This document shows positions 1 to 64,000 of a DNA stretch of 64,000 bases, piece by piece. The notes under the pieces were generated by a model. The model was given only the letters and a program-made list of their open reading frames with translations, was not told the DNA's origin and ran no database searches. Position 1 is the stretch's first letter, and the number at the start of each line of letters is the position of its first letter. This DNA is from an uncultured Spirochaetales bacterium (GTDB lineage: Bacteria; Desulfobacterota_D; UBA1144), in assembly GCA_964440275.1 (NCBI GenBank), contig CAYTRR010000004.1, positions 14,258 through 78,257 of the forward strand. The letters run 5' to 3'. A program made the translations under genes and the position numbers.

Positions 1-1412
1 GTTAGAAGCATAACCAATCTATCTATGCCAATACCTGCGCCTACTGTGGGTGGCATGCCATATCTTAGCGCATTAATATAATCGTCGTCCATATCATTAG
101 CTTCTTCGTTACCTTTCTCCTTTTCTTCAAGCTGCTTCTCAAATCTTTCGAACTGATCATCGGGATCATTTAATTCTGAAAAAGCATTAGCAATTTCTTT
201 TTCGTTAATAAATAGCTCAAATCGATCCGCTATTCTAGGGTCATCATTGTTTCTTCTAGCCAAAGGTGAAACATCTATAGGGAAGCCGTAAACAAAGACT
301 GGATTTTTGTGGTTTTGGAAAAATTTTGTTTCAAATATTTCTGTAATAGCACGACCAGCAACACCAAAATGATTAATTTTCATTTTATCTGCTTCAATTA
401 AAATCTTTTTTTCTTCAAAAACATCAAAACCCAGTTTTTCTGTAAGCCAATTAATCATATGCACCCTTTCCCATGGTGTTTTAAAATTTATAACATTATT
501 CTGATAATTTATTTGTTGATTATTTGAAACCAAAGAAACACAGTCTGATATTAGTTCCTCAATAAAGTTCATCATTTCAAGATAATCTGAATAGGCTTGA
601 TAAAATTCAATCATAGTAAATTCTGGATTATGTTGAGTAGAGATTCCCTCGTTTCTGAAGTTTCTACCAATTTCGAATACTTTTTCTATACCTCCTATAA
701 TCAACCTTTTTAAATACAATTCCGGTGCAATCCTAAGAATCAAATCCATGTCTAAAGTATTATGATGAGTTTTAAATGGTTTAGCTGCCGCACCACCTGC
801 CACATTATGTAATAGTGGTGTTTCAACTTCTATAAATTTTTTCGAATTCATAAAATCTCGTATTTGGCTTATGATTTTAGATCTTAAAATAAAAACATCT
901 TTCACACTTTCATTGGAAATTAAATCTACATATCTTTGTCTATATCTTGTTTCAATATTAGTTAAGCCATGCCATTTTTCTGGCAAAGTGTTTAATGATT
1001 TAGTTAATACGATTAGTTCTTGTGCTTCTATTGATAATTCATTTGTTTTAGTAAAAAAACATGGACCAACTATTCCTACAAAGTCACCTATGTCGACAAA
1101 CTTTTTAAAGAAATCCATTTTTTCTTTTCCTGCTGAGTCATTTGAAATGAATATTTGAAATTTAATTTGATTATCAAGGATTTTTATAAATGCAGATTTT
1201 CCAAAACTTCTTATTGCAACTACACGTCCTGCAACCTTATAATTTACATTATCTGATTCAAAGTTAGAGTTGTCTTGTCCTTTATATTTATCAACAATTT
1301 CTTTTACAGAGCTTGATGGGCGAAAAGTATTTGTGTAAGGATCTACATTTAGTTCTCTTAATAATTTTACCTTTTCTCTTCTTTTTGTAATATATTCGTT
1401 ATCTGTCGTCAT
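1..1412 (-). CDS. lysS: Lysine--tRNA ligase (class II); 3' end runs off the window
   Basis: Absent from the ORF track; translated by hand from CAT at 1410-1412: MTTDNEYITKRREKVKLLRELNVDPY...FIEVETPLL..GGAAAKPFKTHHN..LRIAPELYLKRL..FRNEGISTQHNPEF..YGMPPTVGAGIGIDRLVMLL (class II motifs 1-3). Confidence 0.97.
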   Translation of the reverse strand, partial: MTTDNEYITKRREKVKLLRELNVDPYTNTFRPSSSVKEIVDKYKGQDNSNFESDNVNYKVAGRVVAIRSFGKSAFIKILDNQIKFQIFISNDSAGKEKMDFFKKFVDIGDFVGIVGPCFFTKTNELSIEAQELIVLTKSLNTLPEKWHGLTNIETRYRQRYVDLISNESVKDVFILRSKIISQIRDFMNSKKFIEVETPLLHNVAGGAAAKPFKTHHNTLDMDLILRIAPELYLKRLIIGGIEKVFEIGRNFRNEGISTQHNPEFTMIEFYQAYSDYLEMMNFIEELISDCVSLVSNNQQINYQNNVINFKTPWERVHMINWLTEKLGFDVFEEKKILIEADKMKINHFGVAGRAITEIFETKFFQNHKNPVFVYGFPIDVSPLARRNNDDPRIADRFELFINEKEIANAFSELNDPDDQFERFEKQLEEKEKGNEEANDMDDDYINALRYGMPPTVGAGIGIDRLVMLL

Positions 1413-2553
1413 AAACAATTTCCTTGTGAAGCATTTTTGTTAAAAAGAAAAAACCTATTGTTACTATTATACTACAAGAAAGATACATAACTTTGAATGA
1501 ATAAAGCTCTGCTACTAATCCATAAATAATTGAAAATATCATTCCACCTAATGTAAATGATACGCTGCAAATTGAAAAAGATTTAGCCTTGTTTTCCTCT
1601 TTGGAAAACATTAAAGCTAAGGAATACAGCGATGGGTAGACTAAAGCATGTGAAAAGCCAAAAATTGCGCCAGAAATCAAAAAAGTCCAAAAATTATCCG
1701 AAAAAGAGAGGACAAATATTGAAAATCCATAAAATAATAAAAAAGGTTGTAAGATTTTGCTGGGACCATATTGATCTGGAATCCATCCAAAAAATAACCG
1801 CATAATCAAAGCTACTACTGTGTAAGCTATAAAGAAAGTTGTTATTGGGGTTATATCGAAAGAATCAGCAAAAACTGCTCCAAAATTTAGACAAGTTAAA
1901 AATGAACCTCCAATTAAAAACATAATAGAATAAATAAGAAGAAACTTTTTATCATTAAATAATTCAAGAAAGTTTATTTTCTCATTTTTATTTTTTCTTT
2001 TTTTGGTTTCTGTATCTAGATTTAATGAAATCAAGAATGAAACAAAAGAGGAAATAGCAGCTGTTGTAAAAAAAATATCATAAGAAAATATTTTCACTAT
2101 CTCAGCAGATACAGTAGGAGCTAGAGCATGGTTTAGAATTGCGAAAACACCTAAAAATCCTAATGCTTGTGTCTGATTAGCTTTTTCTGTAGTTTCTGCA
2201 ACAAGAGTTCCTGCGGAAACGAAGAAAAAAGAAAAACAGCATCCTTGTAAAAATCTCAAAAATAAATATGAGTAATACAAATTATCAAAATAAATAAATG
2301 AAAAATTTGTAATACTAAGGATAAGGCTTCCTATCATAATTAAATATTTCTTTTTATAAATATCGCCAAGTATTCCTGATAGTGGAGTGAGCATAATAGT
2401 GCTTACTCCTGCAATCGACATTATAAGACCAATATCAAACTCTGTCCCACCAAGTTCTACAATTCTAAGAGGGAGAATTAAAAAAGAATGGAAAGAATAA
2501 AAAAAGAAAAATGTTGAGACTGTTATCAGTAAAAGATTCTTAGTAAATTTCAA
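1399..2553 (-). CDS. MFS transporter
   Basis: About 12 hydrophobic segments; motif-A-like GILGDIYKKK and GWIPDQYG. Confidence 0.9.
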   Translation of the reverse strand: MKFTKNLLLITVSTFFFFYSFHSFLILPLRIVELGGTEFDIGLIMSIAGVSTIMLTPLSGILGDIYKKKYLIMIGSLILSITNFSFIYFDNLYYSYLFLRFLQGCCFSFFFVSAGTLVAETTEKANQTQALGFLGVFAILNHALAPTVSAEIVKIFSYDIFFTTAAISSFVSFLISLNLDTETKKRKNKNEKINFLELFNDKKFLLIYSIMFLIGGSFLTCLNFGAVFADSFDITPITTFFIAYTVVALIMRLFFGWIPDQYGPSKILQPFLLFYGFSIFVLSFSDNFWTFLISGAIFGFSHALVYPSLYSLALMFSKEENKAKSFSICSVSFTLGGMIFSIIYGLVAELYSFKVMYLSCSIIVTIGFFFLTKMLHKEIVYDDR

Positions 2554-2554
2554 T

Positions 2555-3844
2555 TTAATTACACTCAGATTTATATACTGTTCTTCCAGAACAAATTGTT
2601 CTTATAACTTTGCCTTTTAAATTTTGTCCATCAAAAGGAGTATTTCTGCTCTTGGAAAACATTTTATTTTTGTTTACTTTAACTTTTTTGTTAATATCAA
2701 AAATAACTATGTCAGCTTCACTTCCGACTTTAAGTGTACCCCTGTTTATATTAATTATCTCTGAGGGTTTTGTTGACATTTTGTAAATTAATTTAGACAA
2801 AGAAACCTTCTTATTCTCTACAAGCTTTAAAGAAAGAGGCAAAGCTGTTTCTAGTCCAATAATTCCAAAAGGAGCTTTTTCGAATCCCGCCGACTTCTCT
2901 TTTGCCGTATGAGGGGCATGATCAGTTGCTATAATGTCTATCACATCTTCTTTTATACCCTTAACTATTGATCTGACATCTTCTTTACTTCTTAATGGTG
3001 GATTCATTTTAAAATTAGGATCACAACCTTTTATATTATCTTCAGAAAGAGTGAAATGATGTGGTGTTGCTTCACAAGTTACATTTACACCTCTTTTTTT
3101 AGCTTCACGTATAATGTCTACAGATCCTTTTGCTGTAACGTGACATACATGTAAATGTGCTCCGGTTGCTTCAGCTATTACTATATCTCTAAATATTCCC
3201 AATTCTTCTGAAATATTTGGAATGCCTTTTAATGAATACTTCTTTGAAAATTTCCCTTCGTTCGCAACACCGCCTAATGATAACGATAAATCTTCACAGT
3301 GAGATATGACAGGTACTGAAATTTGTTTAGCAATTTGCATAGCATTAAAAAGTAAAACGGAATTTGTAACAGGAAAACCATCATCAGATACCCCGACACA
3401 ACCTTTCTTGATATTTGATTTGATTGATGCGAGTTCACGGCTTTTAGAAGACTTGGTTATAGCACCGATTGGAAATATGTTTAACATCGATATCCTTTTT
3501 GCTTCATTTAATATGTAGTCAGTTATTGATGCATTATCGTTAATAGGTTTAGTATTTGGCATACATGCAATTGAAGTGAAACCGCCAGCTACAGCAGCTT
3601 TGGAACCAGTGGCAATAGTTTCTTTGTGAGTATATCCTGGGTCTCTTAAATGTACGTGGATGTCGACAAAACCAGGAGCCACGACCAAGTTTTTTGCATC
3701 AATAATTTCATCAAATGAGTATTCTTTATGATTTATATTAGAAGAAAGCTTTTCAATTTTATTGTTCCTAATGACAATATTAAGCTTCTTCGAAATTTTC
3801 GATGAAGGATCAACAACCAGGCCATCTTTTATTAGAATTCTCAT
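2555..3844 (-). CDS. pyrC: Dihydroorotase (type I, long form)
   Basis: PGFVDIHVHLRDPG, MPNTKP, HCED, EATPHHF, KMNPPLR, ATDHAPH, SRNTPF. Confidence 0.96.
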   Translation of the reverse strand: MRILIKDGLVVDPSSKISKKLNIVIRNNKIEKLSSNINHKEYSFDEIIDAKNLVVAPGFVDIHVHLRDPGYTHKETIATGSKAAVAGGFTSIACMPNTKPINDNASITDYILNEAKRISMLNIFPIGAITKSSKSRELASIKSNIKKGCVGVSDDGFPVTNSVLLFNAMQIAKQISVPVISHCEDLSLSLGGVANEGKFSKKYSLKGIPNISEELGIFRDIVIAEATGAHLHVCHVTAKGSVDIIREAKKRGVNVTCEATPHHFTLSEDNIKGCDPNFKMNPPLRSKEDVRSIVKGIKEDVIDIIATDHAPHTAKEKSAGFEKAPFGIIGLETALPLSLKLVENKKVSLSKLIYKMSTKPSEIININRGTLKVGSEADIVIFDINKKVKVNKNKMFSKSRNTPFDGQNLKGKVIRTICSGRTVYKSECN

Positions 3845-3853
3845 ATGTATTAA

Positions 3854-4720
3854 TTACTTCAATACTCTTTCTAAAAGTATCTGTCTGCACCAAACTCCAA
3901 ACTGAATTTGGTTAAAATATTTTGCTCTAGAATCTTTGTCAAATTCAACTGGAATTTCTTTAACTCTTGGAAAAGGGTGCATAACTATAGATTCATCAGG
4001 CAATTTCTCTAGCTGGTTTAGACTTAACGAATAATCGTGAACACTTCCTCTTTCTTTTTGCACTCTAGTTACATATAAAATATCTGTATCCTTCAATACT
4101 TCGTTAATATTTGTAGTTTCATAATAGCTTTCAGGGAGGCTTCCTGAATATCTTAAACGTTTTGGGCTTACAAAATTAAAATGGTTATTTTTGAATCTAC
4201 TCATAAGTTTTATCAAACTCTTAACCGTTCTTCCATTTTTTAAATCGCCAATCATAGTTATATTCAAATCCGATAATTTTTTATTTTTATAATAGTAAAT
4301 TGTAAAACCGTCTAATATTGTCTGTGTTGGATGTTCGCCATCTCCATCACCAGCATTAATAATTGGAACATTGCTTACAATAGAAGCTTTTTTCGCAGAT
4401 CCACTGTCAGTGTGCCTTATTACAATTCCATCACTCATTGTCCCCATAGTCATAATTGTGTCTTCTAAAGATTCTCCTTTGGCAACACTAGAGAACTGTA
4501 CATTGTTTATTGGAATAACTGTCCCTCCAGATTTTGTCATAGCACTGTAAAAAGAAGATGAAGTTCTCGTTGAAGGCTCGTAAAATAGATTAGTTAATAT
4601 TTTCCCTTTTAAATTGGCATTAGAAGAGCCTTGATTTGACAATGCCTCTTCCCAGAGTGATATTAAAAAATCATTATCTAAATCATCTACAGATAAAATA
4701 TGTAACATTTGCCTACTCAA
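3854..4720 (-). CDS. pyrB: Aspartate carbamoyltransferase catalytic subunit
   Basis: FYEPSTRT, KGESLEDT, INAGDG..EHPTQ, MHPFPR. Confidence 0.96.
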   Translation of the reverse strand: MSRQMLHILSVDDLDNDFLISLWEEALSNQGSSNANLKGKILTNLFYEPSTRTSSSFYSAMTKSGGTVIPINNVQFSSVAKGESLEDTIMTMGTMSDGIVIRHTDSGSAKKASIVSNVPIINAGDGDGEHPTQTILDGFTIYYYKNKKLSDLNITMIGDLKNGRTVKSLIKLMSRFKNNHFNFVSPKRLRYSGSLPESYYETTNINEVLKDTDILYVTRVQKERGSVHDYSLSLNQLEKLPDESIVMHPFPRVKEIPVEFDKDSRAKYFNQIQFGVWCRQILLERVLK

Positions 4721-5456
4721 TTAAATTAAAAAATCTCTCGAATCTAATAATATCTTTAACATTTTTAAAATTATTATTCCACGAGAAATGAATAATTAAT
4801 GCTTTCCCTATTATGTTTTCTTTTGGCACATAGCCCCAGTATCTACTATCTTTACTATTGTCCCGATTGTCCCCTAAAACAAAATATTTATTCAATGGAA
4901 CTATTATTTCTAAATTCGAGATATTTTCTTGGTACCGTTTAGATTCTTCTTTGTATATTGTCATTATTTCCTTAACATCAAATCTATTTATATAGACTTC
5001 ATGATTTTCTCCATCAAGAAAATATTTAGATTCTTCAATGTTGTTAGATATTTTGACTCCATTGACGTAAACATCTTTATCTAAAAGTTTAATTTTGTCT
5101 CCGGGTAAACCTATTATTCGTTTTATGTAATAGGTAGAGGTTAGCCCTATGAAGCCCCCATTAGGACAATTTATTGCATCCTCGTCTATTGGATAACGAA
5201 AAACAATGATATCTCCCCTCTGAAAATTTTTAAAACTTTTAATTAGTTTTGTATCTGAACATGGTAAAGCAAAACCGTAACTTAACCTATCTACTAATAG
5301 GTGGTCACCTACCATAAGCGTAGGGTACATAGATTTAGATGGTATTTTGAATGGTTGGATAAAAATATATCTTATAAAAAGTGCGACAATTAAAGCAAAA
5401 AGCAAAGATTTTAATGTTTTTAAAATTCCAGACTTTAGTAGATTGTCTTTTGACAT
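4713..5456 (-). CDS. lepB: Signal peptidase I
   Basis: PSKSMYPTL (catalytic Ser), YIKRIIGLPGD (Lys), GDNRDNSKDSRYWG. Confidence 0.96.
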   Translation of the reverse strand: MSKDNLLKSGILKTLKSLLFALIVALFIRYIFIQPFKIPSKSMYPTLMVGDHLLVDRLSYGFALPCSDTKLIKSFKNFQRGDIIVFRYPIDEDAINCPNGGFIGLTSTYYIKRIIGLPGDKIKLLDKDVYVNGVKISNNIEESKYFLDGENHEVYINRFDVKEIMTIYKEESKRYQENISNLEIIVPLNKYFVLGDNRDNSKDSRYWGYVPKENIIGKALIIHFSWNNNFKNVKDIIRFERFFNLIE

Positions 5457-5486
5457 TGTTTTACTTAATTATATTGAGCTGAAAGA

Positions 5487-7640
5487 TTAATACAAGTTGA
5501 GATTGTACTGGCTATGCTTTCCATGCAAAAGTCTATCGACATTATTAATATCTGGCAACAAATTCAAGTCATTGATTATCTCAGATAAATGATTTGTATC
5601 TTTTACTAACATTTCTATATATATCGATGATTTAGTTAAAGAAATTGGCTTGGCATTAATCTTAATTATATTTGAGTCATGTTTTGCAATTGTATTAGAG
5701 ATTTCTGAAAGAATTCCGGGTTTGTCAAAGCAGGTAACTTTAAGTCTTGTAGAGGATTTTGAATGAAAAGCTTCGTCCCATCTAGCTTCAATAAGCCTTG
5801 AAGAATCAACTTCTAAGATTTGCTTACAGGACATGCGGTGAACAGAGATACCTCTTCCAATTGTAATATAGCCAATAATTTCATCTCCATATATTGGCGA
5901 ACACGATTTGCAAAATCTAACCATAATGTTGTCGTTACCGCCAACAATTATTCCATCATTAGGATTTTTTAAATTAGTTGGCAATTCTTTAATTTTTTTA
6001 TTTTCTGCATCTAAACCAAGAAAGGTTAAAATTTCAATTATGTTTATTTTAGAGAATGAATAAGAAACAAATAAATCATCTAAACCTTTCAATGATTTTT
6101 CTTCAGCAAATTTATTCAATCTTTCCAAAACACCTTTCTTGTGAATATTTATGCCGTATTTTAATAATTTTTTCTCCAAAATTTCTTTTCCAATTTTAAG
6201 GGATTCTATAGATAATTCATTTTTTACCGAATTTCTTATTTTAGTTTTGGCTTTGGAAGTTACTACGTGTTTCAACCAATCTCTATTTGGCTTTCTATCT
6301 TTTTTCCTTATTATTTCAATTGTATCTCCACTCTTTAACTTGTAACTGAGTGGAACAATTTTTCCATTTACTCGAGCTGCGGAACACTCATCTCCTACGT
6401 CTGAATGGATTGAATAGGCAAAATCGACTATAGATGAATCTATTGGTAATTCTTTTAAATCCCCATTCGGTGTGAAGACATAAACAAAATTAGTTGTAAG
6501 CTCATCTTTGACTGCATCAATAAATTCTTTTGGATCATTTAAAGTCTTAACATCAAATATTTTTTTAACACTGTCCGGCAAATCTATAGTTCTATCTTTT
6601 GATAATTTATCAAGCTTGTACTTCCAGTGAGCAGCTACACCATACTCAGCAAATTCATGCATTTTTTGTGTTCTAATTTGAACTTCGACTTGGTCTCCAA
6701 AAGGTCCAATTACAATTGTATGCAAAGACTTGTACCCATTGCTTTTAGGTAGAGCTATATAGTCTTTAAATCTACCTGGGACTGGCTTCCAAACAGAATG
6801 TACAGCACCCAAAGAAGCATAACAAGATGCAATATCTTCGGTAATAATTCTAAATGCTTTTACATCTCTCACGCTATCAGAATCCATATCTCTAGCTGTC
6901 ATTTTTTTATATATTCCATAAAAGTTTTTAAATCTATTTTGTATTTGAGCTTTAATATTAAATTTTGTTAATTGTTCTAAAATTAAATTTTCTATTTCTA
7001 AACTATATTTTTCCCATTCTTCTTTTTTACTAATAAATGTTTTTGATATTTCTTCATATTCGTTTGGTTTTAAAATCTGAAAAGATTTATCTTCTAGCTC
7101 AGTTCTCATCCAATATATACCTAATCTATCTGCCAGTGGTGCATACAAGTCTAAAGTCTCTTTAGCTAATGACTCTTGTTTGTTCTTTGGTAGGAATGAA
7201 ATTGTTCTTACGTTGTGCAATCTATCTGCTAGCTTAACTAAAATGACTCTTATGTCTTTACCAGTAGCAAGAATTAGTTTTCTAAAATTTTCTGCTTGTC
7301 TTTTAAATGTTGAGCTTATTTGTATTTGTCCAATTTTAGTAACGCCGTCAACCAAACTAAATACTTCATCTCCAAACATTTCTTTGATATCGTTTTCGGT
7401 TGCAAGAGTGTCTTCTAGGGTATCATGCAATAAACCTGTAATTATAGACTCCTTGTCTAATCTTATGTCGGCAAGAACAGATGCGACTTCCATCGGGTGA
7501 ATCATATAAGGCTCACCAGAATATCTTTTTTGGCCTGCGTGGACCTTTGCCGAATAGGCGTAAGCTTTAGTTATATCTTCTATTTCTTCTTTAGAAAGGT
7601 AAAGGTTCAGTTTCTGGACTATGTCATCAAATCTAATCAT
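5487..7640 (-). CDS. spoT: Bifunctional (p)ppGpp synthetase/hydrolase (RelA/SpoT homolog)
   Basis: HAGQKRYSGEPYMIHP, LLHDTLED (intact HD), KLADRLHN, EVQIRT, TGS (VFTPNG..DFAYSIH), C-terminal ACT. Confidence 0.95.
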   Translation of the reverse strand: MIRFDDIVQKLNLYLSKEEIEDITKAYAYSAKVHAGQKRYSGEPYMIHPMEVASVLADIRLDKESIITGLLHDTLEDTLATENDIKEMFGDEVFSLVDGVTKIGQIQISSTFKRQAENFRKLILATGKDIRVILVKLADRLHNVRTISFLPKNKQESLAKETLDLYAPLADRLGIYWMRTELEDKSFQILKPNEYEEISKTFISKKEEWEKYSLEIENLILEQLTKFNIKAQIQNRFKNFYGIYKKMTARDMDSDSVRDVKAFRIITEDIASCYASLGAVHSVWKPVPGRFKDYIALPKSNGYKSLHTIVIGPFGDQVEVQIRTQKMHEFAEYGVAAHWKYKLDKLSKDRTIDLPDSVKKIFDVKTLNDPKEFIDAVKDELTTNFVYVFTPNGDLKELPIDSSIVDFAYSIHSDVGDECSAARVNGKIVPLSYKLKSGDTIEIIRKKDRKPNRDWLKHVVTSKAKTKIRNSVKNELSIESLKIGKEILEKKLLKYGINIHKKGVLERLNKFAEEKSLKGLDDLFVSYSFSKINIIEILTFLGLDAENKKIKELPTNLKNPNDGIIVGGNDNIMVRFCKSCSPIYGDEIIGYITIGRGISVHRMSCKQILEVDSSRLIEARWDEAFHSKSSTRLKVTCFDKPGILSEISNTIAKHDSNIIKINAKPISLTKSSIYIEMLVKDTNHLSEIINDLNLLPDINNVDRLLHGKHSQYNLNLY

Positions 7641-8204
7641 TTACAAGCTCGCTATAATCCTTTTTACTTCACTTAAGCACTCATCAAAATCTTCATTGAT
7701 AACCATATGATTAAAATATTGAGACTGTAATATTTCTTTTGTCGCAACTTCAATACGTTGTTCAATGTCTTCTTTGCTCATATCGTTTCTATCAATTAAT
7801 CTTTTTTCCAATTCGTTTATTGAGGGTGGCTTAATAAAAATCGAGAGGCTATCAAAATGATTAGTATTTATTATTGAAGAAGCACCTTTAACATCGATAT
7901 CTAAAAGCACACTATGATTGTATCTTAAGGACTCCCTGATTGGTTCAATTGGTGTTCCATAAAGATTGCCATGAACCTGTTCGTATTCTAAAAACAAATT
8001 CTCATCAACCATTTCTTCAAATTGATCTTTAGAAATAAATTTATAATGCTCTTGATCATTTTCCATAGTTCTCTTATCACGAGTGGTATAAGAAACGGAA
8101 AAATCCAGGTTTTTTATAGATGACAATAATTCTTGCGTAATTGTAGATTTTCCTACCCCTGATGGGCCTGAAATTATTATTAGATAGCCACCTTTAACAG
8201 TCAT
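7641..8204 (-). CDS. gmk: Guanylate kinase
   Basis: SGPSGVGKST, SYTTR, YGT, DIDVKGA. Confidence 0.96.
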   Translation of the reverse strand: MTVKGGYLIIISGPSGVGKSTITQELLSSIKNLDFSVSYTTRDKRTMENDQEHYKFISKDQFEEMVDENLFLEYEQVHGNLYGTPIEPIRESLRYNHSVLLDIDVKGASSIINTNHFDSLSIFIKPPSINELEKRLIDRNDMSKEDIEQRIEVATKEILQSQYFNHMVINEDFDECLSEVKRIIASL

Positions 8205-8242
8205 AATTTATAATAGTAAAACAAAAAAAATAACAATGGAAT

Positions 8243-8668
8243 TTAAAGATTTCCTGCACGATTAGTGCCTTCACAAGAATCACAAGAAAATTCCCTCTCA
8301 GTGCAATCATTTAGTCTTTTTTCAAGCAACTCTAGCAATAAATCGTCGATACCTAATGGCTTTACTACATGATAGTTTGTTGAAGGAAAATTCATAGCTG
8401 CTTTCTTTGCTAATGATGGGATATCCTGATTCCAATGCCTACCTGGTCCTAAGAAGAATGGGCATATTAAAATAAAATCTGCACCTCTTTCAACACACTT
8501 GGTATATGCGGTCAATATAGATGGCTCAGCTAATTCCATATGTGCTGGCTCAACAATTTTATATTTTGAGGAAAATTTTTTGTAAAAAAGGGCTGCTATT
8601 TCTTCAAGCATTTCATTGCTTTCTTGTCTTTTTGAGCCGTGATCAACAATTACTATACCTTTTTCCAT
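8243..8668 (-). CDS. Short CbiX/SirB-family sirohydrochlorin chelatase
   Basis: VDHGSKR, AHMELAEPSI, PFFLGPGRHWNQDIP, PLG. Confidence 0.88.
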   Translation of the reverse strand: MEKGIVIVDHGSKRQESNEMLEEIAALFYKKFSSKYKIVEPAHMELAEPSILTAYTKCVERGADFILICPFFLGPGRHWNQDIPSLAKKAAMNFPSTNYHVVKPLGIDDLLLELLEKRLNDCTEREFSCDSCEGTNRAGNL

Positions 8669-8697
8669 GAAACTATTTTAACTGAATTTATAAAAAA

Positions 8698-8779
8698 TGC
8701 CGAAGGCGGGACTCGAACCCGCACGTCCGAAGACACCACCCCCTCAAGATGGCGCGTCTACCAGTTCCGCCACTTCGGC
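8698..8779 (-). tRNA. tRNA-Leu (GAG)
   Basis: Reverse complement GCCGAAGTGGCGGAACTGGTAGACGCGCCATC-TTGAGGG-GGTGG...GCGGGTTCGAGTCCCGCCTTCGGCA: acceptor stem GCCGAAG/CTTCGGC, anticodon GAG, long variable arm, T-loop GTTCGAGTC; no encoded CCA. Confidence 0.96.
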
Positions 8780-8804
8780 AAAAAAATAAATATTAATACA
8801 TATT

Positions 8805-10028
8805 TTAGGCTCCAAATTTGTTTAGCATGTCAGCATGAGCAAAAAGTATATTTAAAAGATTTTTTGCTTCAAATATTCCTAATGTTCCTTTTACACATTC
8901 TTTTTCTGTAAATCTCTTAGAAAGACCATAAAAGCTATTCTTTGAATTAATTAATACGGGGACTGGATGCCAACTATGTGATTTAATACGTGAAGGTGTT
9001 GAATGATCTCCAGTTATGGCAACAACATCGAATCCAATTTTTTGTATTACTGGCAAATGCTTATCAAATTCTTCAATTACTTGTATCTTTTTCTTATAGT
9101 TTCCATCTTCACCATAGCTATCTGTTTTTTTTACATGAAAATAGAAAAAATCATACTTAGAAAACGATGCTTTTAATGTTTCAATTTGTGATTGAATAGT
9201 CGCATTTTTTGTAGGTTCTGGTCTCATACCTACTAAGGTAGCAATTCCTTTATACATTGGGTAAGTAGTAATAGAACAGGCATTGATATTATATAGTTCC
9301 TTAAATTTCGGTATTTTAGGAAATGAGGAGATTCCTCTAAACAAAACGTAATTTGCTCTTTTTTCATTTTCTAAGACCATAGATATCTTTTTTATTAATT
9401 TTTCTATAATTTTTGAGGTTGTTTTAGATTTTTTATTTAAGCTAATTGGCTTTAACGGAGCTTGCCCTTCAATCTGTGGATCAGTATCCGCAATCATACA
9501 TTGTTCTTTTGTTATTTTCTTTTTAAAAGTTAATTTACATACGAACCTATGCTCCAAACCTGACTTGAAATCAACAGAAACAGAGTCTATTGTTTTTATT
9601 TCTTTTTTAAGCATATTAACAATTCTTTTGTTTGTTGATGTATCAATACGATTAGCTCTTCTATCAGAAACAACAATTTTATTTCTAGCTTGCTTAACTG
9701 TTGCAAAGTTTCCTCTTAATGCTAAATCTTTATCTCCTATTTTTACATTAAGACCAAGCGCCTCAAGCACTCCTCTACCAATGTCAAAAGACAATGGATC
9801 ATAACCAAATAAAGCTAGGTGAGCGGATCCACTTCCAGGAGTAATCCCATTGAGTATTGGGACATGTGCACCAGTTTCTGATTGTTTAGTAAATTTATCT
9901 AAATTTCTAGTTTTAGCTGCGTCCAATTCAGTTTTATTAGGAAAAGGTAGGCCACCTACTCCATCTAGAACTATGAGTAAAATTTTCTTTTTGGTATTGT
10001 TTCTTAACTGCTTTCTTAATTCGTGCAT
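8805..10028 (-). CDS. apgM: Cofactor-independent phosphoglycerate mutase, ApgM type
   Basis: IVLDGVG, TPGSGSAHLALFGYDP, GRGVLEALG, DTDP, TGDHSTP..HSWHPVP. Confidence 0.92.
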   Translation of the reverse strand: MHELRKQLRNNTKKKILLIVLDGVGGLPFPNKTELDAAKTRNLDKFTKQSETGAHVPILNGITPGSGSAHLALFGYDPLSFDIGRGVLEALGLNVKIGDKDLALRGNFATVKQARNKIVVSDRRANRIDTSTNKRIVNMLKKEIKTIDSVSVDFKSGLEHRFVCKLTFKKKITKEQCMIADTDPQIEGQAPLKPISLNKKSKTTSKIIEKLIKKISMVLENEKRANYVLFRGISSFPKIPKFKELYNINACSITTYPMYKGIATLVGMRPEPTKNATIQSQIETLKASFSKYDFFYFHVKKTDSYGEDGNYKKKIQVIEEFDKHLPVIQKIGFDVVAITGDHSTPSRIKSHSWHPVPVLINSKNSFYGLSKRFTEKECVKGTLGIFEAKNLLNILFAHADMLNKFGA

Positions 10029-10042
10029 ACAGATATTTTATA

Positions 10043-10789
10043 TCATAATTCTACTGATAATCCATCATAACCTGGCTCTATTCCTTCGGGAAGAATCTCC
10101 ATTAATTCGTAATAGTCTAAGTCAGAGCTCATATGAGTCAGTATGGTTCTTTTTGATTTAAGATTTTTTGCCACTTCTATTGCCTGCTGAACGGATAGAT
10201 GTGCATTATGAGGAGTAACTCTTAACGCGTCCAAGACAAGTAGGTCCAGATTTTGCATCTTGCTAATTGTTTCTTCTGGTATCGAGCTGCAGTCAGTAAT
10301 GTATGCAAATTTACCGATTCTATACCCAAATATGTCCCAATCATTATGCAAGATTGGTAATGGAATTATATTAACGCCTTGCTCGACAAATTCATCATCG
10401 ATTACATTAAGGTTTAATCTGGGTCTACCAGCAGTATTTTTTGGGCTAAAGATATATGAAAAATTTTGTTTTATATCTCTAAGGGTGAAGCTGTTGCCAA
10501 AGCAGTTAATTCTCTCCTTTCGCAAATAACTATAGATTCTAAGGTCGTCGATACCATGAGTATGGTCAGCATGTGAATGAGTATAAAGTACAAAATCTAT
10601 TTTAGTTATATTATTGCTTATAGCTTGCTGACGAAAATCTGGACCACTATCTATTAAAATATCTTTGTTCTCAACAGATATATATACAGAACTTCTAGTT
10701 CTCCAATTCTTTTCTCTTACCTCAGTAGAATCCTTTCCTAAAACTGGAGAACCTACAGATGAGCCACATCCTAAAACAATTACCCTCAC
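10043..10789 (-). CDS. Metallo-beta-lactamase-fold hydrolase, PhnP-like
   Basis: LGCGSSVGSP, RTRSS, THSHADHTHGIDDLR, YITD, LTHM. Confidence 0.9.
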   Translation of the reverse strand: MRVIVLGCGSSVGSPVLGKDSTEVREKNWRTRSSVYISVENKDILIDSGPDFRQQAISNNITKIDFVLYTHSHADHTHGIDDLRIYSYLRKERINCFGNSFTLRDIKQNFSYIFSPKNTAGRPRLNLNVIDDEFVEQGVNIIPLPILHNDWDIFGYRIGKFAYITDCSSIPEETISKMQNLDLLVLDALRVTPHNAHLSVQQAIEVAKNLKSKRTILTHMSSDLDYYELMEILPEGIEPGYDGLSVEL

Positions 10790-10808
10790 ATAAAAAATAT
10801 ATCATTAG

Positions 10809-13563
<2,755 letters not shown>

Positions 13564-13571
<8 letters not shown>

Positions 13572-14274
13572 GAATGAACCTGTTTAAGAATATACCTGTT
13601 GCTACACCAACATTTAAAGAATTTGTTTTACCTAATCTTCCAATACTAATTAAGAAATCGCAGTTGGTTCTAATTTTAGAACTTATCCCTTTCTCCTCAG
13701 ATCCAAAAACAATTGCCAGTTTTTCTCCAATAAATTTATTGAATATATCATCTTTTATATCTTTACCGTCAATATCTGCTCCTAAAATCCAATATTTATT
13801 TTTTTTAAGTTCGTTAATTGAATTGGCTAGATTTGGTACTTCGTAAATATTAATTCCAAAAATTGCACCAGCAGAAGCTTTAACTGAACCCGGTGATATT
13901 GTAGCAGATCTTTTGTTTGGAATAATAATTGTGTTAATACCAAAAAAAACACTTGTTCTTGTAATTGCTCCAAAATTTTGAGGATCTTTTATATGATCTA
14001 GAATCAGAACAATATTACTCATATTTTTAATATCATTTTTAAAATGTTTAAATTCTTTTGGTCTGGGCATATCTATTTCTGCTGCCAATGATTGATGTTT
14101 TGTTGTCCCAGTTATTCTTTTCAATTCTGCATCAGAGACGTAAACGGTATTTATATTTACAACCGATTTCATCTCTGAATCTGAAAGCTTATTCTTTGAA
14201 ATGAATAATGTTGATATTTTATTGGGAAATAAATTTATAAAATCTTTAACTGGGTTTAGACCATATATAATCAT
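13564..14274 (-). CDS. rlmB: 23S rRNA 2'-O-methyltransferase (SpoU/TrmH family)
   Basis: DPQNFGAITR, KASAGA, GSEEKG, SLNVGVA. Confidence 0.88.
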
Positions 14275-15650
14275 TTTGGTTGTTCTTTAATGAACTCTTT
14301 ATATATTTTTATAATTTTTAAATTGATATATTTGCTGTCGAATAATTCTATTGGATTAAATGAAACTCCCTGTATGTATGTAGCAAAATGAAGATGGTCA
14401 CCAAATGCATATCCAGTACTGCCAGTATTGCCAATAACTGAATCAGTATCTACTTTCTCGCCAATACCCACAGAAATTGTATTCAAATGTGAATATAGAG
14501 TATAAAATCCTAGACCATGATCGATAACAATTGATTTGCCGTATATTCCCAAACCATCATTATCTACATAAGAAACAATTCCTCTATTAGATGGATTGAC
14601 TTTTGCATTGGCTGTAGAAGCCAAATCAATACCTAAGTGATACTTAGAATCAACGCTACCTTCGATACCATCAATAAAATAATTTCTTTTCTCGCTATAT
14701 GTAGAGAATACTTTTGAATTTTTCATTTGAACAAATTTCCCATTGAATAATAATTCTTTTCTAATTTTTTCTGTCTTCATAGTCAGTAGCTGATCATTCT
14801 TTGCCCGTTCATTGATGTTAAGCTCTCTGAATTCTTTTAAACCAGCACTAGTTTTATTGTCTTTTTTAATCTCATTATATTTCATCAATAAAAATTTACT
14901 GTTAATTTTGATATCTGATGTTGGCCAAGCTTTTTTACTAAGAGTATTAATTTTCTTAGAAAGAGAAACCTTATTACCAGACCTATCCTCTGCGACAACA
15001 ATTATCTTATTGTTTTTGCATGGCAAATTAGAACATGTAAAAAAAACTAAATTTGAAATTTTTTCATCTTTAAGAATAGAAATTGGATAAAACATCTTCC
15101 CAACACCTGTATCAACATATGACTTTATAGCATCTACGCTAGTATCGTAAAGTACATAGCCAATGCCTCCTTGATAGATATAGCCATCTGACCTAATATT
15201 AGATATTTTTGGTGGATCAAAATCGATTTTAAGTTTAATTTCATCTTTTATAAAAGAAGTAAAAAATGAGTTCTTATAGCTAATAGAATAATGAAGATAA
15301 AAATGGTCTATATTCTCACTTCTAATCATTTTAACTACAGGGCTATTTGTCTTAAATTTAATTTCAATGTTAATTTGGTTTCCGCCATCTAAAAACTCTT
15401 CTTGCTTGTATATGTCAACAAGATTAGTTCCATCCTTGCTTCCTGAAATATGAATTGAAACAATACTTACATTCTCTGTATTAATTGTAGCCTTAAGTCC
15501 AGAGTATGAGATTGTATCTTTTGCAAACAGTTCAAAACTAGGTTTATGAAAAATATAAACAAATCCTACATAAACCAATGCTGATATCAGCGCAATCAAT
15601 ACCAAGAAAATAAGATTGTTCTTGATTTTTCTAAGGAGTCTCTTAAGCAT
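14271..15650 (-). CDS. M23 family metallopeptidase with N-terminal membrane anchor
   Basis: HLGID, YSHL, GSTGYAFGDHLHF. Confidence 0.9.
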   Translation of the reverse strand: MLKRLLRKIKNNLIFLVLIALISALVYVGFVYIFHKPSFELFAKDTISYSGLKATINTENVSIVSIHISGSKDGTNLVDIYKQEEFLDGGNQINIEIKFKTNSPVVKMIRSENIDHFYLHYSISYKNSFFTSFIKDEIKLKIDFDPPKISNIRSDGYIYQGGIGYVLYDTSVDAIKSYVDTGVGKMFYPISILKDEKISNLVFFTCSNLPCKNNKIIVVAEDRSGNKVSLSKKINTLSKKAWPTSDIKINSKFLLMKYNEIKKDNKTSAGLKEFRELNINERAKNDQLLTMKTEKIRKELLFNGKFVQMKNSKVFSTYSEKRNYFIDGIEGSVDSKYHLGIDLASTANAKVNPSNRGIVSYVDNDGLGIYGKSIVIDHGLGFYTLYSHLNTISVGIGEKVDTDSVIGNTGSTGYAFGDHLHFATYIQGVSFNPIELFDSKYINLKIIKIYKEFIKEQPK

Positions 15651-15658
15651 TTTCTAAA

Positions 15659-16447
15659 TTATATTATTAGATACTTTGAAATCAAATAAAAAAAAGGAAG
15701 GATGAATATTAAACTATCTACTCTATCCAATATGCCACCATGTCCTGGGAGCAAATTCCCTGTGTCTTTAACTCCTGATTTTCTTTTAATATAAGATTCA
15801 AACAAATCACCCACAATACCTAAGAAAGAAACGAAAAGACCTATGAACATTGACTGTAAGGTTGATAAACCAAATTGAAAATAACGAAATAGTACTACGG
15901 CAGAAAGAACAGAAACGACTATTCCTGCAAAAGACCCTTCAAAAGTTTTATTGGGGCTTACTTTGGGAAAAGCTTTTCTTATTCCAAAGAATTTTCCAAT
16001 TAAATACGCTGAGATGTCATTAAGTGCGCTTATGATTAGAACAGATGCCATCAACCAGAGACCATTGTCTAAATCTCGTATTAAGATAGCAAAATTAATT
16101 CCAAATCCTGTATATAAAATTACAAAAAGATATGAACTCCAAAACTCTTCGATTTTTATTTTGGTATAAAGAATTCTGATAAGCCAAAGTAGTAGAACGA
16201 ATAAAGATAGGTAAAGAAACAAATCAAAGCTATGATGAGCGAATAAAGGAAAAAGTATCACAGCAAAAAAAGAAAGAACAACATGAAGTTTTGATTCAAC
16301 TTTGAGTATTTTTCTGTATTCCCAAAACCCTAGACATGTTATCAGCAACAAGTAGGAAGTAAAAACAAGACCTCCTTTGTAAACCGTATAAATGGTAATA
16401 GGTAAAAGAATCAAGCTTGTTAAAATTCGTTTTAAAAGGTTTCCCAT
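15659..16447 (-). CDS. cdsA: Phosphatidate cytidylyltransferase
   Basis: SPNKTFEG, GDLFESYIKR..GVKDTGNLLPGHGGILDRVDS. Confidence 0.96.
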   Translation of the reverse strand: MGNLLKRILTSLILLPITIYTVYKGGLVFTSYLLLITCLGFWEYRKILKVESKLHVVLSFFAVILFPLFAHHSFDLFLYLSLFVLLLWLIRILYTKIKIEEFWSSYLFVILYTGFGINFAILIRDLDNGLWLMASVLIISALNDISAYLIGKFFGIRKAFPKVSPNKTFEGSFAGIVVSVLSAVVLFRYFQFGLSTLQSMFIGLFVSFLGIVGDLFESYIKRKSGVKDTGNLLPGHGGILDRVDSLIFILPFFYLISKYLII

Positions 16448-16572
16448 CTCTAAAAATATTAATAATATATAATTTTAAGAATATCAATTTCTTATGTTGT
16501 TTTATATAACTATATCTAGATTGACTATTAATAAGAAATAAGATTAAATGTATTCTTTTGATGGTTAATTAG

Positions 16573-17115
16573 ATGGTCCCTAAATATGCATTTGTAACTA
16601 AAGGTGTTGGAACAAGCAAAGAGAAACTAACTAGTTTCGAGATGGCTCTAAGGAACGCAGACATTGCACAATACAATCTAGTTAAAGTATCCAGCATTAT
16701 GCCACCTCACACTGAAATAATTACAAAGAAACGAGGTTTGAAAAAACTTTCAGCAGGCCAAATTGTTTATGTGGTTTTGAGCGAAAGCTCAACAAATGAG
16801 CCTGAAAGAAGAATTGCTGCATCAATTGGTATAGCTCTTCCTGTTGATAGGTCCAAACATGGATATCTTTCAGAGCATCATAGTTATGGGCAAAGTAAGA
16901 AAGCTTCTGGAGAGTATGCTGAAGATCTTGCTGCTTACATGTTGGCAACAACAATCGGTGCACCTTTTGATATTGACAAAAATTATAATGAACAAAAAGA
17001 TATATGGAAAATAAGTGGTCATACAGTCAAAACACAAGAAATCACAAGTACTGCGGAAGGACCAAAAGATAAATCATGGGTTACAGTAATTTCTGCAGTA
17101 GTTTTTATTATTTAG
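16573..17115 (+). CDS. pdaD: Pyruvoyl-dependent arginine decarboxylase
   Basis: SFEMALRNA..YNLVKVSSIMPP (Ser-Ser autocleavage site), GYLSEHH. Confidence 0.9.
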   Translation: MVPKYAFVTKGVGTSKEKLTSFEMALRNADIAQYNLVKVSSIMPPHTEIITKKRGLKKLSAGQIVYVVLSESSTNEPERRIAASIGIALPVDRSKHGYLSEHHSYGQSKKASGEYAEDLAAYMLATTIGAPFDIDKNYNEQKDIWKISGHTVKTQEITSTAEGPKDKSWVTVISAVVFII

Positions 17116-18379
17116 TCTGACCATCGCCTATCACGACAAATTTTTTTGAAGTTAACTCATTTAATCCCATAGGTCCAAAAGCATGGAGCTTTGTTGTGCT
17201 TATACCTATCTCAGCACCTAAACCTAGTTCGTTTCCATCATTAAATCTAGTAGATGTATTATGCATTATCGCAGAAGAGCCAACACTATTTATGAAAAAT
17301 TCAGCTTGTGCTAGATCCTCAGTAATAATTGATTCTGTATGAAGTGAACCATATTGTTCTATATGGCTTATTGCAGAAGAAATATCTGCTACTATTCTTA
17401 TATTTAATTCTAGCTCTAGATACTCTTTGTGCCAATTATCCTCAACAGCTAAATCATCAGCTCCGTATTGCATAACTTCTTTCGATCCATGAATTGTCAC
17501 TTCGTTTTCTTTGAGTAGTTTTATAATTTTAGGTAAAAACTTTTTGGCAACACTTTTATGAACAAGTAAAGTTTCCATTGCATTACAAACTCCTGGTCTT
17601 TGAACTTTAGAGTTTAATGAAATATTTACAGCCTTGTCTAAATCTGCATATTCGTCTACATATACATGACATACACCTTTATAGTGCTTAATTACTGGTA
17701 TTCTAGAATTTTCAGAAACAAAACGTATTAGCCCTTCTCCACCTCTTGGAATTATCAAATCAATATCCTCATCCAATGTTAGAACATACTTCATAATCTC
17801 CCTGTCAGTATGAGGGATCATGTTCACACAATTAGAATCAAATCCTTGCTTTAAAAGTGCCTTTTGTATTGATTGAACGAGGGACTTGTTAGTTTCAAAA
17901 CATTCGGAACCTCCTCTTAAAATAGTTGCATTTCCAGATTTCAAACATAAAACTGCAGCATCAGAAGTAACATTAGGTCTAGATTCGTAAATAATACCTA
18001 TTGTCCCAAGTGGAATTGTCTGCTTGTATACATCAAGTCCATTAGGTCTTTTATGAAGAAACTCTCTCTTACCCACAGGGTCATCCAATTTAATTATCTC
18101 TTTTATATTTTTTATAATTTCTTGAAGTCTACTTTTGTCAAGCTTAAGTCTATCTAGGAACGCTGATGAATATTCCTTGTCTTTTGCATTATCAATATCA
18201 ATTTTATTAGCTTCAAGTATTGCTTGCTCATCTTCTTCTATTTGATTTGATATTTCTTTCAAAAGCATATCTTTATCTTCAGTGGTAGCTTTTGCTAGAC
18301 TCAGAGAAGCTAATTTGGTAGAACCAATTAGCTTTAGGGCCTCATCTTTATATTGCTGTATAATCGCATCGTTGACCAT
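17108..18379 (-). CDS. proA: Gamma-glutamyl phosphate reductase
   Basis: IIYESRPNVT, IPRGGEGL, CNAMETLL, GAEIGISTTKLHAFGPMG. Confidence 0.97.
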   Translation of the reverse strand: MVNDAIIQQYKDEALKLIGSTKLASLSLAKATTEDKDMLLKEISNQIEEDEQAILEANKIDIDNAKDKEYSSAFLDRLKLDKSRLQEIIKNIKEIIKLDDPVGKREFLHKRPNGLDVYKQTIPLGTIGIIYESRPNVTSDAAVLCLKSGNATILRGGSECFETNKSLVQSIQKALLKQGFDSNCVNMIPHTDREIMKYVLTLDEDIDLIIPRGGEGLIRFVSENSRIPVIKHYKGVCHVYVDEYADLDKAVNISLNSKVQRPGVCNAMETLLVHKSVAKKFLPKIIKLLKENEVTIHGSKEVMQYGADDLAVEDNWHKEYLELELNIRIVADISSAISHIEQYGSLHTESIITEDLAQAEFFINSVGSSAIMHNTSTRFNDGNELGLGAEIGISTTKLHAFGPMGLNELTSKKFVVIGDGQTK

Positions 18380-18386
18380 TTAAGCT

Positions 18387-18415
18387 ATAATAAATGAACC
18401 TATTTACAAGGTCAA
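18387..18415 (-). promoter_or_regulatory. Putative sigma70 promoter of proA (probably leaderless)
   Basis: Minus strand TTGACC (18415-18410)-N17-TATTAT (18392-18387)-N7-ATG (18379). Confidence 0.6.
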
Positions 18416-18463
18416 AGATTGTTAAGTATATTATCAACTATATTATAGAATTTTGGAGTTTAC

Positions 18464-18862
18464 ATGGAAAGTACGTTGTCAATAATTAAACCAGACGGAA
18501 TTAAAAAAAAACTTATAGGTACTATCTTTAAGAGATTCGAAGAAGAAGGCTTTGAAATAGTAAACATTAAGTATACAACTCTTACAAAAATTGAAGCAGC
18601 TAGCTTCTATGAAATGCATCAAGGAAAGCCTTTTTTTGAAAACTTAATAAATTTCATGACTTCTGGTCCCTGTTTACCTTTTGTAGTTAGAGGAGACAAT
18701 GCAGTAATGAGAGTGAGAGAAATAATGGGGGCAACTGATCCTGCCGAGGCTAAAGATGGGACAATAAGAAAAATTTATGCTGACAGCATTGATAGCAACA
18801 TCATTCATGGTTCAGATTCAAAAGAGTCAGCTGAAAGAGAGATTTTATTCTTTTTTGGATAA
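18464..18862 (+). CDS. ndk: Nucleoside diphosphate kinase
   Basis: TLSIIKPDG, GATDP, NIIHGSDS; SD GGAG upstream. Confidence 0.97.
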   Translation: MESTLSIIKPDGIKKKLIGTIFKRFEEEGFEIVNIKYTTLTKIEAASFYEMHQGKPFFENLINFMTSGPCLPFVVRGDNAVMRVREIMGATDPAEAKDGTIRKIYADSIDSNIIHGSDSKESAEREILFFFG

Positions 18863-19476
18863 TTTATTCTAGATTTTATTTCGTCGAAAAAATTATTAGC
18901 TAACAAATCACAACACTTGTGCTTATCTAGTTTTGTGAGATCTTCTAAGTTGCCTACCATGATTTCTGGATTTCCGCATGGAGCAATTAAATTAAATTTA
19001 TCTAAAGAGCAATTCAGATTTATAGATAGTCCATGCATAGAAATTCCTTTTCTTACAGATACTCCTATTGAAGCAATTTTTTTATTTTGAACCCAAACAC
19101 CAGGGCCGTATATATTTTTTTCACCAATTAGATCAAAAGAATTCAACAATGTTAAGACTGCATCTTGCAAAGCATCAACAAAATCTTTTAATTTTAATCC
19201 TAAACTTTTTAAATTTATAATAGGGTAGAAAATCAATTGACCAGGACCATGATAGGTAACGTTACCACCACGAGTCGATCTAAATATTGGCAAATTTCTA
19301 TTATCCTCAAATTTAGTAAATCTGCCAATAGTGTAGATATCATCATGCTCTAGGAACAAAAAAAAGCCTAGCGCAGCACCATTAGAAACAGAGTCATAGA
19401 ATTCAAGCTGGGTAGAAATGAACTTTTTGTAATCTTGGTGTTCTTTGAATTTTTTAACATATATATAATTTGACAC
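18805..19476 (-). CDS. lipB: Lipoyl(octanoyl) transferase
   Basis: LEH..IYTIG, RGGNVTYHGPGQL, KIASIG, HGLSIN, PCG. Confidence 0.93.
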   Translation of the reverse strand: MSNYIYVKKFKEHQDYKKFISTQLEFYDSVSNGAALGFFLFLEHDDIYTIGRFTKFEDNRNLPIFRSTRGGNVTYHGPGQLIFYPIINLKSLGLKLKDFVDALQDAVLTLLNSFDLIGEKNIYGPGVWVQNKKIASIGVSVRKGISMHGLSINLNCSLDKFNLIAPCGNPEIMVGNLEDLTKLDKHKCCDLLANNFFDEIKSRINYPKKNKISLSADSFESEP

Positions 19477-19484
19477 TATGATAT

Positions 19485-19493
19485 TGTTATTAT
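19485..19493 (+). promoter_or_regulatory. Putative extended -10 element of holA (probably leaderless)
   Basis: TGtTATTAT followed by 7 nt and the ATG at 19501. Confidence 0.45.
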
Positions 19494-19500
19494 ATCTAAA

Positions 19501-20475
19501 ATGGATGCAAAGAAAAAAATATCAATTGAGAACTTTTTAGCTGATGATTCTCTAACGACTATCCAAATCATTGATTCTACTGGCTATTATGAAAATTTAA
19601 TAAAAGAAGGAATTGAAAAAGTTTCTATGGAGTTGGGTCAAGATACTAATTTTGATATCTTTGACGTAACAAAACAAAGCAATATAACAGAAGTTTTAGA
19701 CACCTTTAAAACATACCCGTTTTTAAATAAGTTTAGGTATGTAATAGTAAAGGGTTTGTACAAAGAAAATAAGAAAGAAGTCGAACTTTTGACTGAATAT
19801 CTTCAAAAACCATCATCCACAACGAAACATTTTTTTATTCTAGACGATGACAAAATTGATCTACCTTGTGATTTTTATATAGAAGATAGTAATACTAAGG
19901 AAACTATGGAAGATTTCGTAAGGCAGGAGCTTAAAAACAGAAAAATACAATTAGATTCGTCTCGTATAAAACTATTGGTTGATAAAAACTTAACCAACAA
20001 ACTTTTAATAACTAAAGAAATAGATAAACTGCAAAGTTTATCCGAATCAAAGAAACTTGATGGTTTCAATTTAGATGATTTAGTTGATGATTCTAAAAGG
20101 GAATCCTATGAGCAAACTTATAACTTAATGAATTATATCAACAAAAAAGACTTGAGGTCTTGTATTTTAGAATTAGAAAAAACCAAATTTACTGAAGATA
20201 TTTTTTTAGAGATATCAAAAATCGCTTGGCGGTTCAGAGTCTATTTGAAAATAAAAATTTTAAAAAGTAAAAGTATTGATGATTCTGAAATAATTAAACT
20301 TATTAGTGTATCAAAATATCAATATAAATATCTAAATTTGGAATCTAGCAAAAAAACATTGGATGAAATAATTAAAAGTTTAAAAACTATAAAAGAAGTA
20401 GATAGATTATTAAAAAGCACCAACATTAACCATGAGATTTTAAGTTTTTATTTACTGAAAAGACTTTGCGGATAA
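19501..20475 (+). CDS. holA: DNA polymerase III subunit delta (divergent)
   Basis: TYPFLNKFRYVIV, EIDKL, C-terminal DRLLKS; convergent with rpsT, a common synteny. Confidence 0.75.
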   Translation: MDAKKKISIENFLADDSLTTIQIIDSTGYYENLIKEGIEKVSMELGQDTNFDIFDVTKQSNITEVLDTFKTYPFLNKFRYVIVKGLYKENKKEVELLTEYLQKPSSTTKHFFILDDDKIDLPCDFYIEDSNTKETMEDFVRQELKNRKIQLDSSRIKLLVDKNLTNKLLITKEIDKLQSLSESKKLDGFNLDDLVDDSKRESYEQTYNLMNYINKKDLRSCILELEKTKFTEDIFLEISKIAWRFRVYLKIKILKSKSIDDSEIIKLISVSKYQYKYLNLESSKKTLDEIIKSLKTIKEVDRLLKSTNINHEILSFYLLKRLCG

Positions 20476-20484
20476 GAAGTCAAG

Positions 20485-20736
20485 TTATGACAATTTTGAT
20501 AATTTAGAAATATTCCTTGAAGCATTTTTTTTATGGATTATCCCTTTTGAAGCAGCTTTTCTAAATAAAGATTCTACTTTTTTAAATAACTCTTCCTTGT
20601 TAGATTTATCGTCCGAGAAAGACTTCTTGTAAATTTTAACGTGTGTTTTCAAGCTAGAAAGGACAGACTTGTTTCTTAAACGTCTCTTAGCATCCTGCCT
20701 AATTCTTTTTTTAGCTGAGTTACTTTTATTTGCCAT
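20485..20736 (-). CDS. rpsT: 30S ribosomal protein S20
   Basis: MANKSNSAKKRIRQ..RRLRNKS, KGIIHKKNASR. Confidence 0.96.
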   Translation of the reverse strand: MANKSNSAKKRIRQDAKRRLRNKSVLSSLKTHVKIYKKSFSDDKSNKEELFKKVESLFRKAASKGIIHKKNASRNISKLSKLS

Positions 20737-20818
20737 AATAAAGCGTTTAGTTTCCTATTTTTATCCATTTTGTCAATCTTTTATTTAAAAAATTTTAAAA
20801 ATAAAGTAATATAAAAAG

Positions 20819-21463
20819 GTGAAATTTTTCATAGATAGTGCGAACATAGATGAAATTAAAGAGATTGCTTCTTTAGGTCTGCTAGATGGTGTTACTACTA
20901 ATCCATCACTAGTTGCGAAAGAAAGTGGCCAAAAGAACTTTAACAAAATAATAAAAACCATCTGTGGTATTGCTAAAGGTCCGGTTAGCGCCGAAGTGCT
21001 TTCAACTGATTATGATTCAATGATTAAAGAAGGAAAAATGCTTTCAAAAATTGATAAGAATGTTGTAGTAAAACTTCCTATGACGATAGATGGTATAAAG
21101 GCAACGAAATATCTTTCTCAGAAAAAAATCCCTGTCAATGTAACTTTAATTTTTTCTCCTTCACAAGCTTTGATTGCAGCAAAAGCTGGTGCTGCTTATG
21201 TTAGTCCTTTTATAGGAAGACTTGATGACATTTCTACAAATGGCATGAATCTGGTTCAGGATATATCGGAAATATTTATGAACTTTGGTTTTCCTACTGA
21301 AATCTTGGTAGCAAGTGTCAGAAATCCTATCCATGTTGTTGAAGCAGCCAAAATGGGAGCTGATGTTGCCACATTGCCATATAAAGTTCTAATGCAATTA
21401 TTTAACCATCCATTAACAGATATTGGATTAGAAAAATTTCTAAAAGATTGGAATAAGAAATAA
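20819..21463 (+). CDS. tal: Transaldolase / fructose-6-phosphate aldolase family (short form)
   Basis: [42 protein letters not shown]. Confidence 0.92.
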
Positions 21464-21464
21464 T

Positions 21465-22196
21465 TTATTTGTTTTTACAGTGAACCAAGTACTCAACATT
21501 GCCTTTTGCACCTTTTATAGGTGATTCTATTGTTTGGTCAACAAACCTATAATAATTTTCTAAAAAGGATACAACTTTATCAATTGATTCTTTTCTATAT
21601 GAAGAATTTTTTACTATACCATTCCTTCCTATCTTGTTTTTAGACAGTTCAAACTGCGGTTTAATCAAACCTATAAACTCATTATTTTTAGTAGAAAAGG
21701 CATCAAAGAGACCATCAAATTTTGTTATTGAAACAAAAGATACATCCATAACAATAAGATCCGGGTCATCTCTAATTGTTTTATTATTAATGTGTCTTGC
21801 GTTAGTATTTTCAATGTTTACTACTCGTTTATCGTTTCTTAATTTGTAGTCTAGCTGACCATATCCTACATCTATGGAATAAACTTTCCTTGCACCATTT
21901 CGTAGCAAACATTCGGTGAATCCACCTGTTGAAGCACCTATATCCATACAGATTTTATTTTCTGTTTTTACATTAAAATGTTCTATGGCAGCGATAAGTT
22001 TATGCCCTCCCCTGCTAACATAATTTTCTGACAAGTATTTGATTTCTATGGTTGAATTTGAATCGATTAATTTTGATGGAACTCTTTCTTTGATGCCGTT
22101 TACATAAACTTCTCCTGCCATTACATGTACTTGCGCCTTTGACCTAGAGTCAAAATACTTTCTATCAAAAAGGATTAAGTCTAATCTGCGTTTCAT
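21465..22196 (-). CDS. tlyA: TlyA rRNA methyltransferase (S4 + FtsJ domains)
   Basis: RLD, YVSRGGHKL, DIGASTGGFT, DVSFVS, IKPQFE, GNVEY. Confidence 0.95.
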   Translation of the reverse strand: MKRRLDLILFDRKYFDSRSKAQVHVMAGEVYVNGIKERVPSKLIDSNSTIEIKYLSENYVSRGGHKLIAAIEHFNVKTENKICMDIGASTGGFTECLLRNGARKVYSIDVGYGQLDYKLRNDKRVVNIENTNARHINNKTIRDDPDLIVMDVSFVSITKFDGLFDAFSTKNNEFIGLIKPQFELSKNKIGRNGIVKNSSYRKESIDKVVSFLENYYRFVDQTIESPIKGAKGNVEYLVHCKNK

Positions 22197-22288
22197 AATC
22201 TTAATAAATAATTAGTTTACATTTTTTTTATATTGGTTTGACTATTAGTTATAATTTATATTACTCATTTTAAAGAGAGGAGAAATAG

Positions 22289-23068
22289 ATGGATTTTAAA
22301 AATTCTGTTGGAATTGTCACTGGAGGAGGAACTGGTATTGGTAAAGGGACTTCAATTGAACTAGCAAAAGCGGGCATGAAGTTAGTAATCGGTAACAGAA
22401 ATGAAGAAAAAGGAAACGAAGTGGTTGAGATTATAAAAAAGAATGGTGGTGAAGCTTTATTCCTTAAAACCGATGTCTCATCACCTGATGAAGTAGAGAA
22501 GCTAGTTGAATTCACATTAAGAGAATATGGTGATTTTCAATACGCTTTTAACAATTCAGGTCTTTTAGGTGAGGTGGAACCAATCGCTACTCAGTCACCT
22601 ACGAAATCTTCATATATTGTAGACGTTAATATAAAAGGGGTTATCTACTGTATGCATTACCAGATTGCGGCAATGCTAAAGTACGCTAATAAGTCGAAAC
22701 CATGTAGCATTGTTAATAACAGCTCTATATTATCACATGCATCTTATGCTGGATTAACAGTCTATTCAGCTACTAAGCACGCAGTTACTGGTCTGACTAA
22801 AGGTGCAGCTGTAGAATTAGCACAATCTAATATAAGAGTAAATGCAGTTGGTCCAGGGCCAATTAATACACCTATGCTTTCAGATCCAACAGATGGTCAT
22901 CCTGAAGTTTTTGGTGGAATGGTTCCAATGAACAGAATTGGAACACCAAAAGAGGTGAGTAACGCTGTTATGTGGTTATTTTCTGAAGAATCAGCTTATG
23001 TTACGGGTCATACCTTGATGATAGATGGAGGTTTTTGTTCAGGTCCAATTGTATCAGGTGCAGAATAA
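22289..23068 (+). CDS. Short-chain dehydrogenase/reductase
   Basis: TGGGTGIG, NNSG, YSATK, RVNAVGPG; SD AGGAG at 22278-22282. Confidence 0.93.
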   Translation: MDFKNSVGIVTGGGTGIGKGTSIELAKAGMKLVIGNRNEEKGNEVVEIIKKNGGEALFLKTDVSSPDEVEKLVEFTLREYGDFQYAFNNSGLLGEVEPIATQSPTKSSYIVDVNIKGVIYCMHYQIAAMLKYANKSKPCSIVNNSSILSHASYAGLTVYSATKHAVTGLTKGAAVELAQSNIRVNAVGPGPINTPMLSDPTDGHPEVFGGMVPMNRIGTPKEVSNAVMWLFSEESAYVTGHTLMIDGGFCSGPIVSGAE

Positions 23069-23411
23069 AGATTTAATTTTCCAAAAACTATCTTCTTCTA
23101 AGTTTCGTTCTAAATTTAATCTAAATCAGGAACTTGTATCTTATGTTCAAAAAAAGGGTTTAGTTGAAATTGAAAACCATGCTAGAGAACTTATACAAAA
23201 AAGAATTAGTCCAAAAAAAATCTCAAATGATGGTAATCAAACTCCATTCAACAAACACCCTGTTTTTGTTGCGCAACATGCAACTGCCACATGCTGTAGA
23301 AAGTGTATTAAAAAATGGCATGGGATTAAAATGAATCAAGAATTAAGCTCAGATGAGCAAGATTATATAGTAAGCCTAATAATGAGATGGATAAGGAAAA
23401 ATTCAGATTAA
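23058..23411 (+). CDS. DUF4186 family protein (start probably GTG 23058)
   Basis: SKFRSKF, NDGNQTP..HPVFVAQHATATCCRKCIKKWH. Confidence 0.85.
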   Translation: MQNKDLIFQKLSSSKFRSKFNLNQELVSYVQKKGLVEIENHARELIQKRISPKKISNDGNQTPFNKHPVFVAQHATATCCRKCIKKWHGIKMNQELSSDEQDYIVSLIMRWIRKNSD

Positions 23412-23413
23412 AT

Positions 23414-23815
23414 TCATTTTTTATAATGAGCTGCAATCCCCGCAACATGCTGAAAAAAATAATGGTCCTTGTCTTTCAAAATATTCATTAATTTGTCACC
23501 TTCTTCTATCATGTTGTTTTGAAAGCAGGCTGCTGCTGTAATTGGATATAACTGCAAATAGTCTGGGTTCGCTCTTAGAGCAACTCCAAAATGTTTAATA
23601 GCACCATCTAAATTTCCTTCTGCTTTAAGAGCCAAGCCTATACAATAATTTTTTTGAAAAATATATTCGCCTGATTCGTCAATTTTTTTAAGAATATTTT
23701 TAGCTTCTTCAAACAACCCTTCGCTGAGAAATGTAGCAGAAATTTGAATTAGTAGTCCATTATCGGTTGAATTTTTAGCTTTTTGTAACAATTCTTGTTT
23801 GTTTTTTGAATCCAT
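23414..23815 (-). CDS. Small TPR-like protein
   Basis: Helical repeats IGLALKAEGNLDGAIKHFGVALRANPDY. Confidence 0.65.
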   Translation of the reverse strand: MDSKNKQELLQKAKNSTDNGLLIQISATFLSEGLFEEAKNILKKIDESGEYIFQKNYCIGLALKAEGNLDGAIKHFGVALRANPDYLQLYPITAAACFQNNMIEEGDKLMNILKDKDHYFFQHVAGIAAHYKK

Positions 23816-23855
23816 AATGTTAAATTACCACATATTAAATAATTAGGAATTTTAA

Positions 23856-24611
23856 ATGTCTAGAAAAATAATAATCCTTTCAGGTGGTTTTGATCCAATT
23901 CATTCCGGTCATATTGCAATGTTTGAAGAATCAAGAGATTTAGGAGATATAGTTGTGCTCCTTAATTCAGATGAATGGCTAAAAAGAAAAAAAGGTAATT
24001 ATTTTATGGATTGGAACAATAGACTCTCTGTTGTAACTAATATAAAAGGTGTAGTTGATGTCTTACCTTTTGATGACACTGATGGTACTGCTGTAAAAGG
24101 TATATTAGATGTCGTTAAAAAATATCCTGATTGTGACATTTACTTTGCTAACGGGGGAGATAGGAACAAAGAAACCACTCCTGAAACGAAATTCTGTCAG
24201 GAAAACAATATAAACGAAATCTTTAATGTGGGTGGTGGAAAAACAGCATCTTCAAGTGACATACTAACCATATGGAAAGATTCACCTATGGAAAGACCAT
24301 GGGGAGAATGGCATTGTTATAAAGAATTTGATATAGATAATGCAAAAGCAAAGATTAAATCATTAATAGTTAACCCTGGGAAAAAACTCTCTTATCAGAA
24401 ACATAGTCTTCGAAACGAACATTGGTTCGTAATTAAGGGTAATGCTACAATAAAATTAAATGGTGAAGAATTTAAAGTTGAAACATTTAATTACTTTGAT
24501 ATTAAAGTTGAAGATTGGCATCAACTGATAAATAATGGTGACGATGATTTGATAGTCGTTGAAGTACAATTTGGTGATGAATGTATTGAAGAAGATATAG
24601 AGAGAAAATAA
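23856..24611 (+). CDS. HxGH cytidylyltransferase-like domain fused to a ManC-type cupin (PMI type II C-terminal)
   Basis: SGGFDPIHSGH, FANGGDR; then RPWG, LSYQKH..RNEHW, EVQFG..EEDIER. Confidence 0.85.
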   Translation: MSRKIIILSGGFDPIHSGHIAMFEESRDLGDIVVLLNSDEWLKRKKGNYFMDWNNRLSVVTNIKGVVDVLPFDDTDGTAVKGILDVVKKYPDCDIYFANGGDRNKETTPETKFCQENNINEIFNVGGGKTASSSDILTIWKDSPMERPWGEWHCYKEFDIDNAKAKIKSLIVNPGKKLSYQKHSLRNEHWFVIKGNATIKLNGEEFKVETFNYFDIKVEDWHQLINNGDDDLIVVEVQFGDECIEEDIERK

Positions 24612-24613
24612 AA

Positions 24614-25300
24614 TTGAAGTCAATCAACATTATAATCCCGTGCTTAAAAGAAGCTGAAAATCTAAAGTTTTTAATCCCTCAAATTACTGATAACTTAAAA
24701 AAAGTCATTACTGATTTTGAAATTATTATTGTTGACAACTCTAGCCCATTGGATGAGACACCAGAAGTATGCTCAAACTTTTTAAATGTAAAATATCTAA
24801 ATACAGAAGGAATAGATAATTATGGGAATGCTGTAAGAACTGGTATTAGTAATGCAACCAAAGAATACATAATGTTTATGGATGCTGATGGCTCACATAA
24901 TCCAGAAGTTATTCCAAAAATGATTGAAGAGATTGGTGATTACAATATTTGTATTGCATCAAGATATTGCAAAGGAGGATCTACCAAAGACAAAGTTACT
25001 TCAATATTTTTATCAAAAGTTCTAAATTTAGTTTATTCTTTTGTGCTTGGCGTTAAATGCTCAGACTGGTCAGGTAGTTTCAAGCTCTATAATGCTGCAT
25101 TGATTAAAAACTTAAAATTAAATTCTAGCAACTTTGATATTATTCCTGAAATTTTATTTAAAATATCAAAACTTGATCCTTCAAAAAGAATAAATGAAGT
25201 ACCTTATGTATTTGATACGAGAATACATGGCCAAACCAAAAGAAAGCTCAAAACATATATTGATTTTCTTACTACACTTTTAAAATTAAAGTTCAGCTGA
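24614..25300 (+). CDS. GT2 glycosyltransferase, DPM1/polyprenol-phosphate mannose synthase-like
   Basis: IIPC, IVDN, YGNA, MDADGSH, ASRY..GG, R.HGQTK. Confidence 0.88.
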   Translation: MKSINIIIPCLKEAENLKFLIPQITDNLKKVITDFEIIIVDNSSPLDETPEVCSNFLNVKYLNTEGIDNYGNAVRTGISNATKEYIMFMDADGSHNPEVIPKMIEEIGDYNICIASRYCKGGSTKDKVTSIFLSKVLNLVYSFVLGVKCSDWSGSFKLYNAALIKNLKLNSSNFDIIPEILFKISKLDPSKRINEVPYVFDTRIHGQTKRKLKTYIDFLTTLLKLKFS

Positions 25301-25375
25301 TATATGTTAATAAATAAAGAATTGAATAAATTTTATATTAAAATACTATATAAAAGTACTTATAGGAGTTATTAG

Positions 25376-26389
25376 ATGGCAAAAGCATTAATTACTGGAA
25401 TAACAGGCCAAGATGGAGCTTATTTAGCAAAACATTTATTAGATTTAGGATATCAAGTCTTTGGAGCAGCAAGAAGAAATTCTAATTACAATACCCAGAG
25501 GCTACAAATATTAGGAATAGAAAAAGATATTAAAATAAGAGAATTTGAGCTATTAGAAGAGTCAAATATAAGAAAAGTTTTGGAAGATGTACAACCAGAC
25601 GAAATTTATAATCTTGGTGCACAAAGTTTTGTTGGAGCAAGCTTTGAAACACCAATGTATACAGCAGAAGTTACTGGACTTGGAGTACTAAGAGTATTGG
25701 ATGCTATTAGAACAATCGCTCCTAATTCTAAGTTTTATCAAGCATCATCTTCGGAAATGTTTGGCAAAGTCTTGGAAACACCTCAAAACGAGGAAACACC
25801 TTTTTATCCTAGATCGCCATATGGGGTCGCAAAAGTGTATGCCCATTTTATAACTAAAAATTACAGAGAATCTTATAATATTTTTGGTTCTTGTGGAATT
25901 TTATTCAATCACGAATCTCCTTTAAGAGGTAACGAGTTTGTTACTAAAAAGATTGTCAAAGCAATAGCTAGAATAAAAAAAGGAAAACAAGAAGAATTAA
26001 TTTTAGGAAATCTAGACTCCAAAAGAGATTGGGGTTTTGCTGGCGACTATGTTGAAGCTATGCATTTGATGCTTCAAGCTAAGAATGCCGACGATTACGT
26101 TATATCGACCGGTGAGACTCATTCGGTAAGAGAATTCGTTGAACTTTCATTGAATGTAGCCGGTATAGATTTTGAATGGAAAGGTGAAGGTGTAAATACT
26201 ACTGCAGTATCGAAAGAAACTGGAAAAAATATTGTCATATGCAGTAAAGAATTCTATAGACCTGCTGAAGTTGATTTGTTATTAGGGGATTATTCTAAAG
26301 CTAAAAAAGAGCTTGGTTGGAAACCAAAAACTACATTTAATTCACTTGTTCAATTGATGATGGAATACGAGATGAACAACAACGACTAA
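25376..26389 (+). CDS. gmd: GDP-mannose 4,6-dehydratase
   Basis: ALITGITGQDGAYL, YQASSSEMFG, PRSPYGVAK, LFNHESP, RDWG, RPAEVD. Confidence 0.97.
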   Translation: MAKALITGITGQDGAYLAKHLLDLGYQVFGAARRNSNYNTQRLQILGIEKDIKIREFELLEESNIRKVLEDVQPDEIYNLGAQSFVGASFETPMYTAEVTGLGVLRVLDAIRTIAPNSKFYQASSSEMFGKVLETPQNEETPFYPRSPYGVAKVYAHFITKNYRESYNIFGSCGILFNHESPLRGNEFVTKKIVKAIARIKKGKQEELILGNLDSKRDWGFAGDYVEAMHLMLQAKNADDYVISTGETHSVREFVELSLNVAGIDFEWKGEGVNTTAVSKETGKNIVICSKEFYRPAEVDLLLGDYSKAKKELGWKPKTTFNSLVQLMMEYEMNNND

Positions 26390-27207
26390 AAACCCCAAAG
26401 TTCATACATTACTACAAACATAAAAGAATATTGATTAGGTGACCCTTGTAATTTTACTAATGGACTATCAGCAGCTTCTCCTAGTAATCTATCATATTTT
26501 AAATTGAGCATCATGGATATTTTCTCAGTAACAGGTGATGTTATTGTATTAGCAATTCCCCATGCATAAAAATCTGCGTCTGGTGAATACAAGGAATACT
26601 TTTGGTTTTTAGGAGTTGAGAACCATTCGTCCATGAAATCAGAATTTCCGTATTTATAAATTAAAGATGTAGTGTTTACAAAAAGTTGCTGAAAATTAAT
26701 CCATATTGGAACACTGTAATTAACTGAGAAATTAGTATCAATTGCATCACCGAAGTCTTCAACGCCTGTCATCATACCTAAACCCAATGAAAAGTTCATA
26801 GGCAATTCATATTCGAATTCAAATCCAGTTTCAAAATGAGGATCAATTTCTTCTAATAGAGTTAACGAATTATCATCGCCATTTTGGCGTCCAAAATTGT
26901 AATTACCTAGTGCAGCAAAAGAAAAATAATCATTTTCAATCAAAGATAGCTTAGCAAAAGGTCCAGTTATTTCAAAAGAATTAAAAACAGTTCTCTTTGT
27001 ATTTTCGTATCTAAATGCTGCAAATGGAATCCACATAAACCTTCTTGAACTAGAACCCATATATGTTGGATAGTTAATAAATCCACCGCCGACATAAATG
27101 TTGGAGTTTGCTTTTGGCTTTTCCCCTTCTACTTCATACGCAGCAGTTTCATAGCAAGGAGAAAGTGTAAGAATTATCACAGTAAATAAAATTAATAAAT
27201 TTCTCAT
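26386..27207 (-). CDS. MipA/OmpV-family outer membrane protein
   Basis: Signal peptide, PTYMGS, YDRLLGEAADSPLV, aromatic C-terminus. Confidence 0.82.
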   Translation of the reverse strand: MRNLLILFTVIILTLSPCYETAAYEVEGEKPKANSNIYVGGGFINYPTYMGSSSRRFMWIPFAAFRYENTKRTVFNSFEITGPFAKLSLIENDYFSFAALGNYNFGRQNGDDNSLTLLEEIDPHFETGFEFEYELPMNFSLGLGMMTGVEDFGDAIDTNFSVNYSVPIWINFQQLFVNTTSLIYKYGNSDFMDEWFSTPKNQKYSLYSPDADFYAWGIANTITSPVTEKISMMLNLKYDRLLGEAADSPLVKLQGSPNQYSFMFVVMYELWGF

Positions 27208-27272
27208 ATGTTTACTCCTATATAGTATATCAAAAATTAAGTTTTTATTAATTTTGATTTATTAAATTAGTC

Positions 27273-27704
27273 TTAATTCTCAAGCAATTTTGCTTTATAG
27301 ATTACTTCACCATTGATTGAATACAAATTATGTTTATGATCCATTAGCATCACAAAGACTTCATTTCTGCCATCCACTAGAATGCTCCTGTCAAATAAAA
27401 ATTCATTTTGATCAACCATAAACTCTTTATTGTTTATTTCTACTAGCAAATGACCGCTGTTCGTCATTTCCATTGAATGCATTTCGACTGCATCTTCTGA
27501 TTTTAATGGAATTAATTTGAAATTCTTTAATTTAAAAACTATTTTAATTTGATTTCTAGTTACTTTTATAAACTTAAAATTGATTTCTGGGAAAGGTGTG
27601 GTTGCTTCTACTAAATCACCATGATGTTCTTCGTGTGAAACAACTTTAGTCACGGGAGTAGTTGTTAAAAATAAAATTATTAAAAATAGGAAAATTTTAT
27701 TCAT
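27273..27704 (-). CDS. Secreted His/Met-rich protein, possibly metal-binding
   Basis: Signal peptide, then SHEEHHG, MHSMEM..GHL, LMDHKH. Confidence 0.6.
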   Translation of the reverse strand: MNKIFLFLIILFLTTTPVTKVVSHEEHHGDLVEATTPFPEINFKFIKVTRNQIKIVFKLKNFKLIPLKSEDAVEMHSMEMTNSGHLLVEINNKEFMVDQNEFLFDRSILVDGRNEVFVMLMDHKHNLYSINGEVIYKAKLLEN

Positions 27705-27726
27705 AATAGACTCTTTGTGCTTGATT

Positions 27727-28506
27727 TTATCCTAGCAATATATCTAATGCCATCATAACCACGAGACCAATTAAAAATCCAGCAGTTGCATAATTTTCAT
27801 GCCCTCTTCTATGAGTCTCTGGAATTATCTCATGACTGATAACAAAAAGCATTGCTCCAGCAGCAAAACCTAGCCCCCAAGGCAACAGATGTTGAAACGT
27901 ACTCACTAAACTCACACCTAAAAGTCCGAATAGTGGTTCAAATAATCCCGTAATTGTTGCAATTAAAAAAGATTTAAAGCGCGAATAGCCCACAGTAATC
28001 AAAGAAAATGCTACTGCCATTCCTTCTGGTATATTTTGAAGACCTATCCCTAAAGCTAAACTTTTACCATTAGCTATGTCTCCGCCTCCAAATCCAACCC
28101 CAACAGCAAGGCCTTCCGGCATGTTATGTAAAGTGATTGCAATTATGAATAGCCAAATTTTTGAAAGTTTGGCACGTTCTTGCTCGTTATGTGAAGTACC
28201 TAATATAAAATGTTCATGTGGTGCTTTAGCTTGAATAACCCATATTGAAACCGCCCCAATAATAAGACCTCCAAGAACTACAGCCAGAGATATTACGCTG
28301 TTTTCGTACATTTCATATCCATAATCTAGTCCTGGGATAATCAATGAAAAGAAACTGGCCGCTAGCATTACACCAGCTGCAAATCCTAGTGACGTGTCTT
28401 CAAACTTTTCGCTAATCTTTTTTACAAAAAAAACTGGCAAAGCTCCTACAGAAGTAGCAATTCCAGCAAAAAAGCTAGCTATAAAACCAATTAAAACTAT
28501 GTCCAT
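27727..28506 (-). CDS. ZIP family metal transporter (GufA/ZupT-like)
   Basis: FAAGVML, LHNMPEG, QNIPEG, HEIIPE. Confidence 0.93.
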   Translation of the reverse strand: MDIVLIGFIASFFAGIATSVGALPVFFVKKISEKFEDTSLGFAAGVMLAASFFSLIIPGLDYGYEMYENSVISLAVVLGGLIIGAVSIWVIQAKAPHEHFILGTSHNEQERAKLSKIWLFIIAITLHNMPEGLAVGVGFGGGDIANGKSLALGIGLQNIPEGMAVAFSLITVGYSRFKSFLIATITGLFEPLFGLLGVSLVSTFQHLLPWGLGFAAGAMLFVISHEIIPETHRRGHENYATAGFLIGLVVMMALDILLG

Positions 28507-28547
28507 TGCGCAACCAAGGACAACTTTATATGAAAAAGGTTAAATCG

Positions 28548-28997
28548 TCAAAAAATAATAATTCTTAATATGATATTAGCGCAAATCCCTGCTGAAACAT
28601 CATCAAGAGTTATTCCCAATCCTCCATGTAAACTTTCTGCTTTTTTCACAAAAACAGGTTTCCAAATATCAAATAACCGAAAAAGGACAAATGCGCAAAG
28701 TAGGTTTCCTATTGAGTAAGGGATAAAAAGCAATGAAACAAAATATCCAGCAACTTCATCGATAACTACAATATTTGGATCTTTAGATTTGAATAGTTTA
28801 ATTGAATAGTGTGACGAAATTATTGATATTATGATTAAAAAAATTGTAATAAAAAATATTTGCCAAAGTGTTAAATTGAAGAAATTGGCTAAAAAATAAT
28901 AAAGAATTAAAGCAGCTAACGTGCCAAAAGTTCCTGGCATTTTTGGCAAATAGCCTGAGTAGAAAAAAGTTGAGATTAGTTTGATTAAACTATTCAT
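28548..28997 (-). CDS. pgpA: Phosphatidylglycerophosphatase A
   Basis: PGTFGT, DPNIVVIDEVAG, FRLFDIWKP, GITLDD. Confidence 0.94.
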   Translation of the reverse strand: MNSLIKLISTFFYSGYLPKMPGTFGTLAALILYYFLANFFNLTLWQIFFITIFLIIISIISSHYSIKLFKSKDPNIVVIDEVAGYFVSLLFIPYSIGNLLCAFVLFRLFDIWKPVFVKKAESLHGGLGITLDDVSAGICANIILRIIIF

Positions 28998-29125
28998 GTA
29001 AGTGAATTATGTTGAATAACTATAATTAATCAACCTAGCTTGACATGATACTTAAAAACTGTGAATTTTTAAAACTTTTCTATTACATATGGATTTCTTT
29101 AATAATTTATTAGACTATATATATA

Positions 29126-30373
29126 ATGTTTAAAAAGAATTTACCTTTATATTTACTCATTTTCTTTTCTACTGTTCTAAGTATTTACTTTAGGTTATTC
29201 GATAAGCTTGGAACAGATTTTTATTTGTTTTGGGACTCAATGGTTCTTTATTGTGGCCCCTATTATTTTTCTTTAGATAAGAATCCATATGGTTTAATCA
29301 ATGAATGTTCTGATAGAGTATCAAATTTTAAATATGTATATTTGCCAATTTATCTTGAATGGTTTCAATTCTTTTTAAATGTAAGCCAAAACTTGTTCTT
29401 AAAAATATGGATAGCATTAATTACAGTATCATTGCTGCTAACGACTTTGTTTCTTAATAAAACATTTCAATTCAAAAATTATTTTTTGTCCTTGCTGATT
29501 CTGTTGTTTGGATTTAGTGGTATTCCTTTTTACGGATTTCTTTCAGGCAATGTGTCTATAATCTTATACATGCTTTGCGCAGGTGGGATACTGCTTTCAA
29601 CAAAAGAAAATCCAACGTACGTATTAATAGGATTAGTGTTAATAGGGATACCTAGTATGTTTAAAATTTACATGCTAATTTTCTTTCTTGTCCCATACCT
29701 CTACATAGAAAGAAAATATCTTAAATATATAATTTCTTTATGCTCATTTTCTTCTTTATTCTTTTTTTACAATTTTTATGCTTATAAAAAATTATTCCAG
29801 GAATTTACAAGCAATCTAAGCATACTGCCGATTGCGGGTGATATGGGCGTAGGATTATTTAAAATCGTCAACTTAATAAATCATTATATTTTAAATATTT
29901 CAGATCTCTATAACCCTGGTAGACACAATTGGAATATAGATACTACAAGAACATTTAACATGCTCCCAGATTACTCAGTAGCAATACTTATTATTCTTCT
30001 GTTTATTTATCTAGCAACAATAATAAGGGGGTACAACTTTACAAGTTCAAAAAGTGAAAATATTCGAATAAAAGTTTCTTTGGGGATTATAATATCTTAT
30101 TTGTGCTTACCAAGACTGAAACAATACGACTTTTTTCTTAACACTGTTGCAAGTTTTTATCTAATTAATTCAGATTTTTTTAGAAGTCTTATTATAAAAA
30201 AATTAAATGTAAATATTTGTAGAAATATTACGTACTTTCTTAATTTTTCTCTCCTTGCCTTTTACAACATCAAAGGAGATAATTTTTTCATCTATCCATT
30301 TACATTGTTATTGCTTATTTTATTTATATTCTTTCATAGAATATCAAGAAAAACAGAAGCTTCTCTTAGTTAG
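29126..30373 (+). CDS. Multi-TM GT87/DUF2029-like (GT-C) protein, paralog 1
   Basis: WD..LYCG..NPY, YLP, SGN, FK, GDMG.G, CLPRLKQYD; about 10 TM segments. Confidence 0.65.
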   Translation: MFKKNLPLYLLIFFSTVLSIYFRLFDKLGTDFYLFWDSMVLYCGPYYFSLDKNPYGLINECSDRVSNFKYVYLPIYLEWFQFFLNVSQNLFLKIWIALITVSLLLTTLFLNKTFQFKNYFLSLLILLFGFSGIPFYGFLSGNVSIILYMLCAGGILLSTKENPTYVLIGLVLIGIPSMFKIYMLIFFLVPYLYIERKYLKYIISLCSFSSLFFFYNFYAYKKLFQEFTSNLSILPIAGDMGVGLFKIVNLINHYILNISDLYNPGRHNWNIDTTRTFNMLPDYSVAILIILLFIYLATIIRGYNFTSSKSENIRIKVSLGIIISYLCLPRLKQYDFFLNTVASFYLINSDFFRSLIIKKLNVNICRNITYFLNFSLLAFYNIKGDNFFIYPFTLLLLILFIFFHRISRKTEASLS

Positions 30374-30438
30374 CTAAGTTTAAGTTTTAAGTTTGCAATG
30401 ATATAAATTAGAGTTTAAATTAGATTAAGGCCTCTTCA

Positions 30439-31713
30439 ATGATGAACGAAATATTCTTATTTTTATCGCAAAATTTTGTATTTCCAAGGAATGTCTTGAC
30501 GTCTTCATTTATAATATTTCTTCTTAGTTTTTTTTATTTTATATATAAAGATAAAAAAAATATAAATTTATTATTTTCAGTCCCCCTCTTAATCTCTCTA
30601 TACTCTGGATTATCATATGCTTTTAGATTCACCAACGTTCATCATACTGCTCCTTTATATTGGGATGTTAGAGGATTGTTTTGTGCTAATTTAGCATTGG
30701 ACGCTGGTACATCGCCATTCAATGGAATGGCTGACTGTATGTTCCCAAATCTTCCAATGCTTGTAGCTTACCAGCCTATTTTTTTAAATTTCTTTTGGAA
30801 CATTGACTATTCATCATTTAAGATCATTTGGCTTGCTTTAACTATTTTTTTCCTAATTGTGATTTATACAAGTTCAAAAAGGATATTGAACTACAAATCT
30901 GGCTTATTGTTTTTCTTGCTTTTCGTATTGGGAGCTTACGAGGGTTCATCGTGGATAACTTTTCAAAGCGGTAATATAGCCACTATAACTTATGGAATTT
31001 CTTTTTATTTTTTATATAGATTAGTTAAAGAAGAAAAAAGGCTAGGATTTTTTATTGCTATCGGTATTTTGGCTGCCTTTAAGTATCATTTTATATTATT
31101 ACTTCTATACCCTGTTTTTATAGATAAAAAGATTGATATAAAGTATCATGCATTAACTTTTGTGGTTTTCTTCGCCACATCGTTATCAAGCTACTTTGTG
31201 TATCCACATTTGTATAATGAACTTTTTACAGAAGTTATCGGAAAGCAGTTAGATCAAGGACTTAAGCCCTACCCATCACAATTATTTATCTACGATTATT
31301 TCAGAGAACATTTAGGAGCCTTGAAATTCAATACTTTGTTTAAAGGTTTTCTTTTTGTTGCTATGTTTTTATTTTTCTATAATCGAATAAAAAAGAATCC
31401 TACTTGTTCTAAGGCTGATTTGTTTATCTTAGCAACATTCATGATTAATATTTGCTTGCCTAGGTTAAAGCTTTATGATCTGCTACTAATAATTCCGTGT
31501 ACAATTAAAATTCTTGAAGATAGCTGGATTGCTCAGGATAAAACAATAATATCAAAACTTATGGTCTTAATTGTGGCTTGCAGCTTCTTCTTTATTTATC
31601 CTCAATGGTGGTGGGACAATTGGTCATATTATTATATAATCTTGCTTTTTCTTTTATATATATATCAGAAAGATTTTTTTCAATTCCTTTCTAAGCAAAA
31701 GGCAGAAATCTAA
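30439..31713 (+). CDS. Multi-TM GT87/DUF2029-like (GT-C) protein, paralog 2
   Basis: WDV..FC..SPF, YQP, SGN, FK, DQG, CLPRLKLYD. Confidence 0.65.
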   Translation: MMNEIFLFLSQNFVFPRNVLTSSFIIFLLSFFYFIYKDKKNINLLFSVPLLISLYSGLSYAFRFTNVHHTAPLYWDVRGLFCANLALDAGTSPFNGMADCMFPNLPMLVAYQPIFLNFFWNIDYSSFKIIWLALTIFFLIVIYTSSKRILNYKSGLLFFLLFVLGAYEGSSWITFQSGNIATITYGISFYFLYRLVKEEKRLGFFIAIGILAAFKYHFILLLLYPVFIDKKIDIKYHALTFVVFFATSLSSYFVYPHLYNELFTEVIGKQLDQGLKPYPSQLFIYDYFREHLGALKFNTLFKGFLFVAMFLFFYNRIKKNPTCSKADLFILATFMINICLPRLKLYDLLLIIPCTIKILEDSWIAQDKTIISKLMVLIVACSFFFIYPQWWWDNWSYYYIILLFLLYIYQKDFFQFLSKQKAEI

Positions 31714-33389
31714 TGAAGCTTGATATTGATAATGTTATCAATAAACATTATAAACTTATAATTTTTTTAATTTGCAACTTGCTATTCTTTTCTTCTACTT
31801 CATATAAAATATTAAATCCTTCATATATCGATTATTTGTCACCTGGGGATATGGAAACTCACTGGCTTGGTTGGTTGTATTTTAGACATACTCCTTTTTT
31901 TCAATTCCCTTTGCTTTCTAATTTTTCTTATGGTCTTGAAAATTGGTCGGCTACTATAATACATACTGATTCTCTTCCTATTATGGCTTTACTATTTAGG
32001 CCATTTTCATCTTATTTGCCTCAACTTTTCCAATATTTTGGCTATTGGATTTATTTATGTTTTCTTTTTCAAGGATTTTGTTCCTACTATCTTATTAATC
32101 ACTTCTTAAAAGATAGAACTAAAAGTCTCATATCGATGTTATTTTTCTTGATTGCTCCAATTTTTTTGTGGAGACTTTGGGGACATTATGCACTTTTAGC
32201 ACAAGGATTGTTGCTACTTTCTTTTTATTTATATTTTTCAGATTACAAAAAATACAATTATTGGCTAGCTTTGCTCCTAATTTCGTCACTAATTAATGCA
32301 TATTTCTCTGGAATGATTCTACTACTTTTCTTGTGCAATTTAATTAAAAAAAATACGGATATAAAGCAAGTAGCTAAAAAATTCTTCAAAGTTGTAGGTT
32401 TGCTTTTGTTGTTTATGTGGATCTTAGGATTTTTTCAATTAGGCAGCTCTTTTATGGCTGGAGGATATGGCCTTTATAGGATGAATATAAATTCTTTAAT
32501 CAATCCAGTTGATCCTAACTGGTCAACTATTATTCCATCATTACCAACAGCAGACTATGATCATGATGGTTTTGCGTTCTTAGGAATTGGACCACTTTTG
32601 TTGCTAGGATTTTCAATTTATTTTATTTTAAAAAACAAAATAGTTTTTAAGATAACAAGAGAGATTAAAATTGTTTTAGGTTTATGTTTTTTTTGCTACC
32701 TTTTTGCGCTTTCAGATAATATAACACTTGGCTCAGAAGTTATTTTTTCATATGAAACACCTACTTTTTTAAAAATATTTACTAAGACTTTTAGGTCAAG
32801 TGCAAGATTTATCTGGATTCCATTTTACATGATATTAATTTTTGTAATATGGATGCTACACAATAATGTAACCAGAAAGAATTTTATATTAATATTGCTA
32901 TGTTTAGCAGCTGTACAGATTTATGATACGAGAAATGCTTTTGAAACGTTTAGAAAAAAACACGACCGTCCTACAGAATTTTGGAGCGGAGTAGTTGTAA
33001 ACGAAAAAGGGTTAGTGAGATCAAAGCCCCTATTAGAAAATCAACCATGGAAAAGTGATATCTGGAATCAAGTTATATTAAAGTATAAAAAGTTTTATTA
33101 CGTAATACCCAAAAACCGTCCTGGTGATTATTTTGAGATAGCTTTTTTAGCTGTAAGAAACAATATTCAAATAAACTTTGGATACTTCTCTAGATATAGC
33201 AAAACTAATGAAAAAAAAGAAAAATTGAGGTTAACCAAAGAAATAAATAATGGTATCTTTGACAAAGAGGCTGCATACTTTTTTTGGGATGATGAGCTTT
33301 ATGAAATTGCCAAAAACACTAAAAAAGATGGTGATTTCATTGATGAAGTAGATGGATACAAAATTTTACTTCCTGCATTCAATGATTAA
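31713..33389 (+). CDS. DUF6311-like multi-TM protein (putative GT-C), paralog 1
   Basis: DMETHWLGW, TDSLP, FQYFG, APIF..R..GH, MNINS, GFAFLG, FRSSARF.W, NFGYFSR. Confidence 0.75.
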   Translation: MKLDIDNVINKHYKLIIFLICNLLFFSSTSYKILNPSYIDYLSPGDMETHWLGWLYFRHTPFFQFPLLSNFSYGLENWSATIIHTDSLPIMALLFRPFSSYLPQLFQYFGYWIYLCFLFQGFCSYYLINHFLKDRTKSLISMLFFLIAPIFLWRLWGHYALLAQGLLLLSFYLYFSDYKKYNYWLALLLISSLINAYFSGMILLLFLCNLIKKNTDIKQVAKKFFKVVGLLLLFMWILGFFQLGSSFMAGGYGLYRMNINSLINPVDPNWSTIIPSLPTADYDHDGFAFLGIGPLLLLGFSIYFILKNKIVFKITREIKIVLGLCFFCYLFALSDNITLGSEVIFSYETPTFLKIFTKTFRSSARFIWIPFYMILIFVIWMLHNNVTRKNFILILLCLAAVQIYDTRNAFETFRKKHDRPTEFWSGVVVNEKGLVRSKPLLENQPWKSDIWNQVILKYKKFYYVIPKNRPGDYFEIAFLAVRNNIQINFGYFSRYSKTNEKKEKLRLTKEINNGIFDKEAAYFFWDDELYEIAKNTKKDGDFIDEVDGYKILLPAFND

Positions 33390-35088
33390 AGAAAAAAAAC
33401 TTTTTATTTTTTTATTTTTTGTACCCTTAATTTTGTTCCTATCAATATTTGACTACAAAATACTGGATCCTAATTATTTAGATTGGTTCAAAGAAGATAC
33501 TTTTCAACATTGGCTTGGTTGGAGCTTTTTTAGAGAAACAAGTGTTTTTCAATTTCCCATTTTAAATAATTATGCTTTTGGAATGAACTCCTCGGGATCA
33601 TTAATCTTTTCGGATTCAATACCATTCCTTGCTTTATTGTTTAGACCATTTTCAGAATTTTTTGATTTTCATTTTCAATATTTTGGGTGGTGGATTCTTC
33701 TTTGTGTGTTTTTACAATTCATTATTTCATACAAAATTATAAACTTAGTAAGTACAAGCAAAATTTATAATCTTATAGCTGCATGTTTTTTTATTCTTTC
33801 ACCAGTTTTTCTATTTAGATACAATATGGGACATGAATCTTTAATGGCTCAATGGATAGTGTTAATTGCATTATATCTTTTCTTACAAAAGCCAAGGTCT
33901 CCAAACAAGTATTGGCTTTTATTAATATTGTTCTCTTTGTTAGTTCATGGCTATTTTTTTGCTATGTTGTCGATAATTTATTTTGTTGAAATGCTTAGGA
34001 ATTATTTTTTAGACAAGGCAAGATTAAAAAATATTCTATATAGTTTTGTTACATTACTTACTTCATCTTTTTTCCTAATGTATTTAATAGGCTATTTTAC
34101 AATAGATGATGTATTTCATGGAGGATATGGCGGATACAGATTAAATCTTTTATCAATATTCAATCCTTACGGTAGTCCTTTTGGTATAGAATCCCTAATC
34201 CCACAATTTTATTTTTTTGAAAAAACAAAAAATATTGGTGATTTTGAGGGTTTTAACTATTTAGGGGCTGGGATGATATTCATGCTAATAGTTCTGCTTT
34301 TTAATAAAATTATAAATTTTAATACAAATTCCATAGTAAAAAGTTTAAAAAACAATTACTTTACAATTCTTATTATTTTTATAATTACTATATATTCACT
34401 TTCCAATAAAATTGCACTAGGTCCTTATGAGATATTTCAATACAATCTTCCTGAAATCTTTAAAGTTTTTACTAGTCCTTTCCGTGCTTCTGGAAGAATG
34501 TTCTGGCCTGCTTATTATTTAATTTATATCTTAATACTTTTTAATATTTTTAAGAGTTTTCATGTCAAATATGCCATTTCGATTATTTTATTTTCATTGC
34601 TATTAACAACATATGATATTAAAGATCACATAACATTAACTAGAGCTTCAAAGGGAATAGAAATAAGCAAGATTGAGGAAAAAAATTTCAACAGTAATGA
34701 ATGGAAAATATTTGCTTCCAAATATAAACATATTAATTATGTTTTCCCCGTGCATGTTCCTCATAACTGGCAACAACTTTCATACTTTGCTGCCAAGAAT
34801 AAATTAAATATCAATGCTGGCTATTGGGCTCGTCACAATGAAATAGCAGAAAGAAAGTACACAGAAGAGACAAAAATAAGAATAGAATCTAACGTTTATG
34901 ATAAAAATACTTTGTATTTTTTTAATGATATAGATTATTGGATATTAGCAAAAGAAAAAAATGAATTAGGAAAAAATCTGGTAAAAGAATTTATAATTCA
35001 AAAATGCATTTTTGGTCAGAATGAATGCAATTTTAGAATATTAGCACCAAATTATTTAGAGAAACATGAAGATGCAATTACAAAATAA
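33382..35088 (+). CDS. DUF6311-like multi-TM protein, paralog 2 (start probably ATG 33382)
   Basis: DTFQHWLGW, SDSIP, FQYFG, GHESLMAQW, GDFEGFNYLG, FRASGRMFWP, NAGYWAR. Confidence 0.75.
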   Translation: MIKEKKLFIFLFFVPLILFLSIFDYKILDPNYLDWFKEDTFQHWLGWSFFRETSVFQFPILNNYAFGMNSSGSLIFSDSIPFLALLFRPFSEFFDFHFQYFGWWILLCVFLQFIISYKIINLVSTSKIYNLIAACFFILSPVFLFRYNMGHESLMAQWIVLIALYLFLQKPRSPNKYWLLLILFSLLVHGYFFAMLSIIYFVEMLRNYFLDKARLKNILYSFVTLLTSSFFLMYLIGYFTIDDVFHGGYGGYRLNLLSIFNPYGSPFGIESLIPQFYFFEKTKNIGDFEGFNYLGAGMIFMLIVLLFNKIINFNTNSIVKSLKNNYFTILIIFIITIYSLSNKIALGPYEIFQYNLPEIFKVFTSPFRASGRMFWPAYYLIYILILFNIFKSFHVKYAISIILFSLLLTTYDIKDHITLTRASKGIEISKIEEKNFNSNEWKIFASKYKHINYVFPVHVPHNWQQLSYFAAKNKLNINAGYWARHNEIAERKYTEETKIRIESNVYDKNTLYFFNDIDYWILAKEKNELGKNLVKEFIIQKCIFGQNECNFRILAPNYLEKHEDAITK

Positions 35089-36745
35089 TAAAACAATAGA
35101 GCTTTTTGGAATAGCCTTTCTTTCTTCGGTTGTTTTTTTCTTAACAACAGGTGGAGGAATAATAAATTTCAATAATGTTGATTGGCTTTTTGGTCCTACT
35201 GGGATAGTAACAGACTCTGAACAACATTATATTGCATGGCTTTTTTTTAAGAATTCTGAGTTACTTCAATTTCCATTATTTAAAAATTATGCCTATGGAA
35301 TGGAAATTAGTTCTAGTCTAATTCATTCTGACTCAGTTCCAATTATGGGCATTATTTTTAAAATATTTAAATCTTCGTTGCCATTTCATTTCCAATATTT
35401 CGGTCTCTGGATATATATATGTTTCGTCCTGCAAGGGATATTTTCTTATTTATTAGTAAGAAGATTTACATCCTCTTTCGTAATTTCAGCAATTTGCGTT
35501 GGATTCTTTTTAATATCCCCTATTTTCACTTATAGACTATTCTGGTCTCACGAAGCTCTTTTTGGGCAATGGATTCTTTTATTTGGCATTTATTTATACT
35601 TACAAAATTTTAATTTAAAAAAATGGCTGTTCCTAGCTTTTTTATCTTTATTGATTCATCCCTACTTTTTTGCTATGTCGACTGGTTTATTTTTAGCTTC
35701 CCTTATTAAAGAGTATAAATTAAAAAGAAAGAGTTCTTATCATTTACTCAAAGACTTTTTTTTGTTTTTATTTTTTGCTCTGTCTCTACAAGTACTATTT
35801 GGTTATTATGCAATTGGATTAAATTTCATGACTAGTGGTTACGACTTCTTTAAAGCAAACGCAAATGCTCTAATCGATCCTAGTCCTGGCTGGGGAATTA
35901 ATGCTTCAAGAATATTCCCTGATCTTTACACTCCTTCGCCGGATCAGAGTGGAGACTATGAAGGCTTTGCATTTTTGGGCATTGGCCCTATCCTGATACT
36001 GATTTATTTATCTTTTTGTTATTGCACCAACAAGCTGAAAACTAAAATCAATTTAGATGTAAAAATTCTTATTTATTTAGCTTTACTCTTTTTGATATAT
36101 TCATTATCAAACAAGATATCATTTGGCGAATACAGATTATTGTCTTTTGGTATACCGCCAATAATCGATCTTATTACAGAAACTTTTAGAGTTTCAGGTA
36201 GGTTTATATGGCCAGTTGTATATTTAATTTATTTAGGAATTTTAATCCTTCTTATTAAAAATACTAAACCACGTAATACTATCTATATTTTAGGTTTATG
36301 TTTAGTCTTACAAATCTGGGACATGTATCCTTATCATAATTATCTGAATAAAAAATTGGACAAACCTTCTATTTGGTACGGTGATTCTGCAAGTAAATCT
36401 AAATATATTTTAAATGATAAGAAATGGAACGAAGTCGGTAAAAAATATAAAAAACTTTACTATGTTTATCCTTACTATGCACCAGAAAATTTTGTAAAAC
36501 TTTCAATTTTTGCTGCAAAATATAAAATTAAAGTTAATTTCGGTTACTTTTCTAGAATAGACAAAAATAAAGCAGCAGAAATCAATAATAAGCTAGAAGA
36601 AGATATTATTAACAACAGATTAGAGTCTGATGCGCTTTACTATGTACATGATGAAAAAATCTTAAAGCTCGTAAAAGAAAATTCTGAAATTTACAATTTA
36701 ATAACAATAGAAGAAAAATTCTATTTTATTGCACCGGTTGAATAA
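35066..36745 (+). CDS. DUF6311-like multi-TM protein, paralog 3
   Basis: DSEQHYIAW, SDSVP, FQYFG, GDYEGFAFLG, FRVSGRFIWP, NFGYFSR. Confidence 0.75.
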   Translation: MKMQLQNNKTIELFGIAFLSSVVFFLTTGGGIINFNNVDWLFGPTGIVTDSEQHYIAWLFFKNSELLQFPLFKNYAYGMEISSSLIHSDSVPIMGIIFKIFKSSLPFHFQYFGLWIYICFVLQGIFSYLLVRRFTSSFVISAICVGFFLISPIFTYRLFWSHEALFGQWILLFGIYLYLQNFNLKKWLFLAFLSLLIHPYFFAMSTGLFLASLIKEYKLKRKSSYHLLKDFFLFLFFALSLQVLFGYYAIGLNFMTSGYDFFKANANALIDPSPGWGINASRIFPDLYTPSPDQSGDYEGFAFLGIGPILILIYLSFCYCTNKLKTKINLDVKILIYLALLFLIYSLSNKISFGEYRLLSFGIPPIIDLITETFRVSGRFIWPVVYLIYLGILILLIKNTKPRNTIYILGLCLVLQIWDMYPYHNYLNKKLDKPSIWYGDSASKSKYILNDKKWNEVGKKYKKLYYVYPYYAPENFVKLSIFAAKYKIKVNFGYFSRIDKNKAAEINNKLEEDIINNRLESDALYYVHDEKILKLVKENSEIYNLITIEEKFYFIAPVE

Positions 36746-36753
36746 TATGATGT

Positions 36754-37689
36754 TTATTTTCTCGTTATCTTATACCTAATATTGTACAATGGCTTTTTTT
36801 CTACATTCTGTAAAACACGAACTTGATACTCTCCAACTAATGAAATTCCAAGAATTATAATTCCTGAGAAAAAAAGGATTGAAACGAAAATAGCCGTTGT
36901 TCCAGGGACTATGTAGTTTTCAGTGAATAATTTAATATAAAGGGTGTAAAGTCCAAAGATAAAGCTTGAAATAGACAAAATAACACCTGTAAAGGCATAG
37001 AACCTTAATAAGATGGAAGTGTTATTTATGAACAAGGAACTTGCTAATCTAATTAACATTGACAAAGTCCATTGAGATGTCCCTTCACTTCTTGTGCCTT
37101 GGACAACCTCTGCCGATCCAATCTTTTTTGTAGAAACAACAGACATAATACTAATATTTGGATACAACGTATTGAAATTTAAAACTATTTCTCCTAATTC
37201 TTTTGTCATTAACCAAAAAGCACTTCTTTTAGTACCCTTAGGGTACTTTAAAGCCAGTCTCTCTATGTATGAATAAATCGCACTAAACATTCTTTTAATC
37301 AAACCGTGGGTCTTTGTCTTGAATAGTCCAAATACAATATCGTTATCTTTTAAATTATTTATAAGGTTAGGAATATCTTCAGGTCTATGCTCAAGATCTC
37401 CATCTAAAGTTATTAAGTATTTGCCAGTAGCATTTTTGATTCCACATAAAATTGCACTTTGTTGCCCCGAATTAGTAAACAATGAGATAATAGTAATTTT
37501 TTCAGGGTAGATTATTTGGAGTTGTTTCATCTTTTCAAGAGTTTCTGTTTTTTCTGAACCATCATCAACAAAAATAATTTCATAAGTTTCATTGATTGAT
37601 GAAAAAGTCTGGTCTATTCTTTTTACCAGTTCTGGCAAGGAAGTTACTAAGTTATAAACAGGAATTATTAAGGAATAATTTGGCTCCAT
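36754..37689 (-). CDS. GT2 glycosyltransferase, GtrB/ArnC-like (two C-terminal TMs)
   Basis: IIPVYN, VDDGS, NSGQQSA, LDGDLEH, GEYQVR..KKPLY. Confidence 0.9.
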   Translation of the reverse strand: MEPNYSLIIPVYNLVTSLPELVKRIDQTFSSINETYEIIFVDDGSEKTETLEKMKQLQIIYPEKITIISLFTNSGQQSAILCGIKNATGKYLITLDGDLEHRPEDIPNLINNLKDNDIVFGLFKTKTHGLIKRMFSAIYSYIERLALKYPKGTKRSAFWLMTKELGEIVLNFNTLYPNISIMSVVSTKKIGSAEVVQGTRSEGTSQWTLSMLIRLASSLFINNTSILLRFYAFTGVILSISSFIFGLYTLYIKLFTENYIVPGTTAIFVSILFFSGIIILGISLVGEYQVRVLQNVEKKPLYNIRYKITRK

Positions 37690-37743
37690 ATAAGTATATT
37701 ATCATACAATATTTATTAATTAATTGTGTTAAAATCATGTCTT

Positions 37744-38418
37744 ATGGACAGCCCAATTTTGATTTATGGTGGTGGATCTTTATGTAGATTAGTAGAGTCG
37801 ATGATTGCTGACTCTGGCAATGAAGATATTTATATATATGACTCAAACATAGATTCTTATCCACATAAAACCAATGGTACCTTCAGTAATCAAACATCAG
37901 ACTTAAAAGATTTTATTAGCAAATCTAAATCATTTGTTGTGGCAATTGGAAACGAATATGGTTTTGCACGTTATCAAATTGCAAAAATGCTTGAAAATAA
38001 TTATGGCCTTAAGCCAATTAACTTAATTTCAGAAAATGCGTTTATTGATGAAAATATACAAATTGGCGTTGGTAACATTTTTATGCCTGGAGCAACCATA
38101 AACAGATTTGTCCAGATAGGTGATTATAATATTTTTGGTCTAGGATCAAAGGTTGAACATGAAACAAGTATTAAAAATGGAGTACATGTAATGGGTGCGG
38201 CTCTTTTAAATGGTAGAGTCAAAATTATGGACTATGCAACAATTGGATCAGGCTCTATCGTTTTTCCTGATATAACAATTAGTGAAAATGTATTTGTTGG
38301 AGCTTGCTCGATGGTGAACGAAGATATTGCAGAGAATAGCGTGGTTGTTGGAACTCCTTCAAAGTTTTTAAAGAAAAATGAACGAATTGTTGATTTAAGT
38401 CCATTCGAAGAAATATAG
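37744..38418 (+). CDS. Left-handed beta-helix sugar acetyltransferase, PglD/NeuD family (start probably ATG 37744)
   Basis: IYGGG, VAIGN, catalytic EH, hexapeptide repeats, VGTP. Confidence 0.87.
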   Translation: MDSPILIYGGGSLCRLVESMIADSGNEDIYIYDSNIDSYPHKTNGTFSNQTSDLKDFISKSKSFVVAIGNEYGFARYQIAKMLENNYGLKPINLISENAFIDENIQIGVGNIFMPGATINRFVQIGDYNIFGLGSKVEHETSIKNGVHVMGAALLNGRVKIMDYATIGSGSIVFPDITISENVFVGACSMVNEDIAENSVVVGTPSKFLKKNERIVDLSPFEEI

Positions 38419-38434
38419 AAAAGGATTAAAATAA

Positions 38435-39748
38435 TTGGAGATTGTAAATAAATTAATAAATTTAAAAGTTAAGATAGCATCATTTTTCTTTGGTTTATCT
38501 GAATATAGTTTTATTAGAGATGGTATAAGATTTTTTAGTTTTACCAATCAACCAAGAACTAATTTAATATTGTTTCTAATTTTGAATTTAGTTGTTTTCT
38601 TTTTCCTTTTTCAGGATGCAATTAATTTAACAAATTTTTTCTTTACTCACACTTTAAGTTGGGATTCCTATGTTTATTATTGTGGATCAAATATGCTGAT
38701 GATGGGAGAAGATCCATATGATTATGTCCTTCTAAGAGAATGCTTACCGGGAAGTTGGAATTTCTATTATAATATGCCTCCCACTCTTCTTTATATATAT
38801 TATTTCCCAGCCAAATTAAATATCGATACATTTATTTTATTTATAACAATGATAAATACGTTTCTCATTGTTATCACATTAAGAAGATTTTTTAAATCTT
38901 TTTCGTTTAAAAATAACTTTCAGAAATTTATTTTTGTAATACTTGCTTTAACGGTCTGGGATGGTTCCGCATCAATAGCTTTCTATACTGGCAACATGGG
39001 TTTTACCGTATCTCTTCTATATCTTTATTTGTTACTAGATTTACGTGAAGGTAATCAAACTAAGTTTTTAACATTTATTTTTATTGCAACTTTGATAAAG
39101 CCAATCTACATTATTTTTTTAGGTTCAATCTTTTTTTACAATAAATCTCTTTTGAAATCAGTTAAAAATTCATTAATTGTTATTTTTTTTATATCTCTTG
39201 CTTATGCCGCTCAATTTGTACTTGATCAAAAAAATTCTATAGGTTTCTTAGAAAATTTGCAAAATTTAGCAAATTCGTCTGATATGGGTTTTGGTTTTTT
39301 AAAGACTTTAGCTTCAGTTAAATCAGTAGAGTACTTGAGTCTATCTAAAACAATGTACCTAGAAATCTCCTTAATTTTATCTATTATAACTTTTTTTGTT
39401 TGTTTGTACTTCTATAAGCGTAATGAAGAAAAAATAAAACCATTGAGAAGCTTGCTAGTTCCAATAATAATTTTAATTTGTTTCCCTAGAATAAAAGTTT
39501 ATGATGCTGTTTTTGCTTTAAGCAGTATTTGCTATCTGCCTATATTAATGGATATTAAGCTACAAGAAAAGAAAATATTAAATCCTCAAATTGTATTGTG
39601 TGTGAAGATATTAATGTTTTTTGCAATAATATATAACGTATTTATTTACAGCCAGTGGGAAGCTGTACATTTCTTCTTTTTGCCTATTTTATCTATACTG
39701 GTCATATTTCATTTATCTAATCAAATAGATTATAAATTACATCCCTGA
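38435..39748 (+). CDS. Multi-TM GT87/DUF2029-like (GT-C) protein, paralog 3; start uncertain
   Basis: WDSYVYYCG..EDPY, MPP, TGN, IKP, SDMGFG, CFPRIKVYD. Confidence 0.65.
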   Translation: MEIVNKLINLKVKIASFFFGLSEYSFIRDGIRFFSFTNQPRTNLILFLILNLVVFFFLFQDAINLTNFFFTHTLSWDSYVYYCGSNMLMMGEDPYDYVLLRECLPGSWNFYYNMPPTLLYIYYFPAKLNIDTFILFITMINTFLIVITLRRFFKSFSFKNNFQKFIFVILALTVWDGSASIAFYTGNMGFTVSLLYLYLLLDLREGNQTKFLTFIFIATLIKPIYIIFLGSIFFYNKSLLKSVKNSLIVIFFISLAYAAQFVLDQKNSIGFLENLQNLANSSDMGFGFLKTLASVKSVEYLSLSKTMYLEISLILSIITFFVCLYFYKRNEEKIKPLRSLLVPIIILICFPRIKVYDAVFALSSICYLPILMDIKLQEKKILNPQIVLCVKILMFFAIIYNVFIYSQWEAVHFFFLPILSILVIFHLSNQIDYKLHP

Positions 39749-40921
39749 TTTATAGCTAACTACACATTGACCACTTTTATTCTTATCAGCAAAACGGATT
39801 TCATATTTACCTGATCCAAAATCTAATTTCACGTTGTTGTTTTTAAATCTTTTATTTGCTGGAACCACATAATGTAAATTTGCCATTAGGTCTTTACATG
39901 TTCCATCAAAAAACATTTTACCCTTCTTTAGGACATATATAGTTCCATCTTTATGAAAATTGGCAACTAGATCCTTATCGTTATATTTACAATTTTTAGG
40001 ATCTGACAATCGGAGCTTAGATGAATAAAAAGACCTCATTGCAGAACAAAAAAGGCTGTATCTTGTTCTTTTTCTATCTTTAAAATTCAAAAAAGGGTTG
40101 GACGAAAAATCTAATTTAAATTCACTAAAGACTTGTTTAATACTTTGTTGTTCATAGTCATAATCAAAATCAACTAGTCTGCTATTGTAAACCTTAGTGA
40201 TTTTTGATTTGGAAGTTGGATAGCCCAGTGTCGAGATTCTTATAGTTTCACAGTCGCCCATTTTTGCAAAACCAGATGTCCTGCTGGGATATACATCATT
40301 TTCAATGATCGTATATTTACGCCAATCATACCAAGATGCATCATATCGAGTACCAACGTCTTTACAGTAAACGTAAAAATGTCTACTTTGTGCAAATTTT
40401 GAATTTATAAAAGGGTAATCAAAAACTAATGGCAAAACGAAATTGAATAGCGATTTAAAATTTCTTTCTTGTAATTTTAAGCCTAAAGCTCGCAACTTGT
40501 AAAAATGAAATTCTGAAGGTGTTTTATTAATTTCGGATTTATTTATTATAAATGCTGGCTTAAAATAATTGCTTATAGATTTTAAGTTAGACTTATTAAT
40601 TGTAAATAAAGATGGGATAGTATAGACGTATAGCTTCTTAGGTGTAGCTTTGATAGCAACTGTGTAATTATTTATTATTGATTCATCTAGCTGTTCTTTT
40701 AAGGGTAGCGAGACCTGTTTTATATCTCGTATAATTGGTTTTGTCGATTTGATAATTTCATCAACATAATGATTGTCTATTTGAGTAAATTCATCTTGAT
40801 TTATAAGTACTACGTCAATTTGTACGGGAATCTTGACTATTCTGTCTACAAAAATAAAAATAAAGGCTATAAAAATCGCTATCGAAACATTAACAAGTAG
40901 TTCTGTATCAAACTTCATCAT
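39737..40921 (-). CDS. Hypothetical protein with an N-terminal membrane anchor
   Basis: 394-aa ORF, one hydrophobic N-terminal segment, several Cys, no recognised motif. Confidence 0.6.
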   Translation of the reverse strand: MMKFDTELLVNVSIAIFIAFIFIFVDRIVKIPVQIDVVLINQDEFTQIDNHYVDEIIKSTKPIIRDIKQVSLPLKEQLDESIINNYTVAIKATPKKLYVYTIPSLFTINKSNLKSISNYFKPAFIINKSEINKTPSEFHFYKLRALGLKLQERNFKSLFNFVLPLVFDYPFINSKFAQSRHFYVYCKDVGTRYDASWYDWRKYTIIENDVYPSRTSGFAKMGDCETIRISTLGYPTSKSKITKVYNSRLVDFDYDYEQQSIKQVFSEFKLDFSSNPFLNFKDRKRTRYSLFCSAMRSFYSSKLRLSDPKNCKYNDKDLVANFHKDGTIYVLKKGKMFFDGTCKDLMANLHYVVPANKRFKNNNVKLDFGSGKYEIRFADKNKSGQCVVSYKSGM

Positions 40922-41008
40922 TTGTAATCTAAATTAAATGACCCAGAATAGCAAATTCAATAGTATTTTAGAATTGAAAAATCTTTAATTCAAAATATCA
41001 TATAGTTA

Positions 41009-41932
41009 ATGGATAAAGTAACTGTCATATCACCTTTGTATAAATCTGAAAAATACGTCACGGAACTGTATCAAAGACTATCACAAACATTAAACGATTT
41101 AGATTTAGAGTATGAAATAATTTTTGTTGATGATTGCTATGGCGATAGATCATTGGAAATTGCAAGAAACATTTTAAAAAACGATAAAAAGATTAAAATA
41201 ATAAAACTATCAAGAAATTTTGGTCAACATGCGGCTATTAATGCTGGAATAAATAATGCTGATGGCGATTGGCTTGTTGTTATAGACTCTGATTTACAAG
41301 ACTCTCCGGAGGAAATAAAGAATTTATATAAAAAAGCAAAAGAGGGATACGACATAGTTTTAGCTAAAAGATTGAACAGAAAAGATTCTTTCATAAAAAA
41401 ATCAACATCTTTTGTTTTCTCAAAAATTGCTTCGTATATGTCTGGCTTTGAGATTGACTATAGAACATCTAATTATGGCATTTATAGTAAAAGAGTTATT
41501 GAAAATTATAAATCTCTACCTGAATCTAAATTGTTTTTTCCATTCATAGTCCAATGGCTAGGCTTTCCTAAATCTGCTATTGAAGTTGAACATTCTGAAA
41601 GACTACATGATAAGTCTTCATATAGGATCTCAAAGCTTTTAAACCTTGCGTTTGATTCAATTCTGTACTCATCCACCAAGCCTCTTTTGACAACAATAAA
41701 AATTGGCCTATTTATCTCTGCATTAAGTTTTATCTATTCTGGGTACATAATATTCAAGAAATTTGCTTACGGTATCCCAGTCTTGGGGTGGGCAAGTACA
41801 ACTGCATCAATATGGTTTTTATCTGGATTAGTTATAACTGTAATTGGCGTTGTTGGAGCTTATGTTGGAAAGGTCTTTGAAGAAACAAAGAAAAGACCTA
41901 TGTATATAATAGAAGATATATATAAAGATTAA
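41009..41932 (+). CDS. GT2 glycosyltransferase, GtrB/ArnC-like (two C-terminal TMs)
   Basis: VDD, SRNFGQHAA, IDSDLQDSPE, GAYVGKVFEETKKRPMY. Confidence 0.92.
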   Translation: MDKVTVISPLYKSEKYVTELYQRLSQTLNDLDLEYEIIFVDDCYGDRSLEIARNILKNDKKIKIIKLSRNFGQHAAINAGINNADGDWLVVIDSDLQDSPEEIKNLYKKAKEGYDIVLAKRLNRKDSFIKKSTSFVFSKIASYMSGFEIDYRTSNYGIYSKRVIENYKSLPESKLFFPFIVQWLGFPKSAIEVEHSERLHDKSSYRISKLLNLAFDSILYSSTKPLLTTIKIGLFISALSFIYSGYIIFKKFAYGIPVLGWASTTASIWFLSGLVITVIGVVGAYVGKVFEETKKRPMYIIEDIYKD

Positions 41933-41936
41933 GGGC

Positions 41937-42545
41937 TCACAATAGTAAATCTATATTTTTTGTTGATACAATATGCTTATATGGAATTCTAAGTAATGAA
42001 TCTGTTATTTGAAAATTAAAACCTTTTAATATTTTCTTGTGTTTACTCTCATCTCTAACATACTGTCCGCCATCATTTTTCATTAAAAAATAGGAAAAGA
42101 AATCTTGGTTTTTAGTTATTACCGGATCCTTACAGAAAACAGAATGAGTGCCAATCAGTGCAATCTTAGATAAAAGATTAATCACTTGCTCATCATCTAA
42201 ATGATGAATAACTCCATCTAAGATTATAAGTGTTTTTCTTTCCTCAAAAATTAATGAATCAAGACTAGTGCATTCGAATCGAAAATGAGGGTATCTAATC
42301 TTAGCTTTTTCAATATGATTACTATTCATATCAACGCCAACGTAGTTAATACCTTTGTTTAAATATTCGGCAAGGGGAGCATCTCCGCATCCAAGATCAT
42401 AAACAATATATTCATCGAATTCATTTTGAATAATCTCTGAAAGTTTTCTGTAAATATTGTAATAAGATTGAGGTATTAATAGATTTTGAAAAAATCTATA
42501 AAAAAAAGTATTACCCAGAATTAATTGTTTAATTTTTTCTATCAT
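41937..42545 (-). CDS. Class I SAM-dependent methyltransferase
   Basis: DLGCG, YVGVD, GVIHHL. Confidence 0.85.
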   Translation of the reverse strand: MIEKIKQLILGNTFFYRFFQNLLIPQSYYNIYRKLSEIIQNEFDEYIVYDLGCGDAPLAEYLNKGINYVGVDMNSNHIEKAKIRYPHFRFECTSLDSLIFEERKTLIILDGVIHHLDDEQVINLLSKIALIGTHSVFCKDPVITKNQDFFSYFLMKNDGGQYVRDESKHKKILKGFNFQITDSLLRIPYKHIVSTKNIDLLL

Positions 42546-43677
42546 TATTAAAAAAAGACTTGATATTGTTCACAACGTATTTCACTTGTGATATTTTCAT
42601 ACCATGGAAAATTGGCAATCTTAATGAGCATGTGCTTATCTTATGGGCGTTTTCAATTTTTACATAAAATTTTCCAAACTTCTTTCCTGCTTTACTGTTG
42701 TGCAGTGGAACATAATGTGTTGCTGTCGAAACACCCTTATTGTTTAAATATTGTTTCAAATTGTCCCTTTGGGCCTTATTTTTAAGCATAATATAGTAAA
42801 TGTGTGCATTGTGTTTCTGATTTTTATTAATCACTGGTCTTTTTAAAAATTTCATTTCTTCCAAATCTTTCATTGATTCATGATAAAGTTTCCATATTCG
42901 CAATCTGGGATTGTGTATATCCGCTATGTTCTTTAATTGATAAAATAAAAAAGCAGCTTGAAATTCGCTAGCTAAATAGGAGCTGCCTTTGTCTATCCAA
43001 GAATATTTATCAACTTCTCCTCTTATGAATTGTCTTCTATTAGTACCTTTATCTTTAACCACGTAAGCTCTATCCAAAAACTCCTTGTTGTTTATGCAGA
43101 GCATTCCTCCTTCACCACATGTAATATTCTTTGTTTCATGAAAACTAAAAACACTCATATCCCCAAAACTTCCAAGGGGTTTTTCTCTGTAATAAGAGTC
43201 TATACCTTGAGCAGAATCTTCGATAACAATAATATTGTTTTTCTTAGCAATTTTTTTTATTTTATTCATTTCGCAACCTTTACCAGCATAATGCATTGGC
43301 ATAATCACTTTCGTTTTTCGTGTAATCGATTTTTCAATATCGTTGGCATGAAGGTTGAAATCGTTTGTGGAGCTATCAACAAAAACCGGAACTCCTCCGT
43401 GCATAAGCACAGCGGTAGCGCAAGAAGAGAAAGTATACGATGGTAAAACGACTTCATCATTAGGTTTTATATTTGCTAACATTAGTGCCATCTCAAGGGC
43501 AGAAGTACATGATGGTAGAAGGAAAGAGTCGAGACATTTTATTTTTTTATTAAACCAATCAGAGCATTTTTTATTAAAAGTTCCTGAGCCGGAATAGCAC
43601 CCTGAATTAATCGCTTCTCGTATGTACTTATTCTCTCCACCTAAATAAGTAGGTCTGTTGAATGGTATCATTTTCAT
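42529..43677 (-). CDS. wecE: dTDP-4-amino-4,6-dideoxygalactose transaminase
   Basis: IPFNRP, SCTSALEM, FSFHETKN..GEGG, KGTNR..F.RGEVDKYSW..GSSY, HYVPLH. Confidence 0.92.
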   Translation of the reverse strand: MKMIPFNRPTYLGGENKYIREAINSGCYSGSGTFNKKCSDWFNKKIKCLDSFLLPSCTSALEMALMLANIKPNDEVVLPSYTFSSCATAVLMHGGVPVFVDSSTNDFNLHANDIEKSITRKTKVIMPMHYAGKGCEMNKIKKIAKKNNIIVIEDSAQGIDSYYREKPLGSFGDMSVFSFHETKNITCGEGGMLCINNKEFLDRAYVVKDKGTNRRQFIRGEVDKYSWIDKGSSYLASEFQAAFLFYQLKNIADIHNPRLRIWKLYHESMKDLEEMKFLKRPVINKNQKHNAHIYYIMLKNKAQRDNLKQYLNNKGVSTATHYVPLHNSKAGKKFGKFYVKIENAHKISTCSLRLPIFHGMKISQVKYVVNNIKSFFNNDRKN

Positions 43678-43762
43678 ATTAGACTATAACAACTATCATA
43701 AACTATAGAGATTTCTTTTATCAAGCTTATTTTTAAATGTATAATCTATTTCTAGAGAAAAT

Positions 43763-44764
43763 ATGAGAATTATAATCACAGGTGGATTAGGATTTATAGG
43801 ATGCCATTACATCCATTTCCTATTATCCAATAAAAACAATAAAAATTTGTCTATTTTGAATATTGACAAAATTACTTACGCTGCCAACAAGTCATTAATT
43901 GATGAGTTTGATAGATTTGATAATTATGAACTAAAGAAAGTTGATATAGCAGAAAGAGAGACGATTGATCAAATTTTAGAAACATTTCAACCAGATGCTA
44001 TAGTGCATTTTGCTGCTGAATCACATGTAGATAATTCCATAAAAAGCTCTGATGAATTTGTTAGGACAAATATTTTTGGTACTTATGTTCTTCTGGAATC
44101 TACTAGAAAATACCTCCATACAAGTAATACGGAGAGTACTTTTAGATTTTTGCATGTATCTACAGATGAAGTCTATGGGAGTTTGGATGTAAATGATGAG
44201 TCATCTTCAGAAGACTCCTCCTACAGGCCAAATTCCCCTTACTCAGCATCAAAAGCATCTTCAAATCATTTAGTTAGAGCCTGGCATAAAACATATGGCC
44301 TTCCTTGCATTACGACTAATTCATCAAACAACTATGGCCCTTATCAGAACAAAGAAAAATTTATACAAACTATAATTAGCAGCTATTTGTCTAACAAAAA
44401 AATACCCTTATATGGTAATGGAAAAAATATACGTGATTGGATTTTTGTAAAAGATAACGTTGAAGCAATTAATAATATCTTAATGAAAGGTGAAGTTGGT
44501 CAAGTATATAATATCGGGGGAGATAACGAGCTAAGCAATATTGATTTAATAGATTTTATATGTGAGACAATTAGAGAAATCTATCCGGAGAAGGAGCTTG
44601 GGAAAGATGATTATTATGAATTTGTTGAAGATAGACCAGGCCATGACTATAGATATTCGCTAAATTCTGAAAAATTAAAAAAAGAGATTAAATGGAGCAA
44701 AAAAAATAACTTTAAAGACTCCATCATTGAAACAATAAAATGGTATTCTGAGTATAAGAAATGA
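43763..44764 (+). CDS. rfbB: dTDP-glucose 4,6-dehydratase
   Basis: TGGLGFIG, HFAAESHVD, HVSTDEVYG, PYSASK, NNYGP, DRPGHD. Confidence 0.96.
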   Translation: MRIIITGGLGFIGCHYIHFLLSNKNNKNLSILNIDKITYAANKSLIDEFDRFDNYELKKVDIAERETIDQILETFQPDAIVHFAAESHVDNSIKSSDEFVRTNIFGTYVLLESTRKYLHTSNTESTFRFLHVSTDEVYGSLDVNDESSSEDSSYRPNSPYSASKASSNHLVRAWHKTYGLPCITTNSSNNYGPYQNKEKFIQTIISSYLSNKKIPLYGNGKNIRDWIFVKDNVEAINNILMKGEVGQVYNIGGDNELSNIDLIDFICETIREIYPEKELGKDDYYEFVEDRPGHDYRYSLNSEKLKKEIKWSKKNNFKDSIIETIKWYSEYKK

Positions 44765-45546
44765 AAGGGATAATTATGGCCGCTGGCCAAGGCACAAGAT
44801 TAAAACCAATCACAGATGTAATTAATAAACATCTCTTGCCTATTTATGACAAGCCTATGATTTTCTATCCATTGTCTGTATTAATGCTATGTAAAATAAA
44901 AGAAATAAATATTGTAGTTAATCCAGATCAAAAAAATAATTTTCATAAGCTTTTAGGAGATGGCTCGCAATATGGAATAAAAATTACCTATTCCATTCAA
45001 GACCAGCCTAATGGAATTGGTGAGGCTTTCTCGTTAAGTGAAGAATTTATTGGTGATGACTCATGTGCATTGATACTAGGTGATAATATTTTTTATAGAG
45101 ACTCTATGCAATCTTTCTTAAGTAAAGCCATAGAAAATTTGAATGGTGCAACTATTTTTGCTTACCACGTAAGTGACCCAGAAAGATTTGGTGTAGTAAG
45201 TTTCAATAGCGAAGATAAGCCAGTATCGATAGAAGAAAAACCAAAAAAACCATTATCTTCCTATGCTATACCTGGACTGTATTTTTATGACAATTCAATT
45301 AAAAAGATATACAAGAAAGTTAAACCTTCTTCACGAGGTGAAATTGAAATAACAGATATAAACAGAGAATATCTAAATATGAACAAATTAAATGTTGTAA
45401 AGCTTGGTAGAGGTGTGACATGGCTAGATGTTGGTCTTCCTGATAGCATAATAGAAGCTTCTTCATTTATTAGAACAATAGAAAAGAGACAGGGTTTAAA
45501 AATAGCGAATTTAGAAGAAATTGCTTCTTCGCTTGGTTATATATAA
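44761..45546 (+). CDS. rfbA: Glucose-1-phosphate thymidylyltransferase (short C-terminus)
   Basis: GQGTRL.P, KHLLPIYDKPMI, LGDN, EEKP, RGEIEITD, LGRG..WLD, IEKRQG. Confidence 0.93.
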   Translation: MKGIIMAAGQGTRLKPITDVINKHLLPIYDKPMIFYPLSVLMLCKIKEINIVVNPDQKNNFHKLLGDGSQYGIKITYSIQDQPNGIGEAFSLSEEFIGDDSCALILGDNIFYRDSMQSFLSKAIENLNGATIFAYHVSDPERFGVVSFNSEDKPVSIEEKPKKPLSSYAIPGLYFYDNSIKKIYKKVKPSSRGEIEITDINREYLNMNKLNVVKLGRGVTWLDVGLPDSIIEASSFIRTIEKRQGLKIANLEEIASSLGYI

Positions 45547-45547
45547 A

Positions 45548-46366
45548 TTATTTCTTATGAAATATTGAAACTTTCATATAAGGGAAAGGGACGCCTAGTA
45601 CATTAAAGATAAAACTATCTACTTTAAGATTGTAGAATATCTTACAAATTGATCCAATCATTCCATGTCTTTGTAAAAAATACTTATCCTCAGTGAGTCT
45701 TTTTAATAGCCTTTGAGGTATTTGATTGTCAAAGTTGAAATCAAAATCTTCTTGAATATATTTTTTTACATCTCTTGCTTTTATAAAATTTAATGTTTCC
45801 CAGTTTCCTGGCAAGTTCAAATCAACCTCGTATTTTCTTATTTTCTTTTCAAATATTTTGTAAGTTATATCTTTGTTGATCACAACAGGAATAATAGTAT
45901 GATTTTCGTAGGGTATATCATAGATTGGGCACATAATCACATTCGTACCACCATCTTTTAACAATGTCATCGTTTTGTCTATATAGCCTTTCCAGTCATC
46001 AACGTGCTCACATACATTTACTGAAAATATCAAATCAAATTTTGTATCATAATTAAAATCTTTTATCCACTCATTATGTACTTCGAGGTTTGTTAAAGAA
46101 TTGTAAATCTTTTCAAATTTATTGAAAGCTGACTGAAATGGTTCGACGCCAACAAACTTTTTATCTGGAAATGAGTTGCTTAGCTCATTCATCAACAAAC
46201 CGGGTCCTGATCCAACCTCAAGTATGTCTTTTACCTCAGGTCTATCAATAAACTCGTATATCTCACTAAAGCCAAAGAGCGCCTCTCTCAACAAATAAAC
46301 ATCAGCTATGCCACCTGTAAAAAGATGTGAGTATTTATTTTGTAATTTTTCGAAATCTAAATTCAT
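45548..46366 (-). CDS. Class I SAM-dependent methyltransferase
   Basis: LEVGSGPG, GVEP, FDLIFS.NVCEHV. Confidence 0.85.
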   Translation of the reverse strand: MNLDFEKLQNKYSHLFTGGIADVYLLREALFGFSEIYEFIDRPEVKDILEVGSGPGLLMNELSNSFPDKKFVGVEPFQSAFNKFEKIYNSLTNLEVHNEWIKDFNYDTKFDLIFSVNVCEHVDDWKGYIDKTMTLLKDGGTNVIMCPIYDIPYENHTIIPVVINKDITYKIFEKKIRKYEVDLNLPGNWETLNFIKARDVKKYIQEDFDFNFDNQIPQRLLKRLTEDKYFLQRHGMIGSICKIFYNLKVDSFIFNVLGVPFPYMKVSIFHKK

Positions 46367-46392
46367 TTATCTCTCATATTACTTTTAAAGAA

Positions 46393-47010
46393 TTAATATT
46401 TCAATATTTGATTAACAATATTTTTATAATTTGTTTCACGTAAGTTAGTTATTTTCATAACTCTCCCACCTGAACCTCTGGCTGCTTTAAGTCCTTCTTT
46501 TGAATCTTCAAGAATTAGAGCTTCTTTGCTTCTAATCTTAAATCTTTTTATTGCTTCTATATATATCATTGGATTAGGCTTTGGGGCACAATCTTCAGCA
46601 CATAAATAAAATTCTATTTCCTTAGTTAATCCTAATTTTCCTAGTACCTTTTCTACTGTTGCTCTCACACTATTTGAACAACAAGCTAGCTTGTATCCAT
46701 CTTTTTTGAGTTTTCTGAACAAATTTATTAATTTTTGACTTCTTTTTAGTCGTGAATTGATAATTCTTTTTGTATATTGTTGTTTTCTTTGATTTACAAC
46801 TTTTGCTTGATCCATACTAAAATCATGAGTTTTTGTAATAATTCTTAACTTCGATATCGTTGGCAAACTACCCAGCTTTTCAATATAGAAATTTTTTGAA
46901 ATAGAAATATCGAAATCTGATAAAGCTAAAATAAACGCTTCCTGATGCCATTTGTCTCCTGGTATTAAAACACCATCTATATCAAATATTATTGCTTTAA
47001 TTGAACTCAT
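46393..47010 (-). CDS. HAD-family phosphatase (beta-PGM/CbbY-like)
   Basis: FDIDGVL, CSNS, PKPNP, EDS..G..AA. Confidence 0.9.
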   Translation of the reverse strand: MSSIKAIIFDIDGVLIPGDKWHQEAFILALSDFDISISKNFYIEKLGSLPTISKLRIITKTHDFSMDQAKVVNQRKQQYTKRIINSRLKRSQKLINLFRKLKKDGYKLACCSNSVRATVEKVLGKLGLTKEIEFYLCAEDCAPKPNPMIYIEAIKRFKIRSKEALILEDSKEGLKAARGSGGRVMKITNLRETNYKNIVNQILKY

Positions 47011-47020
47011 GAGATTTTGT

Positions 47021-49036
47021 CTATATAGCCTCAGACATTTTGTATGACATAGATTTTAATACAAATAGTGATACTAATGCTTCTATATTTTTACCAAATT
47101 GGTAATTCTGGGACAGGATCTCATCATAATTAGGTACAGTCTCAATTAATATTCTTTGTGCATCATCAGAAGATATAGTAATTTCCTCCAAATTAATTAG
47201 AAGTTTAGATAAATCTTCACTGTAATCCCATTCTGTACTTGGAACTATTTCTTTAATCTTTTCTAATAAATCTTCAACATCCAGTGAAGAATCTATTTCT
47301 ACTTTTAGCGAGTCAATGGATTGAGTATTTGTACCATCATATGAAAAAACAATATCTGCATAATTTTTTTGTATAGAAATAAAATTTTTATAGTCCTCTG
47401 CCCTCTCCTCAATTTTTTTCTCTACAGAATCCGGTTTATAGTTTCTTTCTTTAGAGTCTCTATCAATCTTCCATTGATATTTCAAATGATCAGGAGTATC
47501 TAAAAATATAGTAAGATCCGACATGTTTCTAGTTTTAGGCAAGTAAAAAGAATGTAAGCCTGATATGAAAATAAAATCTTTGGGATTAATAGTTTTATTT
47601 GAGGTGAATTTACCAGTATCATGATCATACTCTCTTCTTTCTATAGGTTCTCCAAGTTTTAATTTTTTTAATGTTTCATTTTGAGCATATAAATAATTTG
47701 CCTTTGGATTTAAATGTGTAATGTTTTCCCAATTCGAATCATTTCTTTCCCATTTATGTTCAGCATCACCTTCTAGGTAAACTCCTGAAGATTGAATAAT
47801 ATTTTTAAAAACATTCATAAAGTATGTCTTACCTGATCCGCTATCACCTGAAATACAAATTAAAAAGTTTTGAGTCTTGTTATAAATCTTGTTACTTTTA
47901 ACACCTTCTGAATATATGACATACATCATTGACAACAAGGCTACTTCTAAAAAAGTGAAAATTATATCATTTAAAACTGGAACATTGATTTTAGTATTTA
48001 GGGGATTGTTTAAGAAAATAATGTCTACTATCTGATTATTGGAATGGAAGAAGATAAAATAAATTAAATACAATGAATTAAGTAAATAGAAAATGAGTGT
48101 GTATGCAGATTTTCTGGTAAAACTAATTGATGAATATTTAATTGCTATAACAGAAACAAAAGGCACTATCCACACATACCATCCAGGTCGTGGAGAGATT
48201 GTAAAAATGAGCAAAGCAAATGCAAGAGCTAGGTAGCTATCTAGAAGGTCAGAATTTATTTTCTGATAATAAGCAAATCTTACATATATTATCGAGAGTA
48301 AAAATAAAGTTATAAAGATGTTAAGCCCTTCTCCAAATGCTAAAGAAAGTGAGAAAAATAATGATTGTGGTTGGTTAAATAGCACCAAAGACTGGAAACC
48401 ATCAGAGTATATAAATGGGATGTTCATTATAAAATATATAAAAACGAATATAAATAAGTACGTAAGAGTTTCCTGAATTTTGTAATTCTTAAGGATATAA
48501 ATAAAAATAAGTGGTAAAACGACTAAGACATTTAGCTTGGTTGCACAAGCTAAGCCTATGAGAAGCGAGGAATATGTCAGTTCATGTTTCTTAATAAAGT
48601 AAATAGATCCAAAAAGAAGCATGATTGGAAATAGATCCAGTTGAGAATGAATGTAGCAAGCATAAAGAATTATAGGAGAGCAGAAATATAAAATAATTAT
48701 TTCTTTTCTTCTGTTGGGCAACAACTTATTTAAAAAATATAAAATTAATAAATCACTGACAAGTGTGGGAATTTTAAAAAATAGGTTTGATAAATAGTAG
48801 TTATCTATATTCATCAAATATGCAGGTAGATAAAAAATGCTGTATATATACAACATTAATGAATGATAAGGAAATTCAATATTAAGAGAGTTGTCTAAAA
48901 CATAAGTCCAAGGATTACTTAGTGTTTTAAGAAAAATCTCTATAAACGGAAGAAAAAAGGCCTCTTTATATTCCGAAGAAAATAAAGCTAGCAAGAGAAC
49001 CTTTATAAATACAATAGATAAAAGCAGTGGTCTCAT
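47021..49036 (-). CDS. Fusion of a GT-C-like membrane domain and a phosphoribulokinase/uridine kinase-like domain
   Basis: N-terminal ~380 aa multi-TM with FPY, SP....HSQLD, ATK, PGWYVWIVPF; C-terminal SGDSGSGKT, THLNPKAN, YDHDTGKF, GLH, WKIDRD..ER, QKNYAD. Confidence 0.8.
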   Translation of the reverse strand: MRPLLLSIVFIKVLLLALFSSEYKEAFFLPFIEIFLKTLSNPWTYVLDNSLNIEFPYHSLMLYIYSIFYLPAYLMNIDNYYLSNLFFKIPTLVSDLLILYFLNKLLPNRRKEIIILYFCSPIILYACYIHSQLDLFPIMLLFGSIYFIKKHELTYSSLLIGLACATKLNVLVVLPLIFIYILKNYKIQETLTYLFIFVFIYFIMNIPFIYSDGFQSLVLFNQPQSLFFSLSLAFGEGLNIFITLFLLSIIYVRFAYYQKINSDLLDSYLALAFALLIFTISPRPGWYVWIVPFVSVIAIKYSSISFTRKSAYTLIFYLLNSLYLIYFIFFHSNNQIVDIIFLNNPLNTKINVPVLNDIIFTFLEVALLSMMYVIYSEGVKSNKIYNKTQNFLICISGDSGSGKTYFMNVFKNIIQSSGVYLEGDAEHKWERNDSNWENITHLNPKANYLYAQNETLKKLKLGEPIERREYDHDTGKFTSNKTINPKDFIFISGLHSFYLPKTRNMSDLTIFLDTPDHLKYQWKIDRDSKERNYKPDSVEKKIEERAEDYKNFISIQKNYADIVFSYDGTNTQSIDSLKVEIDSSLDVEDLLEKIKEIVPSTEWDYSEDLSKLLINLEEITISSDDAQRILIETVPNYDEILSQNYQFGKNIEALVSLFVLKSMSYKMSEAI

Positions 49037-49094
49037 AATTTTAGATTTATTCTACTCATAAATACTGGATTGATAAAGTTTTTTTATACTTAAA

Positions 49095-49123
49095 TTGGAA
49101 AAGTGAATATTATTTGATATCAT
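49095..49123 (+). promoter_or_regulatory. Putative sigma70 promoter for the aldolase-NTase-GT2 operon
   Basis: TTGGAA (49095-49100)-N17-TATCAT (49118-49123) with extended TG; ATG 10 nt downstream. Confidence 0.4.
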
Positions 49124-49133
49124 CAGTCCTAAT

Positions 49134-50216
49134 ATGAATAAAAAGAAAAACTTAATTAGAGATTTGTCATACATATCGAAGCTTTATGGCTCTATGCCTG
49201 AGATTGTTCAGTCTGGGGGAGGAAATGTATCTGCAAAATCAAAAGATGTTATGTTGATTAAATCTTCTGGTATTGGACTTTCTGATGTTTCAAGTAGCCG
49301 AGAATTAGCAAAAATTAATTTAAAAGGCTTTTCAAAACTCTTCAATACTAAAATGCCAAGTAGTATTTTTAAAAATAGAATTGAGAGAAAAATATCTAAA
49401 AATACTCTTAACTTAAAAGTTCCTTCAATAGAAACATCCATGCATATTTTTTTAGATAATTATGTTCTACATACACATCCGACTTCTATCTTGTCTGTAG
49501 TTGCAAATAAAAACGCAAAAAAGAATCTTGGGTTAATATTTAAAGATTTTCATCACGTAGTAATAAAGTATAAAAATCCAGGGATATTGCTTGCGCAAGA
49601 AATATACAAACAAATAGAACTTTATGAAAAAAGTAATGGTATTAGGCCAAAAATAATTTTTTTACTTAACCATGGTCTTATAGTTCATTCTCATGATCCT
49701 AATGAGTTGATAATATTGCAAGAAACAGTACTAGATAGAGTAAATGCATTTTTAAAGATTTCAGATGATGGACGAGTTAATCAATTAACTTTATTTGCTT
49801 TAATAAATGGGCAATCAGAAAAAGATGAAATTAATATAGTTTTCAAATCCAATATCAACCTATCTAATTATGTAAAAAATAGGAAGAGACTTAAAACTAA
49901 CAAAAAAGTATCATTTTTTCCCGATAAAGTTGTATATTGTGATGATGAAATATTTGTTATAGAAAAAAAAGAAGATATGGTTAAGCTAATTAATCATTAT
50001 TTAAAAAATAAAGTTTTTCCAAGAATAATAATAATTAATGACACTATATATATATCAGCTAAGAATTTATCTAAAGCAAGAGAAGTCGAAGATGTCTTTA
50101 GAGCCCACTTAGAAATACTTCTAAGAAATCCAGAGAAGTCTCTTGTTGAACTAACAACAAAAGAGGTAAATTTTTTAAAAAATTGGGATGCTGAGGAATA
50201 TAGGAAAAAGATTTAA
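49134..50216 (+). CDS. Class II aldolase/adducin-family protein
   Basis: GGGNVSAK, KSSG, PSIETSMH, HTHP, LNHG (Zn ligands). Confidence 0.87.
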   Translation: MNKKKNLIRDLSYISKLYGSMPEIVQSGGGNVSAKSKDVMLIKSSGIGLSDVSSSRELAKINLKGFSKLFNTKMPSSIFKNRIERKISKNTLNLKVPSIETSMHIFLDNYVLHTHPTSILSVVANKNAKKNLGLIFKDFHHVVIKYKNPGILLAQEIYKQIELYEKSNGIRPKIIFLLNHGLIVHSHDPNELIILQETVLDRVNAFLKISDDGRVNQLTLFALINGQSEKDEINIVFKSNINLSNYVKNRKRLKTNKKVSFFPDKVVYCDDEIFVIEKKEDMVKLINHYLKNKVFPRIIIINDTIYISAKNLSKAREVEDVFRAHLEILLRNPEKSLVELTTKEVNFLKNWDAEEYRKKI

Positions 50217-51856
50217 TGCAAATTGTTGTTCCAATGTCAGGAATCGGTAAACGCTTTAGAGATGCGGGCTATACGACTCCGAAATATCTTATCGAGGTTG
50301 AGGGGAAAAAAATAATAGAACACATTATTTCGCTTTTTCCTGGTGAAGAAAACTTTATTTTTATTTGTAATCAAGAAGATGTAAATAAAACCAGCATAAA
50401 GGAAATATTAAAATTAAATGCTCCTAAGCATCAGCTAAAAATCATCAAATCTCATAAAAAAGGTCCAGTTTTTGCTGTTAAGCAAATATTTGATGAAATA
50501 AATGATGAAGATGAAGTCATAGTTAACTACTGTGACTTTGGCACATACTGGGACTATAATGATTTTCTTAAACATACTAGGGATAGAGATGCTGATGGTG
50601 CTGTAGTTGCTTATAAAGGTTTCCATCCTCACATGATCAAAAGCCCTAACTATGCTTTTATAAAAGATAAAAACCAATGGTTGCTTGACATTAAAGAAAA
50701 GGAACCCTTTACTGACAACAAGATGAATGAGTATGCATCAAATGGCACATATTATTTCAAAAGAGGTAAAGATATTAAAAAATATTTTGACCAATTAATG
50801 GATCAGGACTTAAATGTAAACGGAGAATATTATGTCAGCATGGTTTACAAACTAATGGCTGAAGACGCTCGTAAAGTCTCTGTATACAAGATACAACACA
50901 TGTTGCAATGGGGTACTCCTGAAGATTTAGAAGATTATCTCAAATGGTCCGAGATCTTTGCTGATTTAAACAAGACAAAACATTTCAACAAGATTGAAAA
51001 CTGCGTAAAGATAATTCCTGCTGCTGGTGAAGGTAAAAGATTCTATGATGAAAATTATGATTTACCTAAACCATTAATAGATGTTTCTGGCTATCCGATG
51101 GTCTTACAAGCATCCAAAAGCTTGCCGGAATGTGAGGAAAACTGTTTAATTCTAAGATCAGAACACATTAAAGATTACGAACTTAAAGAGTTTTATGATT
51201 TTGAAATAATAAAGCTAGACAAACTTACTGAAGGACAAGCAATAACATGCTCTATTGGCTTAGAGAAATATGATAGCAAAAAGTCCTGTTTGATAGCCTC
51301 TTGCGACAACATTATACTATTTGATCAATCAAAACTAGAATTTCTCTTACACGAAAAAAATGCTGACTGCATAGTATTTACTTCTAAACCAAACAATAAA
51401 GCATTGTCTAGTCCAGAAATGTTTGGATGGGTAAATAGTAGCGATAAAGGTGAGATCTTTGAAGTAAAAGTAAAAGAAGAATTATCTAGCAATCATGAAA
51501 AAGGATTAGTAATTTTAGGTATTTTTTATTTTAAAAATATTGAATTGTATTCCAAAATATTACAAGAACTCATAAAAAACAAAATTAAAGTTAATAACGA
51601 ATACTATATTGATTCAATGGCTTTATTTTTGGTTAACCAGAATATGAATATTTATAGTCTAGAGATAAATAATCATATTTCTTTAGGTACTCCGGATGAA
51701 TATAAAACATTTACATATTGGCAATCTTATTTCAATAAAAACACAAATCATCCTTACAAGTTTGAAAATGACATATTTTTCAATAAAAAAAAGAAAGATG
51801 AATTTTTAGATAGAGAGAAATCTTTCAAACAAGACCACATAGGTGTCATGGATTAA
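50216..51856 (+). CDS. Tandem two-domain sugar-phosphate nucleotidyltransferase-like protein
   Basis: Domain 1: PMSGIGKRF..GY..PK, NYCD, EKEP, NGEYYV, WGTPEDL. Domain 2: PAAGEGKRF..Y..PKPLI, TEGQA, SCD, NNEYYI, LGTPDEY. Confidence 0.85.
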   Translation: MQIVVPMSGIGKRFRDAGYTTPKYLIEVEGKKIIEHIISLFPGEENFIFICNQEDVNKTSIKEILKLNAPKHQLKIIKSHKKGPVFAVKQIFDEINDEDEVIVNYCDFGTYWDYNDFLKHTRDRDADGAVVAYKGFHPHMIKSPNYAFIKDKNQWLLDIKEKEPFTDNKMNEYASNGTYYFKRGKDIKKYFDQLMDQDLNVNGEYYVSMVYKLMAEDARKVSVYKIQHMLQWGTPEDLEDYLKWSEIFADLNKTKHFNKIENCVKIIPAAGEGKRFYDENYDLPKPLIDVSGYPMVLQASKSLPECEENCLILRSEHIKDYELKEFYDFEIIKLDKLTEGQAITCSIGLEKYDSKKSCLIASCDNIILFDQSKLEFLLHEKNADCIVFTSKPNNKALSSPEMFGWVNSSDKGEIFEVKVKEELSSNHEKGLVILGIFYFKNIELYSKILQELIKNKIKVNNEYYIDSMALFLVNQNMNIYSLEINNHISLGTPDEYKTFTYWQSYFNKNTNHPYKFENDIFFNKKKKDEFLDREKSFKQDHIGVMD

Positions 51857-51862
51857 CAAGTA

Positions 51863-52588
51863 ATGAGTAAACAAAACGAAAAGTACAAATTTTCTATTGT
51901 TGTGCCTTGTTACAACGAAGAGAAAAATATACCTATTCTTGTAGAGAGATTTAAAAATTTTATAGAAAATGAAAACATATTAATAGTATTAGTTAATAAT
52001 GGTTCTAGTGATGGATCTAAAGCTTTAATTGAAGACCTTGTGAAAACATATAATTTTTTAACTTTTGTTCATATAGAAAAGAATATTGGTTATGGCCATG
52101 GGATAATTACAGGCTTAAATGCTTGCGAAACTGATTTTATAGGGTGGACACATGCGGATTTGCAGTGCAAGCCTGAAGATGTAATTAAAGCAATAAAAAT
52201 GATAAAAGAAGCAAATTATTCTGAAGATGTTTATGTCAAAGGAAGAAGAAAAGGAAGGCCTTTGATGGACACATTCTTCACTGTGGGTATGAGCATGTTT
52301 GAAACTTTGTACTTTCGCAAAATACTTTATGATATCAATGCTCAGCCTAACATATTTAGTAGAAAGTTTTTTAAATCCTGGATGAATCCTCCAGAGGATT
52401 TCTCTCTTGATTTGTATTCATTGTACTTAGCCAAGATACAAAATATAAAGATTAGAAGATTTGATGTTACTTTTCCTCCTAGGATACATGGTGAATCAAA
52501 ATGGAATACCGGTTTCGAATCGAAAATAAAATTCATCAAAAGAACCCTCTTGTATAGTTTAAAATTAAAAAAAGAACTGAAGAAGTAA
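51863..52588 (+). CDS. GT2 glycosyltransferase, DPM-like with HAD in place of DxD
   Basis: VPCYNEE, NNGSSD, GYGHGI, GWTHADLQ, RIHGESKW. Confidence 0.87.
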   Translation: MSKQNEKYKFSIVVPCYNEEKNIPILVERFKNFIENENILIVLVNNGSSDGSKALIEDLVKTYNFLTFVHIEKNIGYGHGIITGLNACETDFIGWTHADLQCKPEDVIKAIKMIKEANYSEDVYVKGRRKGRPLMDTFFTVGMSMFETLYFRKILYDINAQPNIFSRKFFKSWMNPPEDFSLDLYSLYLAKIQNIKIRRFDVTFPPRIHGESKWNTGFESKIKFIKRTLLYSLKLKKELKK

Positions 52589-52963
52589 TCATTTTTTAAA
52601 AACCCAGAATTTCTGGCCTATAAAATTGACTATTGTCGAAGTTCCAGTAGCAAGCAGAAAAGCTATAAGTATTTTGTGATCAATAAAAGCAAAAGTTTCT
52701 AGAGACACCTGGTTAATGCTTACATTAAGGAAAAGTGTAAAAGTGTATAGCAAGGAGAACTTAATTAGTCTTGTCCTAAGTAAATCTGAAACAGCAAATG
52801 TTAACTTTCTGTTCATAAAAAAATTAAATAGTGCACCAGCAATAAATCCACATACTTTAGAAAGATTTATTGGTATAAAAGATAGTAGCAAGATATAAAC
52901 TAAGTAGTCTATTAAAACTCCGGTAGAGCCAATAATAAGAAAATATATAATTTGTTTATTCAT
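52589..52963 (-). CDS. GtrA-family lipid-linked monosaccharide flippase
   Basis: 124 aa, 4 TM, F..IG, NFFMNRKLTF, NFIGQKFWVF. Confidence 0.9.
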   Translation of the reverse strand: MNKQIIYFLIIGSTGVLIDYLVYILLLSFIPINLSKVCGFIAGALFNFFMNRKLTFAVSDLLRTRLIKFSLLYTFTLFLNVSINQVSLETFAFIDHKILIAFLLATGTSTIVNFIGQKFWVFKK

Positions 52964-53013
52964 CTCATCAAATCGTAAATAATTTTAGATAGTATAGACT
53001 AATCCATTATATT

Positions 53014-53622
53014 ATGAATACATTATTGATTGCTCATAGAATAAACTCTTCAGAAGAATTGGCAAAAATACCCACAGATTCAGGCGTTGAAATAGATTTA
53101 AGAGATTCAAATAAAGGCTTAATATTAAACCATGACCCTTTTTCTAGTGGTGAATCATTAGAGAATTTCATCTCTAACTATAATCATAAAACACTAATCC
53201 TTAATATAAAATCTGAGAGAATTGAATATGATGCACTTAAAGTTTTAGACAAATATAAAATTGATGATTACTTCTTTTTAGATTCATCTTTTCCTATGCT
53301 TATAGAATTATCTAACAATGGTATTACTAACATTGCGGCAAGAATCTCAGAATACGAGAGCATAGAATCTATTAGTCTAGTTTCCAATAGAGTTAGTTGG
53401 ATTTGGCTAGATTCATTTAATGGTTTCTATTTGACTAAAAACGATGCTACTCAAATAAAAAAACTTAATTTAAAAACTTGTTTAGTTTCTCCAGAACTTC
53501 AAGGAAGGCAAGAAGAGATAGAATCCTACTCTTCACAATTGAAAAGTATTGGTTTAGACGTAGATGCCATATGTACTAAATTTCCAAATTTTAATAGATG
53601 GTTGGACTATACTAATTCTTAA
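53014..53622 (+). CDS. PLC-like/GDPD-fold phosphodiesterase
   Basis: IAHRIN, GVEIDLR, HDP, LNIK, WIWLDSF, VSPELQ, ICTK. Confidence 0.75.
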   Translation: MNTLLIAHRINSSEELAKIPTDSGVEIDLRDSNKGLILNHDPFSSGESLENFISNYNHKTLILNIKSERIEYDALKVLDKYKIDDYFFLDSSFPMLIELSNNGITNIAARISEYESIESISLVSNRVSWIWLDSFNGFYLTKNDATQIKKLNLKTCLVSPELQGRQEEIESYSSQLKSIGLDVDAICTKFPNFNRWLDYTNS

Positions 53623-55295
53623 TTTTTATAATAATCTGGTGCGAAAATCCTAAAGTTGTCAACAATTTTTATATAATCCGAGTCTTTTCGATTACGCTTG
53701 ACAGCTTCCCAAAGTTCATCGTCTTCAAAATAATAAATCGAATCTAAATCATAGGTGGCACTTAGTATCGATTCTCTTAAATTCTTCTTAATAACTTTTT
53801 CTTTTTCTAAGTCTCTTCTAGAGAAATATCCAAAATTAGTAATCATATTATTGTTTGAAGCATAAAGTGCGAGTGGAAAATAATTCTTTGGTTTGTTTGT
53901 CGGTAAAACATACTTTATTTTTTTATATTTAATTGAAAAAGATTTCCATACAGGATCTTTAATTGGATTTGTCCATTTTGCAGTTCTTTCCCAGTGGTTG
54001 TCGAAGTTAACCATTCTGTTTCTGATAGCATCAGTAGCTAAACCAGTATCATAAATTTGTAATAAAAATAAGGCAATAAGCAAATACCTCAATTTCTTAA
54101 TAGATATACTTTTGATTAGTACATAAAAAGTACCAATATAGATTAAATAATATACTGGCCATATAAATCTTGCGGATGATCTAAATAAATCAGCAACCCA
54201 TTCGAAGAAAAAAGGAACAGGATATTCAAACAATACAGTATTTCCAAAAGATATTATATTAGAAACAGCAAAGATGAAAAGCAACGCGGACATCATGATT
54301 AATGGCAAAAAGTAACTTCTATTTGCCGATACATTATTTTTAAAAAACAAAAAGAATATGGCTATCAGACTTGAAATAAGCACCCCTATTCCAGGAAAAG
54401 CAAAGCCTTCGTAGTCTCCATGGGTATGAACAGGAGGTGAAGGTAAATCTGGGATTATTCTAGAATGAAGTTCATATAAAGCTTTTGGATCAAAAAAAGA
54501 ATTCAAATTCATTTTATAAAATCCAAAGCCTCCTTCTTGCAATCCCATTCCGACTGAGAAATAGCCTAACAACCACATTGTCAATATTAATATTGTTCCT
54601 ACCGAGAAAAAAACTTTGAAAAGATTTAAAATTGTATCTTTTTTTTGTAAATAGATTCTGAGTAAAAATATTGTAAAAAATATAAAAATCATTATAAAAA
54701 GATAGACATTTATTAAAACACTCAAGATTAGTAAAATTATCCACTCTTTATAATTAGTTTTATTTAAAGAATAAAGAAAGATCGCGCCAAGTATTAACCA
54801 TTGTGAACCAATGGCAGGTTGTGCAAATATTCTCATATAAAATATTGGTGCAAATAAGAAAAACAAAGTTACAACGGAACAAATTACTAAATCATTTGTA
54901 TATAAACGTGTTAGCCTAAAAGCAAATATTGAATGAAGAATATTAGAAATTAAAATCCATAACCCAAAATACTGAAAGTTGTTGGGTAAAACTTCAGCAA
55001 ATGGTTTAAACAACAATCCTAAAAGTGGTATGGAGTCTGTATGGACTAGAGATATATTAAGTCCTTCGCCATATGAATTATTTGCTAGAAGTGGGAACTG
55101 GAGAAATGAAGAATTTCTGAAGAAATTCCATCCTAACCAATGGGTTTCTAAATCACTATTGGATACACCAGATATGAACCAATCAATATTTGTAAAACTC
55201 AAATAGTAAAAACTTGTTCCGGCTATATAACACATAGAGAAGAGCCCTAGCGCTATTGGAATAAGTAACTCTAAATTTAAAAAATGTTTTCTCAC
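53619..55295 (-). CDS. DUF6311-like multi-TM protein, paralog 4
   Basis: DLETHWLGW, TDSIP, FQYFG, MNLNS, GDYEGFAF, FRSSARFIWP, NFGYFSR. Confidence 0.75.
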   Translation of the reverse strand: MRKHFLNLELLIPIALGLFSMCYIAGTSFYYLSFTNIDWFISGVSNSDLETHWLGWNFFRNSSFLQFPLLANNSYGEGLNISLVHTDSIPLLGLLFKPFAEVLPNNFQYFGLWILISNILHSIFAFRLTRLYTNDLVICSVVTLFFLFAPIFYMRIFAQPAIGSQWLILGAIFLYSLNKTNYKEWIILLILSVLINVYLFIMIFIFFTIFLLRIYLQKKDTILNLFKVFFSVGTILILTMWLLGYFSVGMGLQEGGFGFYKMNLNSFFDPKALYELHSRIIPDLPSPPVHTHGDYEGFAFPGIGVLISSLIAIFFLFFKNNVSANRSYFLPLIMMSALLFIFAVSNIISFGNTVLFEYPVPFFFEWVADLFRSSARFIWPVYYLIYIGTFYVLIKSISIKKLRYLLIALFLLQIYDTGLATDAIRNRMVNFDNHWERTAKWTNPIKDPVWKSFSIKYKKIKYVLPTNKPKNYFPLALYASNNNMITNFGYFSRRDLEKEKVIKKNLRESILSATYDLDSIYYFEDDELWEAVKRNRKDSDYIKIVDNFRIFAPDYYKN

Positions 55296-55372
55296 CCGAT
55301 GACCTAATAAATATTTTTATAATATTAACCTAATTTCGTATAGAATATAGATTAACAACAAGAGCTTTAAAT

Positions 55373-57445
55373 ATGAAAATTATAGGTAAAATCAATGAAA
55401 AGTGGCCTAGCTCCAACTTAATAAATGCTTTAATCTTAGCTTCATTATCTCTGATTATTAGTTTTTTCTGCACAACACCCTTCTATGAAACTACAGATGA
55501 TCCTTTATATAGAATGATTTCTACTGGGGATTTCAATTCTTATGTTGGCCCAGATTCTCATGTAAATTTTACTTATTATCTATATCTAGAATTTTTAATT
55601 TATCTAAAAGAAATAATAAATTTTAATTACTTTTGGGATTTATGTAATTATTCCCTTGCTTTTTTAGGAATATTCTTATTATTTTATAAACTTCTTGAAT
55701 TAAATAATAAAAATATTAAATATTTATTAATAGCTTTAGCTATAATACATTTTCCGAGCTACTTTATAAGTTTTCATTTAACTAAAGTTTCTGGATTGCT
55801 AGTTGTTTCTGCATTTTTGGCTATGATTCATCTTCTCAGAACAGAAATAAAATATAATAAATCTTTGTATATAAACATATCAATAGTTTTAGTTTGCATA
55901 TTCCTATGTTCTATCACTAGACTTAAAGCTCCTTTGTTGTACCTGCCTACATTAATATTTTGTTCTATACCTATTTTGCTCACCAACAATTATTCTAAGT
56001 TGAACAAGTTCGTAAGACTCTCATTCATGGCTATATTCTTAATACTATTATCGAGTTTCTCAGTTTCATTGTGGAATTCTAATATTACATTTTATTCAAA
56101 TTCTCCAATTTGGAAAGATTTCTATAGCTACAATGACAATAGATATCAACTTATGGAATATAATAATTTCAGAGACACAAAGAAATACTTAAATATATTC
56201 TCAAATCAAATTGATATTCCAAGTAATTTGACAGAAGAAAATAAAATTAATTTAATTGTGGAGAGCTACAAACATAGACAATTAACGTTCTATGGATCAG
56301 ACAAATTAAAAGAGATTTGTTATAAATTAGGAGGAAAAGCCGATGATTGTTCCTATTCACCGGATAATCGTGAATCATTAATAGATAAAATTCTCTCTCT
56401 CAAAATTAACACTCTTAAAACTAGTGATAACAATTTATCAAAAGAGTTCCTTAAGTATAACTATCTAGAAAAAATTGATAGTAAAATGAGGGATGTTGGA
56501 TTTAGTTTTAACGACTATGTTGTGATGGAACATTGGTATTTTTTTGATAAAAAAGTTTTTTCTAAAGAGAAGCTAGCTACAGTTGTAAATAATTTAAATG
56601 TAAACAACTTCAGCAAACAGTTCAATCAAAGATTGAAATATTCTCTTGTAAATTTCGACAATTCCTTAAAAAAACAGTTTCCTATTGGTTCAACAAATCT
56701 TTATTTAATATTGTCAGTACTTCTTATTGGAGTATTGGGGTTTTTATTAACATCCAATTTTAAAAATATTTCTTATTCTATATATTTAGTACTATCACTT
56801 ATAGTCTATTGTACTTTTATTGAGAATTACATAAAACCTCTTCCAAATTGGATATATTTTCCAACTATTACTATTTTGCTGATATCACAAATCTTTTATT
56901 TGTCTTTGGGACAGACTATAAAAATCAGTGCAGAAAAAAAACAAATAGCTTTGTTACTTGGTTTAATTTTTGTAGCTCTTAGTAGTCAAGTGCTAGTAAA
57001 AGATTTCAACAAATCTGCTGCCACCTTGAAAAACCGACTAGTACTAGAAAGTTTTATTGGTCATCCTAGGATAGCAGATAAAATTATTGTTAATGTTGGT
57101 GCTCATATACCGGCCGGTGATTGGTGTGTACCTTTTCAAGATTGCCATATAAGGAAAACAACTAAAGTTACAGGATTAGGATGGACTACACAAATGGGCC
57201 ACGATTTAATTTTTTATAAAGAAAACAAGATTGACAATTTAGCTTTAGAATTGGTTAATGACAATAGGTTTCTTTTAGCAATTGATCTATATCCATTGCT
57301 TGAAAATAGATTGCAAAAATACTACAAAGAACATTATTCATGTTCAGTGGTTTTTGAAAATTACGATTTTGCTCCAAGAGAAGAAGCTGGCAGGTACAAC
57401 CTTTATACAGTCAAAAGTTCAGATAATTGCGAACACAAGAATTAG
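55373..57445 (+). CDS. Multi-TM membrane protein with an N-terminal acidic motif, putative GT-C glycosyltransferase
   Basis: FYETTDDPLYRMISTG after TM1, about 12 TM segments, large extracytoplasmic loop. Confidence 0.55.
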   Translation: MKIIGKINEKWPSSNLINALILASLSLIISFFCTTPFYETTDDPLYRMISTGDFNSYVGPDSHVNFTYYLYLEFLIYLKEIINFNYFWDLCNYSLAFLGIFLLFYKLLELNNKNIKYLLIALAIIHFPSYFISFHLTKVSGLLVVSAFLAMIHLLRTEIKYNKSLYINISIVLVCIFLCSITRLKAPLLYLPTLIFCSIPILLTNNYSKLNKFVRLSFMAIFLILLSSFSVSLWNSNITFYSNSPIWKDFYSYNDNRYQLMEYNNFRDTKKYLNIFSNQIDIPSNLTEENKINLIVESYKHRQLTFYGSDKLKEICYKLGGKADDCSYSPDNRESLIDKILSLKINTLKTSDNNLSKEFLKYNYLEKIDSKMRDVGFSFNDYVVMEHWYFFDKKVFSKEKLATVVNNLNVNNFSKQFNQRLKYSLVNFDNSLKKQFPIGSTNLYLILSVLLIGVLGFLLTSNFKNISYSIYLVLSLIVYCTFIENYIKPLPNWIYFPTITILLISQIFYLSLGQTIKISAEKKQIALLLGLIFVALSSQVLVKDFNKSAATLKNRLVLESFIGHPRIADKIIVNVGAHIPAGDWCVPFQDCHIRKTTKVTGLGWTTQMGHDLIFYKENKIDNLALELVNDNRFLLAIDLYPLLENRLQKYYKEHYSCSVVFENYDFAPREEAGRYNLYTVKSSDNCEHKN

Positions 57446-58278
57446 TTCATATTTTGATTAAATTTGTTTTTATACAAAAACAAAAACGAATAAAATATAC
57501 AGTGTAATCCTAACAAAACATAAACTAACGAATCAAATGAAAAAAAGAAAAGCAAAAGAATTAAAAATCCTATTATAAAAGAAGCTCTCCTGGTAACCAA
57601 CGGGTAAAGAACTACAAGACTTCTTAGTCCATGTAAAACAAGGCCCACAAAATTCATTCTGCTCTCACCTTTGTAACGATATCCTCTATCTAATTGCAAT
57701 GATGTATAATGAACTCCGGATTTAATTACCGATGCAGCAATATGTATATCTAATTCTTTTAAGCTTAGCAATTCTATTAATGCCTTTTTTTTCAAAATCA
57801 TAAAGTTTCCAAAATCTAATCTAACTCCAGCGAAATAAAAGAAGAGCATTTTATACAAGTAATAAAAAGACTTAAAAGCAAAAGTGTTCTGTCTTGATTT
57901 TCTTGATGCAACAATTAAATCAATTTCATTCTTTTCTATTTCTTTCTTTAAGAGAGCAATAGATTCTGGTGTGTCTTCTCCGTCAGAATCCATAATAACT
58001 ATATTTTTGTAATCAGTATAATGTTTATTGAGATAATTTAATCCAAAACTTATAGCTCCTTGATGACCCAAATTTTTTGGTAAATTAATTATTTCTCCAG
58101 AAGAATCAAAAAAAGATACTGTATCAGGAGTTATGCTATTTTTTACCGAACAATCGTCGATAATTAAAAAAAACACATCGTCAAATAGCTCATCAATCTT
58201 TTTTGTTAGTATTTGTAGAGATTCTAAATCTTCATATACAGGCGTTAATACTATAGTTAGGTTTGACAAATTTTTCAT
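57442..58278 (-). CDS. GT2 glycosyltransferase with C-terminal TMs
   Basis: TPVYED, IDDCS, NLGHQGAI, MDSDGEDTPE, RYKGESRM. Confidence 0.9.
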   Translation of the reverse strand: MKNLSNLTIVLTPVYEDLESLQILTKKIDELFDDVFFLIIDDCSVKNSITPDTVSFFDSSGEIINLPKNLGHQGAISFGLNYLNKHYTDYKNIVIMDSDGEDTPESIALLKKEIEKNEIDLIVASRKSRQNTFAFKSFYYLYKMLFFYFAGVRLDFGNFMILKKKALIELLSLKELDIHIAASVIKSGVHYTSLQLDRGYRYKGESRMNFVGLVLHGLRSLVVLYPLVTRRASFIIGFLILLLFFFSFDSLVYVLLGLHCIFYSFLFLYKNKFNQNMN

Positions 58279-59208
58279 CTATATCACAGATTTGAAATAT
58301 TCAATTGTCTTTATTAAACCTGATTCAAGGTTAATTTTAGGATTCCAATCAATAATTTTTTTAGCAAGTGTTAAATCTGGCTTTCTTTGCTTAGGGTCAT
58401 CAACTACGGGATCTAAGAACTTAATCTTTGATTTTGTGCCAGTTATTTTAATTATTTCATCCGCAATAGACAAAATTGTCATTTCGTTGTTACTTCCTAC
58501 ATTAACTGGACCAGTAATATCGTTAGGTGTATTCATTAAATTCAGCATTCCGGTTACAAGGTCATCAACATAACAAAAACATCTTGTTTGAGACCCATCA
58601 CCAAAAATTGTTAAGTCTTTTTCCCTTAAAGCCTGGACAATAAAATTACTAATTACCCTTCCATCGTCAATGTCCATTCTTGGTCCGTAAGTATTAAAAA
58701 TTCTCATTATTTTAATTTCTACATTTTCTTGTCTAGCGTAATCATTAAAAAGAGTTTCTGCGCATCTCTTTCCTTCATCATAGCAACTTCTTGGACCGAC
58801 TGGGTTGACATTTCCCCAATAAGTTTCTTTCTGAGGACTTATAGTGGGGTCCCCGTAAACTTCAGAAGTTGAAGCTTGAAGAATTCTCGCATTAGTTCGT
58901 TTAGCCAATTCAAGTAAATGTATTGATCCATACACGGAAGTTTTGACTGTTTCTATAGGATTTTTTTCATATTGTTTTGGCGAAGCAGGACATGCCAAAT
59001 TATATATTCTATCAACTTCTATATTTAAAGGGAGATTGATGTCATGTCTCATTATTTCGAAAAAAGGGTTGGGAACTAAATCAACAACATTTTCTTTTCT
59101 TCCAGTGTAAAAATTATCCACACAGACAACGGTATCACCTTGACTGAGTAATCTTCTACATAAATGAGAACCAATAAAACCCGCTCCCCCAGCTACAAGA
59201 CTGACCAT
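58279..59208 (-). CDS. uxs: UDP-glucuronate decarboxylase (UDP-xylose synthase)
   Basis: [59 protein letters not shown]. Confidence 0.95.
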
Positions 59209-59293
59209 GTACTAATTATGCGCAATGTGAAAATAAAATCCACTTAACCTAGTTTTGGAAATTCTACAAAAATCTTTTACTATTCATTTCAAT

Positions 59294-60979
59294 ATGAAAA
59301 AAGATTTATTAATGGTTGGTCTCATATCTATACTATTATTTTTTATTATTACTGGTGGTTCCATCATTAATCCTCAGCATATTGATTGGTTAATATTAGG
59401 TAAAAAACAAATATCAGATAATGAATCCTATCTAATTGGTTGGTTGTTTTTTAAACAAGCACCTTTATTACAATACCCTTTTTTATTGCTACCAAAATTA
59501 GGTGAAGGTCTACTTCTAACTCTGGTTTATACCGACTCAATTCCATTAATGGCAATACCTTTCAAAATATTTAGAGATTTTATTCCTTTTGATTTTCAAT
59601 ATTTTGGATTCTGGATTTTTTCTTGCTTTCTACTTCAAGGAATTTTTTCTTATCTAATTTTAAGCAGATTTATAAAAAACAGAGTACCGACGATACTTGC
59701 TACTACATTATTTTTGATAGCACCAGTTTTTCTTTTTCGTTTCCAACTGGGCCATTTCGCTCTTTTGGGTCATTGGATTATATTAGCAAGTATTTTACTT
59801 TACTGTTGTAGAACATTTAGTATGAGGAAATGGCTACTTGTAATAATTGTTTCGTTGCTTATACATCCATATATTTTTACAATGGTAGCTGTATTGTTTG
59901 GTTCAGATATACTTCAGAGACTTTTAAAAAAAGAAAACTCCCTTAAGATTATTGTAAATTCATTAATTTCTATCCCAATAATAATATTATCACTTTTTGT
60001 GTTTGGTCATATCGGAACCACTGATGTATCAAGTTTAGAACTTTTTGGAGGGTATGGTCATTTCAAAATGAACCTTTTATCAATCATAGATCCAGAGTAT
60101 GACTTACTAGGTAATGAAATTAGTTGGTCAAAAGTTCTTCCAGACCAAGACAATCAACATTGGTCTAATACTTTTGCAGACTACGAGGGTTTTAATTATC
60201 TAGGTATTGGCATAATAATTCTTCTACTATTCGTTTTGGCAAAAAGTTTATCTTTGAATATTGTTAAATTATTTATAGATAAAAAGTCTTTCTTTCTTCC
60301 ATTAACACTTGTCTCTTTTATGTTTTTCTTTTTTGCGATTTCAAATAATATTACTATTGGTGAACATTTGTACTTTAGATATGAGATTGAAGGAGAGATG
60401 CTATTCTTAGTCAATGTATTTAGGGCATCTGGAAGATTTTTTTGGCCTGTTTATTATTTGATATATTTATTAATTATCATACTTTTTATAAGAAATTATA
60501 CTCCTAAACAAGTCACTATAATACTTTCAGTAATTATACTTTTTCAATTATATGATACTTCTCAAGCATTTATAGATATAAATAATCGACTTAACAATAA
60601 AGACATGGTGAAGAAAAAATGGTCTATGGATTTACAAGATGATTTTTGGAGTACGCTTCCTAAAAGATACAAAAGAATTGTTTATGTATTCCCACATACT
60701 CAACCCAATAATTCATTCGACTTGCTTTATTATGCTGCTAAGAATGATCTTTCTACAAACTTTGGGTATTGGTTTAAAGATACAAGAACGTTCTATAATT
60801 CAGAAAAGGAACGACTGACTAAACTGATACAAGAAAACAATTATGATAAATTTTCAATATATTATATCGAAGATGAAAAAATATGGGAGAATGTATTGAA
60901 GAACAAAAAACCAAGTGATTTAGCGAGGAAAATTAACGGATACAATATTCTTGCACCTAATTATTATCCGGAAAGTTGA
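59294..60979 (+). CDS. DUF6311-like multi-TM protein, paralog 5 (start probably ATG 59294)
   Basis: DNESYLIGW, TDSIP, FQYFG, GHFALLGHW, DYEGFNYLG, FRASGRFFWP, NFGY. Confidence 0.75.
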   Translation: MKKDLLMVGLISILLFFIITGGSIINPQHIDWLILGKKQISDNESYLIGWLFFKQAPLLQYPFLLLPKLGEGLLLTLVYTDSIPLMAIPFKIFRDFIPFDFQYFGFWIFSCFLLQGIFSYLILSRFIKNRVPTILATTLFLIAPVFLFRFQLGHFALLGHWIILASILLYCCRTFSMRKWLLVIIVSLLIHPYIFTMVAVLFGSDILQRLLKKENSLKIIVNSLISIPIIILSLFVFGHIGTTDVSSLELFGGYGHFKMNLLSIIDPEYDLLGNEISWSKVLPDQDNQHWSNTFADYEGFNYLGIGIIILLLFVLAKSLSLNIVKLFIDKKSFFLPLTLVSFMFFFFAISNNITIGEHLYFRYEIEGEMLFLVNVFRASGRFFWPVYYLIYLLIIILFIRNYTPKQVTIILSVIILFQLYDTSQAFIDINNRLNNKDMVKKKWSMDLQDDFWSTLPKRYKRIVYVFPHTQPNNSFDLLYYAAKNDLSTNFGYWFKDTRTFYNSEKERLTKLIQENNYDKFSIYYIEDEKIWENVLKNKKPSDLARKINGYNILAPNYYPES

Positions 60980-60983
60980 AACA

Positions 60984-61838
60984 ATGAGTAAAAACGATCG
61001 TTCAATTTATACATGCATTGATGATTATGGTTTAGGTCTTGTGCACAATGAAATAATTAGAAAAATTGTAGAGACCGGCGTAATCTCCGGGGTAACAACA
61101 TTTGTTGGTATGAAAAATTTTCAGAATGAAGCTACTGCTCTCAAAGCATTATTGAATAAAACTAATTTTCAGATTGGTCTTCATTTGGATTTTATTGAAT
61201 TTTTCCCTTTTATGAAAGAATCTAGATACCTATCGTCAGATACCTTTTGTACAATTTTCTTAATTTTTCAATCACTGGGTCTTTTGAATAAAAAATCGAT
61301 TACTGAGTCTATTGTTAAACAATTAGATATATTCCAAAAGTCTTTTGGGCAATTGCCTGATTTTATTGATGGCCATTACCATTTACATCAAACGAAGGTG
61401 CCTTGTGACATTTTAATACATATTTTACAAGAAAAAGAATTTGCAGGCTGGGTTAGGTCTACTTCTATGCATTCAGAGCTAAATAACTTATCTATTGTAA
61501 ATAAAATTAAAAAAAGATACTTAAGTTTAATTGGAATGAAAGCGCAGGAAAAAATATTAAAGAATTTTAGAACTAATTTAAGTTTTGTCGGATATACAGA
61601 TTTAAATTCCAACAATGAATACGTTAAACAGCTAAATAATCAACTGGAATTTGTAACTGGACCTACCCTATTCATGCTTCATCCTGGGTCCTCAAAAGAT
61701 GACAGTCAAATTAATAGTCATGATTCCCAAGCAAGAGATTTAGAAACAGAATGGATACTTAATGAACTCCAAAATAAATGCAAAGAACTAAATTTAAATA
61801 TAATAAAGGATTTTGACAATCTATGGATAAAAACATGA
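60984..61838 (+). CDS. YdjC/ChbG/HpnK-family carbohydrate deacetylase (start probably ATG 60984)
   Basis: DDYG, GLHLD, PDFIDGHYHLH, MLHPG, R..E. Confidence 0.87.
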   Translation: MSKNDRSIYTCIDDYGLGLVHNEIIRKIVETGVISGVTTFVGMKNFQNEATALKALLNKTNFQIGLHLDFIEFFPFMKESRYLSSDTFCTIFLIFQSLGLLNKKSITESIVKQLDIFQKSFGQLPDFIDGHYHLHQTKVPCDILIHILQEKEFAGWVRSTSMHSELNNLSIVNKIKKRYLSLIGMKAQEKILKNFRTNLSFVGYTDLNSNNEYVKQLNNQLEFVTGPTLFMLHPGSSKDDSQINSHDSQARDLETEWILNELQNKCKELNLNIIKDFDNLWIKT

Positions 61839-63526
61839 AGTCGCTTACTACGATACTTATCACTTCAATCATTTTCTTTATATATATAACCGGGGGTAGT
61901 GTTTTATATACTGAAAACACAAGCTGGATATTAAACTCCTATTCAATTGATTATAAGCAACATTGGATTACTTGGTTGTTTTTTCAAGGGTCACCATTTT
62001 TACAAATACCTATAACAGACAATTTTAATTATGGAATGCAATTATCAACTACTCTATCTGTGAACGATGCAATTCCAATAATGGCATTGATGTTCAAATT
62101 GATACAACCAATCTTTGAGCTTCCAAGTCAGTATTTTGGGATATGGATTTTTGTATCTATTTCTCTTCAATCACTTTTTTCTTATAAACTTTTAAAAAAG
62201 TTTATAAACGATAATTACTTATGTTTAATTTTTAGTATTTTTTTTATAATCTCTCCTATTTTGCTTCATAGATTGTCATTAGGCCATACTGCAATGTTTG
62301 CTCATTGGCTAATACTTGCTAGTTTTTATCTTTATTTTTCAGAAACAAAAAAAATATATCTTTGGATAGGAATAATATTGTTATCACTTTTTGTTAACTC
62401 CTACATAGCTTCTATGGTTTTACTTATTTTTATTGCTGATTTTTTCAAAATCTTTTTAAGAAATAAAAATAGAGTTGCCTTAAAAGACTACGTATTTTTT
62501 GCTTTAATCATTTTTTCTTTTTTTATGTCGTTGCCTCTCATTGGTTTAGATATAAATGTATCTGAATACTACAAAGGTGGTTTTGGCAATTACAGATTCA
62601 ACCTCATTTCTTTTTTTGATCCTAGTCCGACAAATTGGTATCATGTCAGTTCGTGGTCTAATATTGTTCCGAATCTCCCCGGCGAGAAGAGTCATCTTTC
62701 TGGTGACTATGAAGGATTCGCATTTCTTGGTATAGGTGTACTAGCTTTATTGCCAGCTTGTATTTTTTATGTAATTAAAAATTACAAGGGCTCTTTCAAT
62801 AAAGACTACGTGCCCTTGATAGTTATATCTATAATACTTTTCTTCTACTCTCTTTCTAATAATATAATTTTTGCAGACATTAATTTATTTGAATATAACG
62901 TACCTAATATAGTCGATAGCTACACACATTCGCTAAGATCATCAGGTAGATTTATTTGGCCTGTTTACTACTTAATTTACTTATTTATTTTTGTAGTATG
63001 TTGCAAATATATAAACAATAAAATTTTAAGGTACTTAATAACATTCCTTCTTTTATTTCAATTATATGATTCTGCGAACGCTGTACAAACACTAAGAAAC
63101 TCTTTTGCTAGAACTCAAGTGGTCACAAAATCTGAATGGAAACTTTTCATGAAAGATTACATATGGGAAGAAATGGCTAAAAAATATAAAAACGTCCGAG
63201 TAATAATGCCTAATGGTTTTCCATCGAAACAATATTTTCCTATTGCTTTGTTTGCTGCAAGGAATTCTATGAAAACGGATTCAGGCTACCATGCTCGTTT
63301 TGACATTAATAAAATGTCTCAATATCAAGAGGATGTAAAAAAAGAAATAAATGAGGGTGCTATTAAAAATACAGATTTATACTTCTTTGTTGAATATGAT
63401 GATAAGAGACTAGACTCTCAAGCTGTAATTCTATGGGAAAAGATAAATAGTAATAAGGATATCAATGATTTCTCAGGTGTTGTCGATGGATTTAAAGTAT
63501 TTGCGCCAAATTTCTTTTTAAAGTAA
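61835..63526 (+). CDS. DUF6311-like multi-TM protein, paralog 6 (start probably ATG 61835)
   Basis: DYKQHWITW, NDAIP, QYFG, GHTAMFAHW, GDYEGFAFLG, LRSSGRFIWP, SGYHAR. Confidence 0.75.
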   Translation: MKSLTTILITSIIFFIYITGGSVLYTENTSWILNSYSIDYKQHWITWLFFQGSPFLQIPITDNFNYGMQLSTTLSVNDAIPIMALMFKLIQPIFELPSQYFGIWIFVSISLQSLFSYKLLKKFINDNYLCLIFSIFFIISPILLHRLSLGHTAMFAHWLILASFYLYFSETKKIYLWIGIILLSLFVNSYIASMVLLIFIADFFKIFLRNKNRVALKDYVFFALIIFSFFMSLPLIGLDINVSEYYKGGFGNYRFNLISFFDPSPTNWYHVSSWSNIVPNLPGEKSHLSGDYEGFAFLGIGVLALLPACIFYVIKNYKGSFNKDYVPLIVISIILFFYSLSNNIIFADINLFEYNVPNIVDSYTHSLRSSGRFIWPVYYLIYLFIFVVCCKYINNKILRYLITFLLLFQLYDSANAVQTLRNSFARTQVVTKSEWKLFMKDYIWEEMAKKYKNVRVIMPNGFPSKQYFPIALFAARNSMKTDSGYHARFDINKMSQYQEDVKKEINEGAIKNTDLYFFVEYDDKRLDSQAVILWEKINSNKDINDFSGVVDGFKVFAPNFFLK

Positions 63527-63536
63527 ATTTAGAATT

Positions 63537-64000
63537 ATGAAGGTTTTACTCTTAGATATATACAGAAAAGATGTTAACTACAGAATATCCAAAGACACAA
63601 ACGGTTCATACGGTACGGGTAATGATTACGGAGATAGTCTTCTTGCAAAATTTCTGAAAAAAATATCCAAGAGAACTAATTTCTGGCCACCTTTATATCT
63701 GATGTATACAGGATCAGTTCTTAGAGAACAAGGACACAAAGTCGAATATATAAATTCTTTAGAACGTGGCTACGACCTAAATAGTTTACATTCTGATTAT
63801 GACGCAATCATAATGTCGAGTTCTATAGTATGTCACGAAAGTGAAATAGAAGTTATCAAAAACATTAAAGACAAGAGCAAAGTTGTAGTTATTGGCTCAT
63901 TTGTTACAAATAATCCAAAAAGATATTTAGATCAAGGAGTAAAGGTAATTAAAGGAGAGCCAGAATTTTATTTTACTGATAATAATTTAAAAGATTTGAT
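63537..64000 (+). CDS. N-terminal cobalamin-binding-like region of a probable B12-dependent radical SAM protein (runs off the window)
   Basis: Absent from the ORF track; hand translation MKVLLLDIYRKDVNYRISKDTNGSYGTG...WPPLYLMYTGSVLREQGHKV...VVVIGSFVT...IKGEPEF matches the PPL.L.Y / G.H-like / GE.E pattern; the CxxxCxxC motif would lie beyond the window. Confidence 0.65.
   Translation, partial: MKVLLLDIYRKDVNYRISKDTNGSYGTGNDYGDSLLAKFLKKISKRTNFWPPLYLMYTGSVLREQGHKVEYINSLERGYDLNSLHSDYDAIIMSSSIVCHESEIEVIKNIKDKSKVVVIGSFVTNNPKRYLDQGVKVIKGEPEFYFTDNNLKDL

What the first reader, a model, noticed from the sequence alone, without database searches (positions are those of the whole stretch)
46393..53622. 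Candidate new sugar-activation pathway: PRK-like kinase, HAD, class II aldolase, double nucleotidyltransferase, PLC-like phosphodiesterase, GT2 and GtrA
Seen: seven contiguous genes arranged around a divergent promoter region (49037-49133), none matching a textbook NDP-sugar pathway, ending in a GT2 and GtrA, with a GT-C domain fused to the kinase. Known: PRK phosphorylates ribulose-5-P at C1; class II aldolases and epimerases (FucA/RhaD/AraD) act on ketose phosphates; PI-PLC/GDPD-fold enzymes work through cyclic phosphates; the anomeric carbon of a ketose is C2. Inference: the module may make an activated ketose (ribulose/xylulose-type) or a branched sugar. One possible route: kinase/HAD or aldolase gives ketose-1-P, NTase domain 1 activates it, the phosphodiesterase shifts the phosphate to C2 via a 1,2-cyclic phosphate, and NTase domain 2 makes the glycosyl donor. 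GT2, GtrA and GT-C would then deliver it to the surface. This chemistry is a hypothesis only.
Basis: partly seen in the sequence, partly recalled or inferred. Interest (0 to 1): 0.82.

Follow-up and report, generated by a model that had tools for sequence, protein, structure and literature searches.

The report
Ribulose-phosphate-fed surface sugar cassette
These seven genes are one copy of a widespread, uncharacterised gene cassette that probably turns ribulose 5-phosphate into an unusual activated five-carbon sugar, loads it on a lipid carrier and attaches it to cell-surface glycans.

Summary
Window 46393-53622 encodes a HAD hydrolase, a GT-C/phosphoribulokinase fusion, a class II aldolase-type protein, a tandem nucleotidyltransferase (NT2), a small GT2, GtrA and a 202-aa GDPD-fold protein (P202).

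The set is not a chance neighbourhood. In 32 metagenome loci with enough flank around an NT2 homologue, 30 have the kinase, 30 P202, 28 the aldolase and 27 GT2, mostly colinear. Complete copies sit on plasmids of E. coli, Azospirillum and Hirschia. Giant-virus contigs carry a soluble version with HAD-aldolase and P202-NT2 fusions and a GT61.

- **Kinase:** closest to true phosphoribulokinases.
- **Usual cassette HAD:** closest to haloarchaeal ribulose-1,5-bisphosphate 5-phosphatase, 25 of 26. The window's own HAD is the exception (beta-phosphoglucomutase-like).

So ribulose-5-P to ribulose-1,5-P2 to pentulose-1-P is supported by homology.

I found no description of this pathway in print. This scan has noted the same cassette on other DNA before.

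The parts
45548..46366 (-). Class I SAM methyltransferase. Possible accessory (sugar O-methylation); not part of the core cassette.
   Evidence: Pfam Methyltransf_23/12/25. Kept next to the HAD in relative G006 at 51% identity. Other cassettes carry unrelated methyltransferases (TylF-like; Hirschia).
46393..47010 (-). HAD-IA hydrolase, beta-phosphoglucomutase-like. Positional equivalent of the cassette's phosphatase.
   Evidence: PF13419 E 1.4e-23. Best NCBIfam match is TIGR02009/bPGM, below cut-off. It is presumably the 1 of 26 cassette HADs that does not match NF053830 at 1e-10: the call gives no per-member list, but that family is absent from its own top 25. 56% identical in G006. Fused to a single NT domain in phage-like contigs.
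47882..49036 (-). GT-C fold glycosyltransferase domain (residues 1-385 of the 671-aa fusion).
   Evidence: Profile hit to GPI mannosyltransferase 1, E 5e-7. AF2 pLDDT 94.6. Foldseek: GPI-MT-I, ALG3, ArnT, PimE, ALG6. Invariant D134, K167; near-invariant D95.
47021..47881 (-). Phosphoribulokinase-type kinase domain (residues 386-671).
   Evidence: PF00485 E 4.3e-34. NF005655 phosphoribulokinase E 2e-49, 168.5 bits, under the 236 cut-off. Best PDB matches are cyanobacterial, plant and archaeal PRKs, E 4e-28. D424, H472, K523, R526, D527, R531 are near-invariant in 30 homologues.
49037..49133 (.). Divergent intergenic region between the kinase arm and the aldolase arm.
   Evidence: Four promoter-like matches, two per strand, not above shuffles. 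The same divergent layout occurs in G006.
49134..50216 (+). Class II aldolase-type Zn enzyme with a conserved ~150-aa C-terminal extension.
   Evidence: PF00596 E 4e-12. Nearest NCBIfam models are the aldolase halves of rhamnulose-1-P aldolase/SDR proteins. PDB 3m4r E 2e-10. Invariant GGN-S, SIE, H-x-H, NHG, and W351/E354/R357 in 26 sequences.
50216..51856 (+). Tandem sugar-phosphate nucleotidyltransferase (NT2): domain A about residues 1-250, domain B about 260-500.
   Evidence: PF00483/PF12804, two stretches. Both G-x-G-x-R motifs and both Lys are invariant in 26 sequences. More than 3474 homologues, about 50% identical across phyla. Domain A matches PDB 4evw over residues 3-244.
51863..52588 (+). 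Small soluble GT2, probable polyprenyl-phosphate glycosyltransferase.
   Evidence: PF00535 E 7e-23. NCBIfam hits to ArnC and PgfS for the window protein; dolichyl-P hexose transferase and PpgS for the L018 homologue. All are below cut-off. No hydrophobic segment. Present in 27 of 32 loci.
52589..52963 (-). GtrA-family small membrane protein (inverted here; usually just upstream of GT2 on the same strand).
   Evidence: PF04138 E 5e-19. Gene maps.
53014..53622 (+). P202: minimal GDPD / PI-PLC-fold phosphodiesterase, cytoplasmic.
   Evidence: AF2 pLDDT 96.9. Foldseek best matches are all glycerophosphodiester phosphodiesterases, E about 1e-6, TM 0.6-0.73. Invariant H8, R9, E26, D28, H40. No hydrophobic segment. 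352 clusters at E<=1e-30. Fusions to NT2, GT61 and GT2.
53619..57445 (.). Two polytopic membrane proteins (DUF6311, 558 aa, minus strand; 690-aa protein, plus strand). Candidates for the variable, acceptor-specific transferase.
   Evidence: PF19830 E 5e-58. Hydrophobic segments. Syntenic in G006 at 55% and 46% identity. Other cassettes hold a different polytopic membrane protein at variable positions.

Best explanation
This is a three-component, Gtr-like surface-glycan decoration module fed by its own, undescribed precursor pathway that starts from ribulose 5-phosphate.

**Supported by homology**
1. The cytoplasmic phosphoribulokinase domain phosphorylates C1 of ribulose 5-phosphate (or a close ketopentose 5-phosphate) to the 1,5-bisphosphate.
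2. The HAD enzyme removes the 5-phosphate and leaves pentulose 1-phosphate.

**Inferred**
3. The class II aldolase-type enzyme acts on the pentulose 1-phosphate, most likely as a retro-aldol/aldol epimerase that sets the configuration, for example D-ribulose-1-P to L-xylulose-1-P.
4. The tandem nucleotidyltransferase and the GDPD-fold phosphodiesterase together turn the non-anomeric 1-phosphate into a nucleotide-linked glycosyl donor. Domain A makes NDP-1-pentulose. P202 uses the neighbouring 2-OH to expel NMP and form a 1,2-cyclic phosphate, then opens it to the 2-phosphate. Domain B then makes NDP-pentulofuranose.
5. GT2 with GtrA transfers the sugar to undecaprenyl phosphate and brings it to the outer face.
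6. The GT-C domain of the kinase fusion, perhaps with the neighbouring variable membrane proteins, transfers it to a periplasmic glycan.

The confidence given (0.6) is for the overall reading: a conserved cassette that makes a sugar donor derived from ribulose bisphosphate and attaches the sugar through a lipid carrier. The specific cyclic-phosphate route of step 4 stands at about 0.3.
For: **Cassette conservation**
- In 32 loci with at least 4.5 kb upstream and 3.5 kb downstream of NT2: kinase 30, P202 30, aldolase 28, GT2 27, GtrA 17.
- HAD was found in 28. L081 and L082 each carry a 279/289-aa member next to the kinase that my length cut binned as aldolase. L081's aligns with the cassette HADs at 35% identity; L082's was not checked.
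- Kinase, HAD, aldolase and P202 were all present in 26 of 32.

**Independent hosts**
- Full sets lie on an E. coli IncR plasmid, on Azospirillum brasilense plasmid p5 (next to wzm/wzt-type ABC transporter genes and gmd), and on Hirschia baltica pHbal01.

**Fusions**
- GT-C+kinase in 45 of 81 loci.
- HAD+aldolase in 5 loci and P202+NT2 in 7 loci.
- NT2+P202, GT61+P202 and GT2+P202 among family representatives.

**Kinase**
- Best solved relatives are genuine PRKs at E 4e-28.
- The Asp and His aligned with the PRK catalytic dyad are near-invariant (dyad from passages of PMC9978339).

**HAD**
- 25 of 26 cassette HADs match NF053830, ribulose-1,5-bisphosphate 5-phosphatase, at E<=1e-10, best 1.4e-53.
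- That enzyme was shown to make ribulose-1-P, and it sits in an operon with a class II Ru1P aldolase (passages of PMC9700705).

**Logic precedent**
- Sugar-5-P to 1,5-bisphosphate to 1-phosphate to UDP-sugar is described for phage UDP-arabinofuranose (passages of PMC13326640).

**Other parts**
- Both NT domains keep G-x-G-x-R and Lys invariant.
- P202 has the GDPD fold and an invariant H-R / E-x-D / H set.
- The GT-C fold is confirmed.
- In giant-virus contigs the same soluble enzymes go with a Leloir GT61 instead of GT2/GtrA/GT-C. The end product should therefore be a nucleotide sugar.
Against: - No enzyme was assayed, so every substrate is inferred.
- All NCBIfam matches for kinase and HAD are below the curated cut-offs (168.5 vs 236; 160 vs 330).
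- The window's own HAD is not of the RuBP-5-phosphatase type. It could be a mutase or remove another phosphate.
- The aldolase is absent from L001/L030.
- P202 is fused to glycosyltransferases as well as to NT2. It lies directly after GT2 in most loci. It may therefore act with or after the transfer step.
- Only 2 of 5426 complete E. coli genomes carry the cassette at nucleotide-search sensitivity. The one checked is serogroup O35 by its wzx/wzy annotation, not the xylulose-bearing O95/O97.
- No organism with a known pentulose-containing glycan was shown here to carry the cassette.
Confidence: 0.6

Rival explanations
1. The activated product is an aldopentofuranose (arabino- or ribofuranose) nucleotide sugar. 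Pentulose-1-P would be isomerised to an aldose-1-phosphate and activated once. The second NT domain and P202 would have a side role.
For: The same kinase / HAD 5-phosphatase / nucleotidyltransferase logic gives UDP-arabinofuranose in phages (passages of PMC13326640). GT61 sits in the viral variant; that GT61 enzymes include arabinofuranosyl- and xylosyltransferases is my recollection. Pentofuranose side chains added by three-component systems are common (PMC11127046, one passage on the Gtr and mycobacterial prototypes; the rest of that paper's content is recalled).
Against: The kinase is PRK-like, phosphorylating C1 of a ketose, and is not an anomeric aldose kinase. No MtnA / R15P-isomerase-type isomerase was found in the cassette. 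This reading leaves unexplained why two NT domains and P202 are all strictly conserved and fused.
Confidence: 0.15
2. The pentulose is delivered as a phosphodiester-linked substituent (pentulose-1-phosphate, teichoic-acid-like) from NDP-1-pentulose. P202 would act as a phosphotransferase or uncovering enzyme at or after the transfer step, and the second NT domain would activate a different, ordinary sugar for GT2.
For: P202 is fused to GT61 (3 representatives) and GT2 (1) as well as to NT2. It directly follows GT2 in most loci. GDPD-fold enzymes work on phosphodiesters.
Against: GT2 and GT61 are glycosyl transferases, not phosphotransferases. Nothing in the cassette supplies a second sugar phosphate. 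Both NT domains co-evolve as one highly conserved protein, about 50% identical across phyla.
Confidence: 0.15
3. The kinase, HAD and aldolase form a catabolic or salvage shunt (ribulose-5-P to RuBP to Ru1P to DHAP + glycolaldehyde, as in haloarchaea), and only NT2, GT2, GtrA and P202 belong to glycan synthesis.
For: The HAD and aldolase resemble the two haloarchaeal enzymes of that pathway, which also form an operon (passages of PMC9700705).
Against: The kinase is physically fused to a GT-C glycosyltransferase in 45 of 81 loci. All parts travel together on plasmids and in giant-virus glycosylation islands. A shunt that spends ATP to split a pentose has no place in a glycan island. The cassette aldolase belongs to a different branch, rhamnulose-1-P-aldolase-like.
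Confidence: 0.05

Closest known systems
GtrA / GtrB / Gtr(type) three-component O-antigen glucosylation of Shigella and Salmonella (as summarised in PMC11127046, passage read)
   Same: A GtrA-family membrane protein, a GT2 that should load a sugar on undecaprenyl phosphate, and a GT-C transferase acting outside the cytoplasm. The module is a patchily distributed add-on: 2 of 120 genomes sampled in the phylum.
   Different: It brings its own five-enzyme precursor pathway instead of using UDP-glucose. GT2 is short (241 aa) with no membrane anchor. The GT-C is fused to a cytoplasmic kinase.
PRPP-based three-component systems for periplasmic pentofuranose addition (PMC11127046) and mycobacterial decaprenyl-phospho-arabinose
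   Same: A five-carbon furanose side chain would be delivered from a polyprenyl-phosphate donor by a GT-C enzyme.
   Different: Those systems transfer ribose-5-P from PRPP straight to the lipid and use no nucleotide sugar; that they use a MATE-family flippase is recalled from the abstract. Here the parts are a PRK, a tandem nucleotidyltransferase, a GDPD-fold enzyme and GtrA. The words xylulose, ribulose and ketose do not occur in that paper.
Non-carboxylating pentose bisphosphate pathway of haloarchaea: RuBP 5-phosphatase (HAD) and Ru1P aldolase (class II) (PMC9700705, passages read)
   Same: A HAD enzyme nearest to the RuBP 5-phosphatase model (25 of 26 cassette HADs) sits next to a class II aldolase-type enzyme. 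Ribulose-1-P is the likely shared intermediate.
   Different: That pathway is catabolic and gets RuBP from ribose-1,5-bisphosphate. Here RuBP would come from a PRK and the product would be activated and transferred. The aldolase belongs to another branch. The window's own HAD is a different type.
Phage UDP-arabinofuranose route AfhE/AfhF (PMC13326640, passages read), and the heptose HldE/GmhB scheme (recalled)
   Same: Kinase makes a bisphosphate, a HAD phosphatase removes the distal phosphate, and a nucleotidyltransferase activates the remaining one.
   Different: There the kinase phosphorylates the anomeric carbon of an aldose. A PRK phosphorylates C1 of a ketose, which is not anomeric. That may be why a second NT domain and a phosphodiesterase are needed here.
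Glycerophosphodiester phosphodiesterases (GDPD), e.g. PDB 3ks6, 4r7o, 7e0v, 2pz0, 5t91
   Same: TIM-barrel fold (TM 0.6-0.73), and an N-terminal H-R, E-x-D, H pattern that I recall as the GDPD catalytic and metal set.
   Different: Only about 200 aa, 12-18% identity, no match to the Pfam GDPD model, and no secretion signal. It is genetically tied to nucleotidyltransferases and glycosyltransferases.

Membership tests
Gtr-type three-component glycosylation system | GtrA-family small polytopic membrane protein | tested here: met
   PF04138 E 5.2e-19, 69 bits against a cut-off of 26.1.
Gtr-type three-component glycosylation system | GtrB-like GT2 that makes a polyprenyl-phosphate sugar | tested here: inconclusive
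   PF00535 is met. The nearest NCBIfam models are polyprenyl-P transferases (ArnC, PgfS for the window protein; dolichyl-P hexose transferase, PpgS for the L018 homologue), all far below cut-off. There is no C-terminal membrane anchor. Activity is not testable here.
Gtr-type three-component glycosylation system | GT-C fold transferase | tested here: met
   Profile E 5e-7 to GPI mannosyltransferase 1. Foldseek best matches are polyprenyl-P-sugar-dependent GT-C enzymes. Pfam GT87 hits are only sub-threshold, in 11 of 30 homologues.
Phosphoribulokinase (PRK) | P-loop kinase fold of the PRK/uridine kinase family, closer to PRK than to uridine kinase | tested here: met
   PF00485 E 4.3e-34. PRK structures match at E 4e-28 against 4e-8 for uridine kinase.
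Phosphoribulokinase (PRK) | Catalytic Asp/His dyad | tested here: met
   D424 and H472 align with the Asp of LDDYH and the His of YNHETG in Synechococcus PRK. Both are near-invariant in 30 homologues. The dyad is as described in passages of PMC9978339.
Phosphoribulokinase (PRK) | Curated family score (NCBIfam NF005655) | tested here: not met
   168.5 bits against a cut-off of 236. Only the N-terminal 195 of 326 profile positions match.
Ribulose-1,5-bisphosphate 5-phosphatase (NF053830) | Match to the equivalog model | tested here: not met
   Window HAD: NF053830 is not among its top 25 families, and it is presumably the one of 26 with no match at 1e-10 (one search gives no per-member list). 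The other 25 of 26 cassette HADs match (best E 1.4e-53), but the one with a printed score has 160 bits against a cut-off of 330.
Class II aldolase / epimerase family (PF00596) | Family score, plus Zn-binding His triad, catalytic Glu and phosphate-binding GGN-S | tested here: met
   46.8 bits against a cut-off of 22.2. G29-G30-N31-S33, E100, H113, H115 and H180 are invariant in 26 sequences. The roles of these residues are recalled from FucA/AraD, not tested.
Sugar-phosphate nucleotidyltransferase (PF00483 / PF12804) | G-x-G-x-R signature and catalytic Lys, in each of the two domains | tested here: met
   Two matched stretches. G9, G11, R13, K23 and G271, G273, R275, K285 are invariant in 26 sequences. 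The roles are recalled from RmlA/GlmU.
GDPD / PI-PLC-like phosphodiesterase superfamily | TIM-barrel fold of the superfamily | tested here: met
   AF2 pLDDT 96.9. The ten best Foldseek matches and most of the rest listed are GDPDs, E 1.5e-6 to 1e-4. RefSeq names the plasmid homologues as this family.
GDPD / PI-PLC-like phosphodiesterase superfamily | Sequence-model membership (Pfam GDPD) | tested here: not met
   No Pfam or NCBIfam family at E 0.01. No significant PDB sequence match with the profile.

The most novel reading that the evidence does not exclude
The cassette encodes the first pathway to a nucleotide-activated ketopentofuranose (ribulo- or xylulofuranose). Because a ketose cannot be phosphorylated directly at its tertiary anomeric carbon, the cell would make the 1-phosphate. 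One nucleotidyltransferase domain activates it. A GDPD-fold enzyme moves the phosphate to C2 through a 1,2-cyclic phosphate. The second domain then activates it again. This would supply the missing donor for xylulofuranose in bacterial O antigens and giant-virus glycans.
Probability: 0.3. Interest if true: 0.9.

Novelty: new variant of a known kind. Interest (0 to 1): 0.72.

Why it matters
How ketopentoses such as xylulofuranose are activated for glycan synthesis is not known. [quoted passage not shown] The Yersinia enterocolitica O:10 study only presumes that a glycosyltransferase adds L-Xulf and names no xylulose-biosynthesis gene in the one passage I read (PMC11380512). Chlorovirus glycans carry xylulofuranose whose absolute configuration is still undefined (PMC9614988, passages).

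This cassette is a concrete, testable candidate. It is widespread: more than 3474 NT2 homologues and 352 P202 clusters at E<=1e-30. It is mobile, lying on plasmids. Giant-virus contigs share it. It also occurs in culturable, named strains.

If the phosphate-shift chemistry is real, it would add a new way of making a glycosyl donor. Even if the sugar turns out to be an ordinary pentofuranose, a Calvin-cycle-type kinase fused to a GT-C transferase is an unusual link between central metabolism and the envelope.

Tried and rejected
- **Complex prediction, NT2 + P202:** no verdict (score 0.00). This says nothing either way.
- **The search for related loci in genome contigs with the single protein:** returned only one locus and used the only scan. 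Named-genome coverage is therefore thin.
- **Link to xylulose-bearing E. coli O95/O97:**
  - Nucleotide searches found the cassette in 2 of 5426 complete genomes, both on a ~33 kb plasmid.
  - The chromosome of one carrier has an O35-type wzx/wzy cluster.
  - So no link was shown.
  - I first guessed a wrong chromosome accession, which belonged to another strain.
- **Sequence-only search of P202 against PDB:** nothing significant. Only the fold search worked.
- **Window HAD against cassette HADs by tblastn/blastp:** weak matches only (20-30% identity). This is how I learned that the window's HAD is a different type.
- **Promoter scan of the divergent gap:** not above background.
- **Literature searches for a description of the pathway or of NDP/CMP-xylulose or -ribulose donors:** found none. 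'CDP-ribulose' occurs only in a dystroglycan paper and 'UDP-xylulose' only in a poplar proteomics paper (listing only). Subscription journals are not covered.
- **Branched-chain sugar idea:** rejected, because no C-C branching enzyme is present and the aldolase is dispensable in L001/L030.

Full report
**What is in the window**

| Gene | Coordinates | Assignment |
|---|---|---|
| HAD | 46393-47010 (-) | HAD-IA hydrolase |
| GT-C/kinase | 47021-49036 (-) | 671 aa: C-terminal 280 residues are a PRK/uridine-kinase-family domain; first 385 residues are polytopic membrane |
| ALD | 49134-50216 (+) | 360-aa class II aldolase-type protein |
| NT2 | 50216-51856 (+) | 546 aa with two nucleotidyltransferase domains |
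| GT2 | 51863-52588 (+) | 241 aa |
| GtrA | 52589-52963 (-) | GtrA family |
| P202 | 53014-53622 (+) | 202 aa, no family match |

The surroundings form a large surface-glycan island:
- Six DUF6311 membrane proteins.
- Several GT2s.
- A DegT aminotransferase.
- A dTDP-glucose-dehydratase-like and RmlA-like pair.
- Methyltransferases.

The genome is about 0.98 Mb and about 29% G+C.

**The two unassigned parts**

P202 folds with very high confidence (pLDDT 96.9). Its best structural matches are all glycerophosphodiester phosphodiesterases (E about 1e-6, TM 0.6-0.73). H8, R9, E26, D28 and H40 are invariant in 34 homologues. I recall this pattern as the GDPD catalytic and metal set. The protein has no hydrophobic segment.

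The N-terminal domain of the kinase protein is a GT-C glycosyltransferase:
- A profile of 30 homologues hits GPI mannosyltransferase 1 at E 5e-7.
- The model has pLDDT 94.6.
- It matches GPI-MT-I, ALG3, ArnT, PimE and ALG6, all users of polyprenyl-phosphate sugars.

**Is the grouping real?**

NT2 belongs to a large, strongly conserved family. More than 3474 homologues were found among 8000 scored candidates, about 50% identical across sources labelled Campylobacterota, Methylococcales, Pseudomonadota and Dadabacteria.

I fetched 80 metagenome loci (the best 80 of 466 confirmed) and one genome locus. I then mapped the window's proteins on them and clustered all ORFs. The usual layout is one strand: GT-C/kinase, HAD, aldolase, NT2, GtrA, GT2, P202.

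Counts in the 32 loci with at least 4.5 kb upstream and 3.5 kb downstream of NT2:

| Partner | Loci with it (of 32) |
|---|---|
| Kinase | 30 (27 fused to GT-C, 3 soluble) |
| P202 | 30 |
| Aldolase | 28 |
| HAD | 28 (see below) |
| GT2 | 27 |
| GtrA | 17 |
| Kinase, HAD, aldolase and P202 together | 26 |

- L081 and L082 each hold a 279/289-aa member next to the kinase that my length cut binned as aldolase. L081's aligns with the cassette HADs at 35% identity; L082's was not checked.
- Two loci (L056, L078) have none of the partners.
- These loci are not independent samples. L001 and L030 have identical gene maps.
- Many cassettes also hold one extra polytopic membrane protein of variable family at variable positions. 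One matches PMT_2. This is what an acceptor-specific transferase would look like.

Distribution among relatives:
- In the window's own phylum only 2 of 120 sampled genomes have NT2: the window's genome and G006, of another genus.
- In the window's family it is 1 of 18 others.
- G006 has the same rearranged layout as the window, including the methyltransferase, the unusual HAD, DUF6311 and the 690-aa protein.

Complete cassettes lie on three plasmids:
- An E. coli IncR plasmid.
- Azospirillum brasilense MTCC4039 plasmid p5, next to an ABC-transporter pair, gmd and GT1/GT4 genes.
- Hirschia baltica pHbal01.

So this is a mobile, patchy, conserved module.

**A second architecture**

Six metagenome loci and about ten viral contigs, several labelled giant-virus MAGs, carry a different version:
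- A soluble 460-aa kinase.
- A HAD-aldolase fusion of about 590 aa.
- A P202-NT2 fusion of about 740 aa.
- A GT61.
- No GT2, GtrA or GT-C.

The five soluble activities are therefore the biosynthetic core, and their product can be used by a Leloir-type transferase. That argues for a nucleotide sugar.

Among representatives of the P202 family (352 clusters at E<=1e-30), ten fused forms were scanned:

| Partner found | Number of the ten |
|---|---|
| Nucleotidyltransferase domains (P202 at either end) | 3 |
| GT61 | 3 |
| GT2 | 1 |
| No family found | 3 |

**What the first steps probably are**

The kinase domain's best solved relatives are genuine phosphoribulokinases of cyanobacteria, plants and a methanogen (E 4e-28). 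Uridine kinases match far more weakly (E 4e-8).

The residues aligned with the PRK catalytic Asp and His are near-invariant in the family (the dyad is described in passages of PMC9978339). I also recall, without a source in hand, that the conserved K-x-x-R-D-x-x-x-R block and the H/R after the catalytic Asp bind the 5-phosphate of ribulose-5-P in bacterial PRK. All are kept here.

The usual cassette HAD is nearest to NCBIfam NF053830, ribulose-1,5-bisphosphate 5-phosphatase: 25 of 26 at E<=1e-10, best 1.4e-53. All are under the curated cut-off. That haloarchaeal enzyme was shown to be specific for RuBP and to give ribulose-1-phosphate. It is encoded next to a class II aldolase that cleaves Ru1P (passages of PMC9700705; supplementary NMR not seen).

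The sequence kinase, distal phosphatase, nucleotidyltransferase has a precedent in the phage UDP-arabinofuranose route (passages of PMC13326640). Ribulose-5-P to RuBP to pentulose-1-P is therefore a well-founded inference for the cassette.

**Caveat for this window**

Its HAD is the one exception. It is beta-phosphoglucomutase-like and only 20-30% identical to the others. It is conserved in G006.

In 56 of the 80 viral contigs fetched, this HAD type lies directly before a single-domain relative of NT2 domain A. In the one locus examined the two are one 449-aa ORF inside a glycosyltransferase cluster. It may be a phosphatase or a mutase. Either could still give the 1-phosphate.

**The aldolase-type enzyme**

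It keeps the Zn-binding histidines, the Glu and the phosphate loop. It is nearest to the aldolase halves of rhamnulose-1-P aldolase/dehydrogenase proteins.

It is missing from an otherwise complete cassette (L001/L030) and is fused to the HAD in the viral form. I therefore read it as a step acting on pentulose-1-P that changes configuration by retro-aldol/aldol chemistry, rather than as the source of the skeleton. This is inference only.

**The late steps**

C1 of a ketose is not anomeric, so NDP-1-pentulose cannot be a glycosyl donor.
1. Domain A activates the 1-phosphate.
2. The GDPD-fold enzyme uses the neighbouring 2-OH to form a 1,2-cyclic phosphate and opens it to the 2-phosphate.
3. Domain B makes the donor.

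This gives every conserved part a job. It matches what GDPD/PI-PLC enzymes do with a phosphodiester next to a free hydroxyl. It also parallels the activate-then-cyclise logic of RNA 3'-phosphate cyclase (recalled).

Both NT domains keep their signature residues. The P202-NT2 fusions fit the model. The fusions of P202 to GT61 and GT2 and its fixed place after GT2 fit less well. Nothing here tests the chemistry. I give this specific route about 0.3.

**Which sugar?**

[quoted passage not shown] L-Xulf decorates a D-rhamnan in Y. enterocolitica O:10 (passage of PMC11380512). Xylulofuranose, sometimes methylated, occurs in chlorovirus N-glycans (passages of PMC9614988).

Three points are suggestive:
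- The cassette sits next to gmd and an ABC transporter in Azospirillum.
- Methyltransferases are frequent in cassettes.
- Giant-virus contigs carry the soluble core.

I could not show the cassette in any organism with a proven pentulose glycan. The one E. coli carrier I checked is O35-type.

**Comparison with known systems, and novelty**

The delivery half is a recognisable Gtr-like three-component system. The nearest pentofuranose precedent, the PRPP-based system of PMC11127046, uses different enzymes and does not mention ketoses.

Six literature searches found no description of the precursor half: a PRK fused to GT-C, an RuBP-phosphatase-like HAD, an aldolase-type enzyme, a tandem nucleotidyltransferase and a mini-GDPD. 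The library lacks most subscription journals.

Earlier notes of this scan describe the same cassette on other genomes and giant viruses and reached similar readings. They are AI notes and not independent evidence, but I re-derived their main points here.

**Verdict**

The feature is real, the cassette is conserved and mobile, and the first steps are well founded. The late chemistry and the sugar identity remain open.

Noticed in passing
window 31713-36745, 53619-55295, 59255-60979, 61823-63526: Six paralogous DUF6311 polytopic membrane proteins (about 560 aa each, PF19830 E 1e-42 to 1e-58) in one 32-kb stretch, three of them in tandem. This is an unusual concentration for a ~1 Mb genome and suggests a battery of acceptor-specific periplasmic transferases.
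   Followed up: partly
L115-L174 (viral contigs), e.g. L124:9365-10714: In 56 of 80 viral contigs a HAD of the window's beta-phosphoglucomutase-like type lies directly before a single-domain relative of NT2 domain A. In L124 the two are one 449-aa ORF inside a cluster with GT2, GT11, GT10, a CMP-sugar synthetase-like gene and a radical SAM/SPASM gene. The pathway is unknown.
   Followed up: partly
L061, L073, L077, L079, L085; L095-L109: The giant-virus-type variant of the cassette has a soluble kinase with an unassigned ~215-aa N-terminal domain that matches no Pfam or NCBIfam family. Its neighbours include a GT47+GT2 fusion and an asparagine-synthase-like gene.
   Followed up: partly
L178 (NZ_CP145714.1 1801616-1822412): The O-antigen cluster of the E. 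coli strain carrying the plasmid cassette is annotated O35-type and is interrupted by three IS903B copies around the rfbBDAC genes.
   Followed up: no
window 63537-63998 and L001:14749-16095: A B12-binding / radical SAM gene lies near the cassette both in the window (cut by the window end) and in the Bacteriovoracaceae locus. It may be a C-methylating tailoring enzyme or a coincidence.
   Followed up: no
window 55373-57445: A 690-aa protein with about 11 hydrophobic segments and no family match. It is conserved next to the cassette in G006 at 46% identity.
   Followed up: partly
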